64,000 nucleotides of DNA from an uncultured Bacteroidales bacterium (GTDB lineage: Bacteria; Bacteroidota; Bacteroidia; Bacteroidales; UBA10428): positions 5,156 to 69,155 of the forward strand of contig CAZHQW010000008.1 of assembly GCA_964534745.1 (NCBI GenBank). The letters are read 5' to 3'. How positions within the stretch are numbered: position 1 is the first letter of the stretch; every line of letters begins with the position of its first letter. Position numbers and translations under genes: made by a program. Below, one piece after another: positions 1 to 64,000 of the stretch. Below the pieces are notes generated by a model. The model was not told the DNA's origin. It was given only the letters and a program-made list of their open reading frames with translations, and did no database searches.

Positions 1-1412
1 CATTGTATATTTTTTTGCAATTGATTGACCAGGGAGTCAGAACACTCAAATGTGCCTGTCGGCTCCATGTCGGAATGGATCACAATGCCCGTTATATTTT
101 CCGGCTTGAGCTGTCCGGGAAAACCTTCAACAGCTACATAACGGAATCCCATAAAAGTAAATGTCGGCTCATAGGTTTCTGTTCCTTTGCCCTTCAGGGT
201 ATATTGAACTGTAGCTTTAGCACGGCGCAGGTTGTCCGTATAAAACTCACCGTATTTATCCAGCACCTCGGCATGCCTTAACCTGACAGTTGTACCGGCT
301 GGACCCTTTGCTTTAAGCCTGACATGGCCCACCATATTTTGTCCCATATCGGCAACAAGTGTTCCTTTTGGTGTTGTCCAGATTTTTACCGGCTTAAGTT
401 CCTGGATTCTTCTTACGGGAACCGTTTCAGTGGGTACCAGGTTATCTGTACCATAATCCGCCACACTTACATATTCCCAGCTGCTGTCATCATATCCGGG
501 TTTGTCCCACCCTGTGAGCTCTTTCCTGGCATCATAGTTTTCTCCGTTGTAAAGGCTGTTCATTGTTATGGCGTCATCCCGCGTACCTTTCCATGAGCTG
601 TCGGTAATGATTATTTCACTTGTCCCGTCTGCATATTCAATCATAAGCTGGCACAGAAGTCCGGTTTTCTTTCCATAACTGCCCCACTGGTTTTCAAAAC
701 CCAGGTATCCTTTATACCATCCGTCACCAAGTAAAGCGCCAATCGTATTTGCACCCGTCTTAATCATCTCAGTCACATCATATACCTGGTACTGAAGTCT
801 TTGCTTATAGGATGTCCATCCCGGTGTAAACAGGTTATCACTGACCTTTTTGCCGTTAATGTGAAGCTCATATAGCCCATGTGCAGTTATGTAAACACGT
901 GCCCTGGCAATATCTCTGGATATGGAAAAATCTTTTCGTGTGGTAAGGGCCGGACCGTCGGGAAGGGTGTCCTGAACCGGCTCTATCCATTCTGCTTTCC
1001 ACCCGGCGGGATCCAGTATTCCCATTTCCCAGAACGCAGTTTTACTCCATTCCGATTCATTCTGATTGTTGTCCCAGATTTTGACCTGCCAGTAGTACCT
1101 TTTTGTTGATTCAGGAGCAGGTCCGTTGTACGGTACCAGGTTTGACTCTGAAGAGAGGACCTTACCGGACTCCCAGAAAATACCTTCAGAGAATGATGAA
1201 GTCTCAGAGACACGGATAGAATAGGCATTTTGAATAACATTTCTTTCTGAAGAATTGATTTTCCAGCTCAACCTGGGCTTTTTGCTTTCTATGCCAACCG
1301 GATTTGCCAGGTAATCACAGGTAAGGTCATACAATACCGGCTTCTGGCTAAAAACCTCATTGTTTAATAAATTGTTTAATAATATGAGTGAAAAAACTAT
1401 GATTGTTTTCAT
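1..1412 (-). CDS. alpha-L-rhamnosidase (GH78), N-terminal ~470 aa; the 3' end lies beyond the left window edge
   Basis: It is absent from the ORF track because there is no in-window stop. Hand translation of the minus strand from the ATG at 1412-1410 stays open to position 1: MKTIIVFSLILLNNLLNNEVFSQKPVLYDLTCDYLANPVGIESKKPRLSWKI..NVIQNAYSIRVSE..STKRYYWQVKIWDNNQNESEWSKTAFWEMGIL..ARVYITAHGLYELHINGKKVSDNLFTPGWTSYKQRLQYQVYDV..FMGFRYVAVEGFPG. These are the hallmark N-terminal motifs of bacterial GH78 enzymes, and a signal peptide is present. Track ORFs 3-281, 324-596, 879-1109 (+) and 983-1240 (-) are out-of-frame shadows of this gene. Confidence 0.85.
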   Translation of the reverse strand, partial: MKTIIVFSLILLNNLLNNEVFSQKPVLYDLTCDYLANPVGIESKKPRLSWKINSSERNVIQNAYSIRVSETSSFSEGIFWESGKVLSSESNLVPYNGPAPESTKRYYWQVKIWDNNQNESEWSKTAFWEMGILDPAGWKAEWIEPVQDTLPDGPALTTRKDFSISRDIARARVYITAHGLYELHINGKKVSDNLFTPGWTSYKQRLQYQVYDVTEMIKTGANTIGALLGDGWYKGYLGFENQWGSYGKKTGLLCQLMIEYADGTSEIIITDSSWKGTRDDAITMNSLYNGENYDARKELTGWDKPGYDDSSWEYVSVADYGTDNLVPTETVPVRRIQELKPVKIWTTPKGTLVADMGQNMVGHVRLKAKGPAGTTVRLRHAEVLDKYGEFYTDNLRRAKATVQYTLKGKGTETYEPTFTFMGFRYVAVEGFPGQLKPENITGIVIHSDMEPTGTFECSDSLVNQLQKNIQ

Positions 1413-1573
1413 TGTTGATTAAATTTCCACGGTTATTATTAGGATTTTCCTTTTAATTGCTGCAATTTTATTTATATAATCTGATTTTATAAAACTAATA
1501 TTTATATTACTTTTTGTCAAATTAGCAGAAGTATTTAAATAATACAAAAAACCTAACGATTTTATTACTATAA

Positions 1574-1753
1574 TCATTCAAATCCATAGCTTGCTTCTGC
1601 CTGATTTTCAGTAAAGAACTTAATTCAAGGTTTGAAAAAATCGACATTTCAGGTTTTCAAAAAGGAATATATATTGCTAAAGCGATGCAGGATGGAACTG
1701 TAAATTCAGGGAAGGTTGTTGTGAGGCAGGAAGACATTTACTATTCCTGTTAA
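1574..1753 (+). pseudogene. relic of a T9SS (Por) C-terminal sorting domain; no start codon and no upstream coding body
   Basis: Hand translation of the frame ending at TAA 1751-1753 gives ..SKELNSRFEKIDISGFQKGIYIAKAMQDGTVNSGKVVVRQEDIYYSC*. The segment IDISGFxKGIYIAK....G....KVVV matches the last two strands of the T9SS CTDs on intact cargo in this window (e.g. GIYTISIIQDGNIESLKILIE). The frame opens right after a stop at 1571-1573 and lies between two minus-strand genes. Confidence 0.35.
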
Positions 1754-1802
1754 CTGCATTAAAAATTCCTGAATGCTTTGTCCGGACATTTTGTCCATCT
1801 GA

Positions 1803-2693
1803 TTATTTTTCCAGTTCCTTTAAGTCTTTATAGCTAACCAGCTTGATATTCTTTTCCCTGATAATTCCTTTTATTTTATCGTTTGTAAACACTCGTAGTA
1901 CAGACTCACGATCTTCCGCAACATCTTCATAACCTTTGTGCCAAATAGCCTGCATTTCCGGACAATCTTTGGCTGGATGGTCGATTAATATATATAAGCC
2001 AGGTTTCAGATTTGTTAGATTATAAGCCATGCTATCAATTTTTTCTTCTGTACTTTTTGCGTTTCCCCAGCCTTTAAAACGAGATGCGCCATAGGTTGAC
2101 AAGTCAAGATCTATGTTATACTCAATAGCCAGCTTTTTCATCAGTTCACTAATTTGCGGATCGAGTTGAGCAAAGCCCATATGTCCTCCCATATGCGTGA
2201 TATGTGGCACGTTTCTTATCCCCATATTAATCTGGGCTCTGAGTTCCTGCTCAATTTCTTCAATTTTCCAATCGGCTTTTTGTAAAGATGTGTTTGGAGG
2301 AAAATCTTCTCTTTGCCAAACCATGGGATAAAAGTATCCATTGGAATCTGTTAGATCAGGACAATACGTTATCGGTCGCCATTTCATATTTTCCCATTCG
2401 CTGGTAAGTACTAAATGTAGGCCTACATCTAATCCGGAATTTTCATTAAGCAATTTAACCGCTTCAGGAAACCATGGGCAAGGCACCATAAGTTCAACCG
2501 AACGCATGATACCTTCTTTATACGATTCAATACAGCCTTTATTAGCTGCATGTGACGAACCCATATCATCGCCACGAACCAACAACCAGACTTCATTTTT
2601 CGGTATTTGTTGTGCGTTGCAAACCAAAGATGTAAAAAGAATAAAAGGAAAAAGGAAATAACATTTTCTCATAATACATATTTTTAAAAACAT
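1803..2693 (-). CDS. YdjC/ChbG-family carbohydrate deacetylase-like protein, secreted
   Basis: 296-aa ORF. The YdjC-type N-terminal motif is present: LLVRGDDMGSSHAANKGCIESYKEGIMRSVELMVPCPWFPEAVKLL..GLDVGLHLVLTSEW. The signal peptide is best read from the internal ATG at 2672 (MRKCYFLFPFILFTSLVCNAQQ). Confidence 0.7.
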   Translation of the reverse strand: MFLKICIMRKCYFLFPFILFTSLVCNAQQIPKNEVWLLVRGDDMGSSHAANKGCIESYKEGIMRSVELMVPCPWFPEAVKLLNENSGLDVGLHLVLTSEWENMKWRPITYCPDLTDSNGYFYPMVWQREDFPPNTSLQKADWKIEEIEQELRAQINMGIRNVPHITHMGGHMGFAQLDPQISELMKKLAIEYNIDLDLSTYGASRFKGWGNAKSTEEKIDSMAYNLTNLKPGLYILIDHPAKDCPEMQAIWHKGYEDVAEDRESVLRVFTNDKIKGIIREKNIKLVSYKDLKELEK

Positions 2694-2972
2694 GAATTTC
2701 TAATAGGTCAATTCTTCTTACACGTGCAGAATACTTAACAGGATATATATCAGAACAATAATAATTATTACTAAAATGACCTCTGTTCGAAATATTTTTT
2801 TCAGATTAATATGCGGCATCCTCTTCATCAGACAAGTCTTTTGATCAAAAATAGGTGTATCTGGCTCAATAAAAGTTTGCTAATATTTATAATGAGTTGA
2901 CTATTTTCCATAATTCTTCCTAATTAAAATTTTAAAACCTGATGGAAGTAATTTCATGCGGGACAGTTTAGC

Positions 2973-5900
2973 TTAACTATTTATGTATTCTTTAGGCGTT
3001 TTTTTAAACAACTCTCTAAAGCAGGTGGAGAAATATTTTGGATTGTTAAAACCAACAGAATAAGCAACATCCGAAATATTATAATTACCTGTTCTCAATA
3101 GTTTGGCAGCTACTTTTAATCGGATATTTCGTGTAAATATATTTACTGACATACCTGTTAAAGTCTTCAGCTTTTTGTATAGGCTGCTTTTGCTTAGCCC
3201 TAATTCCACAGCAATACTTTCTCCTGATAAATAAGAGTTGTCAATATTTCCCTCAACAAATTTTACGAATCTTTCCAGCAAACCCTGATCGATTTGGCTA
3301 ATGTTCAACCCAGCGGGCAAAGAATTTAAGTCGGATGAAAATTTATTAGCCAGTTGTTCCCTGCTTTTCAGAATGTTTTTGATCCGAATTTTCAACACCT
3401 CCAAATTAAACGGTTTGGTGATATAATCATCAGCTCCTGTCTCTAATCCGGATATCTGATATTCCTGTTCAGACCTTGCGGTAAGCAGGAATACTGGTAT
3501 ATGACTGGTGGAAACATCGCACTTAATTAATTTGCACAATTCAATACCATCCATTTCAGGCATCATAACATCACATATTACTAAATCGGGCAGTTGTTCT
3601 TTTGCAAGATTTAATCCCTCTTTACCATTAGAGGCAACAATAACATGGTAATGTTGATTAAGCTCTTTTAATAAAAATTGCTGCAAATCCAGGTTATCTT
3701 CAACAATCAGTACTTTCATCCGATCACTTATGCTTTCAGTAATTCCTAATCCAATTTCGCTCTGGAATTCAGGTGAAGTAAGCATGGATTTCGAGAACTC
3801 GAACGAATAGGCGGATTCTTGTTCTTTGTCAGAAAGAATCTCCTCTTTTTTAAGGTGCGATGATGTTACAGGCAGAAAAACTTCAAATGTTGTTCCTTTA
3901 CCTTCCTCACTTTGCACTTTAATTTCACCGTAATGAGTCTTCACCAGGTCTTTTACCAAGGACAAGCCAATACCTGAACTGATTTTACCAGATGCTTTCC
4001 TTCCAGTAATTTGAAAAAAACGATCAAAAATATTAGGTATGTATTTTGGGGGTATACCTGGGCCAGTGTCACTAACACTTATGCATATTGTTTTATTTCC
4101 TTTGAGTTGCACCGCTCCGGAAATTGAAACTTCAACTTTTCCGCCTTCAGGTGTATGCTTTATTGCATTTGAAATTAAATTATAAAATATTTTTTCAATT
4201 TTATCGCTATCAAAAAACAGATTCAAGTTTTCTTTTTCACTCAAAAACCTGTAATCAATATCTTTCTTATCAGCATAGGAAATAAACAACTGAAATATTT
4301 CGTACATGAATGTAACAATATCATCCTCCTGTGTCTCTAACCGCAGATTTCCAGTCTCTACTCTGCGAATTTCAAGTAGTTGATTGATCAATCTAAACAG
4401 TCTTTTCCCATTCCGGTATATCAGATTCAGATCTTCTTTTACCTGTGTGGTTTCCAAATAGTTATTCTTACCAAGGAGTTTCTCTAAAGGGCTAATTATT
4501 AAAGTCAGCGGTGTTCTGAACTCATGAGATATGCTTGTAAAAAAGTTCAATTTCATTTGATCCGATTCGTGCAATTTATTAGCCATGTCAAGGATTTCAA
4601 CTTTTTGGTTCTCAAGTACTTCATTGGCTTGTTTCAGGTCTTTGGTGCGCTCCTGAACCAGCAGACGAAGAATATCTTTCTGATGTTTTAATACCTGTGT
4701 GCGAATGCGTATAACTCCAACAATTAATAACAGTATAAATAATATTATACTCAGTTTAAACCAAACCTGGCCCCAAAATGGTGGCAACATATAAATTTCA
4801 AGTTCAAGTGGTTTATCAGACCAGATACCATCACTATTGGTACTATGAATCTTGAGCTTATATTCTCCACTGGGTATATTTGTGTAGTTTGCAAAGCGTT
4901 GTTTGGAATTAACTTCATTCCACTCCTCTTCAAAACCTTCCAGTTTATATCTGTACTTAACTTTTTTCGGAGCTACCATATGTGTAGAGGCAAATTCAAA
5001 TGACAGGATTTTATCGTTGTGATTTAAAATTATATTGGAAGTGTACGAGATTGATTTATTAAGGATTACGCGCCCATCAACGGTATCATTGGCAGATACC
5101 GGATTCTGATTAATTTTAAAGGCTGTCAAAACAGCCTCCCCTTTATAAGGATTATCTTTGATTTCTTCAGGATTGAAATAACTTATACCATTCACACCAC
5201 CAAAATACAATACACCGGATTTGCTTTTGAAATATGCGCCTTCATTAAATTCATTGCTTTGTAACCCGTCTTCATAGGTATAAAGCTTGAATTGTTCTGT
5301 TATCGGATCAAAACGTACTAATCCTTTATTCGTACTTATCCATAACTTGCCGGTATTATCCTCCAATATACCTAATATCGTATTATTTGGAAATCCTATT
5401 TCCATGGTATACGATTTAAACACACCTGTCTTTTTGTCGAACTTGTTTAAGCCACCATTTGTCCCAATCCAAAGAATATCTTCTCCAATGATCTCCGGCT
5501 CAAGAATACACCGCACATAATCATTTGAAATGGTATTGTTATCTGATGGATTATTAATAAAGTAAGAGAATTTACCGGTTACCGGATCAAAACGGTTTAA
5601 ACCACCTGTGAGGGTACCTATCCATATAATATGATCTTTATCTTCGATAATGATATTTATCCAGCTGTCGTTGGTCCCATTATCTCCTCTCCCTGAAACA
5701 GGAAAATATAAAAAAGACTTACCGTCACTATTCAATTTACATAATCCATTTTCTGTGCCTCCAAAATACACATCTCCTGAACTTGTTTCACAAATTGACC
5801 TCATAGACCAAATCTGAAAAGCACTACTATCATTTTCATTCTGGTGAAAATTCAAAAATCGGTTTTTGACAGGATCATAAAGACTTATTTTATAATCAAA

Positions 5901-7421
5901 TGAGCCCATCCACAACTTATTATCTTTGGTCTCTTTTATAACGCCAACAAGCTTTGCAGATAAATTATCTGAATATTCCCAGGTAATGCCTGTTTTCAAT
6001 ATCCGTTTGTTCTTAAATCCCTTCATATTACCATTCATCAGGTTTATCTTATTAAGTTCCAGTGCTGTACCTACCCATAAATTGTTTTTTGAATCTTCGC
6101 AAATGGAATATACCTGATTATTAGTCAGGTGGGGGTTGTTCCTTGGGTTATCGTTTAAATTTCTAAACTTCTTTGCATAGAGATCAACTTTGTACACACC
6201 CCCTTTTTCTGTTCCTATCCAAAGCAACCCATTCTTACCTTTACAGAAAAATTGAACATTCTCACCACCAAAACTATATGCACTATTTTTATCTTTTTCA
6301 AAAACCTGAATATCAGTCATATTGGGATGAATTCGAAATATTTTAAGAAGATTACGACCACCACTTCCTATCCATATATAACCGTTATCATCTTCAATGA
6401 TTTGTGATACCTGCACATTTGAAATTTCTTGTATCCGCTCCAGCTGAATACCTTCTTTATCCTTTAATCTATGATAGAGTCCTTGTTCAGTACCAATTAG
6501 TAAATTTCCAGAAGTGGTATTATAAATTTGGTAAACAGTAGGTTCGTAATTTGGGTTTAACGGCTCTTTAATGAGCTGTATATACTTAGCCTGTTCATCG
6601 CTGTATGCATTGTTTAGAATATACAGTCCATTATGGACAGTGCCAATCCAAACAGTGCTGTCGGGTTCAAAATGAATACATGAAATAACAGTTAAATGCT
6701 CAGCATCTTGTTTATTGTCCGAAGTGAAGTAGCATTTTATCTGACCTGTCTTTTTATTCAACCTGTTTAAACCATTGTGTGTACCTATCCATAAATATCC
6801 AAATTTATCTTCAGCAATAGTCGTAATGCTATCGCAACTCAAGCTATTACTACTACATGTTTTATGCCTTAAGGACTCAAAGCTGTCTGTTTCACGTATA
6901 TATTTATTCAGCCCTTTATCGGTAGCTATCCATAGTGTGCTCTCCTGGTCTTCAAAAAAACGCACATAATTTATTTCAACAGAAGAATAGAAAGAATTAC
7001 TGGAAATACTCTCATGATTTAATGAATCGGGGCAGTAGCTATAGAAAGTTTCTTTTTGAGGATCGAACCGGTCCAGTCCTTTATCTTTATAGAAAATCCA
7101 TATTTGTCCGTACTTATCTTTGTATAAGTCATTAATCCAGTTTTTTGACGGTGTTTTGTTACTTTTGCCGGCATAATAAACTTTGAATTCATATCCGTCG
7201 TAACGGTTTAAGCCATCCTGAGTGCCAAACCATAAAAACCCTAAATCATCTTCAACCATATCTAATACCAGCGAATGTGAAAGACCTTCTTCCAGACTTA
7301 GCTGATAAAATCTCATATTAGTAAACTGCCCTTTGGTAAACGCACTGAATAATAAACAAGTACCAATTAGAAGGCATTTTGCTACCATGCTAACAATATA
7401 TCTGTTGTATCTTAAAAACAT
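2973..7421 (-). CDS. hybrid two-component system (HTCS) sensor kinase/response regulator with AraC-type HTH
   Basis: 1482 aa. It has many propeller repeats (..WIGT..GLNRF/KY..), a Y_Y_Y region (KVKYRYKLEGFEEEWNEV) and a TM helix (FKLSIILFILLLIVGVIRI). The kinase part shows an H-box (FFTSISHEFRTPLTLI) and HATPase boxes (NLISNAIKHTPEGG, DTGPGIP, GIGLSLV). A receiver domain follows (VLIVEDNLDL..DLVICDVMMPEMDG), then an AraC HTH (YSVGFNNPKYFSTCFRELFKKTPKEY). Confidence 0.9.
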   Translation of the reverse strand: MFLRYNRYIVSMVAKCLLIGTCLLFSAFTKGQFTNMRFYQLSLEEGLSHSLVLDMVEDDLGFLWFGTQDGLNRYDGYEFKVYYAGKSNKTPSKNWINDLYKDKYGQIWIFYKDKGLDRFDPQKETFYSYCPDSLNHESISSNSFYSSVEINYVRFFEDQESTLWIATDKGLNKYIRETDSFESLRHKTCSSNSLSCDSITTIAEDKFGYLWIGTHNGLNRLNKKTGQIKCYFTSDNKQDAEHLTVISCIHFEPDSTVWIGTVHNGLYILNNAYSDEQAKYIQLIKEPLNPNYEPTVYQIYNTTSGNLLIGTEQGLYHRLKDKEGIQLERIQEISNVQVSQIIEDDNGYIWIGSGGRNLLKIFRIHPNMTDIQVFEKDKNSAYSFGGENVQFFCKGKNGLLWIGTEKGGVYKVDLYAKKFRNLNDNPRNNPHLTNNQVYSICEDSKNNLWVGTALELNKINLMNGNMKGFKNKRILKTGITWEYSDNLSAKLVGVIKETKDNKLWMGSFDYKISLYDPVKNRFLNFHQNENDSSAFQIWSMRSICETSSGDVYFGGTENGLCKLNSDGKSFLYFPVSGRGDNGTNDSWINIIIEDKDHIIWIGTLTGGLNRFDPVTGKFSYFINNPSDNNTISNDYVRCILEPEIIGEDILWIGTNGGLNKFDKKTGVFKSYTMEIGFPNNTILGILEDNTGKLWISTNKGLVRFDPITEQFKLYTYEDGLQSNEFNEGAYFKSKSGVLYFGGVNGISYFNPEEIKDNPYKGEAVLTAFKINQNPVSANDTVDGRVILNKSISYTSNIILNHNDKILSFEFASTHMVAPKKVKYRYKLEGFEEEWNEVNSKQRFANYTNIPSGEYKLKIHSTNSDGIWSDKPLELEIYMLPPFWGQVWFKLSIILFILLLIVGVIRIRTQVLKHQKDILRLLVQERTKDLKQANEVLENQKVEILDMANKLHESDQMKLNFFTSISHEFRTPLTLIISPLEKLLGKNNYLETTQVKEDLNLIYRNGKRLFRLINQLLEIRRVETGNLRLETQEDDIVTFMYEIFQLFISYADKKDIDYRFLSEKENLNLFFDSDKIEKIFYNLISNAIKHTPEGGKVEVSISGAVQLKGNKTICISVSDTGPGIPPKYIPNIFDRFFQITGRKASGKISSGIGLSLVKDLVKTHYGEIKVQSEEGKGTTFEVFLPVTSSHLKKEEILSDKEQESAYSFEFSKSMLTSPEFQSEIGLGITESISDRMKVLIVEDNLDLQQFLLKELNQHYHVIVASNGKEGLNLAKEQLPDLVICDVMMPEMDGIELCKLIKCDVSTSHIPVFLLTARSEQEYQISGLETGADDYITKPFNLEVLKIRIKNILKSREQLANKFSSDLNSLPAGLNISQIDQGLLERFVKFVEGNIDNSYLSGESIAVELGLSKSSLYKKLKTLTGMSVNIFTRNIRLKVAAKLLRTGNYNISDVAYSVGFNNPKYFSTCFRELFKKTPKEYINS

Positions 7422-7609
7422 ATTGTTAAAATTATAAATAAATATTCAATCCGGGAGTTATTGTCAATATTACAGTGTATTAATTATATAAGTTTTGGAG
7501 GATAAATGGGGCGGGTCTGGACAGTAAATTAACTTTTATATGATTAAACACCCATTTAAAGAAATTTTTAAAACTCCCTTAAACAGTTATTTAAAATCGC
7601 TAGTAACTA

Positions 7610-10600
7610 TTATTCGATTAAGATTTTTAATGACTCAATGTTTCCGTCCTGAATGATAGAAATAGTATAAATTCCTTCACTCCAGCCAACAGTTTCTATT
7701 GCTTTTATGTTGGTCTGCATTTCTTCCTGAAAGACCTTTTTCCCGGTCATGTCTGTTACAGTCACTAAAGCATCAGGCTGACCATGAGTATAAGATAAAT
7801 TTAAAGTCCCATCATTCACCGGATTAGGGTGAACTTTCCACCCGGAATTAATTTGCCCGGCTAAACCGGTAGCGTTGCAATCACTCCCCTGGTTAGAAAT
7901 ATTTATACTTACTTCATCATTAATCTCCATGTTGTCTTTTGAAGAGACTTTTAATGTTATTGTACCATTTCCTTCACACTTGCCCGTACTACTGATTTTA
8001 ATTTCATTGCCATTTATTGTAAACTTAACATCTACGTCATTATTAATAACCTCCCAATTGGCAATTTTAATGAACGCATCGACAGGCTCATATTCCGCAA
8101 CAAATTTTTTAGATCCCCGGAGTGTTGAAATGTCGAATCCATCGTCTTCTTTTGGCCTGATGCTAATATTTGTCACCCTGGTATAATCAAAGTATCCTAA
8201 AGGCAAGGTTTCAAATTGCAGATTGTAGCCATTAAATGATATTACCACCATGCTGTATTTTGGTACAACTACTATCATGCCATCAGAAATTATAACATCC
8301 GACGAATCAATAGTTGTTTCAGTAGAACTATAATGTTCTCCCGATATAATATACTTTTTAGCAGCTCCTGTAAACTGAAAATCATCTGGCAGATTTACCT
8401 GAAGCGTATAATCACGTGTAAAGTCGCGACTTATCAATAACAATCCGAACTTCCCGTTTTTAGTATACGCATGACAACCAACAGGTTCAAAATCAATTGT
8501 ATTGCCATCGGCATCAGTTATAACACCTTCTGTTTCCACATTAGTTTTTAGAATGTTGCCTACACAATGGTGATTAAAGAGTTTTGCAGCTTCATACAAA
8601 GTAAGCTTTTTGTAATCCTGTGCCGGAACAATAATTTTCCATTGTCCGCCTGTAAAATGAAATATGGTTGGCAAAGCTCCGCCGTGTTCAATTGCTTCGG
8701 CATAATAATCTGTCTGAATAATGGCCTGACCAAGTCTGCCAAAAAAGGTATTAGTTGTCATATTTGCCTCATAAAAGAAACTGGGCTTTAGCTGACCGGT
8801 TAATTCAACCATATCTTCCATAGTAAGTACCAATCCTTCAACTTCGTGATGTAATCTGGCTATTCCGTTTTTAAAGTACCCCAATTCACTATTTCCGGTT
8901 TCTACTTCAGGTGAAAAATTACCTCCCAAATATCCGGAGAGTGCTAACCATTCAACTTCTCCATTATCACCTTCAAGAACAGTCCGGTTCAGACCATAAC
9001 TTTCATTAGGGTGCGGATTTCTTCCACTATATACAAGTGAGATCTTATCATTATTATAGTGTGGTGAATTCTTCAATAACAGAGCCATTTCACGCGTCCA
9101 CTCCCGGTATGTAACATAGTTAGAGCCTATTTGAGCATCATGAGCCCCGGCACCCCATACCTCATTGCCGAATTCAAATATCAATCCTCTACTATTTTCA
9201 AGAAGTGATTCCGGATAGCCTTCTGCTGCCCTTATTGCACCATATTCTGTCGAGGAAGGACCCGCTATGTATTCAAGAAAATTAGTAAATGTTTCCGGTT
9301 GAGTCATCCAGTCCGTGCTGTTTTCAACCCCACAGGTTATAACTGTATATGCATCCAGTTCATTGGCGATACCCATAAATTCAGCCAGGGTAATGTTATT
9401 TGAATTACCTGCACCAATATAGTCGGAAAAATTTAAGGAGTTTGCAGTAATTGCGCCCCATCTAATTGCTGCAGGTTTCAATTCTTTCAACCGGTCTATC
9501 TGGTTCACATCATTATTGAACTCTCCATGTGAATATTCTAAATTAATTCCTATACCAGCACTGGTACCAATATTTCTAAATTCGATATTCATTCTTGCTT
9601 TGTTATCACCAAACCTTGTATCGGAAGGATCAAAAATGGCAGTATTAAAGACAAACACTTCACTTTTAACCGATACATTATTACCAGCGTCTACTGCTTC
9701 AATTTCTACATTATAAACCGTTGATGGCAATAAATTATAAACAGATAATGTTTCGTTATATATAAGATTCTCTTTGTTATAAAGCTCATCATTTAAATAT
9801 ACGTTATATCCGCGAATTTCGGTTTCATTATCGACAGCTCCACTCCACGACAGATTGGCCGCAATATCAGCAATAAGGGGTGCAGTAATGGTGGTTGGTG
9901 GTAAAGGCGGTGTATTATCCACATCATATGTGGTAGTGGATATTAAGTCAGATAATGCTGATTCGTTCCCGGCCCGGTCAATAGCTGATACGGCTACCGA
10001 ATACCTGCTATTGCTGAGCAAGTTAGTAACCAGATACGATGTATCTAAAATATTCGCTTCATTTACTTTAAGCCCATTAACATATATGCAATAGCTTTCC
10101 AGTTTCTGATCGTCTGTTGACTCCTTCCATCGTATCAGTAAATCTTCGAGACCTGTTGTTACAAGGCTAAATTCGGAAGGTTTTGTTGGTTTTGTATTAT
10201 CAAAAACATATGCCATGTACTGGCCGTCTATATAGTCTTTTGCAATCCCGGGACCTTCCCATAGCATACCACCGGTCAAATTATGAATATTCCATTTCGT
10301 ACAATATATAGCATAAACGCTCCCGGCCTGCAATAGAATTTCTTCAGATACGTGTTCATTCTCTCCTTCACCTGTTGGAGTCCCTATTCCATCAGAAGTA
10401 TTAATAATTTCCACTGCATTTTCAAAGTTCACATCAGCACTTATCCCAAGGTTTGCATGATCACCACTTCTGGTATAAAACCTATAAGTGCCGGTAACCG
10501 GTGGTAATAAATAACCTCTGAAAAATGAAGTAAAAAAGTCAGTTCCTGTACAGGGTGGGCTATCAATACAATCGGAATATACCGACAAATTCAATGAAGC

Positions 10601-11113
10601 CAGATCGATACTATCATAAGGAGCTTTTCCGCTGGGGGCTATCATTGAATAGGCAGGAGTTGAATTAAGAGGTACATTCTGTTGCCAGAAAACCAAATCG
10701 TGAATTTCAAAATTGATGCCCGGAAAGTTATACCCTGTTACACTAACCTGAAATGAAGTGAACGCCGTACCGTCTCCATCATTTGCTTCAATACTAACTG
10801 TAGCACTACCTTTTTTCCCTTTTTCAGTTACATAAATCACGGCAACCCTGTTTCCGGCAGTAAATTCTGTACTTACTATTTCTAAAACCGTTTCATCAGA
10901 AGATGTAACGGTAAAATTAATTTCCTGGTTTATGCCTTCGTCATTATCATTTACTTCAGGAATCAGAAGAAAATCATAACCTGAATTTACATATAGCGTA
11001 TCGTCATCAGGTGTTCCTATTGTTGGTGGATTTTGGCTGTAACCCGTCATAAAAAGGAAAGTGAAAACAGCCATTAAATTTATTTTAAATCTGAAGGTAT
11101 TTTTTTTCACCAT
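7610..11113 (-). CDS. T9SS-secreted multidomain protein: PA14-like, 2x FN3, clan GH-A (GH51-like) TIM-barrel-like module, Big_2-like, Por CTD
   Basis: 1167 aa with a signal peptide. Modules seen, in order:
- PA14-like: FFRGYLLPPVTGTYRFYTRSGDHANLGISAD
- FN3-like: LLIRWKESTDDQKLESYCIYVNG and ANLSWSGAVDNETEIRGYNVYLND
- GH51/clan-A-like: AAIRWGAITANS..LAEFMGIANELDAYTVITCGV..FLEYIAGPSSTEYGAIRAAEGYPE..LIFEFGNEVWG
- T9SS CTD: WKVHPNPVNDGTLNLSY..GIYTISIIQDGNIESLKILIE. Confidence 0.7.
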   Translation of the reverse strand: MVKKNTFRFKINLMAVFTFLFMTGYSQNPPTIGTPDDDTLYVNSGYDFLLIPEVNDNDEGINQEINFTVTSSDETVLEIVSTEFTAGNRVAVIYVTEKGKKGSATVSIEANDGDGTAFTSFQVSVTGYNFPGINFEIHDLVFWQQNVPLNSTPAYSMIAPSGKAPYDSIDLASLNLSVYSDCIDSPPCTGTDFFTSFFRGYLLPPVTGTYRFYTRSGDHANLGISADVNFENAVEIINTSDGIGTPTGEGENEHVSEEILLQAGSVYAIYCTKWNIHNLTGGMLWEGPGIAKDYIDGQYMAYVFDNTKPTKPSEFSLVTTGLEDLLIRWKESTDDQKLESYCIYVNGLKVNEANILDTSYLVTNLLSNSRYSVAVSAIDRAGNESALSDLISTTTYDVDNTPPLPPTTITAPLIADIAANLSWSGAVDNETEIRGYNVYLNDELYNKENLIYNETLSVYNLLPSTVYNVEIEAVDAGNNVSVKSEVFVFNTAIFDPSDTRFGDNKARMNIEFRNIGTSAGIGINLEYSHGEFNNDVNQIDRLKELKPAAIRWGAITANSLNFSDYIGAGNSNNITLAEFMGIANELDAYTVITCGVENSTDWMTQPETFTNFLEYIAGPSSTEYGAIRAAEGYPESLLENSRGLIFEFGNEVWGAGAHDAQIGSNYVTYREWTREMALLLKNSPHYNNDKISLVYSGRNPHPNESYGLNRTVLEGDNGEVEWLALSGYLGGNFSPEVETGNSELGYFKNGIARLHHEVEGLVLTMEDMVELTGQLKPSFFYEANMTTNTFFGRLGQAIIQTDYYAEAIEHGGALPTIFHFTGGQWKIIVPAQDYKKLTLYEAAKLFNHHCVGNILKTNVETEGVITDADGNTIDFEPVGCHAYTKNGKFGLLLISRDFTRDYTLQVNLPDDFQFTGAAKKYIISGEHYSSTETTIDSSDVIISDGMIVVVPKYSMVVISFNGYNLQFETLPLGYFDYTRVTNISIRPKEDDGFDISTLRGSKKFVAEYEPVDAFIKIANWEVINNDVDVKFTINGNEIKISSTGKCEGNGTITLKVSSKDNMEINDEVSINISNQGSDCNATGLAGQINSGWKVHPNPVNDGTLNLSYTHGQPDALVTVTDMTGKKVFQEEMQTNIKAIETVGWSEGIYTISIIQDGNIESLKILIE

Positions 11114-11134
11114 GAACGGTTCATCTGTTTAAAA

Positions 11135-11794
11135 TTATTCACATGAAACTGCTGTAACAATTACAGGATAATCTTTAACGCTGCCATCATAAGCAGTAAT
11201 AGTATACGATACAGGTTTTGTAAAATCATTGCGAGTTACCCGGCTCACCTGTGGTACAGTGTCTACTGTCACGCTCGAGTACTTTGAACTTAAGGAAAAT
11301 CTTGCTCTTACATCTGTCAGATCCTCCGTATCACAAATAGTTATAAAAATTGAATCATTTATAATTTCACCGTCAGCTTTTGGTTTAAAGAAAGAAAACG
11401 ACTCAAATGATTTTATACTGTCTGAAACTGTTATATCAAGGTGTGTTATATCCTGATTAAAATCCTGGCCAAAATCTCCCGTACTTGAAGCAACACATGT
11501 TACAGTATACGAAGCAGGCACACGATAAATGTAGGAGAACGTTTTTCCTTTTTCTGTTGATATTCCGGTGTTGGAATGATCTACCTGTTCAGACCAAACG
11601 TGGGTTTCATCACCCGGCCAGATGACAAACTTTTGTCCTTCTCCGGATATGGTAATTTCCACGGAGGTTTGAATATATAAAGCATCTATATTATTAATAT
11701 CAAAAGCTGCATTTACCGGACTGATTTCATCTTCTTTTTGACAGCCCAAAAGCAAAACCGTTAAAAGAACGCTGAATATTAATTTTATTTTCAT
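11135..11794 (-). CDS. surface lipoprotein in the SusE/F position (two small beta-sandwich modules); putative glycan-binding protein
   Basis: 219 aa with a lipobox (LLLGCQKEDE). It sits directly downstream of SusD and 21 nt upstream of the next gene. The second module ends ..FTKPVSYTITAYDGSVKDYPVIVTA, a pattern typical of PUL-encoded surface-protein domains. Confidence 0.55.
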   Translation of the reverse strand: MKIKLIFSVLLTVLLLGCQKEDEISPVNAAFDINNIDALYIQTSVEITISGEGQKFVIWPGDETHVWSEQVDHSNTGISTEKGKTFSYIYRVPASYTVTCVASSTGDFGQDFNQDITHLDITVSDSIKSFESFSFFKPKADGEIINDSIFITICDTEDLTDVRARFSLSSKYSSVTVDTVPQVSRVTRNDFTKPVSYTITAYDGSVKDYPVIVTAVSCE

Positions 11795-11819
11795 TTCTCA
11801 AATTTTTTAATTATTTCCG

Positions 11820-13442
11820 TTAATTCCAATTTGGATTTTGTACCAAATTTCCTCCACTTATATCTATTTCATATTGAGGTATTGGAAAATATTCATGTTT
11901 TCCAGCTACAAAAAACTGGTTATGATCACTTACTTTCACCCAATTAACCGTTGGAGAGCTCCATCGAATCAGGTCTCTCATCCTATGTATTTCTAAACCA
12001 AGTTCAACTCTTCGTTCATGAATAAGCGCATCTTTGAGATCTGAAATACTGGAATTACTGCTAATAAGATCCTCGACCCACGGAATGGTTACCGGAGCAC
12101 CTACCCTTTGTCGCACTCTATTTATATACTGTGCAGCTGCAGGTTCGTCTCCAAGATTGATCAGAGCCTCTGCTTTCATAAGTAATACATCGGCATATCT
12201 TATAAGTGGGAAATTAATAGGAGCAGCATTAGCCAGATACCAAATTGGATAAATGGTTTTTTTCATTATCCATTGTGAATAGCTGCCTGAAGTAGCATAA
12301 TCAAAAGGGACCATGTAGAATTGTGTTTCAGGCCGGTAATCCATTATATCTCCATTGGAAAAAACGGAGGCGTTTTTGCGGGGATCGCCTGCCTCAAATT
12401 CATTCACAAAGCCTTCTGAAGGACACAAGTTACGATACGCTCCCCAGTTAGTAGCTCCAAAATATAAATTTCTGAATGAGCCGGCGTTTCCCCAACCCAA
12501 CCACATGCCACCATCTGGAAATGCTATATAATCGTTGTATTGTACTTCAAACACTGATTCTTTACTGTTTTCCCCTCCAATGGCCGGTCTTCCATCCTCT
12601 AAATTCTCTCCGGCAAAAGGATTTTCAAGAAAAACCGATAAATAGGCATCGTGAAAACCTGCACTATCCTGATATTGCGGATCATCGTATTGAACAAGTC
12701 CATAGCCTCCAATTCCATCACCTCCCAAATCCGGTTCAATAATTCTATCAAACATATCCGAAGCTTCCTGCCACATTTCCTGGTATAAGTAGGATTTTGC
12801 CAATAATGCAATAGCTGCCCCTTTTGAAGCTCTGCCAATATTTGAAGGGTCATAGGTTTCAGGCAATAAATCAATGGCCCCCGTTACCTCTCCGGTTCCC
12901 AATAAGTCTGTTTCTATCTGATTCCAAATTTCCGTAGTGGTATTTTTACTCTGTTGAGTTTGTTCCTCCAACGTTAAAACTTCCGTTATTAATGGAGCCT
13001 CTCCCCATAAAGTAACTAGATGCCAGTTGTAAAAAGCCCTCAGAAATTTGGCTTCACCAAGAATCCTGTTTTTCAACTCTTCATCCATTTCAATTGCAGG
13101 AACTTTTTCCAGTACCGCGTTGGATCTCATGATACCCATATAGAGAATCATATACATATCAGCAATAGTACCGTCATCAGTATTGTATGTAAGTTCCTTA
13201 AACCTGGAATTCTCGGGTATACAGTCGTCTCCGGCTCCCTCAAGTAAAAGTGCGTACCATACCCCATAAAATTCCATCCAGGTCATCACATCGTAAGCAG
13301 AAGCTATTGCTGCTAATGCATGGTCCTGATTTTTGTAATAGTTACCATCGGACAAGTTATTTGCAGGTGTTATATCCAAAAAATCTTCGGTGCAGGCAGC
13401 AAATACAAATATTATGGATAAAATGATCGTTATTTTTTTCAT
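11820..13442 (-). CDS. SusD/RagB-family nutrient-binding outer-membrane lipoprotein
   Basis: The track start at 13538 is a TTG that overlaps susC. The real start is the ATG at 13442 (MKKITIILSIIFVFAACTEDF, lipobox), 16 nt after the SusC stop. SusD motifs are present: FLRAFYNWHLVTLWGEAPLI, PLIRYADVLLMKAEALINLG, ERRVELGLEIHRMRDLIRW. Confidence 0.9.
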   Translation of the reverse strand: MKKITIILSIIFVFAACTEDFLDITPANNLSDGNYYKNQDHALAAIASAYDVMTWMEFYGVWYALLLEGAGDDCIPENSRFKELTYNTDDGTIADMYMILYMGIMRSNAVLEKVPAIEMDEELKNRILGEAKFLRAFYNWHLVTLWGEAPLITEVLTLEEQTQQSKNTTTEIWNQIETDLLGTGEVTGAIDLLPETYDPSNIGRASKGAAIALLAKSYLYQEMWQEASDMFDRIIEPDLGGDGIGGYGLVQYDDPQYQDSAGFHDAYLSVFLENPFAGENLEDGRPAIGGENSKESVFEVQYNDYIAFPDGGMWLGWGNAGSFRNLYFGATNWGAYRNLCPSEGFVNEFEAGDPRKNASVFSNGDIMDYRPETQFYMVPFDYATSGSYSQWIMKKTIYPIWYLANAAPINFPLIRYADVLLMKAEALINLGDEPAAAQYINRVRQRVGAPVTIPWVEDLISSNSSISDLKDALIHERRVELGLEIHRMRDLIRWSSPTVNWVKVSDHNQFFVAGKHEYFPIPQYEIDISGGNLVQNPNWN

Positions 13443-13458
13443 CAGTAAAAATTTTATT

Positions 13459-16400
13459 TTAAAAATCAAAATTAACACCAAGTGTAATAATCCCCGGGGG
13501 AGGATACGAATCCAGAAAGGCTGTTGGACCCTCATCAACAGCTAGACCTTCAGGATCTAAGCCTGAATATTTTGTGAAAGTCAACACATTTTGAAAGCTT
13601 GCATAAATTCTAAACCTGTCGATATTTATTTTTGAAGACAAGGATTCAGGAAGTGAATAACCAATCTGCAAATTTCTTAACCTTAAAAACCCTGCATTCT
13701 CGATAAATCTGGTTGAAAATCTTGCGTTGTTATTTGGATCCGTTTCGATCAACCTGGGAATATTAGTGCCTGTATTTCCTTCCCTCCAATAATTCAATAC
13801 TTCAGGAGATTTATTTACATCTATTTCATTTCCTAAGTTGCTGGGTATAGTCAATATTCTTCTTGGTTTATTATACCGTTGAACATCGGCTACACCTTGA
13901 AAAAATGCAGAAAAATCGAATTGCCGGTAAGACAGATCCAGATTGAAGCCATAAATCAGACCGGGAATAGATTTTCCAATGTAGGTACGGTCGTTAGCCG
14001 TAATAACATGATCACCATCCAGGTCTTTGAATTTAATATCGCCAGGCGCTGTATTGGCATTTTGACGTGCATGATTTGCTATTTCTTCTTCTGTTTGAAA
14101 GATGCCTTCTTCAATATAACCATAAAACGATGATAGGGGTAGTCCTTCGACTGTGCGCATGACAATTATATTATTCTGGTCAGCATGTTCAATATCAGAA
14201 CCGGCAAGTTGTACGGTCTCATTTCTAATCGTGGTCAGATTTCCGGAAAGAGTATATTGTAATTGACTAATACTACCCTTGTACGAAATATTTAGTTCAA
14301 TCCCTTTGTTATCAATACGCCCAATGTTTAGTATCGGTTCTGCAAAGCCTTGCAATAAACCAGAATGATAAGAAAGAGGTACCGGCAACAACATATCTTT
14401 TGTTTTCTTAATATAGTAATCGGCACTAAGTGTTAACCGGTTCTTCCATAAGCCCATATCTAATCCTAAATTTGTTTGTTCTATAGTTTCCCATTTAACA
14501 TCAGGATTGGCAGAATCAAAGAAAGGAGTACCTCCAAAATGTGTAACCTGATCAGTGCCAAAAACATAAAAGGTCCGATTTGTATTAATCCCGCTAAAAT
14601 AAGGATAGTACTTACGTATGCCATCTTGATTACCGGTTTGGCCCCAGCCAAATCTTAGTTTTAAATCGTTAATAAGTGGGACTCCGTCAAAGAATTTTTC
14701 TCTTGAAATTTTCCAGCCTAAGGAGAAGGAAGGGAAAGTACCAAATTTATTATTTACTCCGAAGCGAGAGGAGCCGTCTCTTCGTATACTTGCCGTCAAT
14801 AAATATTTACTGTCGTATGAATAAATTACCCTTCCAAAAAAAGAAAGTAGCTTTTCTTCCCATATATCGCCATCCATGGTAATGTTTTCAGTAGCACCAG
14901 AGGGCACAGTAATTTCCGGATTTGGAAATGATGTTCCTGAGGAAGTTAAGCCCTGAGTATGAAAACTTTCGGCAGCATGCCCTGCCATCAAAGTAATTTC
15001 GTGCTTATCAAACGTATTCTGATAGGTTAGCAAATTTTCCAGTATCCATCTTGTTGTAAATCTTCTGGACTCATTTAGCGTTGCCAGCGCATTTCCGCGG
15101 ATACCCATATTTCCATCTGCTCCTAAATCGTATTGAGGCGTAAAACTTCTGCTGTTTGTCGTTACATAATCACCGCTACCACTCAATTTATATTTTAGTC
15201 CTTTTACAATTTCCAGTTCACCATAAATATTTACTAAAATTCTGGATTGTATATCTGATTTTTCCCTTAAATTAACTTCAGCTAAAGTATTTGTTACTTC
15301 GTTTCTGCCTGTTGTTGTGAAATACGGGCCTGCGTAACCACCTAAGTTCAGACTGTCGTAGATAGGCATAAAAGGAGCATTTCTGGAGGCATTTTGAAGA
15401 CTTGCGTTGTCTCCTTTAGTGGTTACATATGATACGCTTAATGATTCACCTAACTTGATAATTTTATTTATTTTATGATCGGAATTCACCCTTAGATTGA
15501 TCCGCTCTAAATTTAAATTAACCACCGCACCTGCTTCCGAGCGGTATCCCATTGAAACACTATAATTGCTGTATTCGCTTGCTCCTGATATTAATAAATA
15601 GTAATTATCCGTCTGGGCCGTACGTGTTATAAGGTCTTGCCAGTCGTTATCGATGGATGAATCTATTGTATCGGTATAAAATGACGATACTGGGATATTT
15701 GTTCCTGCAATATAAGCCGGGTTACCCGATAAGGTTCCGTTATCCAGCAAATCGGAATAAAACGAGACGAATTGCTGAGAATTCATTACATCCTGTAATT
15801 TCTGGATTTTTGAAAAGCTTTTATAATAGGAGAAATTTACCTTGGGGTCTCCTTTTTTGCCGCGTTTCGTAGTTATAAGAATAACTCCATTTGCCCCTCT
15901 TGAACCATATATTGCTGTTGCTGAAGCATCTTTTAGTACTTCGATTGATTCGATGTCGGCCGGATTAATACTGTTTAACGAAGCTGTATATTTCGCATTA
16001 TCACTATACTCAGCAGTTTGAGTACTTACAGGAATACCATCAATTACATAAAGAGGATCAGAGCGATTTATTGAAGAAATACCTCTGATACGCACTCTGG
16101 CTTCATCCCCAGGTTGTCCGCTACTACTTGTAATCCATACTCCGGATGCTCTTCCCTGCAGTGCCTGGCTGACATTTGTTGCAGCGATCTTTTCAAGCTC
16201 TTCAGATGAAACGGAAGAAATAGAACCCGTTAAATCACTTTTCTTTTGCGTTCCATAACCAATCACGACAACCTCATCCAGACTTCCAATATCAGGAACC
16301 ATGCCAATAATAATGACCGTTTGATCATTCACCTGTACTTCTTCTGAATTGAATCCAATGTAACTAATGACTAAAATGGATTCATTCGATGGAACTGTAA

Positions 16401-16605
16401 TGGAGAAATTTCCGTCAACATCCGTAATTGTTCCTTTACTTGTGCCTTTTATAGTGATATTTACACCTGGCAAAGGTTCATCCACCGAACTGTCAGTGAT
16501 GGTTCCCGATATTTCCCTTTCCTGGGCAAAACTAACTGAAGCAACAAATATTGAATACAACAGAAGTAAATACTTTTTCCATTTAGTACATGATCTTCTC
16601 CTCAT
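13459..16605 (-). CDS. SusC/RagA-family TonB-dependent outer-membrane transporter
   Basis: 1048 aa. It has a carboxypeptidase-regulatory-like domain (ISGTITDSSVDEPLPGVNITIKGTSKGTITDVDGNFSI) and TonB box/plug motifs (DEVVVIGYGTQKKSDLTGS, VRIRGISSINRSDPLYVIDGIP). The barrel ends in a terminal Phe (LGVNFDF). Confidence 0.92.
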   Translation of the reverse strand: MRRRSCTKWKKYLLLLYSIFVASVSFAQEREISGTITDSSVDEPLPGVNITIKGTSKGTITDVDGNFSITVPSNESILVISYIGFNSEEVQVNDQTVIIIGMVPDIGSLDEVVVIGYGTQKKSDLTGSISSVSSEELEKIAATNVSQALQGRASGVWITSSSGQPGDEARVRIRGISSINRSDPLYVIDGIPVSTQTAEYSDNAKYTASLNSINPADIESIEVLKDASATAIYGSRGANGVILITTKRGKKGDPKVNFSYYKSFSKIQKLQDVMNSQQFVSFYSDLLDNGTLSGNPAYIAGTNIPVSSFYTDTIDSSIDNDWQDLITRTAQTDNYYLLISGASEYSNYSVSMGYRSEAGAVVNLNLERINLRVNSDHKINKIIKLGESLSVSYVTTKGDNASLQNASRNAPFMPIYDSLNLGGYAGPYFTTTGRNEVTNTLAEVNLREKSDIQSRILVNIYGELEIVKGLKYKLSGSGDYVTTNSRSFTPQYDLGADGNMGIRGNALATLNESRRFTTRWILENLLTYQNTFDKHEITLMAGHAAESFHTQGLTSSGTSFPNPEITVPSGATENITMDGDIWEEKLLSFFGRVIYSYDSKYLLTASIRRDGSSRFGVNNKFGTFPSFSLGWKISREKFFDGVPLINDLKLRFGWGQTGNQDGIRKYYPYFSGINTNRTFYVFGTDQVTHFGGTPFFDSANPDVKWETIEQTNLGLDMGLWKNRLTLSADYYIKKTKDMLLPVPLSYHSGLLQGFAEPILNIGRIDNKGIELNISYKGSISQLQYTLSGNLTTIRNETVQLAGSDIEHADQNNIIVMRTVEGLPLSSFYGYIEEGIFQTEEEIANHARQNANTAPGDIKFKDLDGDHVITANDRTYIGKSIPGLIYGFNLDLSYRQFDFSAFFQGVADVQRYNKPRRILTIPSNLGNEIDVNKSPEVLNYWREGNTGTNIPRLIETDPNNNARFSTRFIENAGFLRLRNLQIGYSLPESLSSKINIDRFRIYASFQNVLTFTKYSGLDPEGLAVDEGPTAFLDSYPPPGIITLGVNFDF

Positions 16606-16692
16606 AATATATGCATTTAATTAATTTTTAATCAACAAAGAAGTTGCGAAATAGTCCGCAACTTCTTTAATTAAATTGTGACGGTGCTTCTA

Positions 16693-18972
16693 TTATTCTT
16701 TAATAAATTTTACTGCGCTTGTATTACCATCCTTCTCTATAAGTTTAAGAATATAAGCTCCGGCACTGAGTTCACTTACATTAAGAACAGTTTCCTGAGC
16801 AAATTCACCTTTTATGGTTATCAATTTTTGTCCGGTTAATGAATAAATCTCAACAAGGTGAATATTTTCAGTATTCAATAGGGTGATCTGTCCATTTGCA
16901 GGATTTGGATATGCGGTGAACTTAGTAGCGTACTTTTCAATCTTCTCAATGCCTGTTACATCACCTGCCAGCACAGCTGTTCCAAAGCCACTCGGATCAT
17001 GCCAGTTCTCATTGGCCTCTGCATTCCACAGAAGGATATGTTCTCTGTGTGTTCCATCGCCATCATTGTCAAAGTTTCCATCATCCTCATCAACCTGGAT
17101 ATCCATACCTATTACGCGTCCAATCTCAGGAGTAAGGCCGGTAGGTGAAAAGAGTTCTTCGATGTCAAATTCTATCTCCATCCAGTATCCACCAGCTGCA
17201 AGTCCCTGTTCCCATCCATAGACATGTCCGGTTGCTCCTCCTCCAATAAAAACTTCCGCATTAGTTTCATTATACCCGAACAAGATTTGATAATCATCGG
17301 TTCCATATCCTGTAGACACATCGTTCTTCTTATTGGTCATATCCAGAAATACTTCAACGGCATCATCAGTATAAGTATTGGTTGAGTTGTTGATAAGTAT
17401 ATCATCGGTTATTTCTGCCAGGATATACAAAGAATATTCGTTCCATGCAGTTTTAAATGTGCCGGATATGTCTGAGGGTCCGTCATATGTGGCACCTAAA
17501 TCATCAAGGTCTATCACCATATTGGTCATTTCGGTTGCCGGATACTCGGCCCATATATCATCTATCTGTCCGTCTTCTACATCAAGAAAGGTAGGATCGT
17601 CGACGGTGCCAGGTAATTTAAAGATGCGCAAAGCATCAGGAGGAATCACTAATAGCTCTATAGTATATTCCTTTTTAGTTCCATTTTCAGCAGTTACTTC
17701 AACTACAAAATCATTGGTTAGCACAGCTGCAGCTGCTGCTACGCTGCCACCCGAAGATGAAAGAACTTTTGCAGTAGCTTTATCAGATAAAGTGAGCCCT
17801 GCCAACAGAGTACCTGCTGTCGTACCTCCAGGTACATTTTTAAGTGCGTTACCACTAATAACGCCTATTGATGTGGAGAGAATATCCTTATCATTGCTTG
17901 CGGTTTGAATTTCAGCAATAGAACCTACTCTGAAATCATCAATCCAGACATTTCCAAAATTTCCTGCAGTACCCGGCATAATATTTACCAGGAATAGCTG
18001 AATTTGCGTTGAGTCAAGTGGTACATAATCATCTGGAGGTGTATTCCATTCCCCATGCCAGAACTTACCCTGCCAATTGAAGTAATATGTATGGAAACCA
18101 GCAGATGCCGAAATCTCATATGAAATATCTGATTTCCCATATAGACTATCAACATCCCATAAATAGATTCTAAAAATAATATTCTGGTCAGTCTTGATTT
18201 TCATGCTTGCCAGTGGATTATTGCTCATATCAAGAGGTTCCGGAAATTCAACAACAAATCCATCCCATATGTCTACTTTATTTACGGCTACTTTAAGTGA
18301 ATTTCCATCAATTGAAAAAACATGGCTGCCATTTTCGTCCGGTTTATAAATATCCGTATTAACCTCATCGTAGTTGTAGTAATCGGCAAAATAAGTACCT
18401 GCTGCAGGAGCAGCTGCTTCTCCCACCTTAAAATCATCGAACCAAACTATACCAGTATAAAATTTTTGCCAACCAGGATTGAAATTCATCAGAATGGTAA
18501 CTACCGTAGTAGCATCCATTGTTTCATCCAGAACACTGGAAAAATCAAATATCAAATCAACCCATTCTTCATTCCCGACAATATCATAAACAATCGCTGT
18601 TTCATTGATATTCCCGTCCGTCTCCGTCCATAAATTAAATTGCAGGGGCACATCAGCATTTGCTTTAACCCTGACACTTACGTATGGATTTGCAGAAATA
18701 TCCAGAACTGAAGGGGATTCCATAGTATAACGTATTGCGCCAAATCCCTCATTGTTATCGGCATTCTTATCCACGTCAATTTTCAAGACTTTACCAGCGG
18801 CATCATCTACGTTAGTTAAAGTATAAATACTATCCTCGTGTTCGGGTTGCCATCTTTCACTGACCAATCCATCTTCAAAGTCTTCTGAGATGGTAGTGAT
18901 AACTTGACCTTCCAGTAATAATCCTGGTATCAGAAGGAAGCTAGTTAATAAAACAGTAAATAGTTTTTTCAT
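16693..18972 (-). CDS. T9SS-secreted carbohydrate-binding protein (two jelly-roll CBM-like modules + CBM9/DOMON-like module + Por CTD)
   Basis: The start is the ATG at 18972 (the track start 18981 is TTG), with signal peptide MKKLFTVLLTSFLLIPGLLL. The repeated modules end VWFDDFKVG and VWIDDFRVG. A CBM9-like segment follows (YTDDAVEVFLDM..DDYQILFGYNE), then a CTD (FTAYPNPANGQITLL..AGAYILKLIEKDGNTSAVKFIKE). Confidence 0.7.
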   Translation of the reverse strand: MKKLFTVLLTSFLLIPGLLLEGQVITTISEDFEDGLVSERWQPEHEDSIYTLTNVDDAAGKVLKIDVDKNADNNEGFGAIRYTMESPSVLDISANPYVSVRVKANADVPLQFNLWTETDGNINETAIVYDIVGNEEWVDLIFDFSSVLDETMDATTVVTILMNFNPGWQKFYTGIVWFDDFKVGEAAAPAAGTYFADYYNYDEVNTDIYKPDENGSHVFSIDGNSLKVAVNKVDIWDGFVVEFPEPLDMSNNPLASMKIKTDQNIIFRIYLWDVDSLYGKSDISYEISASAGFHTYYFNWQGKFWHGEWNTPPDDYVPLDSTQIQLFLVNIMPGTAGNFGNVWIDDFRVGSIAEIQTASNDKDILSTSIGVISGNALKNVPGGTTAGTLLAGLTLSDKATAKVLSSSGGSVAAAAAVLTNDFVVEVTAENGTKKEYTIELLVIPPDALRIFKLPGTVDDPTFLDVEDGQIDDIWAEYPATEMTNMVIDLDDLGATYDGPSDISGTFKTAWNEYSLYILAEITDDILINNSTNTYTDDAVEVFLDMTNKKNDVSTGYGTDDYQILFGYNETNAEVFIGGGATGHVYGWEQGLAAGGYWMEIEFDIEELFSPTGLTPEIGRVIGMDIQVDEDDGNFDNDGDGTHREHILLWNAEANENWHDPSGFGTAVLAGDVTGIEKIEKYATKFTAYPNPANGQITLLNTENIHLVEIYSLTGQKLITIKGEFAQETVLNVSELSAGAYILKLIEKDGNTSAVKFIKE

Positions 18973-19163
18973 AGTTAGCAAGATTTATATTAGTAATTGA
19001 AATTATCTTTTACAATTCTATATCTTTTCAAAAATACTTTCAAGACTTCTTTCAGGAGGTGACTATATTCCAAAATGAGTTTGTTATATTGTAATAATCA
19101 TCATCCTGGCAATAAGGGAATTTACATAAATTGTTTTTACTGGCTTTCCATGATTCTGCGGTA

Positions 19164-22007
19164 TTAATTTGCGGTTTTTACATTCAGAATCAGGTTTAGC
19201 CTGGCCAGTTTCCCTTTGGGTTCCACAACAAACGGAACATTCCCGGGCAGTTCAAGATTAAAAATTAAGTTTTCTCCCTGAATATGCCAATCTACCTTTA
19301 CTAAACCAGCCGGGTGCGGAACCGCTCCTTTGGCCCAGGTAACATTTTCTGTTTGGGGTTGAATCAACACCGTGTCGCGTGAGAATGCCTGGTTAAAACC
19401 TACTTTTACTCCTAAAATTTCGGTGGATAAAAAATAAGTAGGATGACCGCTCCAGGCATGGCTTGCTGTTCCCTGCCCATCATTATTTTCTGCACCAATA
19501 TCAAAGTTCTCCCATGAGGTATCATCTCCCTGATGTATCATCCGGGACCAGAATTGCTTCATGAATCGTTCTGCCAATGCCGCTTCACCATTTTGGTATA
19601 ATGCTGCAAACAGGTAAAACGCACCATAAGGTGTAGTCTTACGATTACGGCTTTCTTCTCTGATATCTATTAACTCTTCGTCAAGATAGTTAATTAACTT
19701 TTGTTTTTTTTCAACATCGTCAACAACGTTAAAAAGTAGTGGGTAGTAAGAGGAAATAGGGTAATGGTGATCAATCTTCCGGCCATTCTCATAACCATCA
19801 AAAAATGAATGGAGTTTCTCATCCCAAAATAATTTGTTAATTACGGCTTTTAATGCCTCTGCTCTTTTTAAAAATTCCAATACATCGTCCGTGTATCCGA
19901 AATCAGTGGCTAAATCCTGCATCATTTTAAATGAGCCATATAATAATGCCTGGTAGGCAGTTAAATCGGCTGTTTTTGGAATTCTTGTCCACTCCAAAAA
20001 GACATTCCCGGCCTGGTAATATCCATCAGAAGTAATTTTCTTTTCCAAATGATTCAGGTACGTTTTATAATTTGGATAAAGCAACTTTGCGAAAATGGAA
20101 TCTCCGGTATATTTGTAGTACCAGTATAATTCAATTAAAGTTTTTAAAATGAAATCATTATGCCTGTTTTCTGAACCCGTTGTCATCTCTTCCCTATACA
20201 TATCCTGAAATAGAACGAGTGATTTTTTTATCAAACGGCTTTCACCTGAAGTGGCCAGGGTAATGGCATATTCCGGTAAGGCGTCTCCCGCATACAATCC
20301 TCTTTCGCGGAAGGGAGTGTCGATGTATGAATCTTCCGAGCAAACCCGGAGAGTACGCCAGCCCAATTCCCAGATTTTGTTTAACATGGGGTCGGAACAT
20401 TCAAACCAACCGGCTTTTTCATAAGGGTAAACCTGCTCAATCACACCTAGCTGACGAATTTTCACCTTTTGGTTTTGAACCGGTACTACCTTGACTATAA
20501 TATAACGAACCCCATAAGGTTTAAAGGTGGCATATCGGTTTTGTGTTCCGTTGGTTATAAAACGGGCGCCCGAATTAATTTGCATACGTTTGTATAAATA
20601 GGGCATTTGGTATTTATTTAAATCTTCACTCCACCCCAATTCTATTACTGTTCCTTTTGGTGCATTAACATCAATAAATAATCTGCCCAGTGTTTTATGT
20701 CCCATATCGAAAACATAGTACCGGGGTCCTGTGGTTACAAAATCTCTTGTCTGATAATCATTTTCCTTTAGATTATTAAAAAAGTCGGGGTGGTGCCAGA
20801 CAAGTTCCCTGGCAGGATTCTCAATTCTTTTACTGTATGATTGGCTATGCCAGTTTAAGCTATCGAGGGATTTTAATAATTCTTTTTCATTAGTTTTAAA
20901 TTTATTTACCCATTCAACCGATTGTTCTTCGCTTGGTGGGGCTAAGGTTTTAAAAAAAATTGTGCCTTTTTTTTTCTTATCTGCTGCAAATTGCAATCCT
21001 GAATTTGCAGGCATAGCCACCGTAAATTCCCATGCTCCCCATATGGCCCGGTAATATACAAAGAGATAGTTCCATCCCTTTTTGAGTTTAAATATCCGAT
21101 TTTCCCTTACCGGATTTGAATTACTTCTTGAACTTACATGTAAAGGCCCTTCTCCATTCAGATAATAATCGCCCCACCAGGTACCCAGTTCAATTTCCTG
21201 ATCTTTTGGCGAGAAAACATAGGTATACCCCAGCATATTTTGACCTGAGTTATATTCTGTGGCTGTTTCATCAGGAGTTTTTACATAAAATGAAGATATG
21301 ACTTCATCTTTTTGTTCCTTGAATATGCCAAGGCATGAAAGGGGTGTCTTTTCGTTCTGAGTCAGGTGCGGAATTGTCCGGGGAGTTAGCTCTCCCCAAT
21401 GGCCTTGATTTTTAATTGGCACAGGAGTCTGCCAACCCTGGTCATTAAAGGTGATATTCTGCCAGCCGGAAGGTTCTTTATTCAAATCCTGATTTTCTAA
21501 AGCTCCGCATGCAAATGAAAACTTAATGGTATTGGTGTCCATTGATGCTACAGGAAGCATTTTCCAATTACCGGGTGTTTCTAAATTTATCTCATTACCC
21601 GTGCTTTCAATAACTGATCCCCATGCAATGAAACCTCCAATACTTTTGGGTAATTGAAATGTTTCCATTCCATTGGCCAGCACTTCAACGGCAATTACAT
21701 TTTCACCTTCTTTAAGATAATCCTTCATTTCATAGGTATCATATTCCGGATGAGCCAGATAAAATCTGGAGGGGCCGAAATTAATATGGGTTCCGTTAAC
21801 ATAGAGATGATATCTGGAATCGGCAAACAGATGAATTTCAGATCCCGATGGCATTTCACTTAATTCAAAGCTATATCGGAATAACACTTTTTGCTGCCGC
21901 CCTCTACCTTCGGTATCTTTCCATACAAATTTTGCAGGATGGTTATTTGCCATGACTTGCAATATCGCCATAGATAAGATAAAAGTGATGTGTAGTCTAT
22001 TGTTCAT
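19164..22007 (-). CDS. GH78-related alpha-L-rhamnosidase-family protein (six-hairpin catalytic domain), secreted
   Basis: The start is the ATG at 22007 (MNNRLHITFILSMAILQVMANN); the track start 22028 is a TTG that overlaps the upstream stop. GH78-type motifs are present: WFECSDPMLNKIWELGWRTLRVCSEDSYIDTPFRERGLYAGDA and GTASHAWSGHPTYFL. Confidence 0.65.
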   Translation of the reverse strand: MNNRLHITFILSMAILQVMANNHPAKFVWKDTEGRGRQQKVLFRYSFELSEMPSGSEIHLFADSRYHLYVNGTHINFGPSRFYLAHPEYDTYEMKDYLKEGENVIAVEVLANGMETFQLPKSIGGFIAWGSVIESTGNEINLETPGNWKMLPVASMDTNTIKFSFACGALENQDLNKEPSGWQNITFNDQGWQTPVPIKNQGHWGELTPRTIPHLTQNEKTPLSCLGIFKEQKDEVISSFYVKTPDETATEYNSGQNMLGYTYVFSPKDQEIELGTWWGDYYLNGEGPLHVSSRSNSNPVRENRIFKLKKGWNYLFVYYRAIWGAWEFTVAMPANSGLQFAADKKKKGTIFFKTLAPPSEEQSVEWVNKFKTNEKELLKSLDSLNWHSQSYSKRIENPARELVWHHPDFFNNLKENDYQTRDFVTTGPRYYVFDMGHKTLGRLFIDVNAPKGTVIELGWSEDLNKYQMPYLYKRMQINSGARFITNGTQNRYATFKPYGVRYIIVKVVPVQNQKVKIRQLGVIEQVYPYEKAGWFECSDPMLNKIWELGWRTLRVCSEDSYIDTPFRERGLYAGDALPEYAITLATSGESRLIKKSLVLFQDMYREEMTTGSENRHNDFILKTLIELYWYYKYTGDSIFAKLLYPNYKTYLNHLEKKITSDGYYQAGNVFLEWTRIPKTADLTAYQALLYGSFKMMQDLATDFGYTDDVLEFLKRAEALKAVINKLFWDEKLHSFFDGYENGRKIDHHYPISSYYPLLFNVVDDVEKKQKLINYLDEELIDIREESRNRKTTPYGAFYLFAALYQNGEAALAERFMKQFWSRMIHQGDDTSWENFDIGAENNDGQGTASHAWSGHPTYFLSTEILGVKVGFNQAFSRDTVLIQPQTENVTWAKGAVPHPAGLVKVDWHIQGENLIFNLELPGNVPFVVEPKGKLARLNLILNVKTAN

Positions 22008-22020
22008 ATATAAAAATCTT

Positions 22021-24543
22021 TCACTCAAGTATAAATTTCACTTTATATACTCCTTTCCCACTAATTTTCATAAAGGCATAATTAGACGATTCCACCTTTT
22101 TGATACCGGTATCAACAGCTTTATCATTTACAAACGATGCTATAACCTGTCTTCCTTCAGGTAATAAAACCTGTAAATCGGTTTCGTCCTGAGTCCCGGT
22201 AAAAGTAAGGTAAATCTCATTCTTTGTTTTAAGGTATTTATAACTTATATAGGCTTTTGATGCTTCGTATTTTATTGTTACACTTACTTCTTTTTCGTTT
22301 GCTGCTTCCCACCGGGGAGTAAGTAATACATTATTGAAAGACTGTCCCTGATCTTTAACTCCGGCCAGCCCTTCAACCAATGCATATACCACAGCAGCAG
22401 CACCCCAATTATCGGGAATACCCCCGGATATGATATCAGGTGTGAACAAAACATCGGTGTCAGAAAGGCTTAGCCCTAAAACCATCCATTTGGTACCATC
22501 TTTTGCTGCATCAAATACAATTTCACTAATTAACTTATCGGGCTGAGGGTTATTTAGTCCATACACGCCTACGCCAACTTTATCTGAAAACTTGTTTTTT
22601 CCTGTCCATGCCACTTGAAGATTAGGCATTTGCTTTCTGTCTTGAGGCGCAGCAGGATACCACCAGGAAGTAATTTTTCCGGGTGTAATATAGTCCAAAG
22701 TACTACTCCCATCTGCATATCTTATTGTTATGCTTCCGCAAAAAGTAGTTTTATTCGCGGTATGGAGAAAATAAATTGATTTCGCCTTTTTACCCACATT
22801 TATCCTGGCTTGTTGCGCATAAGCTGAATCTTCAGACAAACCTAAACAGGCCTTTCTGCCATTTTCCTCAGGGTCAATTATAGTAAACTCGATCCCTTTA
22901 AATATCTGCTTCCCGGTGGGGAATTCATGTAAATCGTTTTCACCTTCATTGGTCCAACCCATTACGCCCTTTTGTGTATTGCCTGCAAAATCGGTGTTTG
23001 CTACTTCTTTGAGGCTTATAGGTGTAAAAGTCCTCCCGGGCTCTTCCGGCATTTGACCACGATAGGTGCAATGAAGATAATTGTCAGTTTTCTTTGCTAA
23101 TGCCAATTGTCTATCCAATATATCTACCCCGTATTGCTCAAAGCCATGTTCGAAAGCCCCATGGGCCAATTCACCGGCTACAATGGAAGTTACACCCCCA
23201 TTCATATAATTCCATTTTGAATTATGGCCTTCATATCCATTCTCAAAGGGAGGATAAATGGTATAGAATTCCCCGGGTGAAGTGGCAGGCATTTCCATTC
23301 TGATCTGCTGATAGGTATTAATAATATTCACCGCCTTATCGTGCGAAATCCCACGGTTTAAGGAGTAGGCGTTTGATAATGAAACCTGTGTTTTTTCGTC
23401 AACACCTAAATCTCTTTTAATTGAAGTATCCTCTGGGACATGATGCGTAAAAAATTCACCATTCCACGAAAGCTTGTTCAATCGGACTTCAAGATCGTCA
23501 CTTAACTGCTGAATTTTTTCAGCCTCTTCTTTTCTGCCAGCAACATTCAACATTTCACTCAAATAACGGCAAGCGGCGATCATCCCGGTATTATCGCCAA
23601 ACATAATTCCAAATCGTGTATGTTCAGCAGTAACAATCATTGCATCAGGCATATTTCCTTCTCCTACAGAGATAGCGGCATCTTCATCGTTCTGAAAATC
23701 CCATGTATCGATGGTATATCCCCGTTTAAGCAATTGATATTTATCTGACCATCTATACGGACTTGTAGTACTATATTCCAAAGCCTTAAGTGCTTTATCG
23801 ATCATCCCTTTCATCCACTCCGTATCTCCTGTAGCCTTCCATGTGTAATAAATTCCTTCGATGAACAGATATTCCACATCATTTTCAACAGGGATACGGG
23901 TAAAAATCATGTCATTACCTTCAAAATACTTTACAAAATCTCCATACCTGAACCGTTGAATCCAATAGCTTCCGGGAGCCTGATCATAATTATCCCAGAT
24001 CATGCCATCTTCCCGCTGTGAATCTCCATAAAGATCAATTCCGCTTTTAACCTCGGGATAGAAATACTTCATACCTTTCAATGTATGCACATGGTCGCGT
24101 AACCACCCCACAAAAGTGTGATAATATTGTCCATTAAACCGTCGTACATCACTCTCACGTTTCCATTCTCCGGTCATGGAATGATAAAGCACATCGAGCA
24201 ATTCCCTATATTTTCCGGAGGCATCATTTATTTCTGTTTTGCAATCGACGGTGAACGTTATCATGTCAAGCAGAACACCCTTTTTGCTTTTCAATAAAAT
24301 ATTATGAGAGCCCAGAGTGCCGCCAACAACCATTTTCACTTTCTCTTCAATTTCAGAAGAAAAGTACCTGTAACTCTTGCCATCGTATACTTCAATTTGT
24401 CCTTTGGTTTCAGAGAAAATAACAAGCGTATCAAGAGGCTGGTAAGTCTCTTTCTTATCAACAATTTTTAAGGATAGTTGTGGAAAAACTGTTACACCAA
24501 TAAACAAAAAAGCTATTAAAAGTAATATCCTTTGTTTTTTCAT
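22021..24543 (-). CDS. secreted 840-aa protein of unassigned family; possible (alpha/alpha)6 glycosidase-like core plus a C-terminal beta-sandwich
   Basis: The ORF is long and clean, with signal peptide MKKQRILLLIAFLFIGVTVFPQ. Only weak hints of a fold are visible (FVGWLRDHVHTLKG, YTIDTWDFQ, WNYMNGGVTSIVAGELAHGAFEHG). It sits in the PUL between GH78-like and GH116-like genes. The existence of the CDS is near certain; its function is not. Confidence 0.45.
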   Translation of the reverse strand: MKKQRILLLIAFLFIGVTVFPQLSLKIVDKKETYQPLDTLVIFSETKGQIEVYDGKSYRYFSSEIEEKVKMVVGGTLGSHNILLKSKKGVLLDMITFTVDCKTEINDASGKYRELLDVLYHSMTGEWKRESDVRRFNGQYYHTFVGWLRDHVHTLKGMKYFYPEVKSGIDLYGDSQREDGMIWDNYDQAPGSYWIQRFRYGDFVKYFEGNDMIFTRIPVENDVEYLFIEGIYYTWKATGDTEWMKGMIDKALKALEYSTTSPYRWSDKYQLLKRGYTIDTWDFQNDEDAAISVGEGNMPDAMIVTAEHTRFGIMFGDNTGMIAACRYLSEMLNVAGRKEEAEKIQQLSDDLEVRLNKLSWNGEFFTHHVPEDTSIKRDLGVDEKTQVSLSNAYSLNRGISHDKAVNIINTYQQIRMEMPATSPGEFYTIYPPFENGYEGHNSKWNYMNGGVTSIVAGELAHGAFEHGFEQYGVDILDRQLALAKKTDNYLHCTYRGQMPEEPGRTFTPISLKEVANTDFAGNTQKGVMGWTNEGENDLHEFPTGKQIFKGIEFTIIDPEENGRKACLGLSEDSAYAQQARINVGKKAKSIYFLHTANKTTFCGSITIRYADGSSTLDYITPGKITSWWYPAAPQDRKQMPNLQVAWTGKNKFSDKVGVGVYGLNNPQPDKLISEIVFDAAKDGTKWMVLGLSLSDTDVLFTPDIISGGIPDNWGAAAVVYALVEGLAGVKDQGQSFNNVLLTPRWEAANEKEVSVTIKYEASKAYISYKYLKTKNEIYLTFTGTQDETDLQVLLPEGRQVIASFVNDKAVDTGIKKVESSNYAFMKISGKGVYKVKFILE

Positions 24544-24567
24544 CTGTTTATAATTTATTTTCGTTGG

Positions 24568-25722
24568 TCAGACAGATTCAGGTAGCCACCTTTTGATATG
24601 CTCCGGGTTACTGGTTCGAATGTCCCCCCTATTTATTGGATTTTTAATTTTTAAAACGCGATAGTATTTAAACGGAATAGAATTGATCCCCCTGTCCTCC
24701 CACTCTGAGAGCTTTCCTTCCCACGATTTATCCTGGTACCCCCATAGACCTTCAGCATAAATGGGTTGCCCCTGGGCTATATCCACAATCACCATACCGT
24801 ATTTCTTCAATGCATTAGCAACCACAGTTTCTTCTTTCGTTAAATCGAACTGGCTTAAATCAAGTTGTGGGTCGAGTTGGATAACTGCCCCTTCGGGAAT
24901 ACCCCCTTCCACAAATCCATCGGTCCAGGATGCCGGATAAACAAAAATTTGTTTAGCAGCAAAACGTGTTGCACAAGAAAGCTTATGCCTGATTTCACCT
25001 TCCATTACTTCATCGTACCGGATCAATCCGGCAATAGCAGGAACACCTGAAGCCCTGCTTGGCCCATGGAAATGAACACTCTCATCCTCTACATAACCCA
25101 GTTCATAGCTATTGAAAACGCCGTCTCCATCGAGCCGGTAAAACATGCCGGTTTTTGACTGCCAGGAGCCATCTTCCAGTTGCTTTAGTCCCCACATATC
25201 CCAGGCTATCATCCTTTTCCAATCCACCACGGCAAAATGTGCATCCTCCTCTATATCAGGTCTTGCTCCGGCAGGAATTGGAACAGGATTGAAACCTGGT
25301 CCATGGCCAAAATGTGTCCTTTCATTTTTAGTAATCCAGACTTCTTTTTTCTTTTCATCCAAAGGGTGCTTTTTGACATGGACATATTCTGTATTTTCAT
25401 CGACTTCATAAACAGGAATCGTCCACTTCCGAAAAACAGTGCCAAAATTTTCACCGGTAGGTTCCTGTTCAAGCATTTTTATCCATTTATCACTGCTGGG
25501 ATCAATTTCCGGATTGTCACCGATGGGCTGATTCCAAAAACTATCATCAGAAAAGAATCGTTGAACTGTTTCTTTCTCATTCACTGTATTGGATTCCTTT
25601 TTTGTAGATTCTGAACTTTGGCTGCCACAGTTCGAAAAGACCATTCCTATGATTATCAAAAGAAGTATGGTCTTTACTTTATGGCCTACTTTTATTAAAT
25701 TGAATAATAGTCTTTTATCCAT
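24568..25722 (-). CDS. lipoprotein of unknown function embedded in the PUL (384 aa)
   Basis: The start is the ATG at 25722 (MDKRLLFNLIKVGHKVKTILLLIIIGMVFSNCGS, lipobox); the track start 25749 is TTG. I recognise no family. Conserved-looking blocks are FFSDDSFWNQPIG, FGHGPGFNPVPIP and HGPSRASGVPAIAGLIRYDEVMEGEIRHKL. Confidence 0.5.
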   Translation of the reverse strand: MDKRLLFNLIKVGHKVKTILLLIIIGMVFSNCGSQSSESTKKESNTVNEKETVQRFFSDDSFWNQPIGDNPEIDPSSDKWIKMLEQEPTGENFGTVFRKWTIPVYEVDENTEYVHVKKHPLDEKKKEVWITKNERTHFGHGPGFNPVPIPAGARPDIEEDAHFAVVDWKRMIAWDMWGLKQLEDGSWQSKTGMFYRLDGDGVFNSYELGYVEDESVHFHGPSRASGVPAIAGLIRYDEVMEGEIRHKLSCATRFAAKQIFVYPASWTDGFVEGGIPEGAVIQLDPQLDLSQFDLTKEETVVANALKKYGMVIVDIAQGQPIYAEGLWGYQDKSWEGKLSEWEDRGINSIPFKYYRVLKIKNPINRGDIRTSNPEHIKRWLPESV

Positions 25723-25956
25723 AGTACAAAATTTAATTTTGTTAGTCAAGAACTCAATTTAGTAAAAAAAATAACAACTAAACTTATCGGTAAAGCGGGA
25801 AAATATCCGAATCAGTTAGGGCATGTAGGAAATTCCATCGATGTTTTCAAATATTCGGCAAGGGTAGAAATTTCTTTAATCTCATTGTATATAAGTATTT
25901 AAATATTTTTTCCCGTCGCGAAGCTTAGATAAATTTTACAAATTTTTTTGAATATA

Positions 25957-28626
25957 CTATTTATTAGATGTGATTTCAAGTTTTTGACTTGCCGGTATTG
26001 TTATGTAATTAGCAAAGCTTATTATTAATTGATTATTTGTAAAGATTATTTCTTTTGGTTCCAGTGCCTTATTGTTTAATCTAACCTTTATATTTTTGTT
26101 TTTTACAATTGATGATTTGATTTTTATTTCATGCAAATGCTGACTTCCGGTAAGTGTTTCAAGATAAACGGAACCATTTTTTTGAATGTAGTGTGCTGTA
26201 CCATTTGGACCAGCAAAGAACATCTTGAAGTTTTGTTCCCTGTTTTTGGGTGCAAAGCTATATACCCCCTGTTTTATGGATAATCCCAAATATGCATTCA
26301 TGATGGCCCATGCCGACATGGGTCGGTAGTAATGACCTCCAAACTCCTGATGATCCCAATATAACCCTGCCTTTCGGTAGCGGTCATCAACACCCTTTAT
26401 CACTTTTAAACCCTCTTCGAGCATATCCTCATATATTAAGAACGATGCAAAGGCTAACTCTACACCTGTCCAGGGAGTATTGGCCTGATCGACCCATAAA
26501 TCAGAAGAGTGAATAGGGAAAAGTTCAGGATGTTCCGGCCATGAACAGTTTCGCAGGAATGAATTATCGATAAACGATTTTTCCAGAATGCTCTCCAATG
26601 ATTTTTTTACCTTTTCGGGTTCAATTAGGTATCCAATACCCGCACAATGCGCTATCCATTGACCAATTAGCTGGTCAGTCAAGCATCCTTCATTAACGCC
26701 ATTAACTCCATTATAATCATTTGAGAGCCTGTAATATGATCCATTCCATAACTTTTCATTCATTAATTGGTTTCCTTTTCTGGCTATAGCTTCATACTTT
26801 TCTTTCATTTCAGGTTCCCCCATTTCTTCAGCAGCTTGAGCAGCCATGGTAAGTGCTGCAATCCACTGCGATTGAATATAAGAAGCCAGACCATACATCG
26901 GAAAGTTGTCGTAACTACACATAATACCTTCCATGTCGGGCATTTGATCACCATCTTTATCACGATGATTAAGGATGTAATCGATTCCCAGTTTGATGGA
27001 AGGCCACATCTCTCGGAGGTAAGCTTTGTCATTGGTCCAGAAATAATCACGTAAAACCATCTGGATATAATTTGGCACTAAATCAACACGCTCGTATACG
27101 CCCCAGGTTCCATTATGATTAAAATCGGGATCGTAACCTAATCCATGATTAATCTCACCCGCTTTGGTCTGTAATTCCCGGTGTGCACGCATCATTGACT
27201 TCTGCAGCTCCGGAAACAGGGCAACAACCATTTGAGATCCATAGAGCGCAACATCAATTGTGGCAGCGGCTCCCCATGATTGATAGGAGGAAAGACCTTC
27301 CCTTATCACATATTTTCCGGCTTTTGATAAAGTTGATGAGGTAATAAAAGTATTTAGCTGCGAATTAACCTGATCAAGCACAAACTGTTCAATATCCGAC
27401 TGATACATATTATCGACAAAGCGACGGCTCTCATTTTTTAAGGTATCCCGGTTTTTTACAAAATACCCGGCAATATCTTCAAGGCTGTTAAGCGTATTCT
27501 GATAATAATGTCCAATATTTTTTGTGTATTTCAGGTTTGCACTATACCGTTCGGGCCAGCCTTTACCGGATGAAGCATTATCCGCTTTATACTGTACTGC
27601 GCCATAATTATTGGGAAAATACCAGTTCATAAAAAACACAGGGTGAAATTTATCCCCTTTGTTTAATTTATGAGACACGGCAATTGAGCTTAAGCATCGC
27701 TGATCATTGTCAAGGCCACTAATTCGACCAATTAAACGGCCATCTGTTGTTTTTGTGTTACGGTTTGGGGTGTCATCAATATTCGCTAGTTTTTTCGAAA
27801 TCAGCAACATCTCGTAATAGGGGTGTTTGTGTTCCCATCCCAGATAGTATGAAACTTCATCTTCGCCAATGGCACCAAGTCCCATTTGTCCGTAACTCGA
27901 TTGTTTTTCATCCATCCCTTCAGCTTTATGGACAAAAAATTTATAGTCCTCTTTTTCGATTAATTCAGATGCAAAAGAGCGGTTTATCATATCGTAACCC
28001 ACCAAATTTCTGAGTGTTCCCAAAAGCATCACGTCGACAGGTTTGTCGGTTTTAGAAACCAGCTCAAAATTAAAATAGATACCTGGTAAGGAAGAATTTG
28101 CCACATCGTGAGGAATAAATGGAGAGAAAGCTTCCATTTCAATATCAAAAGGCATCTCTGAATCGGTGAATTTCATATGCACAAACGGAAAGCGGCCGCT
28201 GTATTCAATGTTCTCAACTGCTTCCATCCAGGGGTAATAATATATAATTCCTTCCAATGCACCTTCACTTAGTGAATTATTTATTTGTAAAAGCTTTATT
28301 TTGGGCTGTTCCCCGTCAATTTGATAACGAACCAGAAAAAATAAATAGCTATCATCCACATGCTTATTGGGTAATGTTGGAAGTTCAAAAACAGGACCCG
28401 TGCCATGTGGATAGTTGTTAAAGATGGACCAGTTATAAAAATTCCCATCTCGACGGAGTTCAATACTTCCGGTACCTATTCCCCCCAGGGCTATTCCGCT
28501 GCGAACTGCTGATGATGACGTATAAGTTTCTTTTAAGGGTATTTTATTGTCAATGGATGAGTCCGGGTCACTGCAAGCAACCCATAATATTAATCCCAAA
28601 ATGTAGAAAATCTGTTTAGTTTTCAT
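25957..28626 (-). CDS. GH116-like glycoside hydrolase (GBA2-type beta-glucosidase family), lipoprotein
   Basis: 889 aa with a lipobox (ILGLILWVACSD). The GH116 N-domain signature is present (SGIALGGIGTGSIELRRDGNFYNWSIFNN), followed by a long helical C-terminal catalytic-type region. Confidence 0.65.
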   Translation of the reverse strand: MKTKQIFYILGLILWVACSDPDSSIDNKIPLKETYTSSSAVRSGIALGGIGTGSIELRRDGNFYNWSIFNNYPHGTGPVFELPTLPNKHVDDSYLFFLVRYQIDGEQPKIKLLQINNSLSEGALEGIIYYYPWMEAVENIEYSGRFPFVHMKFTDSEMPFDIEMEAFSPFIPHDVANSSLPGIYFNFELVSKTDKPVDVMLLGTLRNLVGYDMINRSFASELIEKEDYKFFVHKAEGMDEKQSSYGQMGLGAIGEDEVSYYLGWEHKHPYYEMLLISKKLANIDDTPNRNTKTTDGRLIGRISGLDNDQRCLSSIAVSHKLNKGDKFHPVFFMNWYFPNNYGAVQYKADNASSGKGWPERYSANLKYTKNIGHYYQNTLNSLEDIAGYFVKNRDTLKNESRRFVDNMYQSDIEQFVLDQVNSQLNTFITSSTLSKAGKYVIREGLSSYQSWGAAATIDVALYGSQMVVALFPELQKSMMRAHRELQTKAGEINHGLGYDPDFNHNGTWGVYERVDLVPNYIQMVLRDYFWTNDKAYLREMWPSIKLGIDYILNHRDKDGDQMPDMEGIMCSYDNFPMYGLASYIQSQWIAALTMAAQAAEEMGEPEMKEKYEAIARKGNQLMNEKLWNGSYYRLSNDYNGVNGVNEGCLTDQLIGQWIAHCAGIGYLIEPEKVKKSLESILEKSFIDNSFLRNCSWPEHPELFPIHSSDLWVDQANTPWTGVELAFASFLIYEDMLEEGLKVIKGVDDRYRKAGLYWDHQEFGGHYYRPMSAWAIMNAYLGLSIKQGVYSFAPKNREQNFKMFFAGPNGTAHYIQKNGSVYLETLTGSQHLHEIKIKSSIVKNKNIKVRLNNKALEPKEIIFTNNQLIISFANYITIPASQKLEITSNK

Positions 28627-29046
28627 TTATAATTATTTGGCACAAGATTTAAAACACAAGTCACAGAATTATCCGGGTGCTTTTATCTATGCAAGCTTTC
28701 CTGCAGAAGTAAAATCAGATAATTTTGCCATTTCTAATTCAGAAAGATTTTTTCACAAATGTATTTGGATGGGCAGGATCTTTAGTTTGTCATTTTATTA
28801 AAGAGGTTAGTTATATTGTTTACTTCATTTTTTCGAGTATTTCCTGCCTTTAATTGTACCCTGGATTTAGTAATTATATACTATTTAAATGCTAATTATA
28901 AACCGGCCTCAATGTTTTGGACAAAATATTGGACTTAATCGGGGAAATATCGAACCATTTAAAAAATGATCAAACCTATTTTTGAGAAAATAATAGATTC
29001 GGTAAAAATGAATCTTTCAAGAAAAGAAAACACTAATACTATAATA

Positions 29047-31008
29047 ATGATCAAATTTATTAAGCTTACCTTATGTGGCTTACTAATCACTCTATTGATT
29101 TCGTGTAATAAGGACACAACTTCATGGCACATTATCTCACCAAACAAGTATATTAAAGTTGAGATAAGCAGAATTGAAACATCAAATTCCAATAAACTAT
29201 ACTATTCGGTTTATATTAAAAATGATGGTTCATACAAGCAAATCATTGAACCTTCACCTTTGGGGATAATAAGAGAAGAAAGTATATTTATTGAAAACCT
29301 TCAGTTTATTTCATCCAAAACCACCAAAAATAAAAAGGTTGAATACTCACTGTTATCAGGAAGCAAGCAAAAGTATAATAATACATATAATGAAATCAGT
29401 CTGGCATTTACAAACTATGAGCAGAAAAATATAAACCTGATATTCAGAGCCTTCAACAATGGTATGGCTTTTCAATACTTTTTCCCCGATAATAGCATTA
29501 AGCAGGTACGGATTGTTAAAGAACAGACAGGTTTCAACCTTGGTGACGGTGACTTTTGGGCACATCCATACGATACGATAACCCATTGGAGTCCGGCTTA
29601 CGAGACATTTTACGCAGGCCCGCTTAAAATTGGAACGAATGCTCCATGGAACAAGAACGGCTGGGCTTTCCCCATGCTTTTTGAAACGAACAATTGCTGG
29701 GTATTTATTTCAGAATCTGGTTTTGACGGTTCATATGGAGCCAGCCATATTCATAGCAGTTGCGAAGATGGTGTTTATAAAATTAAATCTGCCGAAGCTG
29801 AGGAGTCCATGGGATATTACGATAATACATCTCATTCTGCATTACCGTGGAAAACTCCATGGCGGTTCATTACTGTGGGAAAAACGCTGGATGATATTGT
29901 AGAATCGCATATGGCTATCGATCTGGCTTTCCCGAATCAAATTAAGAATACCAATTGGATTAAACCGGGCAGATCATCCTGGAGTTGGTGGTCAGAGAGT
30001 GATAGTCCGCAGGATTATGAAAGATTAGTGCCTTTTGTTGACCTGGCTGCTGAAATGGGATGGGAGTACTCACTTGTTGATGCCAATTGGAACCGCATAA
30101 AAAATGGATCACTTGAACAATTAGCCAAATATGCAGCAGGCAAAAATGTCGGACTATTGATCTGGTATAATTCAGGTGGAAAGCATAATGTAGTAAGCGA
30201 AGAACCGCGTGATTTGATGGATAAGGGGGAGGTAAGAAGACAAGAGTTTAAACGAATAAGCAAACTTGGAATCAAAGGAATTAAAGTAGACTTCTTTCAG
30301 TCAGATAAACAGAAAATAATTAAGCATTATATCGAGATATTAGAAGATGCTGCAGATTATCAATTAGTTGTCAATTTCCATGGATGTACCTTACCGAGAG
30401 GTTGGCGCAGGACATACCCTAATTTGCTTGCAATGGAAGCCATACGGGGAGGAGAATGCTATAAATTTGATGAAAATTATCCGGAAAAGGCACCTTCGCA
30501 TATTGCAACCATACCATACCTGCGGGGTGTGGCAGGCCCAACAGATTATACGCCCGGAGGTTTTTCAAACAGTACCTATCCACATTTAACTACTTATGGG
30601 TTTGAATTAGCTCTGCCAATTATCATTGAGTCTGGGATAACACATTATGTAGAGACGCCGGAAAAGATAAAAAGCCTTCCTTCGTTTGCAATAAACTTAT
30701 TAAAAATTTTTCCGGTTAGGTGGGATGACACTAAATACCTGGCCGGTTACCCTGGAAAAGAAGCAGTAATTGCCCGTAAGAAAGATAACATATGGTATGT
30801 TGGTTGTATTAACGGTGAGGATATTGAAAAAAAAATTAAACTTAATTTATCAAGGATTGTACCATATGAAGCAGAAATATTAATTATTAATGACGGACAT
30901 AGCAGCTGTAGTTTGGAAAGCAAAAGCATTATTCTTGAAAATAATGAGATCGAAGTAAATATGCTTCCGTATGGTGGATTTGTGTGTATTATAGAAGTTA
31001 AGATATAA
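29047..31008 (+). CDS. GH97 glycoside hydrolase (alpha-glucosidase/alpha-galactosidase family), lipoprotein
   Basis: The start is re-set to the ATG at 29047 (MIKFIKLTLCGLLITLLISCNKD). GH97 motifs are present: ISPNKYIKVEIS..LYYSVYIK, RSSWSWWS, LGIKGIKVDFF, VNFHGCTLPRGWRRTYPNLLAMEAIRGGE. Confidence 0.85.
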   Translation: MIKFIKLTLCGLLITLLISCNKDTTSWHIISPNKYIKVEISRIETSNSNKLYYSVYIKNDGSYKQIIEPSPLGIIREESIFIENLQFISSKTTKNKKVEYSLLSGSKQKYNNTYNEISLAFTNYEQKNINLIFRAFNNGMAFQYFFPDNSIKQVRIVKEQTGFNLGDGDFWAHPYDTITHWSPAYETFYAGPLKIGTNAPWNKNGWAFPMLFETNNCWVFISESGFDGSYGASHIHSSCEDGVYKIKSAEAEESMGYYDNTSHSALPWKTPWRFITVGKTLDDIVESHMAIDLAFPNQIKNTNWIKPGRSSWSWWSESDSPQDYERLVPFVDLAAEMGWEYSLVDANWNRIKNGSLEQLAKYAAGKNVGLLIWYNSGGKHNVVSEEPRDLMDKGEVRRQEFKRISKLGIKGIKVDFFQSDKQKIIKHYIEILEDAADYQLVVNFHGCTLPRGWRRTYPNLLAMEAIRGGECYKFDENYPEKAPSHIATIPYLRGVAGPTDYTPGGFSNSTYPHLTTYGFELALPIIIESGITHYVETPEKIKSLPSFAINLLKIFPVRWDDTKYLAGYPGKEAVIARKKDNIWYVGCINGEDIEKKIKLNLSRIVPYEAEILIINDGHSSCSLESKSIILENNEIEVNMLPYGGFVCIIEVKI

Positions 31009-31113
31009 TCTGTATTTGCAAATGGACTGAAAAAGCAACCAGATAATTTGCTAACATAAAATTAAATAGTAACTTTTAAATCAATAAAAATACTTATCAA
31101 ATACCTGGCTATA

Positions 31114-32673
31114 ATGAAGAATACAAAACCAATTTCCGCTGATTCCAAAAAAACGGAAAACAAAATCGATCGCCGCAAGTTTATTGGTGGATTGACGACT
31201 GCTGCCGTTGGTGTAACTATTATTCCGGCGCACGTTCTGGGCAGGCCGGCCCATATTGCACCAAGTGATAAAATCAATGTGGCCTGCATTGGTTTGGGAA
31301 CGCAGGGTTTACGCCAGTTGCAGGCTTTACTCGAGATTCCTGAGGTACAAGTAACAGCCGTATGTGACCCTCAACGAAAAGCACTTGGTTATTACGACTG
31401 GGACCCAACCTCCCTGCGCGATCAAATGCGTAAACTAATCGGGGATCCCAACTGGGATACTGGTGGTAACAACACCATTCCGGGTGGTTTGAATAATGGT
31501 AAGGAGATTGTTGAGGCCTATTACGCGCATGCCCGTTCAGAGCCGAAATTCAAAGGATGCAACGCATACACCGATTTCCGTGAACTCTTTGCCAAAGAAA
31601 AGGGCATCGATGCCGTACAAATAATGACCACCGACCATATGCACGGTATAATATCGGCAGCAGCATTAAAGCGCAACATTGCAGTAACCATGCATAAGCC
31701 CCTTGCCAACCGCTTGATTGAGGGAAAGAAAGTGATCGACATGGCGCATCAATCGGATGCGGTTACCCACCTGATGCCCTGGGACTCCAACGGATCGATG
31801 GATCAGATCATAGCCTGGATCAACGGCGGTGCCATTGGTGAATTGAAAGAGATACACAACTGGTCGTTCCGTCCGGTTTGGCCTCAATACGCCACCATTC
31901 CGACCGATACTCCTGAAATTCCCGAAGGATTTGACTGGAACCTATGGTTAGGTCCTGAAGCCGGGCGTTCTTACCATCCCCATTACACCAATATGGTTTT
32001 CAGGGGCTGGTATGACTTTGGCGGTGGCTCCATGGCCGATATGGGGCACTACAGTTTATGGACCGTTTTTGAAGCATTGAAACTGGAGAAACCAACAGTA
32101 ATAGAACCTTGTCTGAGTCACGTTTATGGAATCAAAGAGGATGGTTCGGCTTTCAAAGTTTACAACGACTATTCCTTCCCGTTTGCCTGTTCGGTGCGCT
32201 TTAAGTATCCGGCCATAAAAGATCGGCCGGCGGTTGATTTGGTATGGTACGATGGCGGAATGCGCCCTCCGGTTCCACAGGAATTCTACGACAAAGGAAT
32301 CGAGTTTCCGTCAGAGGGTATGATGTTCAGAGGAGACAAGGGCATCATCATGACTTCCGGATTTAAGGTGGAAGATCCTTATCTGCTGTCGGGTGAGGTG
32401 AAGGAGACCAGGGAAGTTTCTGCAGCATCGGGTGCTGTAAAAATACCTGGCGTAAAACGTTTTATCGAAGGTGTGAAGAAGAACGAACAAATTGCCGGAA
32501 GTTTCCGTCAGGCATGGCCAATTACTGAAGCGGTAAACCTGTATGCCGCTGCGCTACGTGCTAATAAAACATTAATCTATGATGCCGACCGAATGAAGGT
32601 GATCAACGACGAGAAAGCCAACAGCTACCTTGACCGTAACTACCGCAAAGGCTGGAAACTCGAAGATATGTAA
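31114..32673 (+). CDS. Tat-exported Gfo/Idh/MocA-family oxidoreductase (GH109-like / glycoside dehydrogenase-like)
   Basis: 519 aa. It has a twin-arginine signal (IDRRKFIGGLTTAAVGVTIIPAHVLG) and a Rossmann start (INVACIGLGTQGLRQL..VTAVCDP). The family block NLWLGPEAGRSYHPHYTNMVFRGWYDFGGGSMADMGHY is present. Confidence 0.85.
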   Translation: MKNTKPISADSKKTENKIDRRKFIGGLTTAAVGVTIIPAHVLGRPAHIAPSDKINVACIGLGTQGLRQLQALLEIPEVQVTAVCDPQRKALGYYDWDPTSLRDQMRKLIGDPNWDTGGNNTIPGGLNNGKEIVEAYYAHARSEPKFKGCNAYTDFRELFAKEKGIDAVQIMTTDHMHGIISAAALKRNIAVTMHKPLANRLIEGKKVIDMAHQSDAVTHLMPWDSNGSMDQIIAWINGGAIGELKEIHNWSFRPVWPQYATIPTDTPEIPEGFDWNLWLGPEAGRSYHPHYTNMVFRGWYDFGGGSMADMGHYSLWTVFEALKLEKPTVIEPCLSHVYGIKEDGSAFKVYNDYSFPFACSVRFKYPAIKDRPAVDLVWYDGGMRPPVPQEFYDKGIEFPSEGMMFRGDKGIIMTSGFKVEDPYLLSGEVKETREVSAASGAVKIPGVKRFIEGVKKNEQIAGSFRQAWPITEAVNLYAAALRANKTLIYDADRMKVINDEKANSYLDRNYRKGWKLEDM

Positions 32674-32747
32674 AATAGATACAAATAAAGTAATATACAA
32701 ATACAGTAAGATAGAAAGTAAAATAAAACGAAAAAAAATAATATATC

Positions 32748-33602
32748 ATGACAACAAGACGAAATTTCATAAAAACAACAGGAGCTGCATTAGGCTCGGC
32801 CGCTTTAATCAGCCGGTTTCCTTTCGGACTTTCAGTCCCTACAAAAAAAGATCCTTTATCGTTTGGATTTCAAACGTGGACACTACGTGAGCAATTGGGC
32901 GAAGACCTGTCCGGAACATTGAAAATGATGGCTGACATGGGCTACAAGGAGGTGGAGTTCTGCTCCCCACTTGGTTACACCGGCACACCGTTCGAAAAAT
33001 TCAACTACATGAGTGGAGCAGAGCTGAGCAAAATCATAAAAGATGCCGGCTTAAAGTGTGAAAGCTCACATTACAACATGAGCGAATTGCGTGATCACCT
33101 GGAGAACCGCATTGAATGGTCGCTCGAAATGGGGATTACCCAAATGATTGCATCCAGTTTTTGGCTACCCAAAGATGCCTCCATAGATGATTACCGCCGT
33201 GCTTGTGATGAGTTGAACGAAATAGGACTGAAAATCAAAACTGCCGGTATTCAAACCGGATTTCATAACCACCACATGGAGTTTGAAAAGCGTGGTGATG
33301 AGCTCATTTACGATGCATTGCTCGATCAGCTTGATCCTGATATAGTTAAAATGCAGTTCCAGGTGGCTGTGGTGAACATCGGCTATCAGGCGGCTGATTA
33401 TTTCAGAAAGTATCCCGGCAGGTTTATTTCAGCCCATTTATCGGACTGGTCCAATGAAAAAGAGGAAGTACCCATCGGACAAGGAATTGTTGATTGGGCT
33501 GACTTCTTTGTAGCAGCAAAAATTGGCGGAGTGAAAAACTTCTTCGTAGAAATGGCTCCGGATACCTTCATGGAAAGCGCCAGGTTTTTGAAGACGATGT
33601 AA
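32748..33602 (+). CDS. Tat-exported xylose-isomerase-like TIM-barrel protein (sugar phosphate isomerase/epimerase family)
   Basis: 284 aa with a twin-arginine signal (MTTRRNFIKTTGAALGSAALISRFPFG). AP_endonuc_2-type blocks are present (MGYKEVEF, GFHNHHMEFE, FFVEMAP). It lies 74 nt downstream of the oxidoreductase on the same strand. Confidence 0.8.
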   Translation: MTTRRNFIKTTGAALGSAALISRFPFGLSVPTKKDPLSFGFQTWTLREQLGEDLSGTLKMMADMGYKEVEFCSPLGYTGTPFEKFNYMSGAELSKIIKDAGLKCESSHYNMSELRDHLENRIEWSLEMGITQMIASSFWLPKDASIDDYRRACDELNEIGLKIKTAGIQTGFHNHHMEFEKRGDELIYDALLDQLDPDIVKMQFQVAVVNIGYQAADYFRKYPGRFISAHLSDWSNEKEEVPIGQGIVDWADFFVAAKIGGVKNFFVEMAPDTFMESARFLKTM

Positions 33603-33738
33603 GCCGACTATTTAGGCCAGCAGGTTTTCAGTTTAATTCAATTGGTTACACTGGAAAATAATATCACTACAATAGATATATAATTGATTATATTAGTATG
33701 ATTATATGAAAAGCCACGCTTTAGTCTTTTAATAAAAA

Positions 33739-33746
33739 AAGGAGGT
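33739..33746 (+). promoter_or_regulatory. strong Shine-Dalgarno-like element AAGGAGGT, 4 nt upstream of the ATG at 33751
   Basis: The sequence reads aaaaaAAGGAGGTagttATG. I saw nothing comparable upstream of the other starts I inspected in this window. Confidence 0.4.
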
Positions 33747-33750
33747 AGTT

Positions 33751-34095
33751 ATGAGTCCATCAGCTATTAGTGTTTTAGTATTTGGTATCTATATAGCTCT
33801 TGTAGGAGCTGGTTTCATATTTGTTCCAAATACAGTTTTACCGGTATTTAAATTTCCTAAAACAAATGAATCCTGGATAAGAGTATTGGGTATTGTTATC
33901 GCATTACTAGGCTTTTATTACATCATCGCTGCCCGGAATGAATTAACACCTTTCTTTTGGGCTACCGTTGCTGGAAGATTTGCAATACTTATAAGTTTCG
34001 TTTTGCTTGTTGTTACCAAGAAAGCTCAACCTATGCTCATCGCGTTTGGTGTAATCGATGCAGCAGGGGGGCTTTGGACCCTTTTGGTATTGTAG
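33751..34095 (+). CDS. small integral membrane protein (about 4 TM), unknown function
   Basis: 114 aa with hydrophobic segments ISVLVFGIYIALVGAGFIFV, VLGIVIALLGFYYIIA, FAILISFVLLVV and IAFGVIDAAGGLWTLLVL. It is preceded by the SD-like element. Confidence 0.55.
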   Translation: MSPSAISVLVFGIYIALVGAGFIFVPNTVLPVFKFPKTNESWIRVLGIVIALLGFYYIIAARNELTPFFWATVAGRFAILISFVLLVVTKKAQPMLIAFGVIDAAGGLWTLLVL

Positions 34096-34382
34096 TAATT
34101 AAAAATTCTCTATAAAGCTTTGGCGTGGTATTTCATATAACAAAATTTAATACCATCTTACCCGCATAACGCATTATAAGTGATAACCCAAATTAAACCA
34201 TTATTGTCCCGGATAAAATCACTTACCGCCTCGCTTTTTAATCCGGCAGTCTTTGTCATCTTTTATATTATTAGAAAATTATTGTATAATTGAAGTTTAA
34301 ATTTTAGTTTCGGTCAAAGTGAAATCACATTGAATATTAAATATTCAAGATAAATAAGAAGGTTATTATAAGAAATAAAATT

Positions 34383-37022
34383 ATGAACACAAAATTCATT
34401 ATTTTATTATTTCTGCTGGTATTACTGAGTTGTTATGCGTATTCTTCTTACCCGGTAAATAAGGATGATACAATAAATGATGTTTCTAAAAGACCCTTAA
34501 GAGTATATAATACAATTCGTTTGACGACAGAAAAACCAGTTATTGATGGCGTCTTAAACGATCCATGCTGGGAAACAGGTGAATGGTCAGGTGACTTTAC
34601 ACAATGGGTACCAAAAGAAGGAGCAAAAGCAACTTTTCCCACCTATCTGAAAGTTCTCTATGACGATAGGAATATTTATGTTGCTGTACGTGCTGTTGAT
34701 TACCAGCCGGAGTTGATATCAAGAAAGGCAGGACGCAGGGATAAATTTGCAGGTGATATGGTCGGGATAAACTTTGACAGTTATCATGATCACCGCACTG
34801 GTTTTGAATTTAATGTTACAGCTTTCGGCCAAAAAATTGATCTTGTCCTAACCAATCCGATTAGAGCAGATCGCAACTGGAATGCCGTATGGACAGCTAA
34901 AGTCGGGATGGAAGATTCTGCATGGGTAGTGGAATATGAAATTCCATTAAGTCAGTTGAGATATAGCAACGATTATGATCAGGTATGGGGCATGCACTTT
35001 TGGCGGTGGGTTGATCGGCTACAGGAAGAAAGCGACTGGGAACCCCAATCTTCCACAGGGCCGGGTATGCTATACCTTTTTGGCGAATTACACGGAATTA
35101 AGGGATTGCCAAAATCCCGGCGAATCGAAATTATGCCATACGCACTTGGAAAACTAAACACTTTTAAGGAAGAACCGGAAAACCCTTTTGCAAACAAAGG
35201 CAGGACATGGTTGGGAAATGCGGGGATTGACGCAAAGATAGGTCTGTCCAGTAATTTCACGGCTGACCTTGCTGTAAATCCTGATTTTGGGCAGGTTGAA
35301 TCCGACCCGTCAGTGATGAACCTCACTGCATTTGAAACTTTTTATGAAGAAAAACGGCCTCTTTTCCTGGAAGGAAAAAATATTTTCAGTTTCGATTTTG
35401 ACAATGTCAACCTTTTCTATAGTCGCCGGATTGGCCATAGTCCCATCTACATACCCGATTTACAGGAAAATGAATATATTAAGTATCCTGACAAGACAGC
35501 CATTCTTAGTGCTGCAAAAGTCAGCGGGAAAACGTCAAACGGACTTTCAATAGGAGTATTACAAAGTATTACAGCTAATGAATATGCAAAGATAGATTCA
35601 GCAGGCAGCAAAAGGAATTTAAGCGTTGATCCTTTAACCAGTTATGCTATAGTCCGTGTGCAGCGGGATTTTAAACAGGGAAACACCATGTTGGGAGGTT
35701 TGCTCACATCGACCAACCGATTTGTTTCTGCCTCGCAACTCAATTTCATGAACCGCGAAGCTTATACCGGTGGCCTCGATTTGCTTCACCAATGGCATGA
35801 TAAAGAATTTTATATTGATGTCAAAATAGTGGGCAGTGACATCAAAGGACATGCCGATGCAATTAACGAGCTCCAAAAATCATCGGCCCGGTATTACCAA
35901 CGTCCTGGTGTTGATTATATTCACTATGACAGTACACGAACGCAACTCTCGGGCTATGGAGGAAGGATTAAAATAGGAAAAGGAAGCAAGGGACTATGGC
36001 GGTATTCAACAGAATTCAACTGGCGTTCACCCGGCCTCGATTTTAACGACATCGGGTATATGCAAACGGCAGATATTTTTAAACAAGAGTCCTCGATTTA
36101 CTATTTTATTAACCAACCCGTTTTTATTTTCAGAACTTATAATATAGGCATAAACCAGACCAATAACTGGGATTTTGGAATGCATCACTTGTCTTCCGGT
36201 GGCAGTTTAAATATATATCTTGAATTCATGAACAAATGGGCAATCAACACCTCTGTTAATTATACATCGCAAGCCCTGGATGCACGTATTTTACGTGGAG
36301 GCTATGCATTGCTGATCCCGGCAATATGGTCCAATTATTGTTACGTGAGAACAGATCCCTCAAAAAAAATGTTATTCGATCTTGCTTCAAATATAATAGC
36401 ATCTGAAAATCAAAGCAGCAGGTACTATTCGGTAGAACCCGGACTTTCCCTAATGCCTGTAAACACACTTAAGATATCAATAAGTGTCAATTATTCACAT
36501 AACCTGGATAACTTACAATATGTCGACACCAAATCTGTTAATGGTGAAAACAGGTATATACTTGGAAAAATCGATCAACATACATTGGGCATAACCTTCA
36601 GGATTGATTATTATATAACACCGGAGTTTTCAATTCAATATTATGGGAGTCCGTTTGCTTCCACAGGAAAATATTCTGAATTTAAGGTGGCCACACAGCC
36701 AAGGGCTGCTTCATATAATAGCAGATTTACAACTATTAGCCCGATTCTGAATGAAAATAACTACGAAATTTCTGAAACTGACTATTCACAAATTGATTAT
36801 ACTTTTGAAAATCCTGATTTTAACTTTTCCCAATTCCGTTCAAATCTTGTATTCAGATGGGAATATCGTCCCGGGTCTCAACTGTACTTAGTCTGGTCTC
36901 AGGACAGGACAAATTTTACTCAACCCGGATATTATTCGGTAAACGATGCAATGGGAAGCTTAAAAAATGTACACGCAAATAATATTTTTCTGATAAAACT
37001 AAGTTATTGGTTTTCAATATAG
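34383..37022 (+). CDS. CBM9/DOMON-like + DUF5916-type outer-membrane protein
   Basis: 879 aa with a signal peptide. The N-terminal sugar-binding-type module is IDGVLNDPCWETGEWSGDFTQWVP..YLKVLYDDRNIYVAVRAVD. A long region rich in beta strands follows, ending in an aromatic-rich terminus (IFLIKLSYWFSI). Confidence 0.65.
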   Translation: MNTKFIILLFLLVLLSCYAYSSYPVNKDDTINDVSKRPLRVYNTIRLTTEKPVIDGVLNDPCWETGEWSGDFTQWVPKEGAKATFPTYLKVLYDDRNIYVAVRAVDYQPELISRKAGRRDKFAGDMVGINFDSYHDHRTGFEFNVTAFGQKIDLVLTNPIRADRNWNAVWTAKVGMEDSAWVVEYEIPLSQLRYSNDYDQVWGMHFWRWVDRLQEESDWEPQSSTGPGMLYLFGELHGIKGLPKSRRIEIMPYALGKLNTFKEEPENPFANKGRTWLGNAGIDAKIGLSSNFTADLAVNPDFGQVESDPSVMNLTAFETFYEEKRPLFLEGKNIFSFDFDNVNLFYSRRIGHSPIYIPDLQENEYIKYPDKTAILSAAKVSGKTSNGLSIGVLQSITANEYAKIDSAGSKRNLSVDPLTSYAIVRVQRDFKQGNTMLGGLLTSTNRFVSASQLNFMNREAYTGGLDLLHQWHDKEFYIDVKIVGSDIKGHADAINELQKSSARYYQRPGVDYIHYDSTRTQLSGYGGRIKIGKGSKGLWRYSTEFNWRSPGLDFNDIGYMQTADIFKQESSIYYFINQPVFIFRTYNIGINQTNNWDFGMHHLSSGGSLNIYLEFMNKWAINTSVNYTSQALDARILRGGYALLIPAIWSNYCYVRTDPSKKMLFDLASNIIASENQSSRYYSVEPGLSLMPVNTLKISISVNYSHNLDNLQYVDTKSVNGENRYILGKIDQHTLGITFRIDYYITPEFSIQYYGSPFASTGKYSEFKVATQPRAASYNSRFTTISPILNENNYEISETDYSQIDYTFENPDFNFSQFRSNLVFRWEYRPGSQLYLVWSQDRTNFTQPGYYSVNDAMGSLKNVHANNIFLIKLSYWFSI

Positions 37023-37057
37023 AAGCTGTCTATTTTTTATACGGCAGCTTTTATTTT
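37023..37057 (+). terminator. probable intrinsic terminator of the 34383-37022 gene
   Basis: The stem aagctgtc (37023-37030) pairs with ggcagctt (37043-37050), with one G-U pair and a 12-nt loop. It is followed by ttatttt. Confidence 0.45.
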
Positions 37058-37375
37058 ATGTCCGCAAGTCCGACATCTTGGGGAATACCTTGCGGAAACC
37101 TTGCAAACATTAGGATTAGTGCGGCAACTCTTCCTGATTCCGGTGTGAAATTGAATATTTCAAGGTTTGAAAAATTATTTGGAACAAATTAAAAATGAAT
37201 TTAAATTTGATTAAGGATAATCGTTATGGTAAGATAGCCAAATGCTGTACTTCTGCAAATATTAATTAAATGAAATTGCCAAGCTGAATTACTTTGCCGT
37301 AAAAGGTTTCTTTATTGAAACCATCTTGCACGAATCCATGTAATTTCCTAAGTTTACATAAATGTTTACACGCTC

Positions 37376-39193
37376 ATGAAAAAAACAATCTTGCTATTGG
37401 CTGCACTAAGCCTGGGGGTTTTTGCTTCAGGACAGCCGAAGAATCCTAAGAGGGGCATCGCCTACGGATATCACAGTGAAGAAGATTTCCAGGCCATATC
37501 AGGTACCATTTCCTGGTGGTACAACTGGGCTGTTACTCCGGAACCGGGTATTGCAGATATATTCGAAAGTTACGATATGGATTTTGTGCCCATGGCATGG
37601 AACGGGCAGTTTAACGAAACAAACCTGAGAAACTTCTATGCCAGCCATCCCAATGCAAAGTTCCTTCTCGGGTTTAATGAGCCGAACTTTGTTGAACAGG
37701 CTGATATGACACCATCCCAGGCTGCTGCCGAATGGACTAAGCTTGAAGCCATAGCTGATGATTACGGGCTCGAACTGGTGGGCCCCGCCGTTAACTGGTG
37801 CGGAAATTGCGTTAGTGAAGGAGGCGTTACGTTCACCAATCCCTATGAATACCTCGATTCGTTTTTTGTTGCCTGCCAGGATTGCAAAGTTGACTATATA
37901 GCAGTACACAACTATATGTGTTACTCGGGACCCTTAATTGACTACCTGGAAGAATTTAAAAAATATGGCAAAAAAATATGGCTTACCGAGTTCGCATGCT
38001 GGGATCAACCAACCATAACACTTGATATGCAAAAGAGCCTGATGATTGGTGCACTGGATTACCTTGATAATGATACGATGATATACCGTTATTCATGGTT
38101 TATCGGACGATCGGGCCCCAATACCCCTCATTTAGATATATTCGAGAGTGAGCCCGGCGTGCTTACAGAACTTGGCCAGCTGTATGTTAGTTATAATCCC
38201 GTACATGATACCAGTGTATATTATCCTGTTCCTGCACGCATTGAAGCGGAAAGTTATTCTGCTATGTCAGGGATCTCACTGGAGGGTACTTCTGACTTTG
38301 ACGGTCTTGCCAATGTGGGGTGGATAGATGCGGATGACTGGCTCCAGTATAATATTGATGTAGCGGATACCGGCAGTTATTACTTCTATCTGAGGATAGC
38401 AGCTACCGCCATAACCAGCCTTGATGTCATTGTTGATGAAGTATCACTTGGCACTGTCAATATCACTTCAACAGGTGGCTGGCAGAACTGGAAGACTTTC
38501 AGCATACAAATACCCATGAACAAGGGAAAAGCCAAAATGAAGCTTTATGCCAACTCGGGCAACTTTAATATCAACTGGCTGAGGATATCAACCCGCGACA
38601 ATATTGCGCCAACCTGTTCTGCAGGTGAGGACCAGGAAATCATTTTCCCTGTTGACACCGCAGTCCTGGCCGGAACAGGGAATGATGCCGATGGGGATAC
38701 GTTGCAGTACAAATGGACAAAGGTGAGCGGACCTGACTGCGATTTCTCGTCCCAGAATGACGATACCGTTGTTGTAAGGAACCTGAGCCCGGGTAACTAT
38801 AACTTCAGGCTCAGGGTTTCGGACGGTTTTGATGTTGCTTCAGATAACGTTGCGGTTAAGGTAATTAACATCAGTTCGGCCGGCAATACACTGTCAGCCC
38901 GCAAACTTACCGTATATCCGAATCCTGTTACAAATATACTTAATGTTATGCTGCCGGAGACTGGCAAGACATACAAGTTAAGAGTATTAAATGCGGCGGG
39001 ACAGGTTGTTTTATCAGACGAGCTGAGAGCAAAAGGCACAGCAGATGATGAAGCGGGTGGATCTGCTTCAGGCGGTGGAAAAATCCGGTTGGCAGAAGCT
39101 GTTGAATTTGACCTGGGTGCTTTGGCCAGAGGATTTTACTTCCTTGTACTGGTGGGCGATAACAGGATTTATTCAACCCGTATCATTAAATAG
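37376..39193 (+). CDS. T9SS-secreted glycoside hydrolase: PF11790-type (GH128-like, clan GH-A) catalytic core + CBM6 + PKD-like + Por CTD
   Basis: 605 aa. Modules seen, in order:
- catalytic-core motifs: KRGIAYGY..ISWWYNWAVTPE, LLGFNEPNFVEQADMTPSQAA, IWLTEFACWD
- CBM6-like: ARIEAESYSAMSGISLEGTSDFDGLANVGWIDADDWLQYNIDV..GSYYFYLRIAA
- PKD-like: DADGDTLQYKWTKVSGP..YNFRLRVSDGF
- CTD: LTVYPNPVTNILNVML...GFYFLVLVGDNRIYSTRIIK. Confidence 0.75.
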   Translation: MKKTILLLAALSLGVFASGQPKNPKRGIAYGYHSEEDFQAISGTISWWYNWAVTPEPGIADIFESYDMDFVPMAWNGQFNETNLRNFYASHPNAKFLLGFNEPNFVEQADMTPSQAAAEWTKLEAIADDYGLELVGPAVNWCGNCVSEGGVTFTNPYEYLDSFFVACQDCKVDYIAVHNYMCYSGPLIDYLEEFKKYGKKIWLTEFACWDQPTITLDMQKSLMIGALDYLDNDTMIYRYSWFIGRSGPNTPHLDIFESEPGVLTELGQLYVSYNPVHDTSVYYPVPARIEAESYSAMSGISLEGTSDFDGLANVGWIDADDWLQYNIDVADTGSYYFYLRIAATAITSLDVIVDEVSLGTVNITSTGGWQNWKTFSIQIPMNKGKAKMKLYANSGNFNINWLRISTRDNIAPTCSAGEDQEIIFPVDTAVLAGTGNDADGDTLQYKWTKVSGPDCDFSSQNDDTVVVRNLSPGNYNFRLRVSDGFDVASDNVAVKVINISSAGNTLSARKLTVYPNPVTNILNVMLPETGKTYKLRVLNAAGQVVLSDELRAKGTADDEAGGSASGGGKIRLAEAVEFDLGALARGFYFLVLVGDNRIYSTRIIK

Positions 39194-39215
39194 AAAGCAA
39201 GCTATAAAATAAAAA

Positions 39216-39246
39216 AACCGGGCACCTAGTTGACCCGGTTTTTTGT
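39216..39246. terminator. bidirectional intrinsic terminator between convergent genes
   Basis: A perfect 7-bp stem, aaccggg (39216-39222) / cccggtt (39234-39240), has an 11-nt loop. It is flanked by an A-run on the left (aaaataaaaaaa) and a T-run on the right (ttttgttt). It therefore serves both 37376-39193 (+) and 39262-40749 (-). Confidence 0.75.
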
Positions 39247-39261
39247 TTACAATAGAACTAA

Positions 39262-40749
39262 TCACTCAAATATAAAAGTAGCAATTGAATGTGCCAGGCT
39301 TGTTGCCGCGAATCCGCGGTTGTTTATCCACGTCCTGATGTTAATTGCTTCATCTGTAGGATTCATCACCACGAGGGCTATAGTACCATCAGGATTAAGC
39401 ATGGCCGTGGCCAGCAGATCATCATTATTGGATGAACATATAATGCGCCGTGCCCCGGGATAAATAAACTTTGAAAAATGTCCCATGTAATAGTAGGAGT
39501 TCATGTAAAGAAGCTCTCCCGTCTGGGTATTACCTATCAGGGGCGCAAAGCAGAAGTTGGCAACGTGATTCGGACCGCCTGTCTCGTCAAGCAGCACGTT
39601 CCAGTCAACCCACCCTACACATGAATTGTTAAGATCGTGAATGATGGATTCTCCGTATCGCTCACCCCAGTGCCATTCATCTATTTTTGAATAATCGAAA
39701 GGAAAAACACAACCCTCGGTAAACAGTGTCTTCTTTTCAGGAAATGCTTCCTGGACAAGCTTTACATTGTCGAAATGATCGCCTGTATACCAGTGGAACC
39801 CCGTCCCCCACACATATTTCGAAGCTTCCGGATCATTATATACTACGCTGGCTCTCTGGTACATTATACCCCGGTTGTGGTCCCATATGATAATCTTTTT
39901 ATCTTTCAATCCTGCCTTCTCAATGGTCGGACCAAGATAATCCCTTACAAAGTCACGTTCTTCTTCGGCCGTATATATGCAGGATTCCCATGTCTGGACA
40001 GCCATAGGTTCATTCTGCACTGTAAGCCCCCAGATGGGAATGCCAATTTCTTCATAAGCCCTTATAAATTTTACATAATAGTCAGCCCATGCCTGGCGGT
40101 ATTCTGGTTTTAATTTACCGCCCTGCAGCATGTGGTTATTGGTTTTCATCCATGCTGGCGGACTCCAGGGTGATGCGAAGAACTTCAATCCGTTGCCGGA
40201 TTTCGATATAGCTGCTTTTGTGAAAGGTATGCGATACTTCTTATCATGATCAATGGAAAAATGCTCAAGCTCAGTGTCTCCTTCAACTTCTGAGTAGGCA
40301 TAGCTCTCGCTGGAAAAATCACAACTGTTGATTTGGGTGCGGCACAGGCTGTAACCAATTCCTTTTTGCTTGTCGAAATAGGCATCCAGTATCTCTTCCT
40401 GTGCTTTAACAGGTAATTTATAGAAGGTCTCAGCAGAAGCATCGGTCAGAGCCCCGCCAAAACCCTCTATAGTCTGAAATGTTTTTCCGGCATCAAGCAT
40501 CAGGGTGGCTTCATGCTCATCAACCTGTATAAAATCTTCAAACAAAACAGGTTCGGTTTCAGTGAGAGCCATATCTGTGCCCTTTGCAGTAATAAATTGC
40601 CGCGCTGAAATCAATTTTAGCTCAACACCGGTTCTACCTGCAGTTTTATCTTCAGCCGTCCCGGGAGTTTGCGTGCAAGCATTTCCAATTATAAAGACAA
40701 TTAAAAATGCCAGCACATATTTCAATACTTGCAGATTAAATTTGCTCAT
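39262..40749 (-). CDS. GH30 glycoside hydrolase (glucosylceramidase/beta-1,6-glucanase family), lipoprotein
   Basis: The start is the ATG at 40749 (MSKFNLQVLKYVLAFLIVFIIGNAC); the track start 40761 is GTG. GH30 motifs are present: FQTIEGFGGALTDASAETF, GIGYSLCRTQINSCDFS, FFASPWSPPAWMKTN, IPIWGLTVQNEP. Confidence 0.85.
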   Translation of the reverse strand: MSKFNLQVLKYVLAFLIVFIIGNACTQTPGTAEDKTAGRTGVELKLISARQFITAKGTDMALTETEPVLFEDFIQVDEHEATLMLDAGKTFQTIEGFGGALTDASAETFYKLPVKAQEEILDAYFDKQKGIGYSLCRTQINSCDFSSESYAYSEVEGDTELEHFSIDHDKKYRIPFTKAAISKSGNGLKFFASPWSPPAWMKTNNHMLQGGKLKPEYRQAWADYYVKFIRAYEEIGIPIWGLTVQNEPMAVQTWESCIYTAEEERDFVRDYLGPTIEKAGLKDKKIIIWDHNRGIMYQRASVVYNDPEASKYVWGTGFHWYTGDHFDNVKLVQEAFPEKKTLFTEGCVFPFDYSKIDEWHWGERYGESIIHDLNNSCVGWVDWNVLLDETGGPNHVANFCFAPLIGNTQTGELLYMNSYYYMGHFSKFIYPGARRIICSSNNDDLLATAMLNPDGTIALVVMNPTDEAINIRTWINNRGFAATSLAHSIATFIFE

Positions 40750-40761
40750 ATTTACAATCAC

Positions 40762-41664
40762 TTATAACTTGATGGTTTTCCTGATAAATGTGTTGCCGCT
40801 GCGGTCAGTTAAACTGATAAAGTAAATTCCCGATTCCGCATCAGAAAGATTAACGACAATATGGGAAGACTGCAAATCGGACCGGTGATATACGGGCTGT
40901 CCGACAACATTAAATACCAGTACCTCCTTAATCTGCCCGGCTGACGAGATGGTAAAATGGTCGTTAAACGGACTGGGTGCAATCACAAATTTATCGGTGT
41001 TCATATCTCCGATTACAGACCCTCCTTGAGCTGTCAGGCTTATGTTATCTATAAATACTTCGAAGGTGTATTCCGATCCTGTATCATCCCATATTCCTGA
41101 TCTGAATCCGAAGTAAACCATGGTATCACCTTCTCCTTCAAAGAATACCTGGTTTGTAGCATCGGCCATACACGCATCATTCAGGAAAGTACCGTCGAAC
41201 GTATCGGTAAGACATGTTGCTTCCCAGTTATGACTTTTGAATCCACTAATCCGAACCGCCCCCGCAGCAGCATCATAATCGGAGCCTTCCTGCGGTTCAT
41301 TTCCTCCAACCCATACCTCAGTCCAGTAATTATTCGTGCGCAGGTCTTTGTAGGCACCATCAAAAATATAGGTTACCCCGCGCTGCAGGTTAAGTATCTG
41401 GTAAAACATGATATTGGTAAGATTTCCCCCGGTTGCTCCTGTATTGGTTCCGCTGACATACAGACAACCGCCGTCACCTTCAACAGGTATAATATCGGTG
41501 TAACCAAACTCATATTCCACGGTATTATCACCGTCGGTATTGAGCAATGAAACTTCCCATTCCTCGTAATCCTCCATATCGCCACCGGTTATTACGTTTT
41601 GCCCGTAAGTGCAAATTGAAATAACAAAAAGAAAGGCTATTGCCGGAAAGTAAATTTTTTTCAT
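40762..41664 (-). CDS. T9SS-secreted CBM-like (jelly-roll) protein
   Basis: 300 aa with a signal peptide. The N-terminal CBM4/9-style start is NVITGGDMEDYEEWEV. The CTD is FVIAPSPFNDHFTISS..SGIYFISLTDRSGNTFIRKTIKL. Its stop is 12 nt from the GH30 start. Confidence 0.6.
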   Translation of the reverse strand: MKKIYFPAIAFLFVISICTYGQNVITGGDMEDYEEWEVSLLNTDGDNTVEYEFGYTDIIPVEGDGGCLYVSGTNTGATGGNLTNIMFYQILNLQRGVTYIFDGAYKDLRTNNYWTEVWVGGNEPQEGSDYDAAAGAVRISGFKSHNWEATCLTDTFDGTFLNDACMADATNQVFFEGEGDTMVYFGFRSGIWDDTGSEYTFEVFIDNISLTAQGGSVIGDMNTDKFVIAPSPFNDHFTISSAGQIKEVLVFNVVGQPVYHRSDLQSSHIVVNLSDAESGIYFISLTDRSGNTFIRKTIKL

Positions 41665-41796
41665 AGCATTAAAGTTTTAATTGGGTTATTAAATGCAAGT
41701 TAAAATAATGATTACTATGAATATGCAATCGTTACCCACTCAAATATTACAGGTACTCTAGGGGTTACCTCTCAAAAACACTCAACCTGAAATTGG

Positions 41797-44778
41797 TTAC
41801 AGGTTCATAAGGTATTGCTTGAGTGAGTCATTGGAGTCAAGACCGATTTTCTTACGAAGCCTGTAACGGTCATTTTCAATGGCGCGGGGTGTTTTATGCA
41901 TGAACTCGGATATTTCCTTGGTGCCAAGGTTCATACGCACATATGCTGCAATCTTTATCTCTGACAGGCTCAGATCCCTGTGTTTTTCTTTGAGCCTGCT
42001 CACAAAGTTGTTATAAACCTTATCCAGCTGTGGCTCAATATAGGCCCAATCCTTATCATCATTAAGGTATTCGTCAATAATACTGATGACATCCTCAAGA
42101 CTTTCCCTGACGGACTCCTTAGCTTTAACCGAAAGTCCCATTAAACGGTTCTTCTGCTCTATAAGGACACGGTTGCGGTTAATCATATGAAATGTCAGTT
42201 TTTGCAATTCCATTTCCAGCTTGTCTTTCTCAAGCTGGATAATCCTTTTCTCCTGCTCTGCCTGTGTTTTTAGGAACCGGTTCTTATGAAGGTTCAGCCT
42301 GTAACGGTAAATGAAATATACTATTGCAAGCAGAACTATTATCATTATTATCCTGAACAGCCATGTATTATAAAAAGAAGGCCTGACACGTATAATCAGT
42401 CTCCGTTCATTGTTACCCCATTTGCCATCATTATTTGAAGCTATTACACGGAAAATATATTCACCCGGCTCAAGATTTGAATAGCTGGCCCTGCGATAAT
42501 CCGGTCCCGTTTCTATCCAGTCGTTATCGAAACCCTGGAGCATATATTTGTACCGGCATTTTTCGGGCAGAATATAGTTTAGTGCAACAAATTCGAGGGC
42601 AAAAGCCTTTTCCCTGTTAGTAAGTACCAGTGCTTTGGTATAATTTATATTTTCCTGAAGGATAACCCGCTTGTTTATCTCAGTACCTGCCCCGACATCC
42701 TTGTTAAGAATTTCGAGTTTGCTGAAAACTATTGCTGGCAGGTTCTGGTTCAGCTTTATATCCTGTGGAGAAAAAATATCAAGACCTTTTGTTGACCCAA
42801 TGGCAAAGCGGCCGTCGCTTAACCGGATCAGTGAATTCTGGTTAAATTCGTTGCTGCTCAGTCCGTCCTCCCTGATAAAGGTTCTGATTTTTCCAGTTTC
42901 AGGATTCAAAATGCATAATCCGCCGGAAGTTCCTATCCACAGCTTTCCCTGGCTGTCTTCAATAATGCTCTGCACAATATTATTGGGCAGCTCTTCTTTT
43001 GCAGAGTATTTTACAAACCTGTAATTCTTTTTGTCAAACCTGAACAGCCCCTGCCCTTCACTGCCTATCCAGATGTATCCCCACCTGTCCTGGTCCATGC
43101 ATCTGATAATACCTTTTGTCGCTATAACATCCGAAGAATCTGCAGCGATCCTCATCAGCCGGTCCGTTTCATTGTCCAGTATATATATACCTTCCCCTTC
43201 GGTGCCAAACCATATATCCCCGTCTCTATCCTCCATAATGCTCATTACATTCTCAAAGTCAATTTTGTCGGGAAGTGACGAATTAGGACCAAAGTTTGTA
43301 AACGTTTTTTTGTGACTGTCATAGAGATCGACAGCCTCGCCCAGCAGTCCGAGCCATATACGGCCTCTGCTGTCCGGCACAATCTGCCATATATTTATTG
43401 AGGTGGGACTTCTTCCCGGAGAAGGATTATTGAAGCGGATAAAGGTGTTTTTTTCGGGATTAAACAGATGCAATCCGCCCGAATATGTGCCAATAAGTAT
43501 ATTTCCATCACCGTCTTCATTCAGGCTTGTGATTACATCTGTTGTCAGCGAATTTGAATTACCAGGATCATGGTTGTACCGGCAATGGCTTCCGTCCGGA
43601 TCAAACCTGTAAAGTCCGTACCCGTCAGTTCCTGCCCACAAACGATTTTTGCTGTCCTGGTAAACACCTAGTACAGATTTTCCTTTTAAAACATCCAGGT
43701 CTCCCGGTGTAATAAAATACGTTCTGAATTTATACCTGTCAGGATTATAATAATTGACACCTTCGCCAAAAGTGCCTATCCAGACCGTATTTTGCTCATC
43801 AAAGTAGATGCAGTAGATATGGTCGGTGGACAGGCTGTTTTCCCTGTCTTCATCTTTCTTTATGTACCGGAATTGCTTTGTCTGCGGATCAAGAATATTA
43901 ATTCCCCCTCCGTCAGTGCAAATCCAGATATTGCCTTCCCTGTCCGCAGCCATATCTCCGTTAAGAACATTAGTAGTCAGCTGGCCTTCTCCCTGGAGGT
44001 AAATTTCAGATTTTCCCGATGCCGGATCATATGAACATAGACCGTGGACGTTAGCTGAAATCCACAGAACACCATTAGCATCCTCTACTATTCTTTTCCT
44101 GTAGTTGCTTGTTAATTCTTTTACCCGCCTGTAAGAGATATTGAAAAAACGTTCCCTGTCCCTGTCAAACCGCTGTATTTTATCTGATTCAGTGGCAACA
44201 TACACTTCGCCACAGCTTGTTTCAATAATATCATATACGTAATCTGAATTTAAAGCAAACCCGTCATTTGGCCGTGACCGGTAAACCCTGAAGCTGTCAG
44301 TTTCAGGAATATACATTGCAAGGCCCTTATTTGTGCAAATCCATATGGTACTGTCACTAAATGCACTTATCCGGTTTATCCGCTCATTAACGGCATTTAT
44401 ATGATTATAACGTGTAAACTTCTCTGTCCTCTTATTAAATTTATTTAACCCTTCAGAATATGTTCCAATCCACAGGTTACCTGATTTGTCTTCTGCAATG
44501 GACAGTATGCGGTCTCCTGATATAGAAGCCGGATCATTTCCTGACCAGTATACTTTAATGTCATAACCGTCAAAACTGCAAAGTCCGTTTCGGGTGCCGA
44601 ACCATACCAGTCCGTCACAGTCTTTATAAATACACTCTATGTTGTTATGCGGCAGTCCGTTACTCTGGGTTAATTTTGAGAACTGGATATTTTCCGGATC
44701 GGAATAAGGCGCTGGATAAGATTGCACCAGGCAGTTGCAGAAAATAATTAGGATTATTATGACAGTCCTGCCCTTCAT
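41797..44778 (-). CDS. transmembrane one-component sensor: periplasmic propeller repeats + Y_Y_Y + TM + coiled coil + LuxR/GerE HTH (no kinase or receiver)
   Basis: 993 aa. It has propeller repeats (..WIGT..GLN/GLC..), a Y_Y_Y region (KCRYKYMLQGFDNDWIETG) and a TM helix (WLFRIIMIIVLLAIVYFIY). The C-terminal HTH is LSLSEIKIAAYVRMNLGTKEISEFMHKTPRAIENDRYRLRKKIGL. No H-box, HATPase or receiver motifs are present. Confidence 0.8.
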   Translation of the reverse strand: MKGRTVIIILIIFCNCLVQSYPAPYSDPENIQFSKLTQSNGLPHNNIECIYKDCDGLVWFGTRNGLCSFDGYDIKVYWSGNDPASISGDRILSIAEDKSGNLWIGTYSEGLNKFNKRTEKFTRYNHINAVNERINRISAFSDSTIWICTNKGLAMYIPETDSFRVYRSRPNDGFALNSDYVYDIIETSCGEVYVATESDKIQRFDRDRERFFNISYRRVKELTSNYRKRIVEDANGVLWISANVHGLCSYDPASGKSEIYLQGEGQLTTNVLNGDMAADREGNIWICTDGGGINILDPQTKQFRYIKKDEDRENSLSTDHIYCIYFDEQNTVWIGTFGEGVNYYNPDRYKFRTYFITPGDLDVLKGKSVLGVYQDSKNRLWAGTDGYGLYRFDPDGSHCRYNHDPGNSNSLTTDVITSLNEDGDGNILIGTYSGGLHLFNPEKNTFIRFNNPSPGRSPTSINIWQIVPDSRGRIWLGLLGEAVDLYDSHKKTFTNFGPNSSLPDKIDFENVMSIMEDRDGDIWFGTEGEGIYILDNETDRLMRIAADSSDVIATKGIIRCMDQDRWGYIWIGSEGQGLFRFDKKNYRFVKYSAKEELPNNIVQSIIEDSQGKLWIGTSGGLCILNPETGKIRTFIREDGLSSNEFNQNSLIRLSDGRFAIGSTKGLDIFSPQDIKLNQNLPAIVFSKLEILNKDVGAGTEINKRVILQENINYTKALVLTNREKAFALEFVALNYILPEKCRYKYMLQGFDNDWIETGPDYRRASYSNLEPGEYIFRVIASNNDGKWGNNERRLIIRVRPSFYNTWLFRIIMIIVLLAIVYFIYRYRLNLHKNRFLKTQAEQEKRIIQLEKDKLEMELQKLTFHMINRNRVLIEQKNRLMGLSVKAKESVRESLEDVISIIDEYLNDDKDWAYIEPQLDKVYNNFVSRLKEKHRDLSLSEIKIAAYVRMNLGTKEISEFMHKTPRAIENDRYRLRKKIGLDSNDSLKQYLMNL

Positions 44779-44858
44779 ATACCGATAGGATGAATATGAT
44801 TAATTATACTGCAATTTAATTATTTTGTATTAAAACAATTGAATTAAAGTTAACAATC

Positions 44859-44886
44859 TGGTGACATATTGGTAACATTTGGTAGG
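44859..44886. promoter_or_regulatory. three phased direct repeats TGGTGAC / TGGTAAC / TGGTAGG (spacing 11 and 10 nt) in a divergent intergenic region
   Basis: The sequence reads cTGGTGACATATTGGTAACATTTGGTAGGcc. The repeat starts are at 44859, 44870 and 44880, about one helical turn apart. It lies 81 nt upstream of the sensor-LuxR start codon (44778). Confidence 0.3.
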
Positions 44887-45005
44887 CCTTAATTCTGGCT
44901 ATTTTAGTACTTTTATACTACCGCGATTGGATTATAATAAATTGTTGCGGAATTAATATACGCAGACAAATAAGTTGGTTTTAGAGTAAAATTTGAGGTT
45001 AATTT

Positions 45006-45050
45006 AAAAGAGGCTGCTATCAATTAGATGCAGCCTCTTTTATTATTTAA
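45006..45050 (+). terminator. strong intrinsic-terminator-like hairpin with no annotated gene upstream (orphan)
   Basis: A perfect 12-bp stem, aaaagaggctgc (45006-45017) / gcagcctctttt (45030-45041), has a 12-nt loop and is followed by attattt. It lies between divergent genes (44778 minus, 45152 plus), about 100 nt upstream of the 45152 start. Confidence 0.6.
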
Positions 45051-45151
45051 TCTGAGTTTTTGTAAAGTTAATCGTTAAGCATTAAGATAATTAGAATTAT
45101 TTTTCGTATTTTTAAATAACCAACTATTAATCACATAATTAATCTTAAATC

Positions 45152-45685
45152 ATGAAACTACAACATCTTTTGCCAGTACTGCTTATTGTAGCAGTGTTAT
45201 CTTGCGAAAAAGAGGAGAATAAATCTCCTGCTTATGTTGGCACCTGGGTCAGGACAGAAGCCGACACCTTATCATTTGTTCCATTAGTCCTGCTTGAAAA
45301 CAAAATGGTAATGACCCTGCAAGTCGGTTCATGGGAAATGATCTCAAAGATAAAGGTTACAGGTTATATACCAGATTGGGAAGATTTTATGGGATTTAAG
45401 GGTACCCTCACCGTAAGCGGTGAAGATGCCACTATAACTTTTGCGGAGATTGGCGTAAGGAATCTTAATATGCAGACAATGACCTTTATTGATGATGAGA
45501 TTACCTGGTATAATGCCAATGATAATCCCAACGAGTACGGATTATATCTTGATGAATATGGTCCGGGAACAACAACACAGGAAGTAAAGTTTATTGTCAG
45601 TGGCAATACTTTGACCATTAAAGCGGATGATAATGGAAACGGCACTTATGAGGAAGACGAAATAATGGTTCTCACTAGGGAATAA
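45152..45685 (+). CDS. lipoprotein, lipocalin-like (YVGTW-type) domain, unknown function
   Basis: 177 aa with a lipobox (LLIVAVLSCEKE). The motif PAYVGTWVR is typical of Bacteroidota lipocalin-like lipoproteins. Confidence 0.5.
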   Translation: MKLQHLLPVLLIVAVLSCEKEENKSPAYVGTWVRTEADTLSFVPLVLLENKMVMTLQVGSWEMISKIKVTGYIPDWEDFMGFKGTLTVSGEDATITFAEIGVRNLNMQTMTFIDDEITWYNANDNPNEYGLYLDEYGPGTTTQEVKFIVSGNTLTIKADDNGNGTYEEDEIMVLTRE

Positions 45686-45699
45686 AAGACAGAATAAAG

Positions 45700-47277
45700 T
45701 CAGTTTGGGTATTCCACCGATTCGATTGAGGGAAATGATTTTCGGAGAATATTTCTGGTATTCAAAAGGCTCAGGAACGCATTTGCCAAAAAATACAGCT
45801 TGTGAGGATGTGAAGATTGTCTTATACAATTGTACAATTCCCTGAAGATTTTTCTTTCCTGCCCTGTGGCTCTTATTAATAAGAACTTTAAAAAGCCTGT
45901 AGTCATAGATATACTTTGTAAGTTTACAGGCATTCGTGATATCCGCAGCCTGCTTTTCTTTTGAGATTGCTCAAAATTATCGAAAAATGTTTTAAACCTG
46001 TAAATAAAGTTCTCAGGTAAATAGAGATTCCTGAATAGCCAGCACAGGCCGTCATAAAATTGTGCGTGTGTCATCTGTTTCGGGACTATAGTAAATGTAT
46101 TCAAAGAATTTACTTTATCAGGATTGGCTCTGGCAGCCTGTTCCCAGTCAATATACCTGCCTTCCTTTATCATTCGTTCCTTAAGTGGTGAGCCGTCAGC
46201 AGCCTGAAGCGGCATAACCTGGATGTTAGGGATACCCGTCTGATTGAAAAAGTCCAACTGCTGGCGAAAGATGGAAATATCATCGCTGTCAAATCCGACG
46301 ATGCACCCTGCATGAACCAGTATTCCATGCTCGTGGATTCTTTTTATGTCCTGCAGCATATTACCGCACAGATTCTGTAATTTTTTTGTTTCTTTAAGGC
46401 TTTTTACATTTGGAGTTTCAATACCTACAGAAAATCTGGTTAATCCCGCTTTAACAGACAGTTCGAGAAATTCTTCATCTCTTGCCGCATCGATAGAGAC
46501 CTGTGCGATAAAGATAACCTGGTGATGCTTCTTCCTGTTCCACTCTCCCAGTGCAGCCAGAATCTCCTTTGCCTTATTTTTATTGCCCGTAAAATTGTCG
46601 TCTGCTATAAGAATGAATCTGAATGATCCTATTCTGAACAGTTGTTCAACTTCCTGAATAATAGTTGAAACAGGCTTATACCTCATTTTATTGCCCATGT
46701 ATCCATGAACGCTGCAAAATTCACATTTGTACGGGCACCCGCGGCTAGCCTGTACAATTCCCCAGAGGTATCTTCTCATCGTACTTGATGCAACTCCGCT
46801 AAAGTCAGGAACCGGACATGCAGACATGTCAATCCTTCCACTTTCATGGTATTCCTTTTTGTAATTTCCGGCTAAATAATCTTTAAGGAACTGTGGCCAT
46901 GTTCTCTCTGCTTCACCTGTTATCAGTACATCCGCAAACGGTCTCCATCGGTCAGGGCTTAAAGTCGCCGGAGAGCCTCCGCAGACAATCAACGAACCAC
47001 GTTTTGAGAACTGCTTTGCTATTTCCCGGGCCCTTTCCAAATAAAAGGAAAAACTACCGATGCCCACGATATCAAAAAATTCGTTAAAATCAACAGGTTC
47101 AGCATCCTCGTCAATGATCCTGACTCTAAAATCTGCCGGAGTTAATGCAGCAAGAGTTGCCAGGCTGACAACAGGAGCTCCGCCCGATCTCCTGGTAATC
47201 AATCTAAGTATATCAGAGATATTGATGAAATTACTTTCAGCGTTTCTTGGTAATACTAGTAGAATTTTTCTTTTCAT
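45700..47277 (-). CDS. B12-binding-domain radical SAM enzyme (class B, with a DUF4070-like C-terminal region)
   Basis: 525 aa. The N-terminal B12-binding-like Rossmann region is KILLVLP..VVSLATLAALTP..RIIDE. The CX3CX2C cluster motif is RGCPYKCEFCSV. A long C-terminal helical extension follows. Confidence 0.8.
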   Translation of the reverse strand: MKRKILLVLPRNAESNFINISDILRLITRRSGGAPVVSLATLAALTPADFRVRIIDEDAEPVDFNEFFDIVGIGSFSFYLERAREIAKQFSKRGSLIVCGGSPATLSPDRWRPFADVLITGEAERTWPQFLKDYLAGNYKKEYHESGRIDMSACPVPDFSGVASSTMRRYLWGIVQASRGCPYKCEFCSVHGYMGNKMRYKPVSTIIQEVEQLFRIGSFRFILIADDNFTGNKNKAKEILAALGEWNRKKHHQVIFIAQVSIDAARDEEFLELSVKAGLTRFSVGIETPNVKSLKETKKLQNLCGNMLQDIKRIHEHGILVHAGCIVGFDSDDISIFRQQLDFFNQTGIPNIQVMPLQAADGSPLKERMIKEGRYIDWEQAARANPDKVNSLNTFTIVPKQMTHAQFYDGLCWLFRNLYLPENFIYRFKTFFDNFEQSQKKSRLRISRMPVNLQSISMTTGFLKFLLIRATGQERKIFRELYNCIRQSSHPHKLYFLANAFLSLLNTRNILRKSFPSIESVEYPN

Positions 47278-47334
47278 ATAATGTTACCTCTATCGATTAA
47301 TCTGATATTCAACCGGTATTTTCAGGCTGCCGGC

Positions 47335-48411
47335 TTAATCATTTCTCCTGGCCAGCTTATTTAAAAGGATTGAAACCAGTCCTCCAAGCATGATATAGCC
47401 AAGTATCACTTCAGCCATAATTATAGACTGTGCAATAAGGCTTGTTAATTTTGGTGTAACAACTCCAGTATCTAAGGTTGTAAAAGTCAATATACTGTGA
47501 TAGAATGCATTATACCAGTGAGCAAGCTGTCCGTTTGCTGTTCTAAAATGAAAAGAATGCTTAAATAATAAAATAATGACCCCAAAGAACAACGTTATTA
47601 ACAAAGACACAATGGCCCACTGCCAAATACTTTTTCCATAATTACATGTTAATCCCCAGATAAGCTTTTTAACTTTTTTAATCCCTTTAGAATTTTGTCG
47701 CTTCCAGTTATACAGCCATGCTTCATCGCGCACTTTTCTGCCAAGCACAGGATCAGTATAACTTATGTTAATTAGCTGTGCCCTGGAAATGGCCTTTATT
47801 ATCGCCCTTTCTGCCTTTTTATTATACCCTTCTTTTATACTTAAGATTATATTTCTGATTAATGCTCCTTTACAATTAAAAGGAACTGATTCCCCTTTCT
47901 TATCTGTAAAAGAAATGTCAATTAACTTCGCATCATTTAAGTAACTGTGTGACAGGTCCGCATTATACATGTTAGTGTCCTTGAGGAAAGCATGTTCAAG
48001 ATAGGCACCCTCGAGATATGCATTCTTGAGTTGAGTTCTCTCCAGCCGGGCATTCTCCATATGAGCACCCATTAAGTTGGCCTTTTCCATATGAGCTTCC
48101 ATCATATCTGCATTTTCGAGATGAGCAATAGTAAGTATAGCATTCTCCAGATGTGCCCTTGATAGGTCAGCACATTCAAAGTAAGCTCCCATAAGGTCGG
48201 CATCCGACAGGTAAGCTCCTGACAGGTCAGCGCATTCAAGGTGAGCACCTGATAAATCGGCTTTTTTAAGTCTTGCTTCCCGCAATTGCAATTTAAAGTT
48301 GCTGTTAATTGCCCTTTGCTCACAATGCCATTTATTCCATTCTTCAATATTATTTTCTTTAGAACACTTGATTAAAAAGTCGTAATGTTCTTTATTAAGT
48401 TTAGTTCTCAT
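47335..48411 (-). CDS. pentapeptide-repeat protein fused to a 2-TM potassium-channel-like pore domain with a degenerate selectivity filter
   Basis: 358 aa with about 24 pentapeptide units (ADLSGAHLECADLSGAYLSDADLMGAYFECADLSRAHLENA...). The C-terminal part has TM1 (WAIVSLLITLFFGVIILLF), a pore-helix/filter-like stretch (WYNAFYHSILTFTTLDTGVVTP, versus canonical T-x-T-T-V-G-Y-G-D) and TM2 (LIAQSIIMAEVILGYIMLGGLVSILL). Confidence 0.75.
   Translation of the reverse strand: MRTKLNKEHYDFLIKCSKENNIEEWNKWHCEQRAINSNFKLQLREARLKKADLSGAHLECADLSGAYLSDADLMGAYFECADLSRAHLENAILTIAHLENADMMEAHMEKANLMGAHMENARLERTQLKNAYLEGAYLEHAFLKDTNMYNADLSHSYLNDAKLIDISFTDKKGESVPFNCKGALIRNIILSIKEGYNKKAERAIIKAISRAQLINISYTDPVLGRKVRDEAWLYNWKRQNSKGIKKVKKLIWGLTCNYGKSIWQWAIVSLLITLFFGVIILLFKHSFHFRTANGQLAHWYNAFYHSILTFTTLDTGVVTPKLTSLIAQSIIMAEVILGYIMLGGLVSILLNKLARRND
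47917..48273 (-). repeat. intragenic tandem 15-nt-period repeats encoding the pentapeptide units
   Basis: Recurrent DNA words such as gcattctccatatgagc / gcattctccagatgtgc / cattttcgagatgagc occur across this span, in register with the A(D/N)LxG/A repeat of the protein. Confidence 0.7.
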
Positions 48412-48829
48412 AGTATTTTATTATTACACAGGGCAGATAACAGATAATTGTCAAATGCTGAAATAAAAATAAATTATGGTCCGCCTTTATCAAAACGGAA
48501 ATTTGCAACGGGTTTGAAAAGATCTACGTAATATGCAAATCAGCAGTATTTTTTTACTGCTCAGAAGCACTTTTAGTAATTTTTACTACAGAAACCGGGT
48601 CAATTTCTTTCTTTTAATAAAATTAAAGGTCCGTATTATTGAATTATGCAATAATATTATTACCTGTGTTAATTATATTGACCGGTAAGGCTATTAAGGT
48701 AATACCGGCGTTGAAATACTTCATTTTGTTTGCTATAAAGCAAATAAATCCATAACTTGTCATTTTCGGATATATAAATATCAGTTTATCGCAACAAAAA
48801 TTGAATTTTTAAACCTAAACCCTTACATT

Positions 48830-49393
48830 ATGAAAACAAACCTCTTTGTTCTTTTAATTCTGGCTGTTTTAGCAGCAACTGCCTGCCAGGAGCAGATAGA
48901 TGTTGACAAGGAAAAGGAAGCTATTATAGCCGTTGTTAACGCAGAATCCAACGCATACCTGGCAAGGGATTTTGAAACTCTGTCCTCTTACATGGTACAG
49001 GATTCATTGCATATACAGTTATATGCAAGTAAGTGGAATTTTGAATATGTAGTTGGATGGGAAGATGCAGTTGAAGGATATAAAAAAGATTTTGCTAATG
49101 ATTCGGCATGGAATAAAATGAAGAATCCCAGACTCGAAAGGAAGAATTATTATATCAAAGTTTATCCTCAAAGTGCATGGGCGGTTTTCAAGACTATTTA
49201 TAAGTGGGATGAGGACACCATAACACATAAGTGGAAAGTTATTGAAACACGTTTCCTTGAAAAGGTTGACGGTGAATGGAAAATAACCTATGTTAACAAT
49301 GTGTCCAAGACAGGTTATGAAGAGCAAGAAAAGGAGAAAGAAGCAGCCAAAGCAGCAGAACCTAAGGAAGAAAAAGAAGAAAAGGCTGAATAG
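48830..49393 (+). CDS. lipoprotein, NTF2/SnoaL-like (DUF4440-type) fold suspected, with a Lys/Glu-rich tail
   Basis: 187 aa with a lipobox (LAATACQEQ). The block KEAIIAVVNAESNAYLARDFETLSSYM resembles NTF2-like domain starts. The C-terminal low-complexity tail is EEQEKEKEAAKAAEPKEEKEEKAE. Confidence 0.45.
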   Translation: MKTNLFVLLILAVLAATACQEQIDVDKEKEAIIAVVNAESNAYLARDFETLSSYMVQDSLHIQLYASKWNFEYVVGWEDAVEGYKKDFANDSAWNKMKNPRLERKNYYIKVYPQSAWAVFKTIYKWDEDTITHKWKVIETRFLEKVDGEWKITYVNNVSKTGYEEQEKEKEAAKAAEPKEEKEEKAE

Positions 49394-49435
49394 GAGTATG
49401 CCAGACCTACGTTAGCTATCCGAAATGTAAATGAA

Positions 49436-49470
49436 TAAGCCCTCTGGAATATTATACAGGGGGCTTAATT
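49436..49470 (+). terminator. possible terminator hairpin after 48830-49393
   Basis: A 10-bp stem, aagccctctg (49436-49445) / cagggggctt (49456-49465), has one G-U pair and a 10-nt loop. The downstream T-tract is weak (aattgtt). Confidence 0.35.
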
Positions 49471-49538
49471 GTTATAATCCCTGTACAAGTAATTATGCTG
49501 ACCATTATATATATTATTGACATCTTAAAATAAAAATA

Positions 49539-51113
49539 ATGGACAAATTTTTTCTGAAGATCAAACACTGGCAGTTAATACTATTGCCTTTTGTTGTTTC
49601 ACTTATGTATACTCTTTGTACCCAAAATTATTTCGCTTCACCTCCTGCATATATGAGATCTCATATAGCCTTATTTGCTTTAAGCCCGGCAGTGGTATAC
49701 TCATTTTTTATATTATTCTGGTATGGATGGATTTATTCTTTAGGTAAAAGTCTTCATAGGAACCTCCCTCCGACAGTAAAGATGAACCTTAGCGGATTTA
49801 AGAACAGTATTTATTTAATTTTTATCTGGCTGTTTTGTTTATGCATCTTCAATACTCTTATGATGACCAGCCGGTTATCTTCCCGTGAATATTCTGGTAT
49901 AACATTCTTATTTATGTTCTTATTTTTCTTGTTTTCGATTTTAGCAGTAATCCTTACTTTCAGATGCAGGTATGTTGTAACCAGGGCACTTAGAGCTGCA
50001 GAAAAACAAGAGCCTGTAAAATTTAACCAGTTTGCATTAGACTTTTTCCTGATGATTTTATTTTTACCTTTCGGCATATTAAAAGTTCAACCAAGGATAA
50101 ACAGACTGTTTAAGGAGGAATTGGATGCGGGTAAGAAAATACATGAAACAAATCCGCTAATTAAATGGAGTTTGAGTCTTATTTTTATATTGTCCGGACT
50201 GGCTATCTTGGTTTTATATTTCCACAATCGCAATTTCTTACTTTCAGGTATACCTTTAATTCTTGCAGGGATTATGCTGCTTCCCCCGATTGGCAATATG
50301 ATTCAGAACAAATTTGGCATAGACAAGAGAAGACATATCAGTTATACTTCAGTAATACTATTATGCTTATGTTCAATGCTGTTTTTTAATATTCCTCATA
50401 CTATTGACAGAGAGAGCAGGAAGGCAAAAAAGATTGTCTATTACAACAGCAATGAGCAACCTCTAAATAAGAAAGAGACCAGGCTTATAAAAAAAGCTAT
50501 TCATCACGATAAGATAAATGTAAGCCTCAAGGCACTTGATAAAATAACTGATCAAAATATGCTTCTTAATATTGCGGTGCTTTCCAGACATATTGATGTC
50601 CGCCATCAAGCACTTAGAAGATTAACAAGTCAGTATTTTCTTACAGAAATTCTTAAAAGGAAAAATTATATGGAAATTCATTATGCAGCACTTAAAAGAA
50701 TAACTGACCCGGCTTGTCTTGCTGTTGTTGTAAAAGACTGTGGCAATAGCCATATTCGTATTGAAGCCCTTAAAAGAATAACAGACCAGGATATTATTGC
50801 TTATGTTGCCAAAAAAGATCCGAATTCTAAAGTCCGTATTGAAGCTATAAAAATATTAACAGGAAGAAGTGTCATTGCTGACGTTGCCAGTAACGATCCT
50901 GAATATGATATTCGGCAGTTCGCATATAAAAAACTGGGATTGGAAAACAGCCAGGACGCATTATATGATGTTTTCATGAATGATACAATCGGATGGGTCC
51001 GTAGTGATGCATTTGATAAACTGACAGACCGTAAAATATTAAATGAAATTGCAGCAAATAATGGCTTCTATGGAAGAAAGGCAAAAGTGAAGCTAAGGAA
51101 GCTATATAGATAA
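49539..51113 (+). CDS. polytopic membrane protein with a C-terminal array of ~7 HEAT/PBS-lyase-like 26-aa repeats
   Basis: 524 aa. The N-terminal ~300 aa carry about 8 hydrophobic helices. The C-terminal repeats are ALDKITDQNMLLNIAV..VRH / AALKRITDPACLAVVVKDCGNSHIRI / EALKRITDQDIIAYVAKKDPNSKVRI / EAIKILTGRSVIADVASNDPEYDIRQ / DAFDKLTDRKILNEIA. Confidence 0.6.
   Translation: MDKFFLKIKHWQLILLPFVVSLMYTLCTQNYFASPPAYMRSHIALFALSPAVVYSFFILFWYGWIYSLGKSLHRNLPPTVKMNLSGFKNSIYLIFIWLFCLCIFNTLMMTSRLSSREYSGITFLFMFLFFLFSILAVILTFRCRYVVTRALRAAEKQEPVKFNQFALDFFLMILFLPFGILKVQPRINRLFKEELDAGKKIHETNPLIKWSLSLIFILSGLAILVLYFHNRNFLLSGIPLILAGIMLLPPIGNMIQNKFGIDKRRHISYTSVILLCLCSMLFFNIPHTIDRESRKAKKIVYYNSNEQPLNKKETRLIKKAIHHDKINVSLKALDKITDQNMLLNIAVLSRHIDVRHQALRRLTSQYFLTEILKRKNYMEIHYAALKRITDPACLAVVVKDCGNSHIRIEALKRITDQDIIAYVAKKDPNSKVRIEAIKILTGRSVIADVASNDPEYDIRQFAYKKLGLENSQDALYDVFMNDTIGWVRSDAFDKLTDRKILNEIAANNGFYGRKAKVKLRKLYR
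50526..51090 (+). repeat. intragenic 78-nt-period tandem repeats (26-aa units)
   Basis: For example, cttaaaagaataactgacc begins at 50691 and cttaaaagaataacagacc begins at 50769, exactly 78 nt apart. Diverged copies lie on either side. Confidence 0.6.
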
Positions 51114-51115
51114 GT

Positions 51116-53611
51116 CTAGTTCTTCCCTTTTAATCCTTTCATAACTCCCGGATCAACGGACCTGATATGCAGGTCATGCTGCGGGAAAGGTATTTCAATA
51201 CCGGCATCTTTCAGTGCCTTATTCACGGCAACGTTAATCTCACTCTGAACGCTTAATCTCTCATCAGCCTTGTTAATCCAGAAAAGCAGCCTGAAATCAA
51301 GGGAGCTGCTGCCAAAACCTGTAAACAGTGTGAGAGGTGCCGGTTCTTTAAGGACCTGTTTATGTTCACCAGGTATATTCTGCAATATCTTTAATACCTT
51401 ATCGGGATCGGTCCCATAGGCTACTCCTACCAGTACCTCTGCCCTCCTCTGCCTGTTAGTTAGTGTCCAGTTTATCAGTTCCTTGGATATAAGGTTACCA
51501 TTGGGTACAATGACCTCCGCACCGTCAAAGGTAAATATTGTGCTGGAGCGTATGCCTATTTCTTTTACTGTACCCCAGAACTCACCTACCTCTATAATAT
51601 CTCCCACCTGTATAGGTCTCTCAAAGGCAAGAATGATACCTGAAACAAGGTTATTGAAGATATTCTGCAACCCGAAACCTATACCTACACCTAAAGCGCC
51701 GAGAAGCAGGGCCAGCTTGTTCATGTCAACACCTGCCGCAGCCACGGCAAACAAGAAGCCTATTGTGATCACTGCTATACGAAGAATAAGTGATATTGCC
51801 CCGGGAACGCCCCTCTTAAGCTTTATCTTCGGAGCTACTTCTCCTTCGATAATTATTCTGACGACCTTCGATACCCACAATGTTAACCATACAATAAGTG
51901 CAAATACCACAATATTGCCAAGTGACATACTCACTGTGCCAACCGATATAGTATAGGTAAATAGCCCCAATATCCATTTATAGATGTCATCCCAGATTGT
52001 GAACAGTCTAAGTGTAAGGATTAACCAGAGAATCCAGGAAAGAGCATTCACAATGACAACAAGTCTTTTATAAATTATTTCGCTGTACTGCTTTATTAAA
52101 TTGAGCTTCTGCAGGCCCTTGCTATATAAAGATATGATAATAAGGCTTTTTATTGTCAGGCTCAAAGTATAAAATATGAGTATCAGGGCTGCACTTTTTA
52201 TAATTCCATAGGTAATAAACTCTGCCAGGTTAACCGCACCCACAATTACTGCAAAAAATGAAATAGCAAGAAGTATGAAACTGATCGTCGCAAGGAAATG
52301 CAATACTTTCCCGAGACTTACAGACAAAATATATTCTCTCATGGACTTCTTCTGTATTATCCATGCAAGGCATAGCAGTCCGAATACCATAATAATCATG
52401 AGAAAAAAACGGCTGAACAGTGAATCACTGTAAGCAAGTCCGTGCACCTGAACCAGCACAACAGCAGCTGCAGTAAAGTATATAAACATCCTTATCTTCT
52501 TTGTAATAATATCCGTAATAATTATTAGGACAGGAACCAGCAGAATTACCATATTAACAAGTTTGACTGACTCCGGGATATTGTCATAAAGGATATAAGT
52601 CATAAGAAAAGAAATAAGTAGAAGGGATGAAAATGGCCTCTTTATTATTTTATTTATTGCCGCAGCCCTCGGCATATCTTCGCCCGGGGTGAAATGCTTA
52701 AGAAGGCGGTAAGAGAAGAGAACGAATACAAGAAGGATGAGGAAGACCATAAGGTGCATCCATATCCTGAAAGAGTAATTATGTATGAAGTCCTTAAAGC
52801 TGATAATTGTGTCATCGATGAATGATCTTTTTTCTTTGAATACTTTTCCTTTCTCCTCTGATTTTGACACCTTCCAAATAGGAGGCTGGTCGAGTTCGAA
52901 GAGCTTCTTTGTCGTAACCTCCCGGGCAAGTGTTATCTTACCCATAATCTCATTTACAAAAATTAGTGCCATGGAAACCTGCACAAGCCTTTCCTGAAGG
53001 AACTCGGAATCTGACTGGAAGTCGGATTGAAGTTTTTCCAGGTTATCAAGGGTGAATTTAATCTGCTCAATAACCAGCTCAGGAGCTTCTACCTTCTGTA
53101 CCCCCATAAGCGTGTTTTGCCATATGGTCTGCATTTCCTTGAGTGATTTTATTTCATTTTCAAGATCCCGGACGCGCCCGGTCAGGACACCCTGTTCATT
53201 CAACAGGAGAGAATGCAGAAGTGACCATTCACCTTCAAGGTTATTCAAAATTCTGAAGTTAAGCGATTCTATCTTATGCACGCGAGGGTCTTCCCTGAGC
53301 ATATTTAACCTGAATATAAGTGTATCTGTCCTTGATACAATGGCAGCTTTATTATCCTCTTTTAAAAGACTTTTCTGCTTGTTCATGATAAGGGAACTAA
53401 CCTCTGTCGCCTGCCTTGTTATTTCAGGTATAGGGATTGATGTTGTTACCTGCCTGACTGTATCAGGTGCAGGCTCCTGTTGTGCTTTAACATGGACTTG
53501 CAGAAAAAGTATCTGAACCAATATTAAAATCACCGGTATCATAAATCGTCTGTGTGAGAGCAACATCGAGGATGTATACGGATTTAAGTATTGCCTTTTT
53601 ATCGGTTTCAT
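51116..53611 (-). CDS. MscS-family (MscK-like large) mechanosensitive ion channel
   Basis: 831 aa. It has an N-terminal signal and coiled-coil periplasmic region and multiple TM helices. The MscS core is LLLGALGVGIGFGLQNIFNNLVSGIILAFERPIQVGDIIEVGEFWGTVKEIGIRSSTIFTFDGAEVIVPNGNLISKELINWT. Confidence 0.85.
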   Translation of the reverse strand: MKPIKRQYLNPYTSSMLLSHRRFMIPVILILVQILFLQVHVKAQQEPAPDTVRQVTTSIPIPEITRQATEVSSLIMNKQKSLLKEDNKAAIVSRTDTLIFRLNMLREDPRVHKIESLNFRILNNLEGEWSLLHSLLLNEQGVLTGRVRDLENEIKSLKEMQTIWQNTLMGVQKVEAPELVIEQIKFTLDNLEKLQSDFQSDSEFLQERLVQVSMALIFVNEIMGKITLAREVTTKKLFELDQPPIWKVSKSEEKGKVFKEKRSFIDDTIISFKDFIHNYSFRIWMHLMVFLILLVFVLFSYRLLKHFTPGEDMPRAAAINKIIKRPFSSLLLISFLMTYILYDNIPESVKLVNMVILLVPVLIIITDIITKKIRMFIYFTAAAVVLVQVHGLAYSDSLFSRFFLMIIMVFGLLCLAWIIQKKSMREYILSVSLGKVLHFLATISFILLAISFFAVIVGAVNLAEFITYGIIKSAALILIFYTLSLTIKSLIIISLYSKGLQKLNLIKQYSEIIYKRLVVIVNALSWILWLILTLRLFTIWDDIYKWILGLFTYTISVGTVSMSLGNIVVFALIVWLTLWVSKVVRIIIEGEVAPKIKLKRGVPGAISLILRIAVITIGFLFAVAAAGVDMNKLALLLGALGVGIGFGLQNIFNNLVSGIILAFERPIQVGDIIEVGEFWGTVKEIGIRSSTIFTFDGAEVIVPNGNLISKELINWTLTNRQRRAEVLVGVAYGTDPDKVLKILQNIPGEHKQVLKEPAPLTLFTGFGSSSLDFRLLFWINKADERLSVQSEINVAVNKALKDAGIEIPFPQHDLHIRSVDPGVMKGLKGKN

Positions 53612-53760
53612 AGTCCAGAGGTATTTTAATAATAAAAATAATAATTCCTGAATAAACTGGACTTAATTCAGGGCATTTTTATTTAAATTAGGTGTTAGTT
53701 TAAAAGCAACCTTATATTTTATTATTTCATCATTAGACTTGGTATTAAAAAATGTAGAAT

Positions 53761-54543
53761 ATGAAAAAACTTATGATAATAATTGCATTGTGTTCAATTA
53801 TTTCATGCGAAAAAAACGATATTGACATTGAATACGGGAATATTCCGAGCGGACCTTCAGAAATCGTTAACGAGTTGAATGAAGCCTATGATCAGCAATC
53901 AAAGGAAAAGCTGAACCAGATACTGGAAAAATGGCATATTGAATACACGGCTGTGAAAGAAGGCAATATAAATAACGATACGGCAAGGAATGCATACGAA
54001 GTATATATTGAGTTCTATACACCCTTTGATATTGGCAGGCTTGGCGGTTCAGAATGGGGGGAAGGATTATATTCCGGCGTCAGCTATGCAATAATACAAA
54101 ACAAACTGGTTTATGATTTTGCCTACGAGTCATCATCCGTCGTTATTCCTGATACAATATTTGATTTCAGGCCCGAGATAAGTTTTGACAATGGAGTGAA
54201 AACATTATACCTGACGGAAAATTATGAATATGCGCTGAATGTTTTTCTGGGTGACGAATATAATCCTGCGGGGACCGGAGGAATAATGAATCCGGCAACT
54301 GCAGGGGGAGATTCATACGAAAAGCAGCAGTTTCTTAATAACTACCTGAAAGTTATTTACGGCCACTGGGGCGGCTACTGGCATCTTGAGACACATCCCG
54401 AAGCATACAGGATCTCATTTGATAAAAATATGGAGAATGCCATTGTTTATTTCAGAATTGTATATGAAGGCGGCGAAGCTAACTTGACAAGGCAGGATGG
54501 TGAATGGAAATTAGTTTCTTCAAGAATAAAGTGGGTAGAATGA
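53761..54543 (+). CDS. lipoprotein of unknown function
   Basis: 260 aa with a lipobox (ALCSIISCEKND). I recognise no family. Confidence 0.45.
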   Translation: MKKLMIIIALCSIISCEKNDIDIEYGNIPSGPSEIVNELNEAYDQQSKEKLNQILEKWHIEYTAVKEGNINNDTARNAYEVYIEFYTPFDIGRLGGSEWGEGLYSGVSYAIIQNKLVYDFAYESSSVVIPDTIFDFRPEISFDNGVKTLYLTENYEYALNVFLGDEYNPAGTGGIMNPATAGGDSYEKQQFLNNYLKVIYGHWGGYWHLETHPEAYRISFDKNMENAIVYFRIVYEGGEANLTRQDGEWKLVSSRIKWVE

Positions 54544-54625
54544 ACAGGGGCAAATTCTTCACTTGTTTATTAACAATAATTTATTTAATTTAGGTAAGTA
54601 TTAAACGGTAATTAAAAAATATATT

Positions 54626-54862
54626 ATGAGTGATATGACATGCCCCAAGTATGAAAAATGCCCTATTTTCACAGGTGAATCATTTATGATAAAGGGTTCA
54701 AGCCAGATTTATAAGGAATTGTATTGCCTTGCCGGCCCTGAAAGATATGAAACATGCAAAAGGTTTATTGTATCCGAAAAAACAGGCATGCCTGTACCCA
54801 AGACTATTATGCCAAATACTGAATTAACTATAGAAGAGATAATAAAGAAAATGCAAAAGTAA
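54626..54862 (+). CDS. small 4-Cys protein (CX5C...CX9C), putative metal-binding, unknown function
   Basis: 78 aa: MSDMTCPKYEKCPIFTG..LYCLAGPERYETCKRF. It lies 175 nt upstream of the PurF-like gene on the same strand. Confidence 0.45.
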   Translation: MSDMTCPKYEKCPIFTGESFMIKGSSQIYKELYCLAGPERYETCKRFIVSEKTGMPVPKTIMPNTELTIEEIIKKMQK

Positions 54863-55037
54863 CCATAAAGGCTCCGAACGGTTACTGCCTTCCAAAAACT
54901 TTTTAACATATATTTTTGCAATCGGACAAATAATAACTGATCCGGATTGTTAATTTCTTTTTTAAGCAGATAATTAAAAATCCTTTGAAATTTCTTTTAT
55001 TTTTAGTTTCAAATTTGTAACAAAATCATTAAAGAAT

Positions 55038-56444
55038 ATGAGTGGATTTTTTGGTGCCGTATCAAAAAATGATTGTGTGTTTGATGTCTTTTACGGCACT
55101 GATTACCACTCCCACCTCGGCACAAGGCGGGCCGGACTGGCTTACTACTCAAAAGAAAAAGGATTCCAGCGCTCCATTCATAACATTGATGACGGTTACT
55201 TCAGGAATAAGTTTGAGAATGACGTAAAAGGCTTTTCAGGAAACATCGGAATAGGTGTTATCAGTGACACTGAATCACAGCCTATTATGGTCACATCCCA
55301 TATAGGGCGTTTTGCTGTTGCTACTGTCGGTAAAATTGTAAATATTAAAGAAATTGAAGATGAATTTCTTAAGAAGAGGCGCACATTTACCGAACTGAGT
55401 GACGGAAGTGTAAATCCCACGGAGGTAGTAACAATGCTTATAGCCGAAGGTGAAAGCATTGAATCGGGTATAGAAATTGTATACGAGAGGGTTATAGGAT
55501 CAATCTCAATGCTCATACTAACAGAAGACAGCATTATTGCAGCCAGGGATAAGCTGGGGAGAACACCAATAATAATAGGTAAAAAAGAAGGGGGCTATGC
55601 GCTTGCTTTTGAGTCCTGTGCTTTCTCGAACCTTGACTACGGACTTGAAAAATATGTCGGACCGGGAGAGATAGTCAAAGTAACTGCCAATGGTTATACA
55701 CAGCTGCGCAAGCCTAACGATAAAATGCAGATCTGCGGATTCCTCTGGGTTTATTTCGGCTATCCCCCCTCCTTCTATGAAGGTGTCAACGTTGATGAAT
55801 GCCGTTACCGCTGCGGTGCGGCGCTGGCACGCAGGGATAAGACCGATGCCGACTTTGTTGCCGGAATACCTGACTCCGGAGTGGGCCATGCCCTGGGTTA
55901 CAGCAATGAGAGGCGCATACCTCTCAAAAGGCCCTATTCGAAATATACACCGACCTGGCCGCGCAGCTTCATGCCCCAGAGCCAGGATATGCGCGACCTT
56001 GTAGCAAAGATGAAGCTGCTGCCAAATTCAACACTCATCAAGGGGGGAAGGGGTATTTTTCTTGACGATTCCATTGTGCGTGGAACACAGCTAAAAGATA
56101 ATGTAAGGGACCTTTATGCCGGAGGCATTAAAGAGATACACATGCGCATTGCATGTCCTCCCCTCACCTACCCCTGCGAATTCCTTAATTTCAGCCGCTC
56201 CAGATCACATCTCGATCTTGCTGCATGCAAAGCTGTACGAATACTTGAAGGAACGGAAGATATTAATATGCAGGAGTATTCAGATACAAAAAACGGTAAA
56301 TATGCAGAAATGGTTGAACAGATAAGGAAAAGCCTTAACTTCACAACCCTTATATATCAAAAACTTGATGACCTCGTTGATGCAATAGGCCTGCCCAAAG
56401 AAAAAATATGCACTCACTGCTGGGATGGTTCAAGCTATTACTAG
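55038..56444 (+). CDS. amidophosphoribosyltransferase (PurF)-like protein lacking the N-terminal catalytic Cys
   Basis: 468 aa. A class II (Ntn) GATase-like N-domain is present. The PRPP loop is IFLDDSIVRGTQLKDNV. The Cys pattern resembles the B. subtilis-type 4Fe-4S ligands (MQICGFLWVYFGYP, IACPPLTYPCEF, CTHCWDGSSYY). The N-terminus is MSGFFG rather than MCG. The reading frame is closed 63 nt upstream (TAA at 54975-54977) with no Cys codon in between. Confidence 0.7.
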   Translation: MSGFFGAVSKNDCVFDVFYGTDYHSHLGTRRAGLAYYSKEKGFQRSIHNIDDGYFRNKFENDVKGFSGNIGIGVISDTESQPIMVTSHIGRFAVATVGKIVNIKEIEDEFLKKRRTFTELSDGSVNPTEVVTMLIAEGESIESGIEIVYERVIGSISMLILTEDSIIAARDKLGRTPIIIGKKEGGYALAFESCAFSNLDYGLEKYVGPGEIVKVTANGYTQLRKPNDKMQICGFLWVYFGYPPSFYEGVNVDECRYRCGAALARRDKTDADFVAGIPDSGVGHALGYSNERRIPLKRPYSKYTPTWPRSFMPQSQDMRDLVAKMKLLPNSTLIKGGRGIFLDDSIVRGTQLKDNVRDLYAGGIKEIHMRIACPPLTYPCEFLNFSRSRSHLDLAACKAVRILEGTEDINMQEYSDTKNGKYAEMVEQIRKSLNFTTLIYQKLDDLVDAIGLPKEKICTHCWDGSSYY

Positions 56445-56500
56445 AAAAAAAAAGTACTTACATCAAACAAATCCCACCACTGTTTATTATTCTGATATAA

Positions 56501-56640
56501 CACGGTATTCTTCAGGCAGAAGCAGTAACTTCCACAGAAAAGAAAGACGATGTCAGAAATAGTTCAAAGGATATACTCGACTTTTATCCTAATCCGGTTA
56601 CTGATATGATGACTCTGTCTTTTGACGTAATAGACTATAT
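56501..56640 (+). pseudogene. relic of the first strands of a T9SS C-terminal sorting domain
   Basis: The frame opens after the stop at 56498-56500 and has no start codon: ..EKKDDVRNSSKDILDFYPNPVTDMMTLSFDVID.. The block DFYPNPVTDxxTLSF is the canonical opening of Por CTDs (compare LTVYPNPVTNILNVML at 37376-39193). Downstream, the frame runs into the antisense of the OmpA gene. Confidence 0.3.
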
Positions 56641-57882
56641 TTTCACAAACTCGACCCTGCGGTTATTAGCTTTTCCTTCGGCAGTGTTATTTGCATCAAT
56701 AGGATTGCTCTCGCCCCAGCCTTTGCTGCTTAGCCTTTCTTTTGATATTCCCATATCAATAAGCTTATTCATCACGGTTTTAGCCCTTTCTTCCGAAAGT
56801 TTCTGGTTGGAGTCAGTATCACCGTCACTGTCTGTATGCCCTTCCACACTAAAATTAAGGTCAGAATGTTCATTCATTAAATCATAAATTTCATTAATCA
56901 CGCCCATTGACTCAGGTTTAAGTGTTGCTTTGCCCACATCAAAGCGAATGCCACTAGCTATTATTTTTCCATCCTGAAGCACACGGTCATAATATTTCAC
57001 TCCTCCTTCAGCTATTCTTATGTTCTTTATATAGTACCTTCTTTCGTTTGATGCCCAGGAGCAGTCTATTGAAATCCCTGTGGGATTGACATCAAGATGA
57101 GGTATGTTTATTAACCGTACATCATCCATATAAGCTTTGAATTTACCTTTTGTATAAGCAAGGGCTACATGTACCCATCTTCTTTTTTCAAGGTTTTCTG
57201 ATGGATATGTACTTGAAATACTGGCTATTTTCATCCTTTCGTCCGTTATAGTTAATGTTTCCTGATATCCACTGGGAGCATTCTGGTTTTTCCTGTCCCA
57301 TAAATGAACAGACATATCGTTAGGTTCTACATACAGGTCAAATTCAACAGTAAAAATATCAGGCAGATAGTCTTTATCCGAATTTTCCATGTATGGCACA
57401 ATAACCGGCTGACCTCCTCTGAACATAATAACTTTCTCTCCCCCAAACACGGCAACCTCGGCGTTACCCCTGTATAAGTCCCAGCGTGAGGGGAACTCTC
57501 CGTTTTCTTCACCTGCAAGATTGTCTTCGAAAATAATTTTGTCGCCAGGAACAAAATCATACTTGCTCCATGACAACTCGGGCGTTGTTTTCTTAGCCTC
57601 GGATTTTCCGGCTGGTTCTTCAGTACCGGAAGAAGTAACTTCTGAGGATTCATCTTCCTCAGTCCCTTCACCTTTATCCTCAGATTCGCTTTTATCCTTA
57701 TCTTTAAAAAGGCTGCCTACTCCTTCTTCAACCTCATCCAGGCTTTTATCAATACCCTGGTCTACTTTTCTGTTGGCACGCTGGTTGGTCTTGCTCTTAA
57801 TTTTGTCTTTAAGATTTATTTGTGCATTGGCTAATCCGTATGTTACGAATAACAGAAGGATAATGTAAAAAATGTTTTTCAT
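56635..57882 (-). CDS. OmpA-family protein (signal peptide, acidic linker, beta-sandwich, C-terminal OmpA peptidoglycan-binding domain)
   Basis: The start is probably the ATG at 57882 (MKNIFYIILLLFVTYGLANAQ). The OmpA_C motif is NFSVEGHTDSDGDTDSNQKLSEERAKTVMNKLIDMGISKERLSSKGWGESNPI..NRRVEFVKI. Confidence 0.85.
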   Translation of the reverse strand: MKNIFYIILLLFVTYGLANAQINLKDKIKSKTNQRANRKVDQGIDKSLDEVEEGVGSLFKDKDKSESEDKGEGTEEDESSEVTSSGTEEPAGKSEAKKTTPELSWSKYDFVPGDKIIFEDNLAGEENGEFPSRWDLYRGNAEVAVFGGEKVIMFRGGQPVIVPYMENSDKDYLPDIFTVEFDLYVEPNDMSVHLWDRKNQNAPSGYQETLTITDERMKIASISSTYPSENLEKRRWVHVALAYTKGKFKAYMDDVRLINIPHLDVNPTGISIDCSWASNERRYYIKNIRIAEGGVKYYDRVLQDGKIIASGIRFDVGKATLKPESMGVINEIYDLMNEHSDLNFSVEGHTDSDGDTDSNQKLSEERAKTVMNKLIDMGISKERLSSKGWGESNPIDANNTAEGKANNRRVEFVKI

Positions 57883-58056
57883 GGCTTTAGTTTTATGGTT
57901 ATACATTTAATGTCAGAATTTCCAAATAACAATGAATTAATTAATCTTTGTTAAGTGTATTGATTTAAAGTACATAAGTTTTTAGCCTGCAAGGTCAGTG
58001 ATTCAAAGTTATAAATTTTTTATGCTAATTGAAAATAATTAATATGGGCGCTGTCC

Positions 58057-58584
58057 CTATTTTTCCCTGCCCGTTTCCCGGTAAAGCTTCTTAAGCAGCC
58101 TCTTTCCTATCACTTTTATTCCGCTGGAACCCTTGGGTATCTGTTCTTCAATTGCACTCATAAGCTCAATTTTAAGTCCGGGTTCAATTTCAGAAATCTT
58201 ATATAACAGCTCCATGCTGTAGGCCTTGTTTGCTATAGAAAATTTATCGCTCAGAAGCATTTCAAAACAGGTCTCTACCAATATGCCAAGCTGATCCTCG
58301 GTAAAATCAAGTGGTGTCTCAGCAAGGATCTTCATAAAGTTTTTCCTTACACTTTCATCATCGGGCAGTAACCTTATAATTTTATCCAGGTAGGGTACTA
58401 TCAGGTGAGGATGTTTCTCCACGCAGAATATGGCAGCACGGGAGGCCCTCATTGATACCTTGTTCTTTCCGCTGAAAGCCAGGTCCATCAGCTTTTTAAA
58501 ACCGGCCGGATCATTACCTACATTGGCAGCCACCATCTCGGCAATAAACCTTGAACTGTCAACTAACTGGGATTCAAAGTCCAT
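58057..58584 (-). CDS. all-helical ARM/HEAT-like protein, unknown function
   Basis: 175 aa with no signal peptide. The helical-repeat character (..HPHLIVPYLDKIIRLLPDDESVRKNFMKILAE..) is reminiscent of AlkD-like/HEAT folds. The assignment is weak. Confidence 0.4.
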   Translation of the reverse strand: MDFESQLVDSSRFIAEMVAANVGNDPAGFKKLMDLAFSGKNKVSMRASRAAIFCVEKHPHLIVPYLDKIIRLLPDDESVRKNFMKILAETPLDFTEDQLGILVETCFEMLLSDKFSIANKAYSMELLYKISEIEPGLKIELMSAIEEQIPKGSSGIKVIGKRLLKKLYRETGREK

Positions 58585-58659
58585 TTAACAATAGTTTTTT
58601 CACTTGTTTTTACAGGAAATAATTATAAATTTATCCCAAACTTAATAAAATTTTGTACT

Positions 58660-58920
58660 ATGATGAAAGTAAAAAAACCAACTGCACAGGAAATAAAGGA
58701 AGCTGATTCCTGGGGCACATGGGGAAAGGAACCTTCAGAATTTCCCTGGTTTTATGACGATAAGGAGACCTGCTATATACTTGAAGGCGAAGCCACAGTT
58801 ACCGACAATGACGGAAATACAATATCCTTCGGTCCCGGTGACCTGGTTGAATTTGAGAAAGGCCTTGAATGCACATGGAAGATTAGCAAGGCAATAAAGA
58901 AGAGATATAAATTCGGCTGA
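58660..58920 (+). CDS. small cupin (DUF861/Cupin_3-type)
   Basis: 86 aa: WGTWGKEPSEFPWFYDDKETCYILEGEATVT..G..ISFGPGDLVEFEKGLECTWKI. This is the typical single-domain cupin pattern. Confidence 0.65.
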   Translation: MMKVKKPTAQEIKEADSWGTWGKEPSEFPWFYDDKETCYILEGEATVTDNDGNTISFGPGDLVEFEKGLECTWKISKAIKKRYKFG

Positions 58921-58924
58921 TTAT

Positions 58925-60088
58925 TTATTTCCACACGCCCGGTATATTTTCACCGCAAAACTTGCACTTATTGTTAACAATATTATTAGTCATTATATTA
59001 TAACCCCTCCTGTCTATCAGTAGTTTTTTGCATGAGGGACAATAAGTATTTTCAGCGTTCGTGCCGGGCACATTTCCAATATAGACAAATTTAATGCCTG
59101 CCTTGAGGGCGATTTCCCTCGCCTTTTGAAGGGTTGCGACAGGTGTTGAAGGCAACTGTGTTAATTTATACTGGGGATGAAACCTGCTAAAATGAAGCGG
59201 GTAATTGTATAATTTATTCTGGTAGAGCCAGTCACACATTTCCTTTATCATGTCAAAATCGTCTGTCCAGCTCGGCACTATAAGGTTTGTAATCTCAAGC
59301 CAAACACCTTCTTCACTGAGGATCTTAAGCGTATTCAGAACCGGCTGTAGGGTTCCACCGTTTAGCTTTAGGTATATGCTGTCACTGAATGACTTCAGGT
59401 CCACGTTTGCAGCATCAATGACCTTTGCAAGCTCGCGCAAAGGCTTCTCATTTATATATCCTGCCGTAACAAGCACATTTTTTATGCCTTTTTCGTGTGC
59501 CAGCTTTGATGTATCATAAGTATATTCATAGAAAGTTATAGGCTCTGAATATGTATATGCTATGGATTTGCAGCTGCTTTTATATGCCTTGTCAACAACG
59601 GCTCCTGGCATAAGGTCATAGTTACTCGTCTTGCGCGGGGAAGTCTGCGAGATCGTCCAGTTCTGACAGTTAAGGCATGCAAGGTTACAGCCGGCAGTCG
59701 CTATCGAATACGAAGTGCTTGAAGGCAGAAAGTGAAAGAGCGGCTTCTTCTCAATGGGATCAATATGAACAGCACATGGATTGCCATAGGCAATGGTATA
59801 GAGCTTTCCGCCCTCGTTAATTCTATTGTTGCAGGTACTTAGTTCACCTTCCTTCAGAGTACACTCATTCGGACATATCAGGCACTTAACTCCCCGTGCT
59901 GTCTGGATATAATGTGAAGCTTCCTTGCTCCATTTCCATAGATCCTCCCCTGCAGCGGCACCTTCTGAAATTACACCTGTTCCGTTTGCAAGCAGCTTAT
60001 TTCTGAAGCTAAGGCATATCCCGGTTACTCCCAGTAATCCTGTCTTTATAAACTGTCGTTTATTAATCCTGTTATCCTTAATATCCAT
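58925..60088 (-). CDS. AmmeMemoRadiSam-system-type radical SAM enzyme (PFL-activase-like) with an N-terminal Tat-like leader
   Basis: 387 aa. Motifs present are WKWSKEASHY, VKCLICPNECTLKEGELSTCNNRIN, HIDPIEKKPLFHFLP and the CX3CX2C motif GCNLACLNCQNW. There is a C-terminal Cys pair, CPSCKK...CKFCG. The N-terminus is MDIKDNRINKRQFIKTGLLGVTGICLSF. Confidence 0.7.
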   Translation of the reverse strand: MDIKDNRINKRQFIKTGLLGVTGICLSFRNKLLANGTGVISEGAAAGEDLWKWSKEASHYIQTARGVKCLICPNECTLKEGELSTCNNRINEGGKLYTIAYGNPCAVHIDPIEKKPLFHFLPSSTSYSIATAGCNLACLNCQNWTISQTSPRKTSNYDLMPGAVVDKAYKSSCKSIAYTYSEPITFYEYTYDTSKLAHEKGIKNVLVTAGYINEKPLRELAKVIDAANVDLKSFSDSIYLKLNGGTLQPVLNTLKILSEEGVWLEITNLIVPSWTDDFDMIKEMCDWLYQNKLYNYPLHFSRFHPQYKLTQLPSTPVATLQKAREIALKAGIKFVYIGNVPGTNAENTYCPSCKKLLIDRRGYNIMTNNIVNNKCKFCGENIPGVWK

Positions 60089-60135
60089 GACTAGAATTTT
60101 ATGTGCATATTTTTACCATCAAAAATCGATCCAGT

Positions 60136-60498
60136 TTAACATGTAACATGAAACATCCCGACTTTTGAGTCGCTATTTTCGTTCCATGTCTTTATCGCCC
60201 TTGGTGTCGCTTCGCATATAACCTTGCATTTCTTTGACCTGAAGAAAGCCGATGCTTCATCAGAAAGTTTCAGGGCATCGTATTGTCCAGATCCAATAAT
60301 AATAAACCTGGCCCCTTCCTCATATATATATTTTGCCTCTTTCTTTGATAATATATGGGAAGTACCGTACTTCTCCCTGGAAAGCTTCTTTTTTCTCTTA
60401 TGCACGGATTTATCCATCCTGATTATTACATCTTTGTCATATTGCTCGCCGTTAATAGTTATCGAGCCGAAACTTGTTTTATCAATCTTAAGTTTCAT
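60136..60498 (-). CDS. Mth938/NDUFAF3-like (DUF498) domain protein
   Basis: The start is the ATG at 60498 (MKLKIDKTSFGSITINGEQYDKDVII); the track start 60552 is TTG. The family pattern is present: ..SH.L...E......E....IIIGSGQYDALKL..EA..F..SKKCKV..EATPRAIKTWNE......VGMFHVTC. Confidence 0.55.
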   Translation of the reverse strand: MKLKIDKTSFGSITINGEQYDKDVIIRMDKSVHKRKKKLSREKYGTSHILSKKEAKYIYEEGARFIIIGSGQYDALKLSDEASAFFRSKKCKVICEATPRAIKTWNENSDSKVGMFHVTC

Positions 60499-60656
60499 CA
60501 GTGAACAGGAGTTATCTAATATTTTATCCCGACGAATTACTGTAACAAGCAAATTTATTAAAATCAGTCCATAAATTACAGGATTAAGTTGTTAAAAAGA
60601 ATAAATCATTATCTTTAAAAAACAATAATAAAGAGGCCCTTTCATAAAAACCGTTT

Positions 60657-63023
60657 ATGCTGATACCTGAAAAAAAGATAATTCTATTATTTGTAATAAC
60701 ATTAATTCTAACCCATACAGCAGCACAGAGATACACAATCAGCGGTTATGTCAAAGACAAGAGTAACGGTGAACTGCTTATAGGAGCAAACGTATTTATC
60801 AAGGAATCTTCTGTCGGCACAGTAACAAATACTTACGGATTTTATTCGTTAAGCCTTAATCCCGGTAACTATAAGCTTGTTTACAGTTACCTGGGTTATA
60901 AAAGCATGGAAACGATTATTGAACTGGACAGCGATATTACAAACACCGTTGAACTTGAAGCCGTACCTGACAGCATAGATGAAGTAATAATTACTACTGA
61001 AAGAAGGGACGATAATATAAGATCCGCAAAAATAAGCAATATAAAAATCAGCAGTAAAGTAATAAACCAGATCCCGGTTATTATGGGAGAGACTGATGTA
61101 ATAAAAACACTAACCCTGCTGCCAGGCGTAAAATCAGCGGGAGAAATTAGCTCAAGCCTCAGCATCAGGGGCGGTGCAAGGGACCAGAACCTTTTATTGC
61201 TGGATGAGGCAATTGTATATAATGCATCACACCTGGGCGGCTTCTTCTCAGTGTTTAATAATGATGCTATAAAGAACGTCGAACTATATAAAGGTAATAT
61301 ACCTGTACAATACGGGGGAAGACTGTCCGCACTTATTGACGTCAGGATGAAAGATGGCAATAATAAAAGATTCGCCGCCAACGGAGGCATAGGTCTTCTG
61401 TCAAGCCGGCTCACCGTCGAATCACCTATTATAAAAGACAAGGGTTCTTTAATAATATCGGGAAGAAGGACATATTATGACCTGCTGATGAAAATGATGC
61501 ATGAAATAGCCGACACCATACCTGAACTGCCTGTTCATTTTTATGATCTTAACCTCAAGGGGAATTATACTCTTAACCACAGGCACAGACTATACTTATC
61601 AGGTTACCTGGGACGCGATGTTGCGGACCTGAGCCTGGGCGATGATGTGAGCAGCGCTTTTAACTGGGGGAACTATACTGCCACTTTCCGATGGAACTAC
61701 ATTATAAATAAGAGGCTTTTTTCAAACCTTACCCTGCTGGCAAGTAATTATGATTATGAAATCTACAATAAACTGAGACTGGGAAGAGAAAAGAAGGAGT
61801 ATATATTCAGGTGGAGTTCATACCTGAAAGACTATTCGGCAAAACTGGATTTCGGCTTTTACCTTAATCCGGACAACACACTGAGGTTCGGACTTATTTC
61901 AACATACCATGACTTCAATGTAGGCAGAGTTAACGGCAGGAGTGATACTATAACGTGGCAATATAAAATTCCACCCATATATTGTATTGAGAATGCGGTT
62001 TATATTGGCAATGAACAGAAATTATCAGATAATATTAATATAAGCTACGGGCTGAGATATTCTTCTCTTCATAATATAGGCAAAGCAACATCATTCGTAT
62101 ATGAGGACTATAATGTAATAGATACGAATAACTACAAGTGGGGAGAAATATATAATTCGTACAGGGGAATAGAACCGCGCCTGGGATTTGCCTATGCTCT
62201 GTCGGCAAAGCATTCGGTCAAAATTGGATATACAAGAACCCGGCAGTACCTGCAAATAGCATCCAACTCGACATCGGGGACCCCGGTGGATATCTGGATA
62301 CCTTCAAGTCCCAATGTCAAGCCGCAGATCGCTGATCAATACAGCATAGGATATTTCAGAAACATGAGAAACAATACTCTGAAAGCATCTTTGGAACTTT
62401 ACTACAAGAATATGCAAAACCAGGTTGATTTTAAGGAATTTGCCGAGCCCCACCTTAATCCGGAAATTGAGGGTGAACTGAGATTCGGCAAGGGTAGGGC
62501 TTACGGTATGGAGCTTATGGTTGAAAAAACAGAAGGAAAGCTGACAGGGTGGATAAGCTATACCCTGTCCCGTTCCGAAAGGAAAACCAAAGATATACAG
62601 GAAAAGGGATGGTATACGTCCCCATACGATATACCTCATGACATATCTGTAGTGGTGACTTATAAACTGACTGACAGGGTTAATTTCTCATCAAACTGGG
62701 TATACCAGAGCGGGCGGCCTATAAATGCACCGGTGGCACGCTGGGAATACGGGAACCTTGTCCTCCCCTATTTTCCGGGAAGAAATACTGACAGAATGCC
62801 GTCCTACCACAGGTTTGACCTGGGCATGGAAATTAAAGGTAAACAAAAACCCGGCAAACGGTTCGAGAGCAGCCTGAGCTTCTCTATATATAATTTATAT
62901 AACCGAAAGAATGCAAATGCAATTTATTTTATCCAGGATGATGAATATCTGACGAGGACAAAAGCGATGAGGGTGTCAATGTTCAGGTTTATGCCCTCCG
63001 TTACTTACAATTTCAAGTTTTAA
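60657..63023 (+). CDS. TonB-dependent receptor (CarboxypepD_reg-like N-domain + plug + barrel), not SusC type
   Basis: 788 aa. The N-domain is RYTISGYVKDKSNGELLIGANVFIKESSVGTVTNTYGFYSLSLNPGNYKLVYSYLGY. The plug motifs are LPGVKSAGE..LSIRGG..DQNLLLLDEAIVYN. The barrel ends in a terminal Phe (SVTYNFKF). Confidence 0.85.
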   Translation: MLIPEKKIILLFVITLILTHTAAQRYTISGYVKDKSNGELLIGANVFIKESSVGTVTNTYGFYSLSLNPGNYKLVYSYLGYKSMETIIELDSDITNTVELEAVPDSIDEVIITTERRDDNIRSAKISNIKISSKVINQIPVIMGETDVIKTLTLLPGVKSAGEISSSLSIRGGARDQNLLLLDEAIVYNASHLGGFFSVFNNDAIKNVELYKGNIPVQYGGRLSALIDVRMKDGNNKRFAANGGIGLLSSRLTVESPIIKDKGSLIISGRRTYYDLLMKMMHEIADTIPELPVHFYDLNLKGNYTLNHRHRLYLSGYLGRDVADLSLGDDVSSAFNWGNYTATFRWNYIINKRLFSNLTLLASNYDYEIYNKLRLGREKKEYIFRWSSYLKDYSAKLDFGFYLNPDNTLRFGLISTYHDFNVGRVNGRSDTITWQYKIPPIYCIENAVYIGNEQKLSDNINISYGLRYSSLHNIGKATSFVYEDYNVIDTNNYKWGEIYNSYRGIEPRLGFAYALSAKHSVKIGYTRTRQYLQIASNSTSGTPVDIWIPSSPNVKPQIADQYSIGYFRNMRNNTLKASLELYYKNMQNQVDFKEFAEPHLNPEIEGELRFGKGRAYGMELMVEKTEGKLTGWISYTLSRSERKTKDIQEKGWYTSPYDIPHDISVVVTYKLTDRVNFSSNWVYQSGRPINAPVARWEYGNLVLPYFPGRNTDRMPSYHRFDLGMEIKGKQKPGKRFESSLSFSIYNLYNRKNANAIYFIQDDEYLTRTKAMRVSMFRFMPSVTYNFKF

Positions 63024-63047
63024 TATTATAAGGGACAAAACGTACAT

Positions 63048-63905
63048 ATGAGACTATATAAATTATCAGCCTTAGTTATTTTAACCTTAATCTGTTGCGA
63101 GCCGCAGCAGGAAATAGACTGGAAGCTTGATAATATACCAGCACGCCTGGTCGTTGAAGGATCAATTACGGATGAACTAAAAACACATTCGGTAACACTT
63201 AAGAAATCGGCCGAATACTTTTCAAATACCCGGGCAGAGGTTGTGTCAAATGCAGTAGTAACCATATCCGACGGTGAGAATGTCTTTACTCTGCTGGAAA
63301 ACCCTGCCGGATCAGGTATATACAAAACAACTGATGAAGTGAAAGGTGAAGTTGGCAGACTTTATACCCTCGAGATAGATATTGGCGAACCTCTGAACAA
63401 TGAGACTCACTTTTGGGCTACATCGGTTTTAAAAAGGGGCATTATTGCAGATACAATGATAAGTGTACTCTATGACAGTCCTTTTGCTTTTAATGATATT
63501 GATACCGTAATACTCGTCAATAGTGTCTTCGGATACGAACCTGAACCTGAGGGTGACTACTATATTGTGAATTTATACAATAACGGAACCCTCCTGAATG
63601 ACACGGTGGATGAATATACAGTTGTGGGCGACAAGGAAACGGGGATGAACGGAGAAAGCATCTTCAACTTTGTATATGTTGAGGATTTTATTGCAGGCGA
63701 TACGGTGCAAATGGAATTTCTGTCAACAAACGATGCTTACTACGAGTTTATTAAAGGGATTAAAATGATATACGGCGGCACTGATCCTTTCGGATTTTCA
63801 GGCCCCCCTGCCAATGCAGTGGGTAATATCCAGGGAGGTGAAGCTCTTGGATTTTTTAAGGCATCGGCAGTGACAAAAGTTATAGCCCGTGCAAAAAGGC
63901 AGTAA
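63048..63905 (+). CDS. DUF4249-type lipoprotein (usual partner of this TonB-dependent receptor class)
   Basis: 285 aa with a lipobox (LTLICCEPQQ). The block ARLVVEGSITDELKTHSVTLKKSA is typical of DUF4249. It lies 24 nt downstream of the receptor. Confidence 0.65.
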   Translation: MRLYKLSALVILTLICCEPQQEIDWKLDNIPARLVVEGSITDELKTHSVTLKKSAEYFSNTRAEVVSNAVVTISDGENVFTLLENPAGSGIYKTTDEVKGEVGRLYTLEIDIGEPLNNETHFWATSVLKRGIIADTMISVLYDSPFAFNDIDTVILVNSVFGYEPEPEGDYYIVNLYNNGTLLNDTVDEYTVVGDKETGMNGESIFNFVYVEDFIAGDTVQMEFLSTNDAYYEFIKGIKMIYGGTDPFGFSGPPANAVGNIQGGEALGFFKASAVTKVIARAKRQ

Positions 63906-64000
63906 ACAAAAATATAGGCGCTGTCCCTAATAAAAATTATTAAGGAAATGGCATCAGCAACGAATTTTGCAGGTAGATTAACAGGGATTAAAACTATATT

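Follow-up and report, generated by a model that had tools for sequence, protein, structure and literature searches.

Organization of the locus

The window analysed here, a 64,000-nucleotide stretch from an uncultured Bacteroidales bacterium, contains two adjacent open reading frames, A and B (Table 1), which are enclosed by a GH116 gene upstream and a GH78 gene downstream. They lie within a locus that its SusC/SusD-like pair identifies as a PUL; SusC, SusD, a hybrid two-component regulator and T9SS-tailed proteins are all encoded on the strand of A and B. The GH116-like and GH78-like flanks and the shared direction described in the earlier note are borne out by the Pfam matches of both neighbours. 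In the PDB, the GH116 protein matched exo-beta-D-arabinofuranosidase 8ic6 (5e-35) and TxGH116 (2e-34), and the GH78 protein matched RhaB (2okx, 1.1e-67). The latter carries the catalytic motif DxPxxE...GD of the RhaB type along with the WE motif near the C-terminus, and has counterparts of RhaB D567, E572, D579 and E841.

Measured coordinates agree with the gaps noted earlier, 24 nt from the stop of B to the start of A and 13 nt from the stop of A to the ATG of the next gene at 22007, while an alternative TTG at 22028 for that gene would give an 8-nt overlap with A. The start of B is separated by 234 nt from the stop of the GH116 gene (25957), and a search of this interval for a terminator-like site found none. 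The ORF list and the translations show A and B to be long clean reading frames with signal or lipoprotein signals, as had been claimed, and contain all the motifs quoted for them. The list extends B to 25749 (24568..25749, 393 aa) from a TTG, and the ATG at 25722 gives a protein of 384 aa, 100% identical to a database protein (P0121).

Table 1. Features of the A/B locus, with positions in the window
Feature	Position	Strand	Basis or details
YdjC-family carbohydrate deacetylase, far end of the locus	1803..2693	-	PF04794 1e-43; signal-like N-terminus
Hybrid two-component sensor/regulator	2973..7421	-	Reg_prop, Y_Y_Y, HisKA, HATPase_c, Response_reg, HTH_AraC
SusD-like and SusC-like pair	11820..16605	-	Pfam SusD_RagB, SusD-like_3; Plug, CarbopepD_reg_2
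GH78 alpha-L-rhamnosidase-like gene, downstream of A	19164..22007	-	Pfam Bac_rhamnosid6H 7e-31
ORF A, secreted protein of 840 aa, six-hairpin and glycosidase-like, unnamed family	22021..24543	-	ORF, ATG start
A residues 729-839, C-terminal beta-sandwich	22027..22359	-	Model; R744, W745 invariant
A residues 711-726, returning barrel helix	22366..22413	-	Model; W713, E724 invariant
A residues 506-694, beta-sandwich inserted ahead of last barrel helix	22462..23028	-	DSSP strands
A residues 111-485, main part of (alpha/alpha)6 barrel	23089..24213	-	Model helices
A residues 25-107, N-terminal beta-sandwich	24223..24471	-	DSSP strands in model; D54, G78 invariant
ORF B, single-domain lipoprotein of 384 aa, very large superfamily without a name	24568..25722	-	ORF
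B residues about 55-370, conserved domain	24613..25560	-	D160, R223, E238, H246, D314 kept superfamily-wide
B residues 1-32, lipoprotein signal up to Cys32	25627..25722	-	...LLLIIIGMVFSNC-GSQSSES
GH116-family lipoprotein gene, upstream of B	25957..28626	-	PF04685 1.5e-52, PF12215 4.6e-39

ORF A

A and B are real, conserved genes. The N-terminus of A (MKKQRILLLIAFLFIGVTVFPQ) resembles a signal peptide, and the protein has at least 1,893 relatives at E<=1e-3. Searches with single sequences and with profiles gave no match in Pfam-A, NCBIfam or the PDB sequences, so that the absence of a recognisable family, asserted from the sequence alone, holds against these libraries. Conservation was assessed in 136 sequences 37-72% identical to A, and a residue present in 99% or more of them was regarded as invariant. 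Nine acidic residues are invariant by this definition, including D150, D279, D282, D317, E425, E458 and E469 in the barrel segment 111-485, and many Trp and Tyr residues are kept to the same degree. In three clusters A is fused to a GH43 domain.

The AlphaFold2 model of A (pLDDT 94.3, pTM 0.91) consists of an (alpha/alpha)6 six-hairpin barrel and three beta-sandwich domains; the faint six-hairpin hints noticed earlier thus correspond to a predicted barrel with six-hairpin glycoside hydrolases as its neighbours. The main part of the barrel contains the motifs WLRDHVH, TIDTWDFQ (D279, W281, D282), FGDN (D317, N318), WNYMNGG and GELAHG (E458). The top Foldseek matches in the PDB are GH78 rhamnosidases (E 5e-12, 8-10% identity); the best fold neighbours are GH78, GH94, GH100, GH63 and GH116 enzymes, and all the best structural matches are glycoside hydrolases or phosphorylases with six-hairpin barrels. 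Matches 7, 19, 20, 22 and 24 are cycloisomaltooligosaccharide glucanotransferases with a TM score of 0.10-0.14, which probably reflect the inserted sandwich 506-694 or another of the beta-sandwiches.

Among sequence profiles the nearest to A is that of GH116 (hhalign 94.2%), with an alignment spanning residues 156-489, followed by GH78 (64-67%, residues 218-437) and GH94 (51%), whereas the controls GH97 and GH3 gave 0.1%. The alignment is ambiguous over the GH116 nucleophile and acid/base region, and the GH78 match stops short of the catalytic residues. The GH94 matches in both the Foldseek and hhalign comparisons, as well as the GH94 and GH130 phosphorylase genes found beside some A homologues, would fit a six-hairpin protein that is not a hydrolase, i.e., a phosphorylase like those of GH94 or GH65 or a polysaccharide lyase built of an alpha-barrel and a beta-sandwich. 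We consider this highly improbable: A carries a signal peptide while phosphorylases are normally cytoplasmic, its best fold and profile matches are the hydrolases GH78 and GH116, and no PL family occurs among the top structural matches. Judged by profile comparison, A is a remote homologue of the GH116/GH78-type barrels and not without relatives, and we read it as a putative new glycosidase-like family in a known fold.

ORF B

Cys32 of B is kept in at least 90% of 64 homologues, which fits the lipoprotein signal, and is followed by a linker of low pLDDT (residues 39-49). Single-sequence and profile searches gave no match to B in Pfam, NCBIfam or PDB sequences. B has at least 756 relatives at E<=1e-3; a profile search gathered a superfamily of 5,753 clusters at 50% identity (E<=1e-3). 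The AlphaFold2 model (pLDDT 91.4, pTM 0.84) has no structural neighbour in the PDB, the best Foldseek match having E 0.12 and TM 0.10. The earlier statement that B belongs to no recognisable family therefore stands for Pfam, NCBIfam and the PDB and fails for one viral family, phrog_17388, the HMM of which matches B at E 2.5e-10 and 53 of 56 B superfamily members.

Four polar residues (D160, E238, H246 and D314) occur in at least 95% of 92 distant superfamily members, about 34% identical to B; R223 is present in 85-95%. Orthologues 51-77% identical to B occur in Bacteroidota, Verrucomicrobiota, Planctomycetota, Acidobacteriota, Calditrichota, KSB1 and other groups. The B domain is fused to three CBM9 domains and a PL6-like beta-helix, to CBM96, to CBM2, to malectin with GH114_assoc, and also to dockerin, SLH, CWB2, T9SS tails and esterases; GH114 is joined to it in 4 of 56 multidomain members, a YdjC deacetylase in one protein (P0252), and a complete GH3 enzyme in a second PUL (L090). 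Such fusions are typical of carbohydrate-active modules.

The fusion to genuine catalytic domains (GH3, GH114, esterases, the PL6-like beta-helix, YdjC) is what one would expect if B were a binding module, and counts against an enzymatic role. B might accordingly be a non-enzymatic glycan-binding module, serving as a surface lipoprotein here, as a large CBM-like domain attached to enzymes elsewhere and as a receptor-binding domain in phages; it is a lipoprotein within a PUL, like surface glycan-binding proteins, and the phage homologues bear the annotation of minor tail proteins, many of which bind receptors. We nevertheless regard this reading as rather unlikely, for the following reasons. 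Besides Gly and Pro, it is Asp, Glu, His and Arg that occupy the most conserved positions of B, while CBMs typically rely on aromatic platforms, and the domain, of about 320 aa, is bigger than most of them. Several architectures (P0316, P0294, P0330) combine the B domain with a CBM or an anchor and with no other catalytic module, which leaves B as the only candidate catalytic module in them. The place after SusD, usual for a surface-binding protein, is filled in this locus by a DUF5018 lipoprotein; identities of 51-77% over many phyla are unusually high for a binding protein; and Foldseek found no CBM or SusE/F-like neighbour.

As for an amidase, a peptidase or a peptidoglycan-type lysin acting on the bacterial cell wall instead of a polysaccharide, we hold it to be very unlikely. 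The Gordonia phage virion proteins homologous to B and the SLH or CWB2 cell-wall-binding domains on some bacterial members would suit such an activity, as would the additional histidines conserved in the B subfamily (H140, H162, H217, H219), which could bind a metal. These histidines, however, are not kept across the superfamily, the overwhelming majority of fusion partners are carbohydrate modules (CBM2, CBM9, CBM96, malectin, GH114, GH3, dockerin), no peptidase or amidase was matched by family or structure, and the context in the window is a SusC/SusD glycan locus.

Genomic neighbourhoods of homologues

The pairing of A and B is not obligate, since just 4-7 of 79 B loci and 1 of 84 A loci have the two genes within 10 kb. 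A GH78-like gene is the commonest neighbour of A and occurs in 12 of the 84 loci, in 9 of them directly beside it; GH130, GH3, GH28, GH94, sulfatase and YdjC genes are also found there, and GH116 genes are near A in 6 of 84 loci and near B in 5 of 79. Both A and B recur beside de-N-acetylase genes (YdjC, PIG-L). A YdjC gene lies within 10 kb of B in 10 of 79 loci and adjoins it in 4, a PIG-L deacetylase gene adjoins it in two (L171 and L013), and in the second PUL mentioned above the genes of A, YdjC, GH116 and the GH3::B fusion are consecutive. Counting against a role of B in glycan breakdown, about 85% of B loci have neither a deacetylase nor any carbohydrate-active neighbour, and two (L004 and L172) are housekeeping contexts.

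"Unnamed" is used here with respect to Pfam, NCBIfam and the PDB, a comparison outside which lie CAZy families without a Pfam model or structure (e.g., GH187). A and/or B may thus already belong to a recent CAZy family that has neither a Pfam/NCBIfam model nor a PDB entry, and the finding would then be nothing new; a candidate for B is GH187, a beta-rich family of endo-fucanases. Detection of newer families such as GH174 and GH187 by dbCAN v3 is unreliable (PMC11685898), and beta-sheets predominate in both (PMC12534559). Planctomycetota fucoidan PULs hold GH97, GH116 and GH128, all three of which are present in the window, and sulfatase genes adjoin both A and B homologues. We find this explanation improbable, though, since the source names of the close homologues are all "hypothetical protein", even where the locus tags of the NCBI records are recent; neither fold nor profile comparison gave B a PDB neighbour, despite the published structure of a GH174 enzyme (reference 35 in PMC12534559); the annotated part of the window (1-39 kb) holds no GH29, GH95, GH107 or GH168 fucosidase/fucanase and no sulfatase; and the genes with which B is linked in genomes encode de-N-acetylases and GH114 instead of fucosidases.

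Proposed roles of A and B

We lean towards the view that A and B are secreted glycan-degrading enzymes, of families unnamed in the libraries, in a Bacteroidales PUL, where they would work alongside the GH116 enzyme, the GH78 rhamnosidase and the YdjC sugar deacetylase. A would be a periplasmic, probably exo-acting glycosidase built on the (alpha/alpha)6 six-hairpin barrel and very distantly related to the GH116 and GH78 barrels, with a putative active site at the barrel mouth that may use some of D279/D282, D317, E458/E469 and E724. B would be an enzyme of one domain, attached by a lipid anchor and with a fold that has no counterpart in the PDB, in which D160, E238, D314, H246 and R223 probably serve in catalysis and substrate binding. 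That B is repeatedly paired or fused with YdjC, PIG-L and GH114 galactosaminidase modules suggests that it may cut a glycosidic bond beside an amino sugar, before or after the de-N-acetylation of that sugar.

The earlier interpretation of the two proteins was largely right. Each protein makes a good candidate for a new family of carbohydrate enzymes: neither has an HMM match to an existing GH, CE or PL family in Pfam or NCBIfam or a sequence match in the PDB, and instead of a binding or scaffold fold devoid of an acid pair, an enzyme barrel was predicted for A and conserved acids were found in both. The proposal is limited by the remote homology of A to the GH116/GH78 barrels and by the rarity with which A and B occur together.

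Comparison with known systems

Like A, the GH78 enzymes Bacillus RhaB (2okx), Aspergillus niger Rha-2 (8iwd), Dictyoglomus DtRha (6i60) and BT1001 (3cih) have an (alpha/alpha)6 catalytic barrel between N- and C-terminal beta-sandwich domains; they are the top Foldseek matches (E 5e-12 to 4e-8), the family shows weak profile similarity across residues 218-437, and a GH78 gene is the most frequent immediate neighbour of A. In contrast to them, A has a beta-sandwich inserted ahead of the last barrel helix and, at 8-10% identity, no GH78 Pfam domain match. The GH116 family (TxGH116, GBA2, exo-beta-D-arabinofuranosidase 8ic6) aligns with A over 271 barrel columns (hhalign E 1e-7), is represented among the Foldseek matches (5fjs), and its genes co-occur with A. 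A differs from it in the N-terminal domain, matches neither DUF608 nor Glyco_hydr_116N of Pfam and is 18% identical where aligned; the GH116 nucleophile region PDMEG falls on a gapped, uncertain stretch of A, and the acid/base near Asn441.

For B, the closest comparator is the domain of the phrog_17388 "minor tail protein" of Gordonia phages (Guillaume gp9, Stormageddon gp18), about 25% identical by tblastn across 72% of B and matched in the BFVD viral library by Foldseek (E 1.8e-18, TM 0.58), with the D160, R223, E238, H246 and D314 motifs preserved. The phage proteins are multidomain virion proteins of 638-749 aa with no signal peptide, unlike B, a lipoprotein that stands alone and is encoded in the PUL of a bacterium. 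Their family name denotes location and not activity, and one Gordonia phage homologue was labelled "glycosylhydrolase" by its depositors.

Amino-sugar glycosides are processed by ChbG/YdjC and then ChbF in E. coli, and by the PIG-L-type Dac and then GlmA in Thermococcus. These routes resemble the A/B/YdjC set in that a YdjC or PIG-L gene stands beside a glycosidase-like gene (the two being fused in P0252), but A and B share no sequence relationship with ChbF (GH4) or GlmA (GH35), and every component of the set is secreted, in contrast to the cytoplasmic chb pathway. Deacetylase-then-glycosidase routes for such glycosides have been described (PMC9402603).

PUL-encoded proteins of unknown function have become new GH families before, as did GH172 and GH183 (formerly DUF2961 and DUF4185), also found in Gordonia phages (10.1101/2022.07.22.500997). 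There is no sequence relationship to A and B, neither of which was matched by the DUF2961 and DUF4185 Pfam models, and the substrate in the case of those families is D-arabinan. The likeness is that of an unannotated domain common to Bacteroidota PULs and Mycobacteriales phages (10.1101/2022.07.22.500997).

Locus organization

ORF A (840 aa, with a signal peptide) and ORF B (384 aa, with a lipoprotein signal) belong to a single polysaccharide-utilisation locus (PUL) that, according to ORF and Pfam annotation, lies on the minus strand between about 29 kb and 1.8 kb. SusC and SusD are adjacent in it, and the regulator and the GH78, A, B and GH116 genes are all on the same strand. An earlier note, made from the sequence alone, had regarded A and B as candidate new CAZyme families wedged between co-oriented GH116-like and GH78-like genes of a PUL; this placement holds, and the ORFs and their translations confirm the lengths and coordinates that it gave, its motifs and signal sequences, and both gaps (24 nt and 13 nt). 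The spacing between the GH116 gene and B is 234 nt, and scans for promoters and terminators gave nothing above chance level. In the nearest genome, an uncultured Bacteroidales MAG, the gene order is identical and the proteins are 95-98% identical (locus L007; L-numbers designate loci with homologues of A or B).

Features of the PUL and of the adjacent genes in the window
Feature	Position	Strand	Place
GH116-family lipoprotein	25957-28626	-	first in transcription order
ORF B	24568-25722	-	second
ORF A	22021-24543	-	third
GH78-like gene	19164-22007	-	after A
CBM9 protein with T9SS tail	16693-18981	-	after GH78-like gene
SusC	13459-16605	-	after CBM9/T9SS protein
SusD	11820-13538	-	after SusC
DUF5018 lipoprotein		-	after SusD
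PA14/Fn3/T9SS protein		-	after DUF5018 lipoprotein
Hybrid two-component regulator	2973-7421	-	
Secreted YdjC-family deacetylase	1803-2693	-	last in transcription order
GH97		+	divergent arm
GFO/IDH/MocA oxidoreductase	31114-32673	+	divergent arm, downstream of GH97
Xylose-isomerase-like TIM protein	32748-33602	+	divergent arm, downstream of GH97
CBM9-DUF5916 protein	34383-37022	+	beyond divergent arm
Glyco_hydro_cc (GH128-type) enzyme with CBM6/35, PKD and T9SS tail	37376-39193	+	beyond divergent arm

The SusD ORF as mechanically called from a TTG start overlaps that of SusC by 80 nt (13459-13538), and the real start is probably the internal lipoprotein signal MKKITIILS... The first ~470 residues of the CBM9 protein with the T9SS tail have no Pfam match. 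Since DUF362/CBM9/T9SS proteins recur next to A homologues (8 of 84 loci, L001, L086 and L088 among them), this protein may be a further uncharacterised module of the same pathway. The oxidoreductase and the TIM protein of the divergent arm begin with twin-arginine-like signals (RRKFIGG and TRRNFIKT), and GFO, AP_endonuc_2 and 3-keto-disaccharide-hydrolase genes are found near A and B homologues (L001, L003, L171); there are thus hints of an oxidative 3-keto-glycoside route in the periplasm. Planctomycetota fucoidan PULs also list GH97, GH116 and GH128 together (PMC11685898); neither a fucosidase nor a sulfatase was seen in the annotated part of the window (1-39 kb).

Around residues 714-721 the GH116 protein of the window reads QANTPWTG, and the corresponding motif of the solved exo-beta-D-arabinofuranosidase 8ic6 and of the L090 homologue is ADEVWTG. 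The Asp of this motif, which we take to be the GH116 acid/base, is replaced by Asn in the window protein and its L015 homologue. PDMEG, the motif of the nucleophile region, is retained, and the window GH116 may represent a subgroup with altered catalysis. The match to the exo-beta-D-arabinofuranosidase, together with the Gordonia phage link described below, brings up D-arabinan or arabinogalactan as a conceivable target; this is a lead only, because the beta-glucosidase TxGH116 matches the window protein equally well.

Searches for known families

Neither protein matched any Pfam-A model at E<=0.01. NCBIfam at E<=1 returned no family for A and a non-significant best E of 0.12 for B. In the PDB, neither single sequence gave anything significant at E<=1, and profiles of 65 A homologues and of 64 B homologues matched nothing there either. 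The absence of a recognisable family, remarked on in the earlier note, was therefore seen again with Pfam-A, NCBIfam and the PDB. The GH78 gene of the window, by comparison, scores 7e-31 against the same Pfam library that gives nothing for A. At E<=1e-3, a collection clustered at 90% contains at least 1,893 relatives of A and 756 of B, and wherever a source gives one of them a name, it is "hypothetical protein". It might be supposed that A or B already belongs to a CAZy family that is invisible to Pfam and the PDB, GH187 for example, and this is the second of the rival explanations that we considered; in the literature on YdjC and PULs, Gordonia minor tail proteins, new GH families and GH174/GH187, neither family was found described, and a GH174 structure is listed as published (reference 35 of PMC12534559).

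Protein A

The AlphaFold2 model of A is confident (pLDDT 94.3, pTM 0.91) and predicts, from the N-terminus, a beta-sandwich (residues 25-107), an (alpha/alpha)6 barrel (111-485) that the helix 711-726 closes, an inserted beta-sandwich (506-694) and a C-terminal one (729-839). Foldseek gave 180 PDB matches for it at E<=1e-3, headed by the GH78 alpha-L-rhamnosidases 8iwd, 6i60, 3cih, 8hmm and 2okx (E 5e-12 to 4e-8, 8-10% identity) and followed by GH94 phosphorylases, a GH133-type amylo-1,6-glucosidase, GH100 invertases, GH63 and GH116. The "faint six-hairpin hints" of the earlier note proved right in this respect: the modelled barrel and the conserved acidic and aromatic residues point to the six-hairpin glycosidase fold, and the barrel with flanking beta-sandwiches corresponds to the GH78 architecture. 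Among 136 family members 37-72% identical to A, at least 99% keep D54, D150, D279, D282, D317, E425, E458, E469 and E724, as well as H367, R274, R478, R744 and many Trp and Tyr residues. Where the barrel starts, W147-L-R-D150 is reminiscent of the WxRD motif of GH15.

At the sequence level, A matched neither the GH78 Pfam models (Bac_rhamnosid6H, Bac_rhamnosid_N and _C, E<=0.01) nor those of the GH116 catalytic region (DUF608) and N-terminal domain. Single sequences were uninformative in hhalign as well (GH78 0.4%, GH116 10%), and a signal emerged only with family alignments, which were built from genes of the fetched loci. Against a 7-sequence GH116 alignment A reached 94.2% probability (E 1.2e-7, 271 columns, A 156-489), against the GH78-like neighbour family 64-67% (A 218-437) and against GH94 51%, while the GH97 and GH3 controls gave 0.1%. 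The barrel of A is thus remotely homologous to GH116 and clan GH-O. The GH116 nucleophile region aligns to A across gaps, with the invariant D279 and D282 of A inside an insertion, and the acid/base position falls near N441. This alignment is too gapped for catalytic residues or stereochemistry to be assigned to A; GH116 enzymes are retaining and GH78 enzymes inverting. The segment TID279-T-W-D282-FQ sits where GH78 carries its (D/E)W motif and near the stretch that hhalign pairs with the GH116 nucleophile.

The pairing of A 218-437 with residues 621-815 of the GH78-like neighbour stops short of the equivalents of RhaB D567, E572, D579 and E841, which, from the RhaB literature, we take to be catalytic. 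The GH78 protein of the window retains all four, so it is probably an active rhamnosidase, and A would be no degenerate duplicate of it.

Homologues of A occur in Bacteroidota, Fidelibacterota, Planctomycetota and Verrucomicrobiota, and in three clusters A is fused to a GH43 domain. In the 84 loci from metagenomes and MAGs in which the neighbours were counted, the commonest one is a GH78-like gene of ~950 aa, present in 12 loci and adjacent to A in nine. Also recurrent are LacI regulators, sulfatases, DUF362/T9SS proteins, GH3, GH28, GH130 and beta-helix proteins, and further DUF5696/GH129-like proteins, GH94 and YdjC. In seven loci, including L135 (10925-12109), the A homologue has a GH130-family (mannoside-phosphorylase-like) gene close by, at a median distance of 33 bp, and the context of this subgroup differs from the GH78-linked one. 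An obligate pairing of A with B was rejected, as the two occur together too seldom (4-7 of 79 B loci, one of 84 A loci). For A, the best reading is that of a secreted glycosidase from a new sequence family with the six-hairpin fold, working alongside the GH78 rhamnosidase.

Protein B

The AlphaFold2 model of B, in which the lipoprotein signal and a disordered linker precede a mixed alpha+beta domain, is also confident (pLDDT 91.4, pTM 0.84). No PDB neighbour of B was found by Foldseek or profile search, and a profile made from distant multidomain relatives still matched nothing in the PDB; no GH, PL, CE or CBM model of Pfam or NCBIfam falls on the B domain, whether in B itself or in 56 such relatives. 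When 1.84 billion representative proteins were searched with a profile, 5,753 clusters were retrieved at E<=1e-3, and 2,634 at the stricter E<=1e-10. Close orthologues (51-77% identity) are found in Bacteroidota, many Opitutaceae, Pirellulales, Phycisphaerales, Vicinamibacteria, Calditrichota, KSB1, Neomarinimicrobiota and Melioribacteraceae, and one cultured carrier was found, Nibricoccus sp. IMCC34717, which has two copies of B.

Of 92 members that share ~34% identity with B, at least 95% retain D160, E238, H246 and D314, and 85-95% retain R223; several Gly and Pro residues are likewise conserved. The histidine motifs FGHGPGF and HFHGPSR, flagged in the earlier note, are confined to the close subfamily. 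An HxH-type metal site was accordingly discarded as a family-wide feature, H140, H162, H217 and H219 being conserved only there.

The B domain is fused to YdjC (database protein P0252), to GH114 (4 of the 56 multidomain relatives), to GH114_assoc with malectin and Fn3 (P0294), to three CBM9 and a chondroitinase-B-like beta-helix (P0274, 3,181 aa), to CBM96, CBM2, dockerin, SLH, CWB2 and T9SS tails, and to PHB-depolymerase-type and other esterases. In L090 (16102-19668, 1,188 aa) it forms the C-terminus of a complete GH3-PA14-Fn3-like enzyme. Such attachment to complete enzymes speaks for the main rival explanation, namely that B is a binding module. However, Foldseek matched B to no CBM or SusE/F-like protein, and neither the beta-sandwich-type fold nor the gene position directly after SusD, as would be expected of a CBM or a surface glycan-binding protein, is seen in B: the gene that follows SusD encodes the DUF5018 lipoprotein, and B is 11 kb away.

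De novo clustering of the neighbours of B revealed no dominant partner gene; most loci have no conserved partner, and some are housekeeping contexts. The sole recurrent link is to de-N-acetylases. YdjC occurs within 10 kb of B in 10 of 79 loci, is adjacent in four and is fused to it once. PIG-L/LmbE-type de-N-acetylases are immediately beside B in L171 (6943-7794) and, at 91 bp, in L013, a locus in which YdjC flanks B as well; in L020 and L081 they lie within ~4.5 kb of it. As to A homologues, YdjC adjoins them in three loci (L090, L109, L115) and lies within 5 kb in 5 of 84. L090 consecutively encodes SusC, SusD, DUF5018, a GH30-like T9SS protein, A, YdjC, GH116, the GH3::B fusion and a sulfatase, that is, the gene set of the window in a changed order. 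As a rough estimate, a gene with one or two copies would lie in a 20-kb stretch by chance in less than 1% of loci.

Phage relatives of B

In BFVD, the model of B matched the "minor tail protein" of Gordonia phage Guillaume (E 1.8e-18, TM 0.58) and a Caudovirales protein with parallel beta-helix repeats. B 222-324 matched phrog_17388 (E 2.5e-10), as did 53 of 56 members of the superfamily; this HMM match, the shared motifs and the structural match in BFVD place B in the phrog_17388 superfamily. By tblastn, B homologues are present in 21 Gordonia phages. The superfamily HMM hits Guillaume gp9 (1e-43) and Stormageddon gp18 (2e-39), and all five signature residues are kept. Neither protein has a Pfam match, and gp18, the one searched, has no PDB match; it is called "glycosylhydrolase" in GenBank and minor tail protein in RefSeq. 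The gp9 gene (L170, 2284-4533) is located outside the tail genes, between those of the portal and the capsid maturation protease, and for this reason "minor tail protein" may be the wrong name for an enzyme associated with the head or with ejection.

Functional interpretation

Considering the conserved carboxylate/His/Arg set, the architectures in which B is the only non-CBM module, the conservation across phyla and the association with virions, we favour the reading that B is the catalytic module of a family that is very large and uncharacterised. GH114 is a family of galactosaminidases. Because this family and two unrelated families of de-N-acetylases are repeatedly linked to B, our working mechanism is that B would cleave at an amino-sugar linkage, in a step coupled to de-N-acetylation, which gives a concrete and cheaply testable hypothesis. 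Jointly, we tentatively suggest, as a possibility somewhat short of probable, that B founds a new and ancient GH (or lyase) family of unseen fold with more than 5,700 clusters, common to glycan-foraging loci and Gordonia phage virions and specialised for de-N-acetylated amino-sugar (GlcN/GalN) linkages in bacterial or algal exopolysaccharides or cell-wall glycans, and that A founds a second new family, of six-hairpin glycosidases, in the same pathway.

The proposal of candidate new CAZyme families is thus largely supported. For B, the size of the superfamily, the absence of a fold match and the phage relatives make it stronger than had been foreseen; for A it is slightly weakened, since a remote relative of GH116 and GH78 makes a new family and no new kind of enzyme. 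With A, the six-hairpin glycosidases gain a deep branch, one that is tied to rhamnosidase genes across many phyla. B is one of the larger superfamilies still without a Pfam entry, name, structure or function; its activity, once found, would annotate thousands of genes of soil, sediment and aquatic Bacteroidota, Verrucomicrobiota and Planctomycetota, would probably disclose a new catalytic fold, and might yield a tool enzyme for amino-sugar-rich polymers (chitosan-like, Pel/GAG-like, cell-wall glycans). New CAZy families have repeatedly been founded on unannotated PUL genes, and the present case rests on more than locus position. GH172 and GH183, families common to Bacteroidota PULs and Gordonia phages that proved to be glycosidases, set a precedent (10.1101/2022.07.22.500997).

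What the first reader, a model, noticed from the sequence alone, without database searches (positions are those of the whole stretch)
45700..48411. Two-gene unit: pentapeptide-repeat protein fused to a K-channel-like pore with a broken selectivity filter, followed by a B12-dependent radical SAM enzyme
The genes are co-directional with a 57-nt gap and are isolated from their neighbours: a long divergent region lies upstream and a convergent gene downstream.

Gene 1 joins about 24 cytoplasmic pentapeptide repeats to a 2-TM pore. There the canonical TVGYGD filter reads TLDTGV (FTTLDTGVVTP). It is therefore unlikely to be a selective K+ channel and may be a sensor or a non-selective pore.

Gene 2 is a class B (cobalamin) radical SAM enzyme with a DUF4070-like tail. 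That class usually methylates unactivated carbons in lipids, cofactors or peptides.

I know of no described functional link between these two families. If the pairing is conserved, it would define an uncharacterised system, for example a membrane-associated modification system or a stress or defence module. I see no small precursor-peptide ORF next to the rSAM gene.
Basis: partly seen in the sequence, partly recalled or inferred. Interest (0 to 1): 0.55.

Follow-up and report, generated by a model that had tools for sequence, protein, structure and literature searches.

The report
Lineage-restricted channel plus radical-SAM gene pair
A pentapeptide-repeat potassium-channel-like gene with a spoiled selectivity filter sits in front of a cobalamin-type radical SAM gene, but the pairing exists in only one small Bacteroidales lineage, where either gene is repeatedly lost alone, so it is a local operon arrangement and not a new two-gene system.

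Summary
Gene 1 (47335-48411, minus strand, 358 aa) has about 25 pentapeptide repeats and a 2-TM K-channel-type pore. Gene 2 (45700-47277, minus strand, 525 aa) is a B12-binding/radical SAM/DUF4070 enzyme, 57 nt downstream. The filter reads TLDTGV, where 66 of 74 relatives have [TS]LG[FY]GD.

The interpretation as a conserved system is only weakly supported.
- **Where the pair occurs.** I found it only in one Bacteroidales clade (rSAM at least 74% identical), in six lineages.
- **Losses inside that clade.** The channel gene was cleanly deleted at least four times, twice leaving its last 30-40 nt. This fuses the same conserved promoter region to the rSAM gene. In one case the rSAM was deleted and the channel kept.
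- **Outside the clade.** None of 71 informative rSAM loci has a channel gene. None of 59 informative channel loci has an rSAM gene.
- **Known families.** No NCBIfam model reaches its cutoff for either protein. PADLOC gives nothing for the channel and a generic 60-bit hit for the rSAM.

Both genes are still under purifying selection (dN/dS 0.10-0.22). Gene 1 has the same domain layout as HalA, the Hailong anti-phage channel effector, but no HalB-like partner is present. My verdict is an ordinary lineage-specific bicistron of two uncharacterised proteins, of modest interest.

The parts
47335..48411 (-). Gene 1: 358-aa pentapeptide-repeat protein fused to a 2-TM K-channel-type pore. Its layout resembles HalA.
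   Evidence: ORF. Pfam Pentapeptide E 3e-30 and Ion_trans_2 21.8 bits. AlphaFold pLDDT 92.5. Foldseek finds 9nyi_A (HalA) aligned over 305 columns, E 1e-4.
47908..48297 (-). Pentapeptide-repeat beta-helix, residues about 39-168 (roughly 25 repeats), predicted cytoplasmic.
   Evidence: The DSSP strand pattern repeats every 5 residues. PDB profile hits to pentapeptide repeat (Rfr-type) proteins such as NP275-NP276 and HetL at E 1e-35 or better.
47338..47637 (-). Pore module, residues about 259-358: TM1, pore helix, filter, TM2 and the conserved NKLARRND tail.
   Evidence: Profile A4 hits K+ channels at E 4e-12 to 2e-7. The fold matches KirBac, Kir, KcsA and NaK.
47461..47481 (-). Degenerate selectivity filter TTLDTGV (residues 311-317). 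The family consensus is TTLGFGD.
   Evidence: Alignments A2 and A3. 66 of 74 relatives are canonical and the window's version is unique.
47278..47334 (-). 57-nt intergenic gap. No terminator-like site and no evident Bacteroidetes-type promoter.
   Evidence: Sequence. Terminator scan. Search for TAnnTTTG.
45700..47277 (-). Gene 2: 525-aa B12-binding/radical SAM/DUF4070 enzyme of unnamed subfamily.
   Evidence: Pfam. No NCBIfam model reaches its cutoff; the best is BchE at 79 bits against 481. 1421 homologues, many at 45-65% identity in other phyla.
46714..46737 (-). CxxxCxxC motif for the radical SAM [4Fe-4S] cluster (C181, C185, C188).
   Evidence: These columns are invariant in the 25-sequence alignment A1.
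48440..48660 (-). Conserved 5' regulatory region. Invariant GTTTTGATA (48488-48496) and TA.TTTTATTT (48461-48471) lie 19 nt apart, like Bacteroidetes -33/-7 boxes. A palindrome ATTTGCATATT.TGCAAAT lies upstream of them.
   Evidence: Alignment A6 of the window, L004, L005, L165, L168 and L169. The same region lies directly upstream of the rSAM gene where the channel gene is deleted. Reading it as a promoter is inference from the published Bacteroides consensus, recalled from memory.

Best explanation
This is a lineage-restricted bicistronic arrangement, not a dedicated two-component system.

**How it arose.** The B12-type radical SAM gene is an old gene that stands alone and has relatives in many phyla. 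In the ancestor of one Bacteroidales clade, a pentapeptide-repeat/K-channel gene came to lie between that gene and a promoter region. The pair has since been inherited by descent and is probably co-transcribed. This last step is inferred.

**Independence.** The two products do not depend on each other, because either gene is lost alone in close relatives.

**Gene 1.** It most likely forms a tetrameric 2-TM channel with a cytoplasmic beta-helix crown. This is inferred from K-channel homology and the HalA-like layout. In this genome the first filter glycine, the aromatic residue and the final aspartate are replaced (G314D, F315T, D317V). The channel is therefore probably no longer K+-selective. 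It may be non-selective or non-conducting, while the rest of the protein remains under constraint.

**Gene 2.** It carries out a separate radical SAM reaction, probably cobalamin-dependent, on an unknown substrate.
For: **Outside the clade the genes do not co-occur.**
- None of 80 genome loci of rSAM relatives has a channel-domain ORF, and 71 of them have at least 1.2 kb of upstream sequence.
- tblastn with gene 1 finds only one 17-aa remnant, in L005.
- None of 80 metagenome loci of channel relatives has the rSAM, and 59 have at least 700 nt downstream.
- Among 112 immediate neighbours of those channel genes, no Radical_SAM or B12-binding family appears in the 25 most frequent Pfam families that the tool lists. 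Those run from GAF in 14 members down to families found in a single member.

**Inside the clade (rSAM at least 74% identical), the channel gene was deleted repeatedly.**
- L004 (rSAM 94% identical) lacks exactly window 47302-48428. The upstream region is joined directly to the rSAM gene.
- L005 keeps the last roughly 40 nt of the channel ORF, encoding NKLARRND*.
- L172 keeps about 30 nt of it, although L172 is 98.5% identical to the channel-bearing L166.
- L001 shows promoter-region similarity to the region upstream of the L002 channel gene, but has no channel gene.

**The reverse loss also occurred.** L166 keeps the channel gene and only 47 frameshifted codons of the rSAM.

**Phylogeny.** In an NJ tree, paired and unpaired loci are interleaved. 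The sister clade at 61-65% identity lacks the channel gene.

**Shared promoter.** The 5' region is conserved in front of whichever gene comes first.

**Context.** The rSAM gene's neighbours vary and are unrelated in other Bacteroidales.
Against: - The adjacency, orientation and short gap (57-100 nt) persist in six lineages (window, L002/L003, L165, L168, L169, L171). This holds across rSAM dS of 0.16 to about 1.3 and despite different flanking genes. That is more persistence than for neighbouring genes and could reflect selection for co-expression.
- Both genes are under purifying selection where present: dN/dS is 0.13-0.22 for the channel and 0.10-0.15 for the rSAM.
- In the one case where the rSAM was lost and the channel kept (L166), the channel has an altered filter (LGFGV) and fewer repeats. 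A model in which the rSAM restrains the channel would also predict this.
- Co-transcription was not measured.
Confidence: 0.65

Rival explanations
1. A genuine functional module, limited to this clade. The two genes are co-expressed because they act together. For example, the rSAM product (a modified lipid or metabolite) might gate or tune the membrane channel, or both might respond to the same stress.
For: The pair is retained in six lineages with changing flanks and one shared conserved promoter region. Both genes are under purifying selection.
Against: - At least four independent clean deletions of the channel gene occurred. In three of them (L004, L005, L001) the rSAM gene was kept intact. 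In the fourth (L172) it is broken by a 91-nt deletion.
- One loss went the other way.
- rSAM orthologues at 45-65% identity occur widely without any channel gene.
- Channel relatives never have an rSAM neighbour.
Confidence: 0.15
2. A Hailong-like abortive-infection module. Gene 1 would be a HalA-type channel effector held closed by a ligand, with the radical SAM enzyme replacing the HalB nucleotidyltransferase as the maker of that ligand.
For: - Foldseek aligns the full-length model with HalA (9nyi_A) over 305 columns, E 1e-4.
- A 2026 paper describes the channel protein of a P4-borne two-gene system, which its authors equate with Hailong, as pentapeptide repeats plus an IRK K-channel domain (PMC13586616).
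- The mechanism of Hailong is summarised in PMC13434031.
- The effector gene comes first in a two-gene operon.
- Losing the effector is tolerated. The only locus that lost the rSAM has a filter-altered, shortened channel.
Against: - No nucleotidyltransferase lies nearby.
- The surroundings are polysaccharide-degradation and housekeeping genes, not a defence island or mobile element.
- PADLOC finds nothing for gene 1 and only a generic 60-bit hit (PDC-M51A) for the rSAM. The NAR paper states that PADLOC does not model Hailong.
- Identity to HalA is 9% and TM-scores are 0.27-0.29, so homology is unproven.
- The rSAM is a conserved stand-alone gene in many phyla, unlike a dedicated regulator.
- No nucleotidyltransferase family appears among the most frequent families listed for 112 neighbours of channel relatives.
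Confidence: 0.05
3. Gene 1 in this genome is an early-stage pseudogene: an intact ORF that no longer functions and is awaiting deletion, as has already happened in relatives.
For: - The filter is non-canonical in 3 of 7 clade members against 6 of 69 outside it (Fisher p = 0.03).
- The repeat region is shortened in P0004 and P0005.
- At least four deletions of the gene occurred in the clade.
Against: - The ORF is intact.
- All other nearly invariant family positions are kept in the window protein.
- dN/dS is 0.13-0.17 against the orthologues, and the window lineage shows no excess of dN relative to the rSAM gene.
- These pairwise values average over long branches and cannot detect recent relaxation.
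Confidence: 0.1

Closest known systems
HalA, the ion-channel effector of the Hailong anti-phage system (PDB 9nyi; Tan et al. 2025, as summarised in PMC13434031 and PMC13586616)
   Same: In the full-length Foldseek results shown (top 50), it is the only chain aligned to most of its own length outside the plain pentapeptide beta-helix proteins (305 columns of a 333-residue chain). The P4-borne channel protein that PMC13586616 equates with HalA is described as pentapeptide repeats plus an IRK-type K-channel domain. HalA is a tetrameric membrane channel with a cytoplasmic crown and is encoded in a two-gene operon.
   Different: Identity is 9% and TM-scores are 0.27-0.29, so common ancestry is not shown. 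The partner here is a radical SAM enzyme, not the HalB nucleotidyltransferase. The locus is not in a defence or mobile-element context. HalA did not appear among the top 50 fold hits of the pore region alone.
Prokaryotic 2-TM K+ channels (KirBac, KcsA, NaK; Pfam Ion_trans_2)
   Same: TM1, pore helix, filter and TM2 in the same order. Profile E-values are 4e-12 to 2e-7 and the fold matches. Relatives carry the K+ signature TLG[FY]GD.
   Different: The window protein has TLDTGV in place of that signature. The N-terminal regulatory domain is a pentapeptide beta-helix instead of an RCK, CNBD or Kir cytoplasmic domain.
Pentapeptide repeat proteins (Rfr fold: MfpA, Qnr, HetL, NP275/276)
   Same: A right-handed quadrilateral beta-helix of about 25 repeats. 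Pfam E 3e-30 and PDB profile E about 1e-42 to 1e-35.
   Different: Those proteins are soluble and stand alone. Here the helix is fused to a membrane pore. No NCBIfam equivalog cutoff is reached.
Class B (cobalamin-dependent) radical SAM enzymes: BchE, HpnJ, HpnR, PhpK, the MCR glutamine C-methyltransferase; the solved structures that match by sequence are AprD4, CysS, TokK and TsrM
   Same: N-terminal Rossmann-type B12-like domain, CxxxCxxC core and DUF4070 tail. Weak homology to all of these enzymes.
   Different: Every named NCBIfam model scores far below its cutoff (best 79 bits against 481). The substrate and reaction are unknown, and there are no conserved pathway neighbours.

Membership tests
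Pentapeptide repeat family (PF00805, Rfr fold) | Tandem A(D/N)LXX pentapeptides forming a quadrilateral beta-helix | tested here: met
   Pfam 103.7 bits against a 20.2-bit cutoff. The AlphaFold model has a strand every 5 residues over residues 41-165. Top Foldseek hits are Rfr proteins.
K+ channel pore superfamily (Ion_trans_2 / 2-TM type) | TM1, pore helix, filter loop and TM2 in that order | tested here: met
   The window protein alone scores 21.8 bits against a 22.5-bit cutoff. The family profile hits K+ channels at E 4e-12. The fold matches KirBac, Kir, KcsA and NaK with probability 0.97-1.0.
K+ channel pore superfamily (Ion_trans_2 / 2-TM type) | Signature selectivity filter T-X-G-[YF]-G-D | tested here: not met
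   The window has T-L-D-T-G-V. 66 of 74 relatives have the signature.
K+ channel pore superfamily (Ion_trans_2 / 2-TM type) | Tetramer that conducts K+ selectively | not testable with these tools
   Only monomer models were made. Electrophysiology or flux assays are needed.
Class B (cobalamin-dependent) radical SAM | CxxxCxxC motif for the [4Fe-4S] cluster in a Radical_SAM core | tested here: met
   PF04055 at 60.9 bits against a 29.5-bit cutoff. C181, C185 and C188 are invariant.
Class B (cobalamin-dependent) radical SAM | N-terminal cobalamin-binding domain | tested here: inconclusive
   PF02310 at 28.1 bits against a 32.1-bit cutoff, and Radical_SAM_N2 at 23 bits against 29. Most homologues carry precomputed PF02310 hits. 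Cobalamin binding itself is untested.
Class B (cobalamin-dependent) radical SAM | DUF4070 C-terminal domain | tested here: met
   25.1 bits against a 22-bit cutoff.
Named class-B subfamilies (BchE, HpnJ, HpnR, PhpK, ladderane rSAM, MCR glutamine C-methyltransferase, and others) | Score at or above the NCBIfam equivalog cutoff | tested here: not met
   The best is BchE at 79.3 bits against 481. All 27 models that hit score below their cutoffs.
Hailong defence system | HalA-type channel effector | tested here: inconclusive
   Foldseek hit to 9nyi_A: E 1e-4, 305 columns, 9% identity, TM-score 0.27-0.29. No HalA match was seen in the sequence searches, although only the best 60 of 212-342 hits were shown.
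Hailong defence system | Adjacent HalB nucleotidyltransferase | tested here: not met
   The neighbours are an rSAM, a lipoprotein-like gene and a SnoaL-like gene. No nucleotidyltransferase family appears among the 25 most frequent families listed for 112 neighbours of channel relatives.
Known anti-phage systems (PADLOC-DB 2.0) | A hit to a defence-system model, in a defence-island context | tested here: not met
   Gene 1 has no hit. The rSAM has a generic 60-bit hit to candidate PDC-M51A. The surroundings are glycoside hydrolases, an MscS-type channel, and OmpA and TonB-type genes.
RiPP biosynthetic cluster | A small precursor-peptide ORF next to the rSAM gene | tested here: not met
   The 57-nt gap and the 14-nt downstream spacer are too short to hold an ORF. 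The ORFs of 20 aa or more in 48412-48829 look like chance products of AT-rich sequence. Conservation of the individual ORFs was not tested, though the promoter-distal part of that region aligns less well across loci.

The most novel reading that the evidence does not exclude
Gene 1 is a HalA-type guard channel, and in this Bacteroidales clade it has been re-wired to a radical SAM enzyme. The enzyme's product would keep the channel closed, in place of HalB-made oligo-dA. The filter mutations and deletions would then be the usual decay of a costly abortive-infection effector. This would be the first defence-type channel controlled by radical SAM chemistry.
Probability: 0.06. Interest if true: 0.75.

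Novelty: new member of a known kind. Interest (0 to 1): 0.3.

Why it matters
The result mainly prevents a chance-looking operon from being promoted to a "system". The two families are linked in only one shallow clade, and they come apart there repeatedly.

Two by-products are useful:
- Pentapeptide-repeat/K-channel fusions form a large, almost unstudied family. More than a thousand relatives were detected, and most of the best 120 carry both domains. Their layout resembles that of the recently described HalA defence channel. In the loci I sampled they are usually not next to a nucleotidyltransferase, so most members probably do something other than Hailong defence.
- This clade offers natural allelic series: intact filter, altered filter, deleted channel and deleted rSAM, some at 98.5% nucleotide identity. 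These would make clean material for testing what the channel and the orphan B12-type radical SAM enzyme do.

Tried and rejected
- **PADLOC on five proteins.** Nothing for the channel, and a generic rSAM hit only.
- **Rfam at relaxed threshold over 45000-49500.** Only two sub-threshold chance hits. There is no riboswitch in the conserved 5' region.
- **Sigma-70 promoter scan.** The number of hits did not exceed that in shuffled sequence, and the consensus does not apply to Bacteroidetes. No terminator was found in the gap. An exact search for TAnnTTTG found nothing. The promoter call therefore rests on near-consensus invariant boxes in alignment A6.
- **tblastn of gene 1 against phage and plasmid collections.** Only pentapeptide-region hits in phages, for example the P22-like ORF in ST104/S149, which has no pore domain. 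A few full-length relatives, annotated merely as pentapeptide repeat proteins, lie on cyanobacterial and haloarchaeal plasmids; I did not follow these up.
- **Looking for a conserved partner of the rSAM.** My simple ORF caller performs poorly on the high-GC loci. In the low-GC Bacteroidales loci the neighbours are miscellaneous.
- **The GAF-GGDEF gene downstream of 15 distant channel relatives.** It looked like a better conserved partner, but those 15 channels are 71-100% identical to each other, so this is again one clade.
Full report
**1. The observation**

The ORF list gives gene 1 at 47335-48411 and gene 2 at 45700-47277, both on the minus strand, 57 nt apart. Upstream, 418 nt separate gene 1 from a divergent SnoaL-like gene (48830-49393). 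Downstream, a convergent 177-aa gene ends 14 nt from the stop codon of gene 2.

Pfam finds Pentapeptide (E 3e-30) and Ion_trans_2 (21.8 bits, just below the 22.5-bit cutoff) in gene 1. In gene 2 it finds Radical_SAM (E 2e-16), DUF4070 (above cutoff) and B12-binding (28.1 bits, below the 32.1-bit cutoff). No NCBIfam model reaches its cutoff for either protein. The best for the rSAM is BchE at 79 bits against 481.

An AlphaFold model of gene 1, built on 74 homologues, is confident (pLDDT 92.5). It shows a two-helix cap, a beta-helix with one strand per five residues from about residue 41 to 165 (roughly 25 repeats), a helical linker, then TM1, pore helix and TM2. A profile of the pore region hits K2P, Slo2, NaK, Kv and KirBac channels at E 4e-12 to 2e-7. 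A separate model of that region matches KirBac, Kir, KcsA and NaK pores.

The filter reads TLDTGV. Among 74 aligned relatives, 66 have [TS]LG[FY]GD and the window's version is unique. The replaced residues are the first glycine, the aromatic residue and the final aspartate. The other nearly invariant positions of the family are retained. The only corrections are that the family norm is TLGFGD, not TVGYGD, and that two domain hits are sub-threshold on the single sequence.

**2. Is the pairing conserved?**

I approached this from both sides.

- *From the rSAM side.* A scan of one genome per species returned 589 relatives, of which 80 loci were kept. None carries an ORF matching an HMM of the channel's linker-plus-pore region, and 71 of them have at least 1.2 kb upstream of the rSAM gene. 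tblastn with gene 1 at E up to 10 finds only one 17-residue remnant, in L005.
- *From the channel side.* A metagenome scan gave 80 loci of relatives at 28-40% identity. None has the rSAM, and 59 have at least 700 nt downstream. Pfam scanning of 112 immediate neighbours lists no Radical_SAM, B12-binding or nucleotidyltransferase family among the 25 most frequent families, which run from GAF in 14 members to families seen once. The only recurrent partners are GAF(-GGDEF) in 14 and HDOD and rhodanese in 3 each. The GAF cases all belong to one clade of channels 71-100% identical to each other.

The pairing does recur among the closest relatives. These are L002/L003 (P0003 with P0123), L165, L168, L169 and L171. 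In each the channel gene comes first, both genes have the same orientation, and the gap is about 100 nt. The flanking genes differ from locus to locus.

**3. What happened inside that clade**

Nucleotide comparisons and the sequences themselves show repeated, independent single-gene losses.

- *L004.* Its rSAM is 94% identical to the window's. It lacks exactly window 47302-48428, that is, gene 1. The upstream intergenic region is joined to the rSAM gene about 20 nt before its start codon.
- *L005.* Its rSAM is 80% identical. It lacks 47376-48458 but keeps the last roughly 40 nt of the channel ORF (…NKLARRND*), which is a deletion scar.
- *L172.* It is 98.5% identical to the channel-bearing L166 over 6.5 kb. 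It has a different deletion that leaves about 30 nt of the ORF. Its rSAM is broken by a 91-nt deletion that removes the CxxxCxxC region.
- *L001.* Its rSAM is 74% identical. The region upstream of its rSAM gene resembles the region upstream of the L002 channel gene, but there is no channel gene.
- *L006.* It has a rearranged upstream region containing a thrice-repeated ORF.
- *L166.* Here the loss went the other way. The channel gene is kept and is followed by only 47 frameshifted codons of the rSAM. The sequence then jumps to the equivalent of window 44784.

In a neighbour-joining tree of the rSAM proteins, paired and unpaired loci are interleaved throughout the clade at 74% identity or more. 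The sister clade at 61-65% identity (L007-L010) has no channel gene. The simplest history is one acquisition of the channel gene upstream of a pre-existing stand-alone rSAM gene. After that came at least four losses of the channel gene and at least one loss of the rSAM gene. The tree is a simple distance tree. The deletion scars and the L004 and L166/L172 comparisons do not depend on it.

**4. Selection**

Nei-Gojobori estimates between the four full pairs give dN/dS of 0.13-0.22 for the channel gene and 0.10-0.15 for the rSAM gene, with dS from 0.16 to about 1.7. Both genes are therefore constrained where present, the channel somewhat less. The window lineage shows no excess of dN in the channel gene relative to the rSAM gene.

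Filter changes are concentrated in this clade. Three of seven members are non-canonical (window TLDTGV, L168 TSGCGN, L166 LGFGV) against 6 of 69 elsewhere (Fisher p = 0.03). This fits either a local loss of the need for K+ selectivity or early decay. Pairwise dN/dS cannot separate the two.

**5. Regulation**

Alignment of the region upstream of gene 1 (window, L165, L168, L169) with the region upstream of the rSAM gene in the deletion variants (L004, L005) shows invariant GTTTTGATA and TA.TTTTATTT blocks 19 nt apart, about 50-85 nt before the first start codon. It also shows a conserved palindrome, ATTTGCATATT.TGCAAAT. The spacing and sequence resemble the Bacteroides -33 TTTG and -7 TAnnTTTG promoter elements, which I cite from memory. 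The 57-nt gap has no terminator-like hairpin and no such boxes. Co-transcription from one promoter is therefore likely, but it is inferred. No Rfam family matches the region.

**6. Comparison with known systems**

A literature search turned up the Hailong anti-phage system. It has a tetrameric membrane channel (HalA) and a nucleotidyltransferase (HalB). HalB makes oligo-dA, which keeps HalA closed, and phage exonucleases release the block (PMC13434031 and PMC13276650). [quoted passage not shown] It also notes that PADLOC and DefenseFinder do not detect Hailong (PMC13586616).

Foldseek with the full-length model finds HalA (9nyi_A) at E 1e-4, aligned over 305 columns of a 333-residue chain. Identity is 9% and TM-scores are 0.27-0.29. 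HalA did not appear among the hits shown in the sequence searches or in the pore-only fold search.

Gene 1 thus has a layout resembling HalA's, but membership in its family is unproven. The defining partner, HalB, is absent here and does not appear among the neighbours of 80 relatives. The surrounding 30 kb encodes glycoside hydrolases, T9SS cargo, a hybrid sensor, an MscS-type channel, and OmpA and TonB-type proteins. There is no defence island and no mobile element.

The rSAM belongs to no named class-B subfamily. By sequence, the nearest solved structures are AprD4 and an unnamed radical SAM protein (9ccb), at E about 1e-10.

**7. Conclusion**

The pair is real, and within one shallow Bacteroidales lineage it is inherited and probably co-transcribed. 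The two families are otherwise unlinked, and each gene is dispensable without the other. The best reading is therefore a lineage-specific bicistron of two independent, uncharacterised proteins (confidence about 0.65). The channel in this genome is probably not K+-selective.

A clade-limited functional coupling (0.15), a Hailong-like guard re-wired to a radical SAM enzyme (0.05) and incipient pseudogenisation of gene 1 (0.1) remain possible. Interest is modest (0.3). The main value lies in the negative result, in the link to the HalA-type layout, and in the natural deletion series.

Noticed in passing
window 48440-48660 (minus strand): The intergenic region holds a conserved palindrome, ATTTGCATATT.TGCAAAT, plus invariant -33/-7-like boxes. 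All are kept in front of the rSAM gene in relatives that deleted the channel gene. The palindrome looks like an operator for an unknown dimeric regulator.
   Followed up: partly
window 49539-51113 (+): A 524-aa membrane protein with a repeat-rich C-terminal half and no Pfam hit lies here. It is absent from the 94%-related contig L004, where the SnoaL-like gene directly abuts the MscS-type channel gene. This is a second recent indel beside the finding.
   Followed up: partly
L166 9505-10942 versus L172 6464-9689: Two contigs 98.5% identical to each other carry reciprocal states. One has the channel gene plus a 47-codon rSAM remnant. The other has a 30-nt channel remnant plus an rSAM broken by a 91-nt deletion that removes CxxxCxxC. 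These may be population-level alleles or, less likely, assembly artefacts.
   Followed up: yes
L097, L107, L112-L115, L120, L128, L129, L131, L136, L137, L141, L144, L158: Distant channel relatives from marine-sediment metagenomes have a GAF-GGDEF gene 41-170 nt downstream on the same strand. Their channel ORFs appear much longer (up to 857 aa). All belong to one clade at 71-100% identity.
   Followed up: partly
L011 6183-11982: A Candidatus Anammoxibacter contig carries three full-length tandem copies of the B12-type rSAM, plus a short fourth ORF of the same cluster.
   Followed up: no
L008 9701-11170 and L009 2324-3795: In two Bacteroidia MAGs, rSAM relatives at 62-63% identity are followed by an LMW-phosphatase (ArsC-like) gene and an SBF/ACR3-type transporter gene. 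That arrangement looks like an arsenic-resistance locus.
   Followed up: no
window 58925-60088 (-): A second, unrelated 387-aa radical SAM gene lies about 11.6 kb from the finding.
   Followed up: no
L001 9565-9665 and 11581-13800: The 3.5-Mb Bacteroidales record has a run of N just upstream of its rSAM gene. It also has a 2.2-kb stretch with no called gene, where a 664-aa ORF can be read.
   Followed up: no
window 45700-47277 (-), PADLOC hit: The rSAM scores 60 bits (E 4.5e-17) against the candidate defence model PDC-M51A. The score is similar in size to its generic hits on BchE and PhpK, so I treated it as superfamily similarity.
   Followed up: partly
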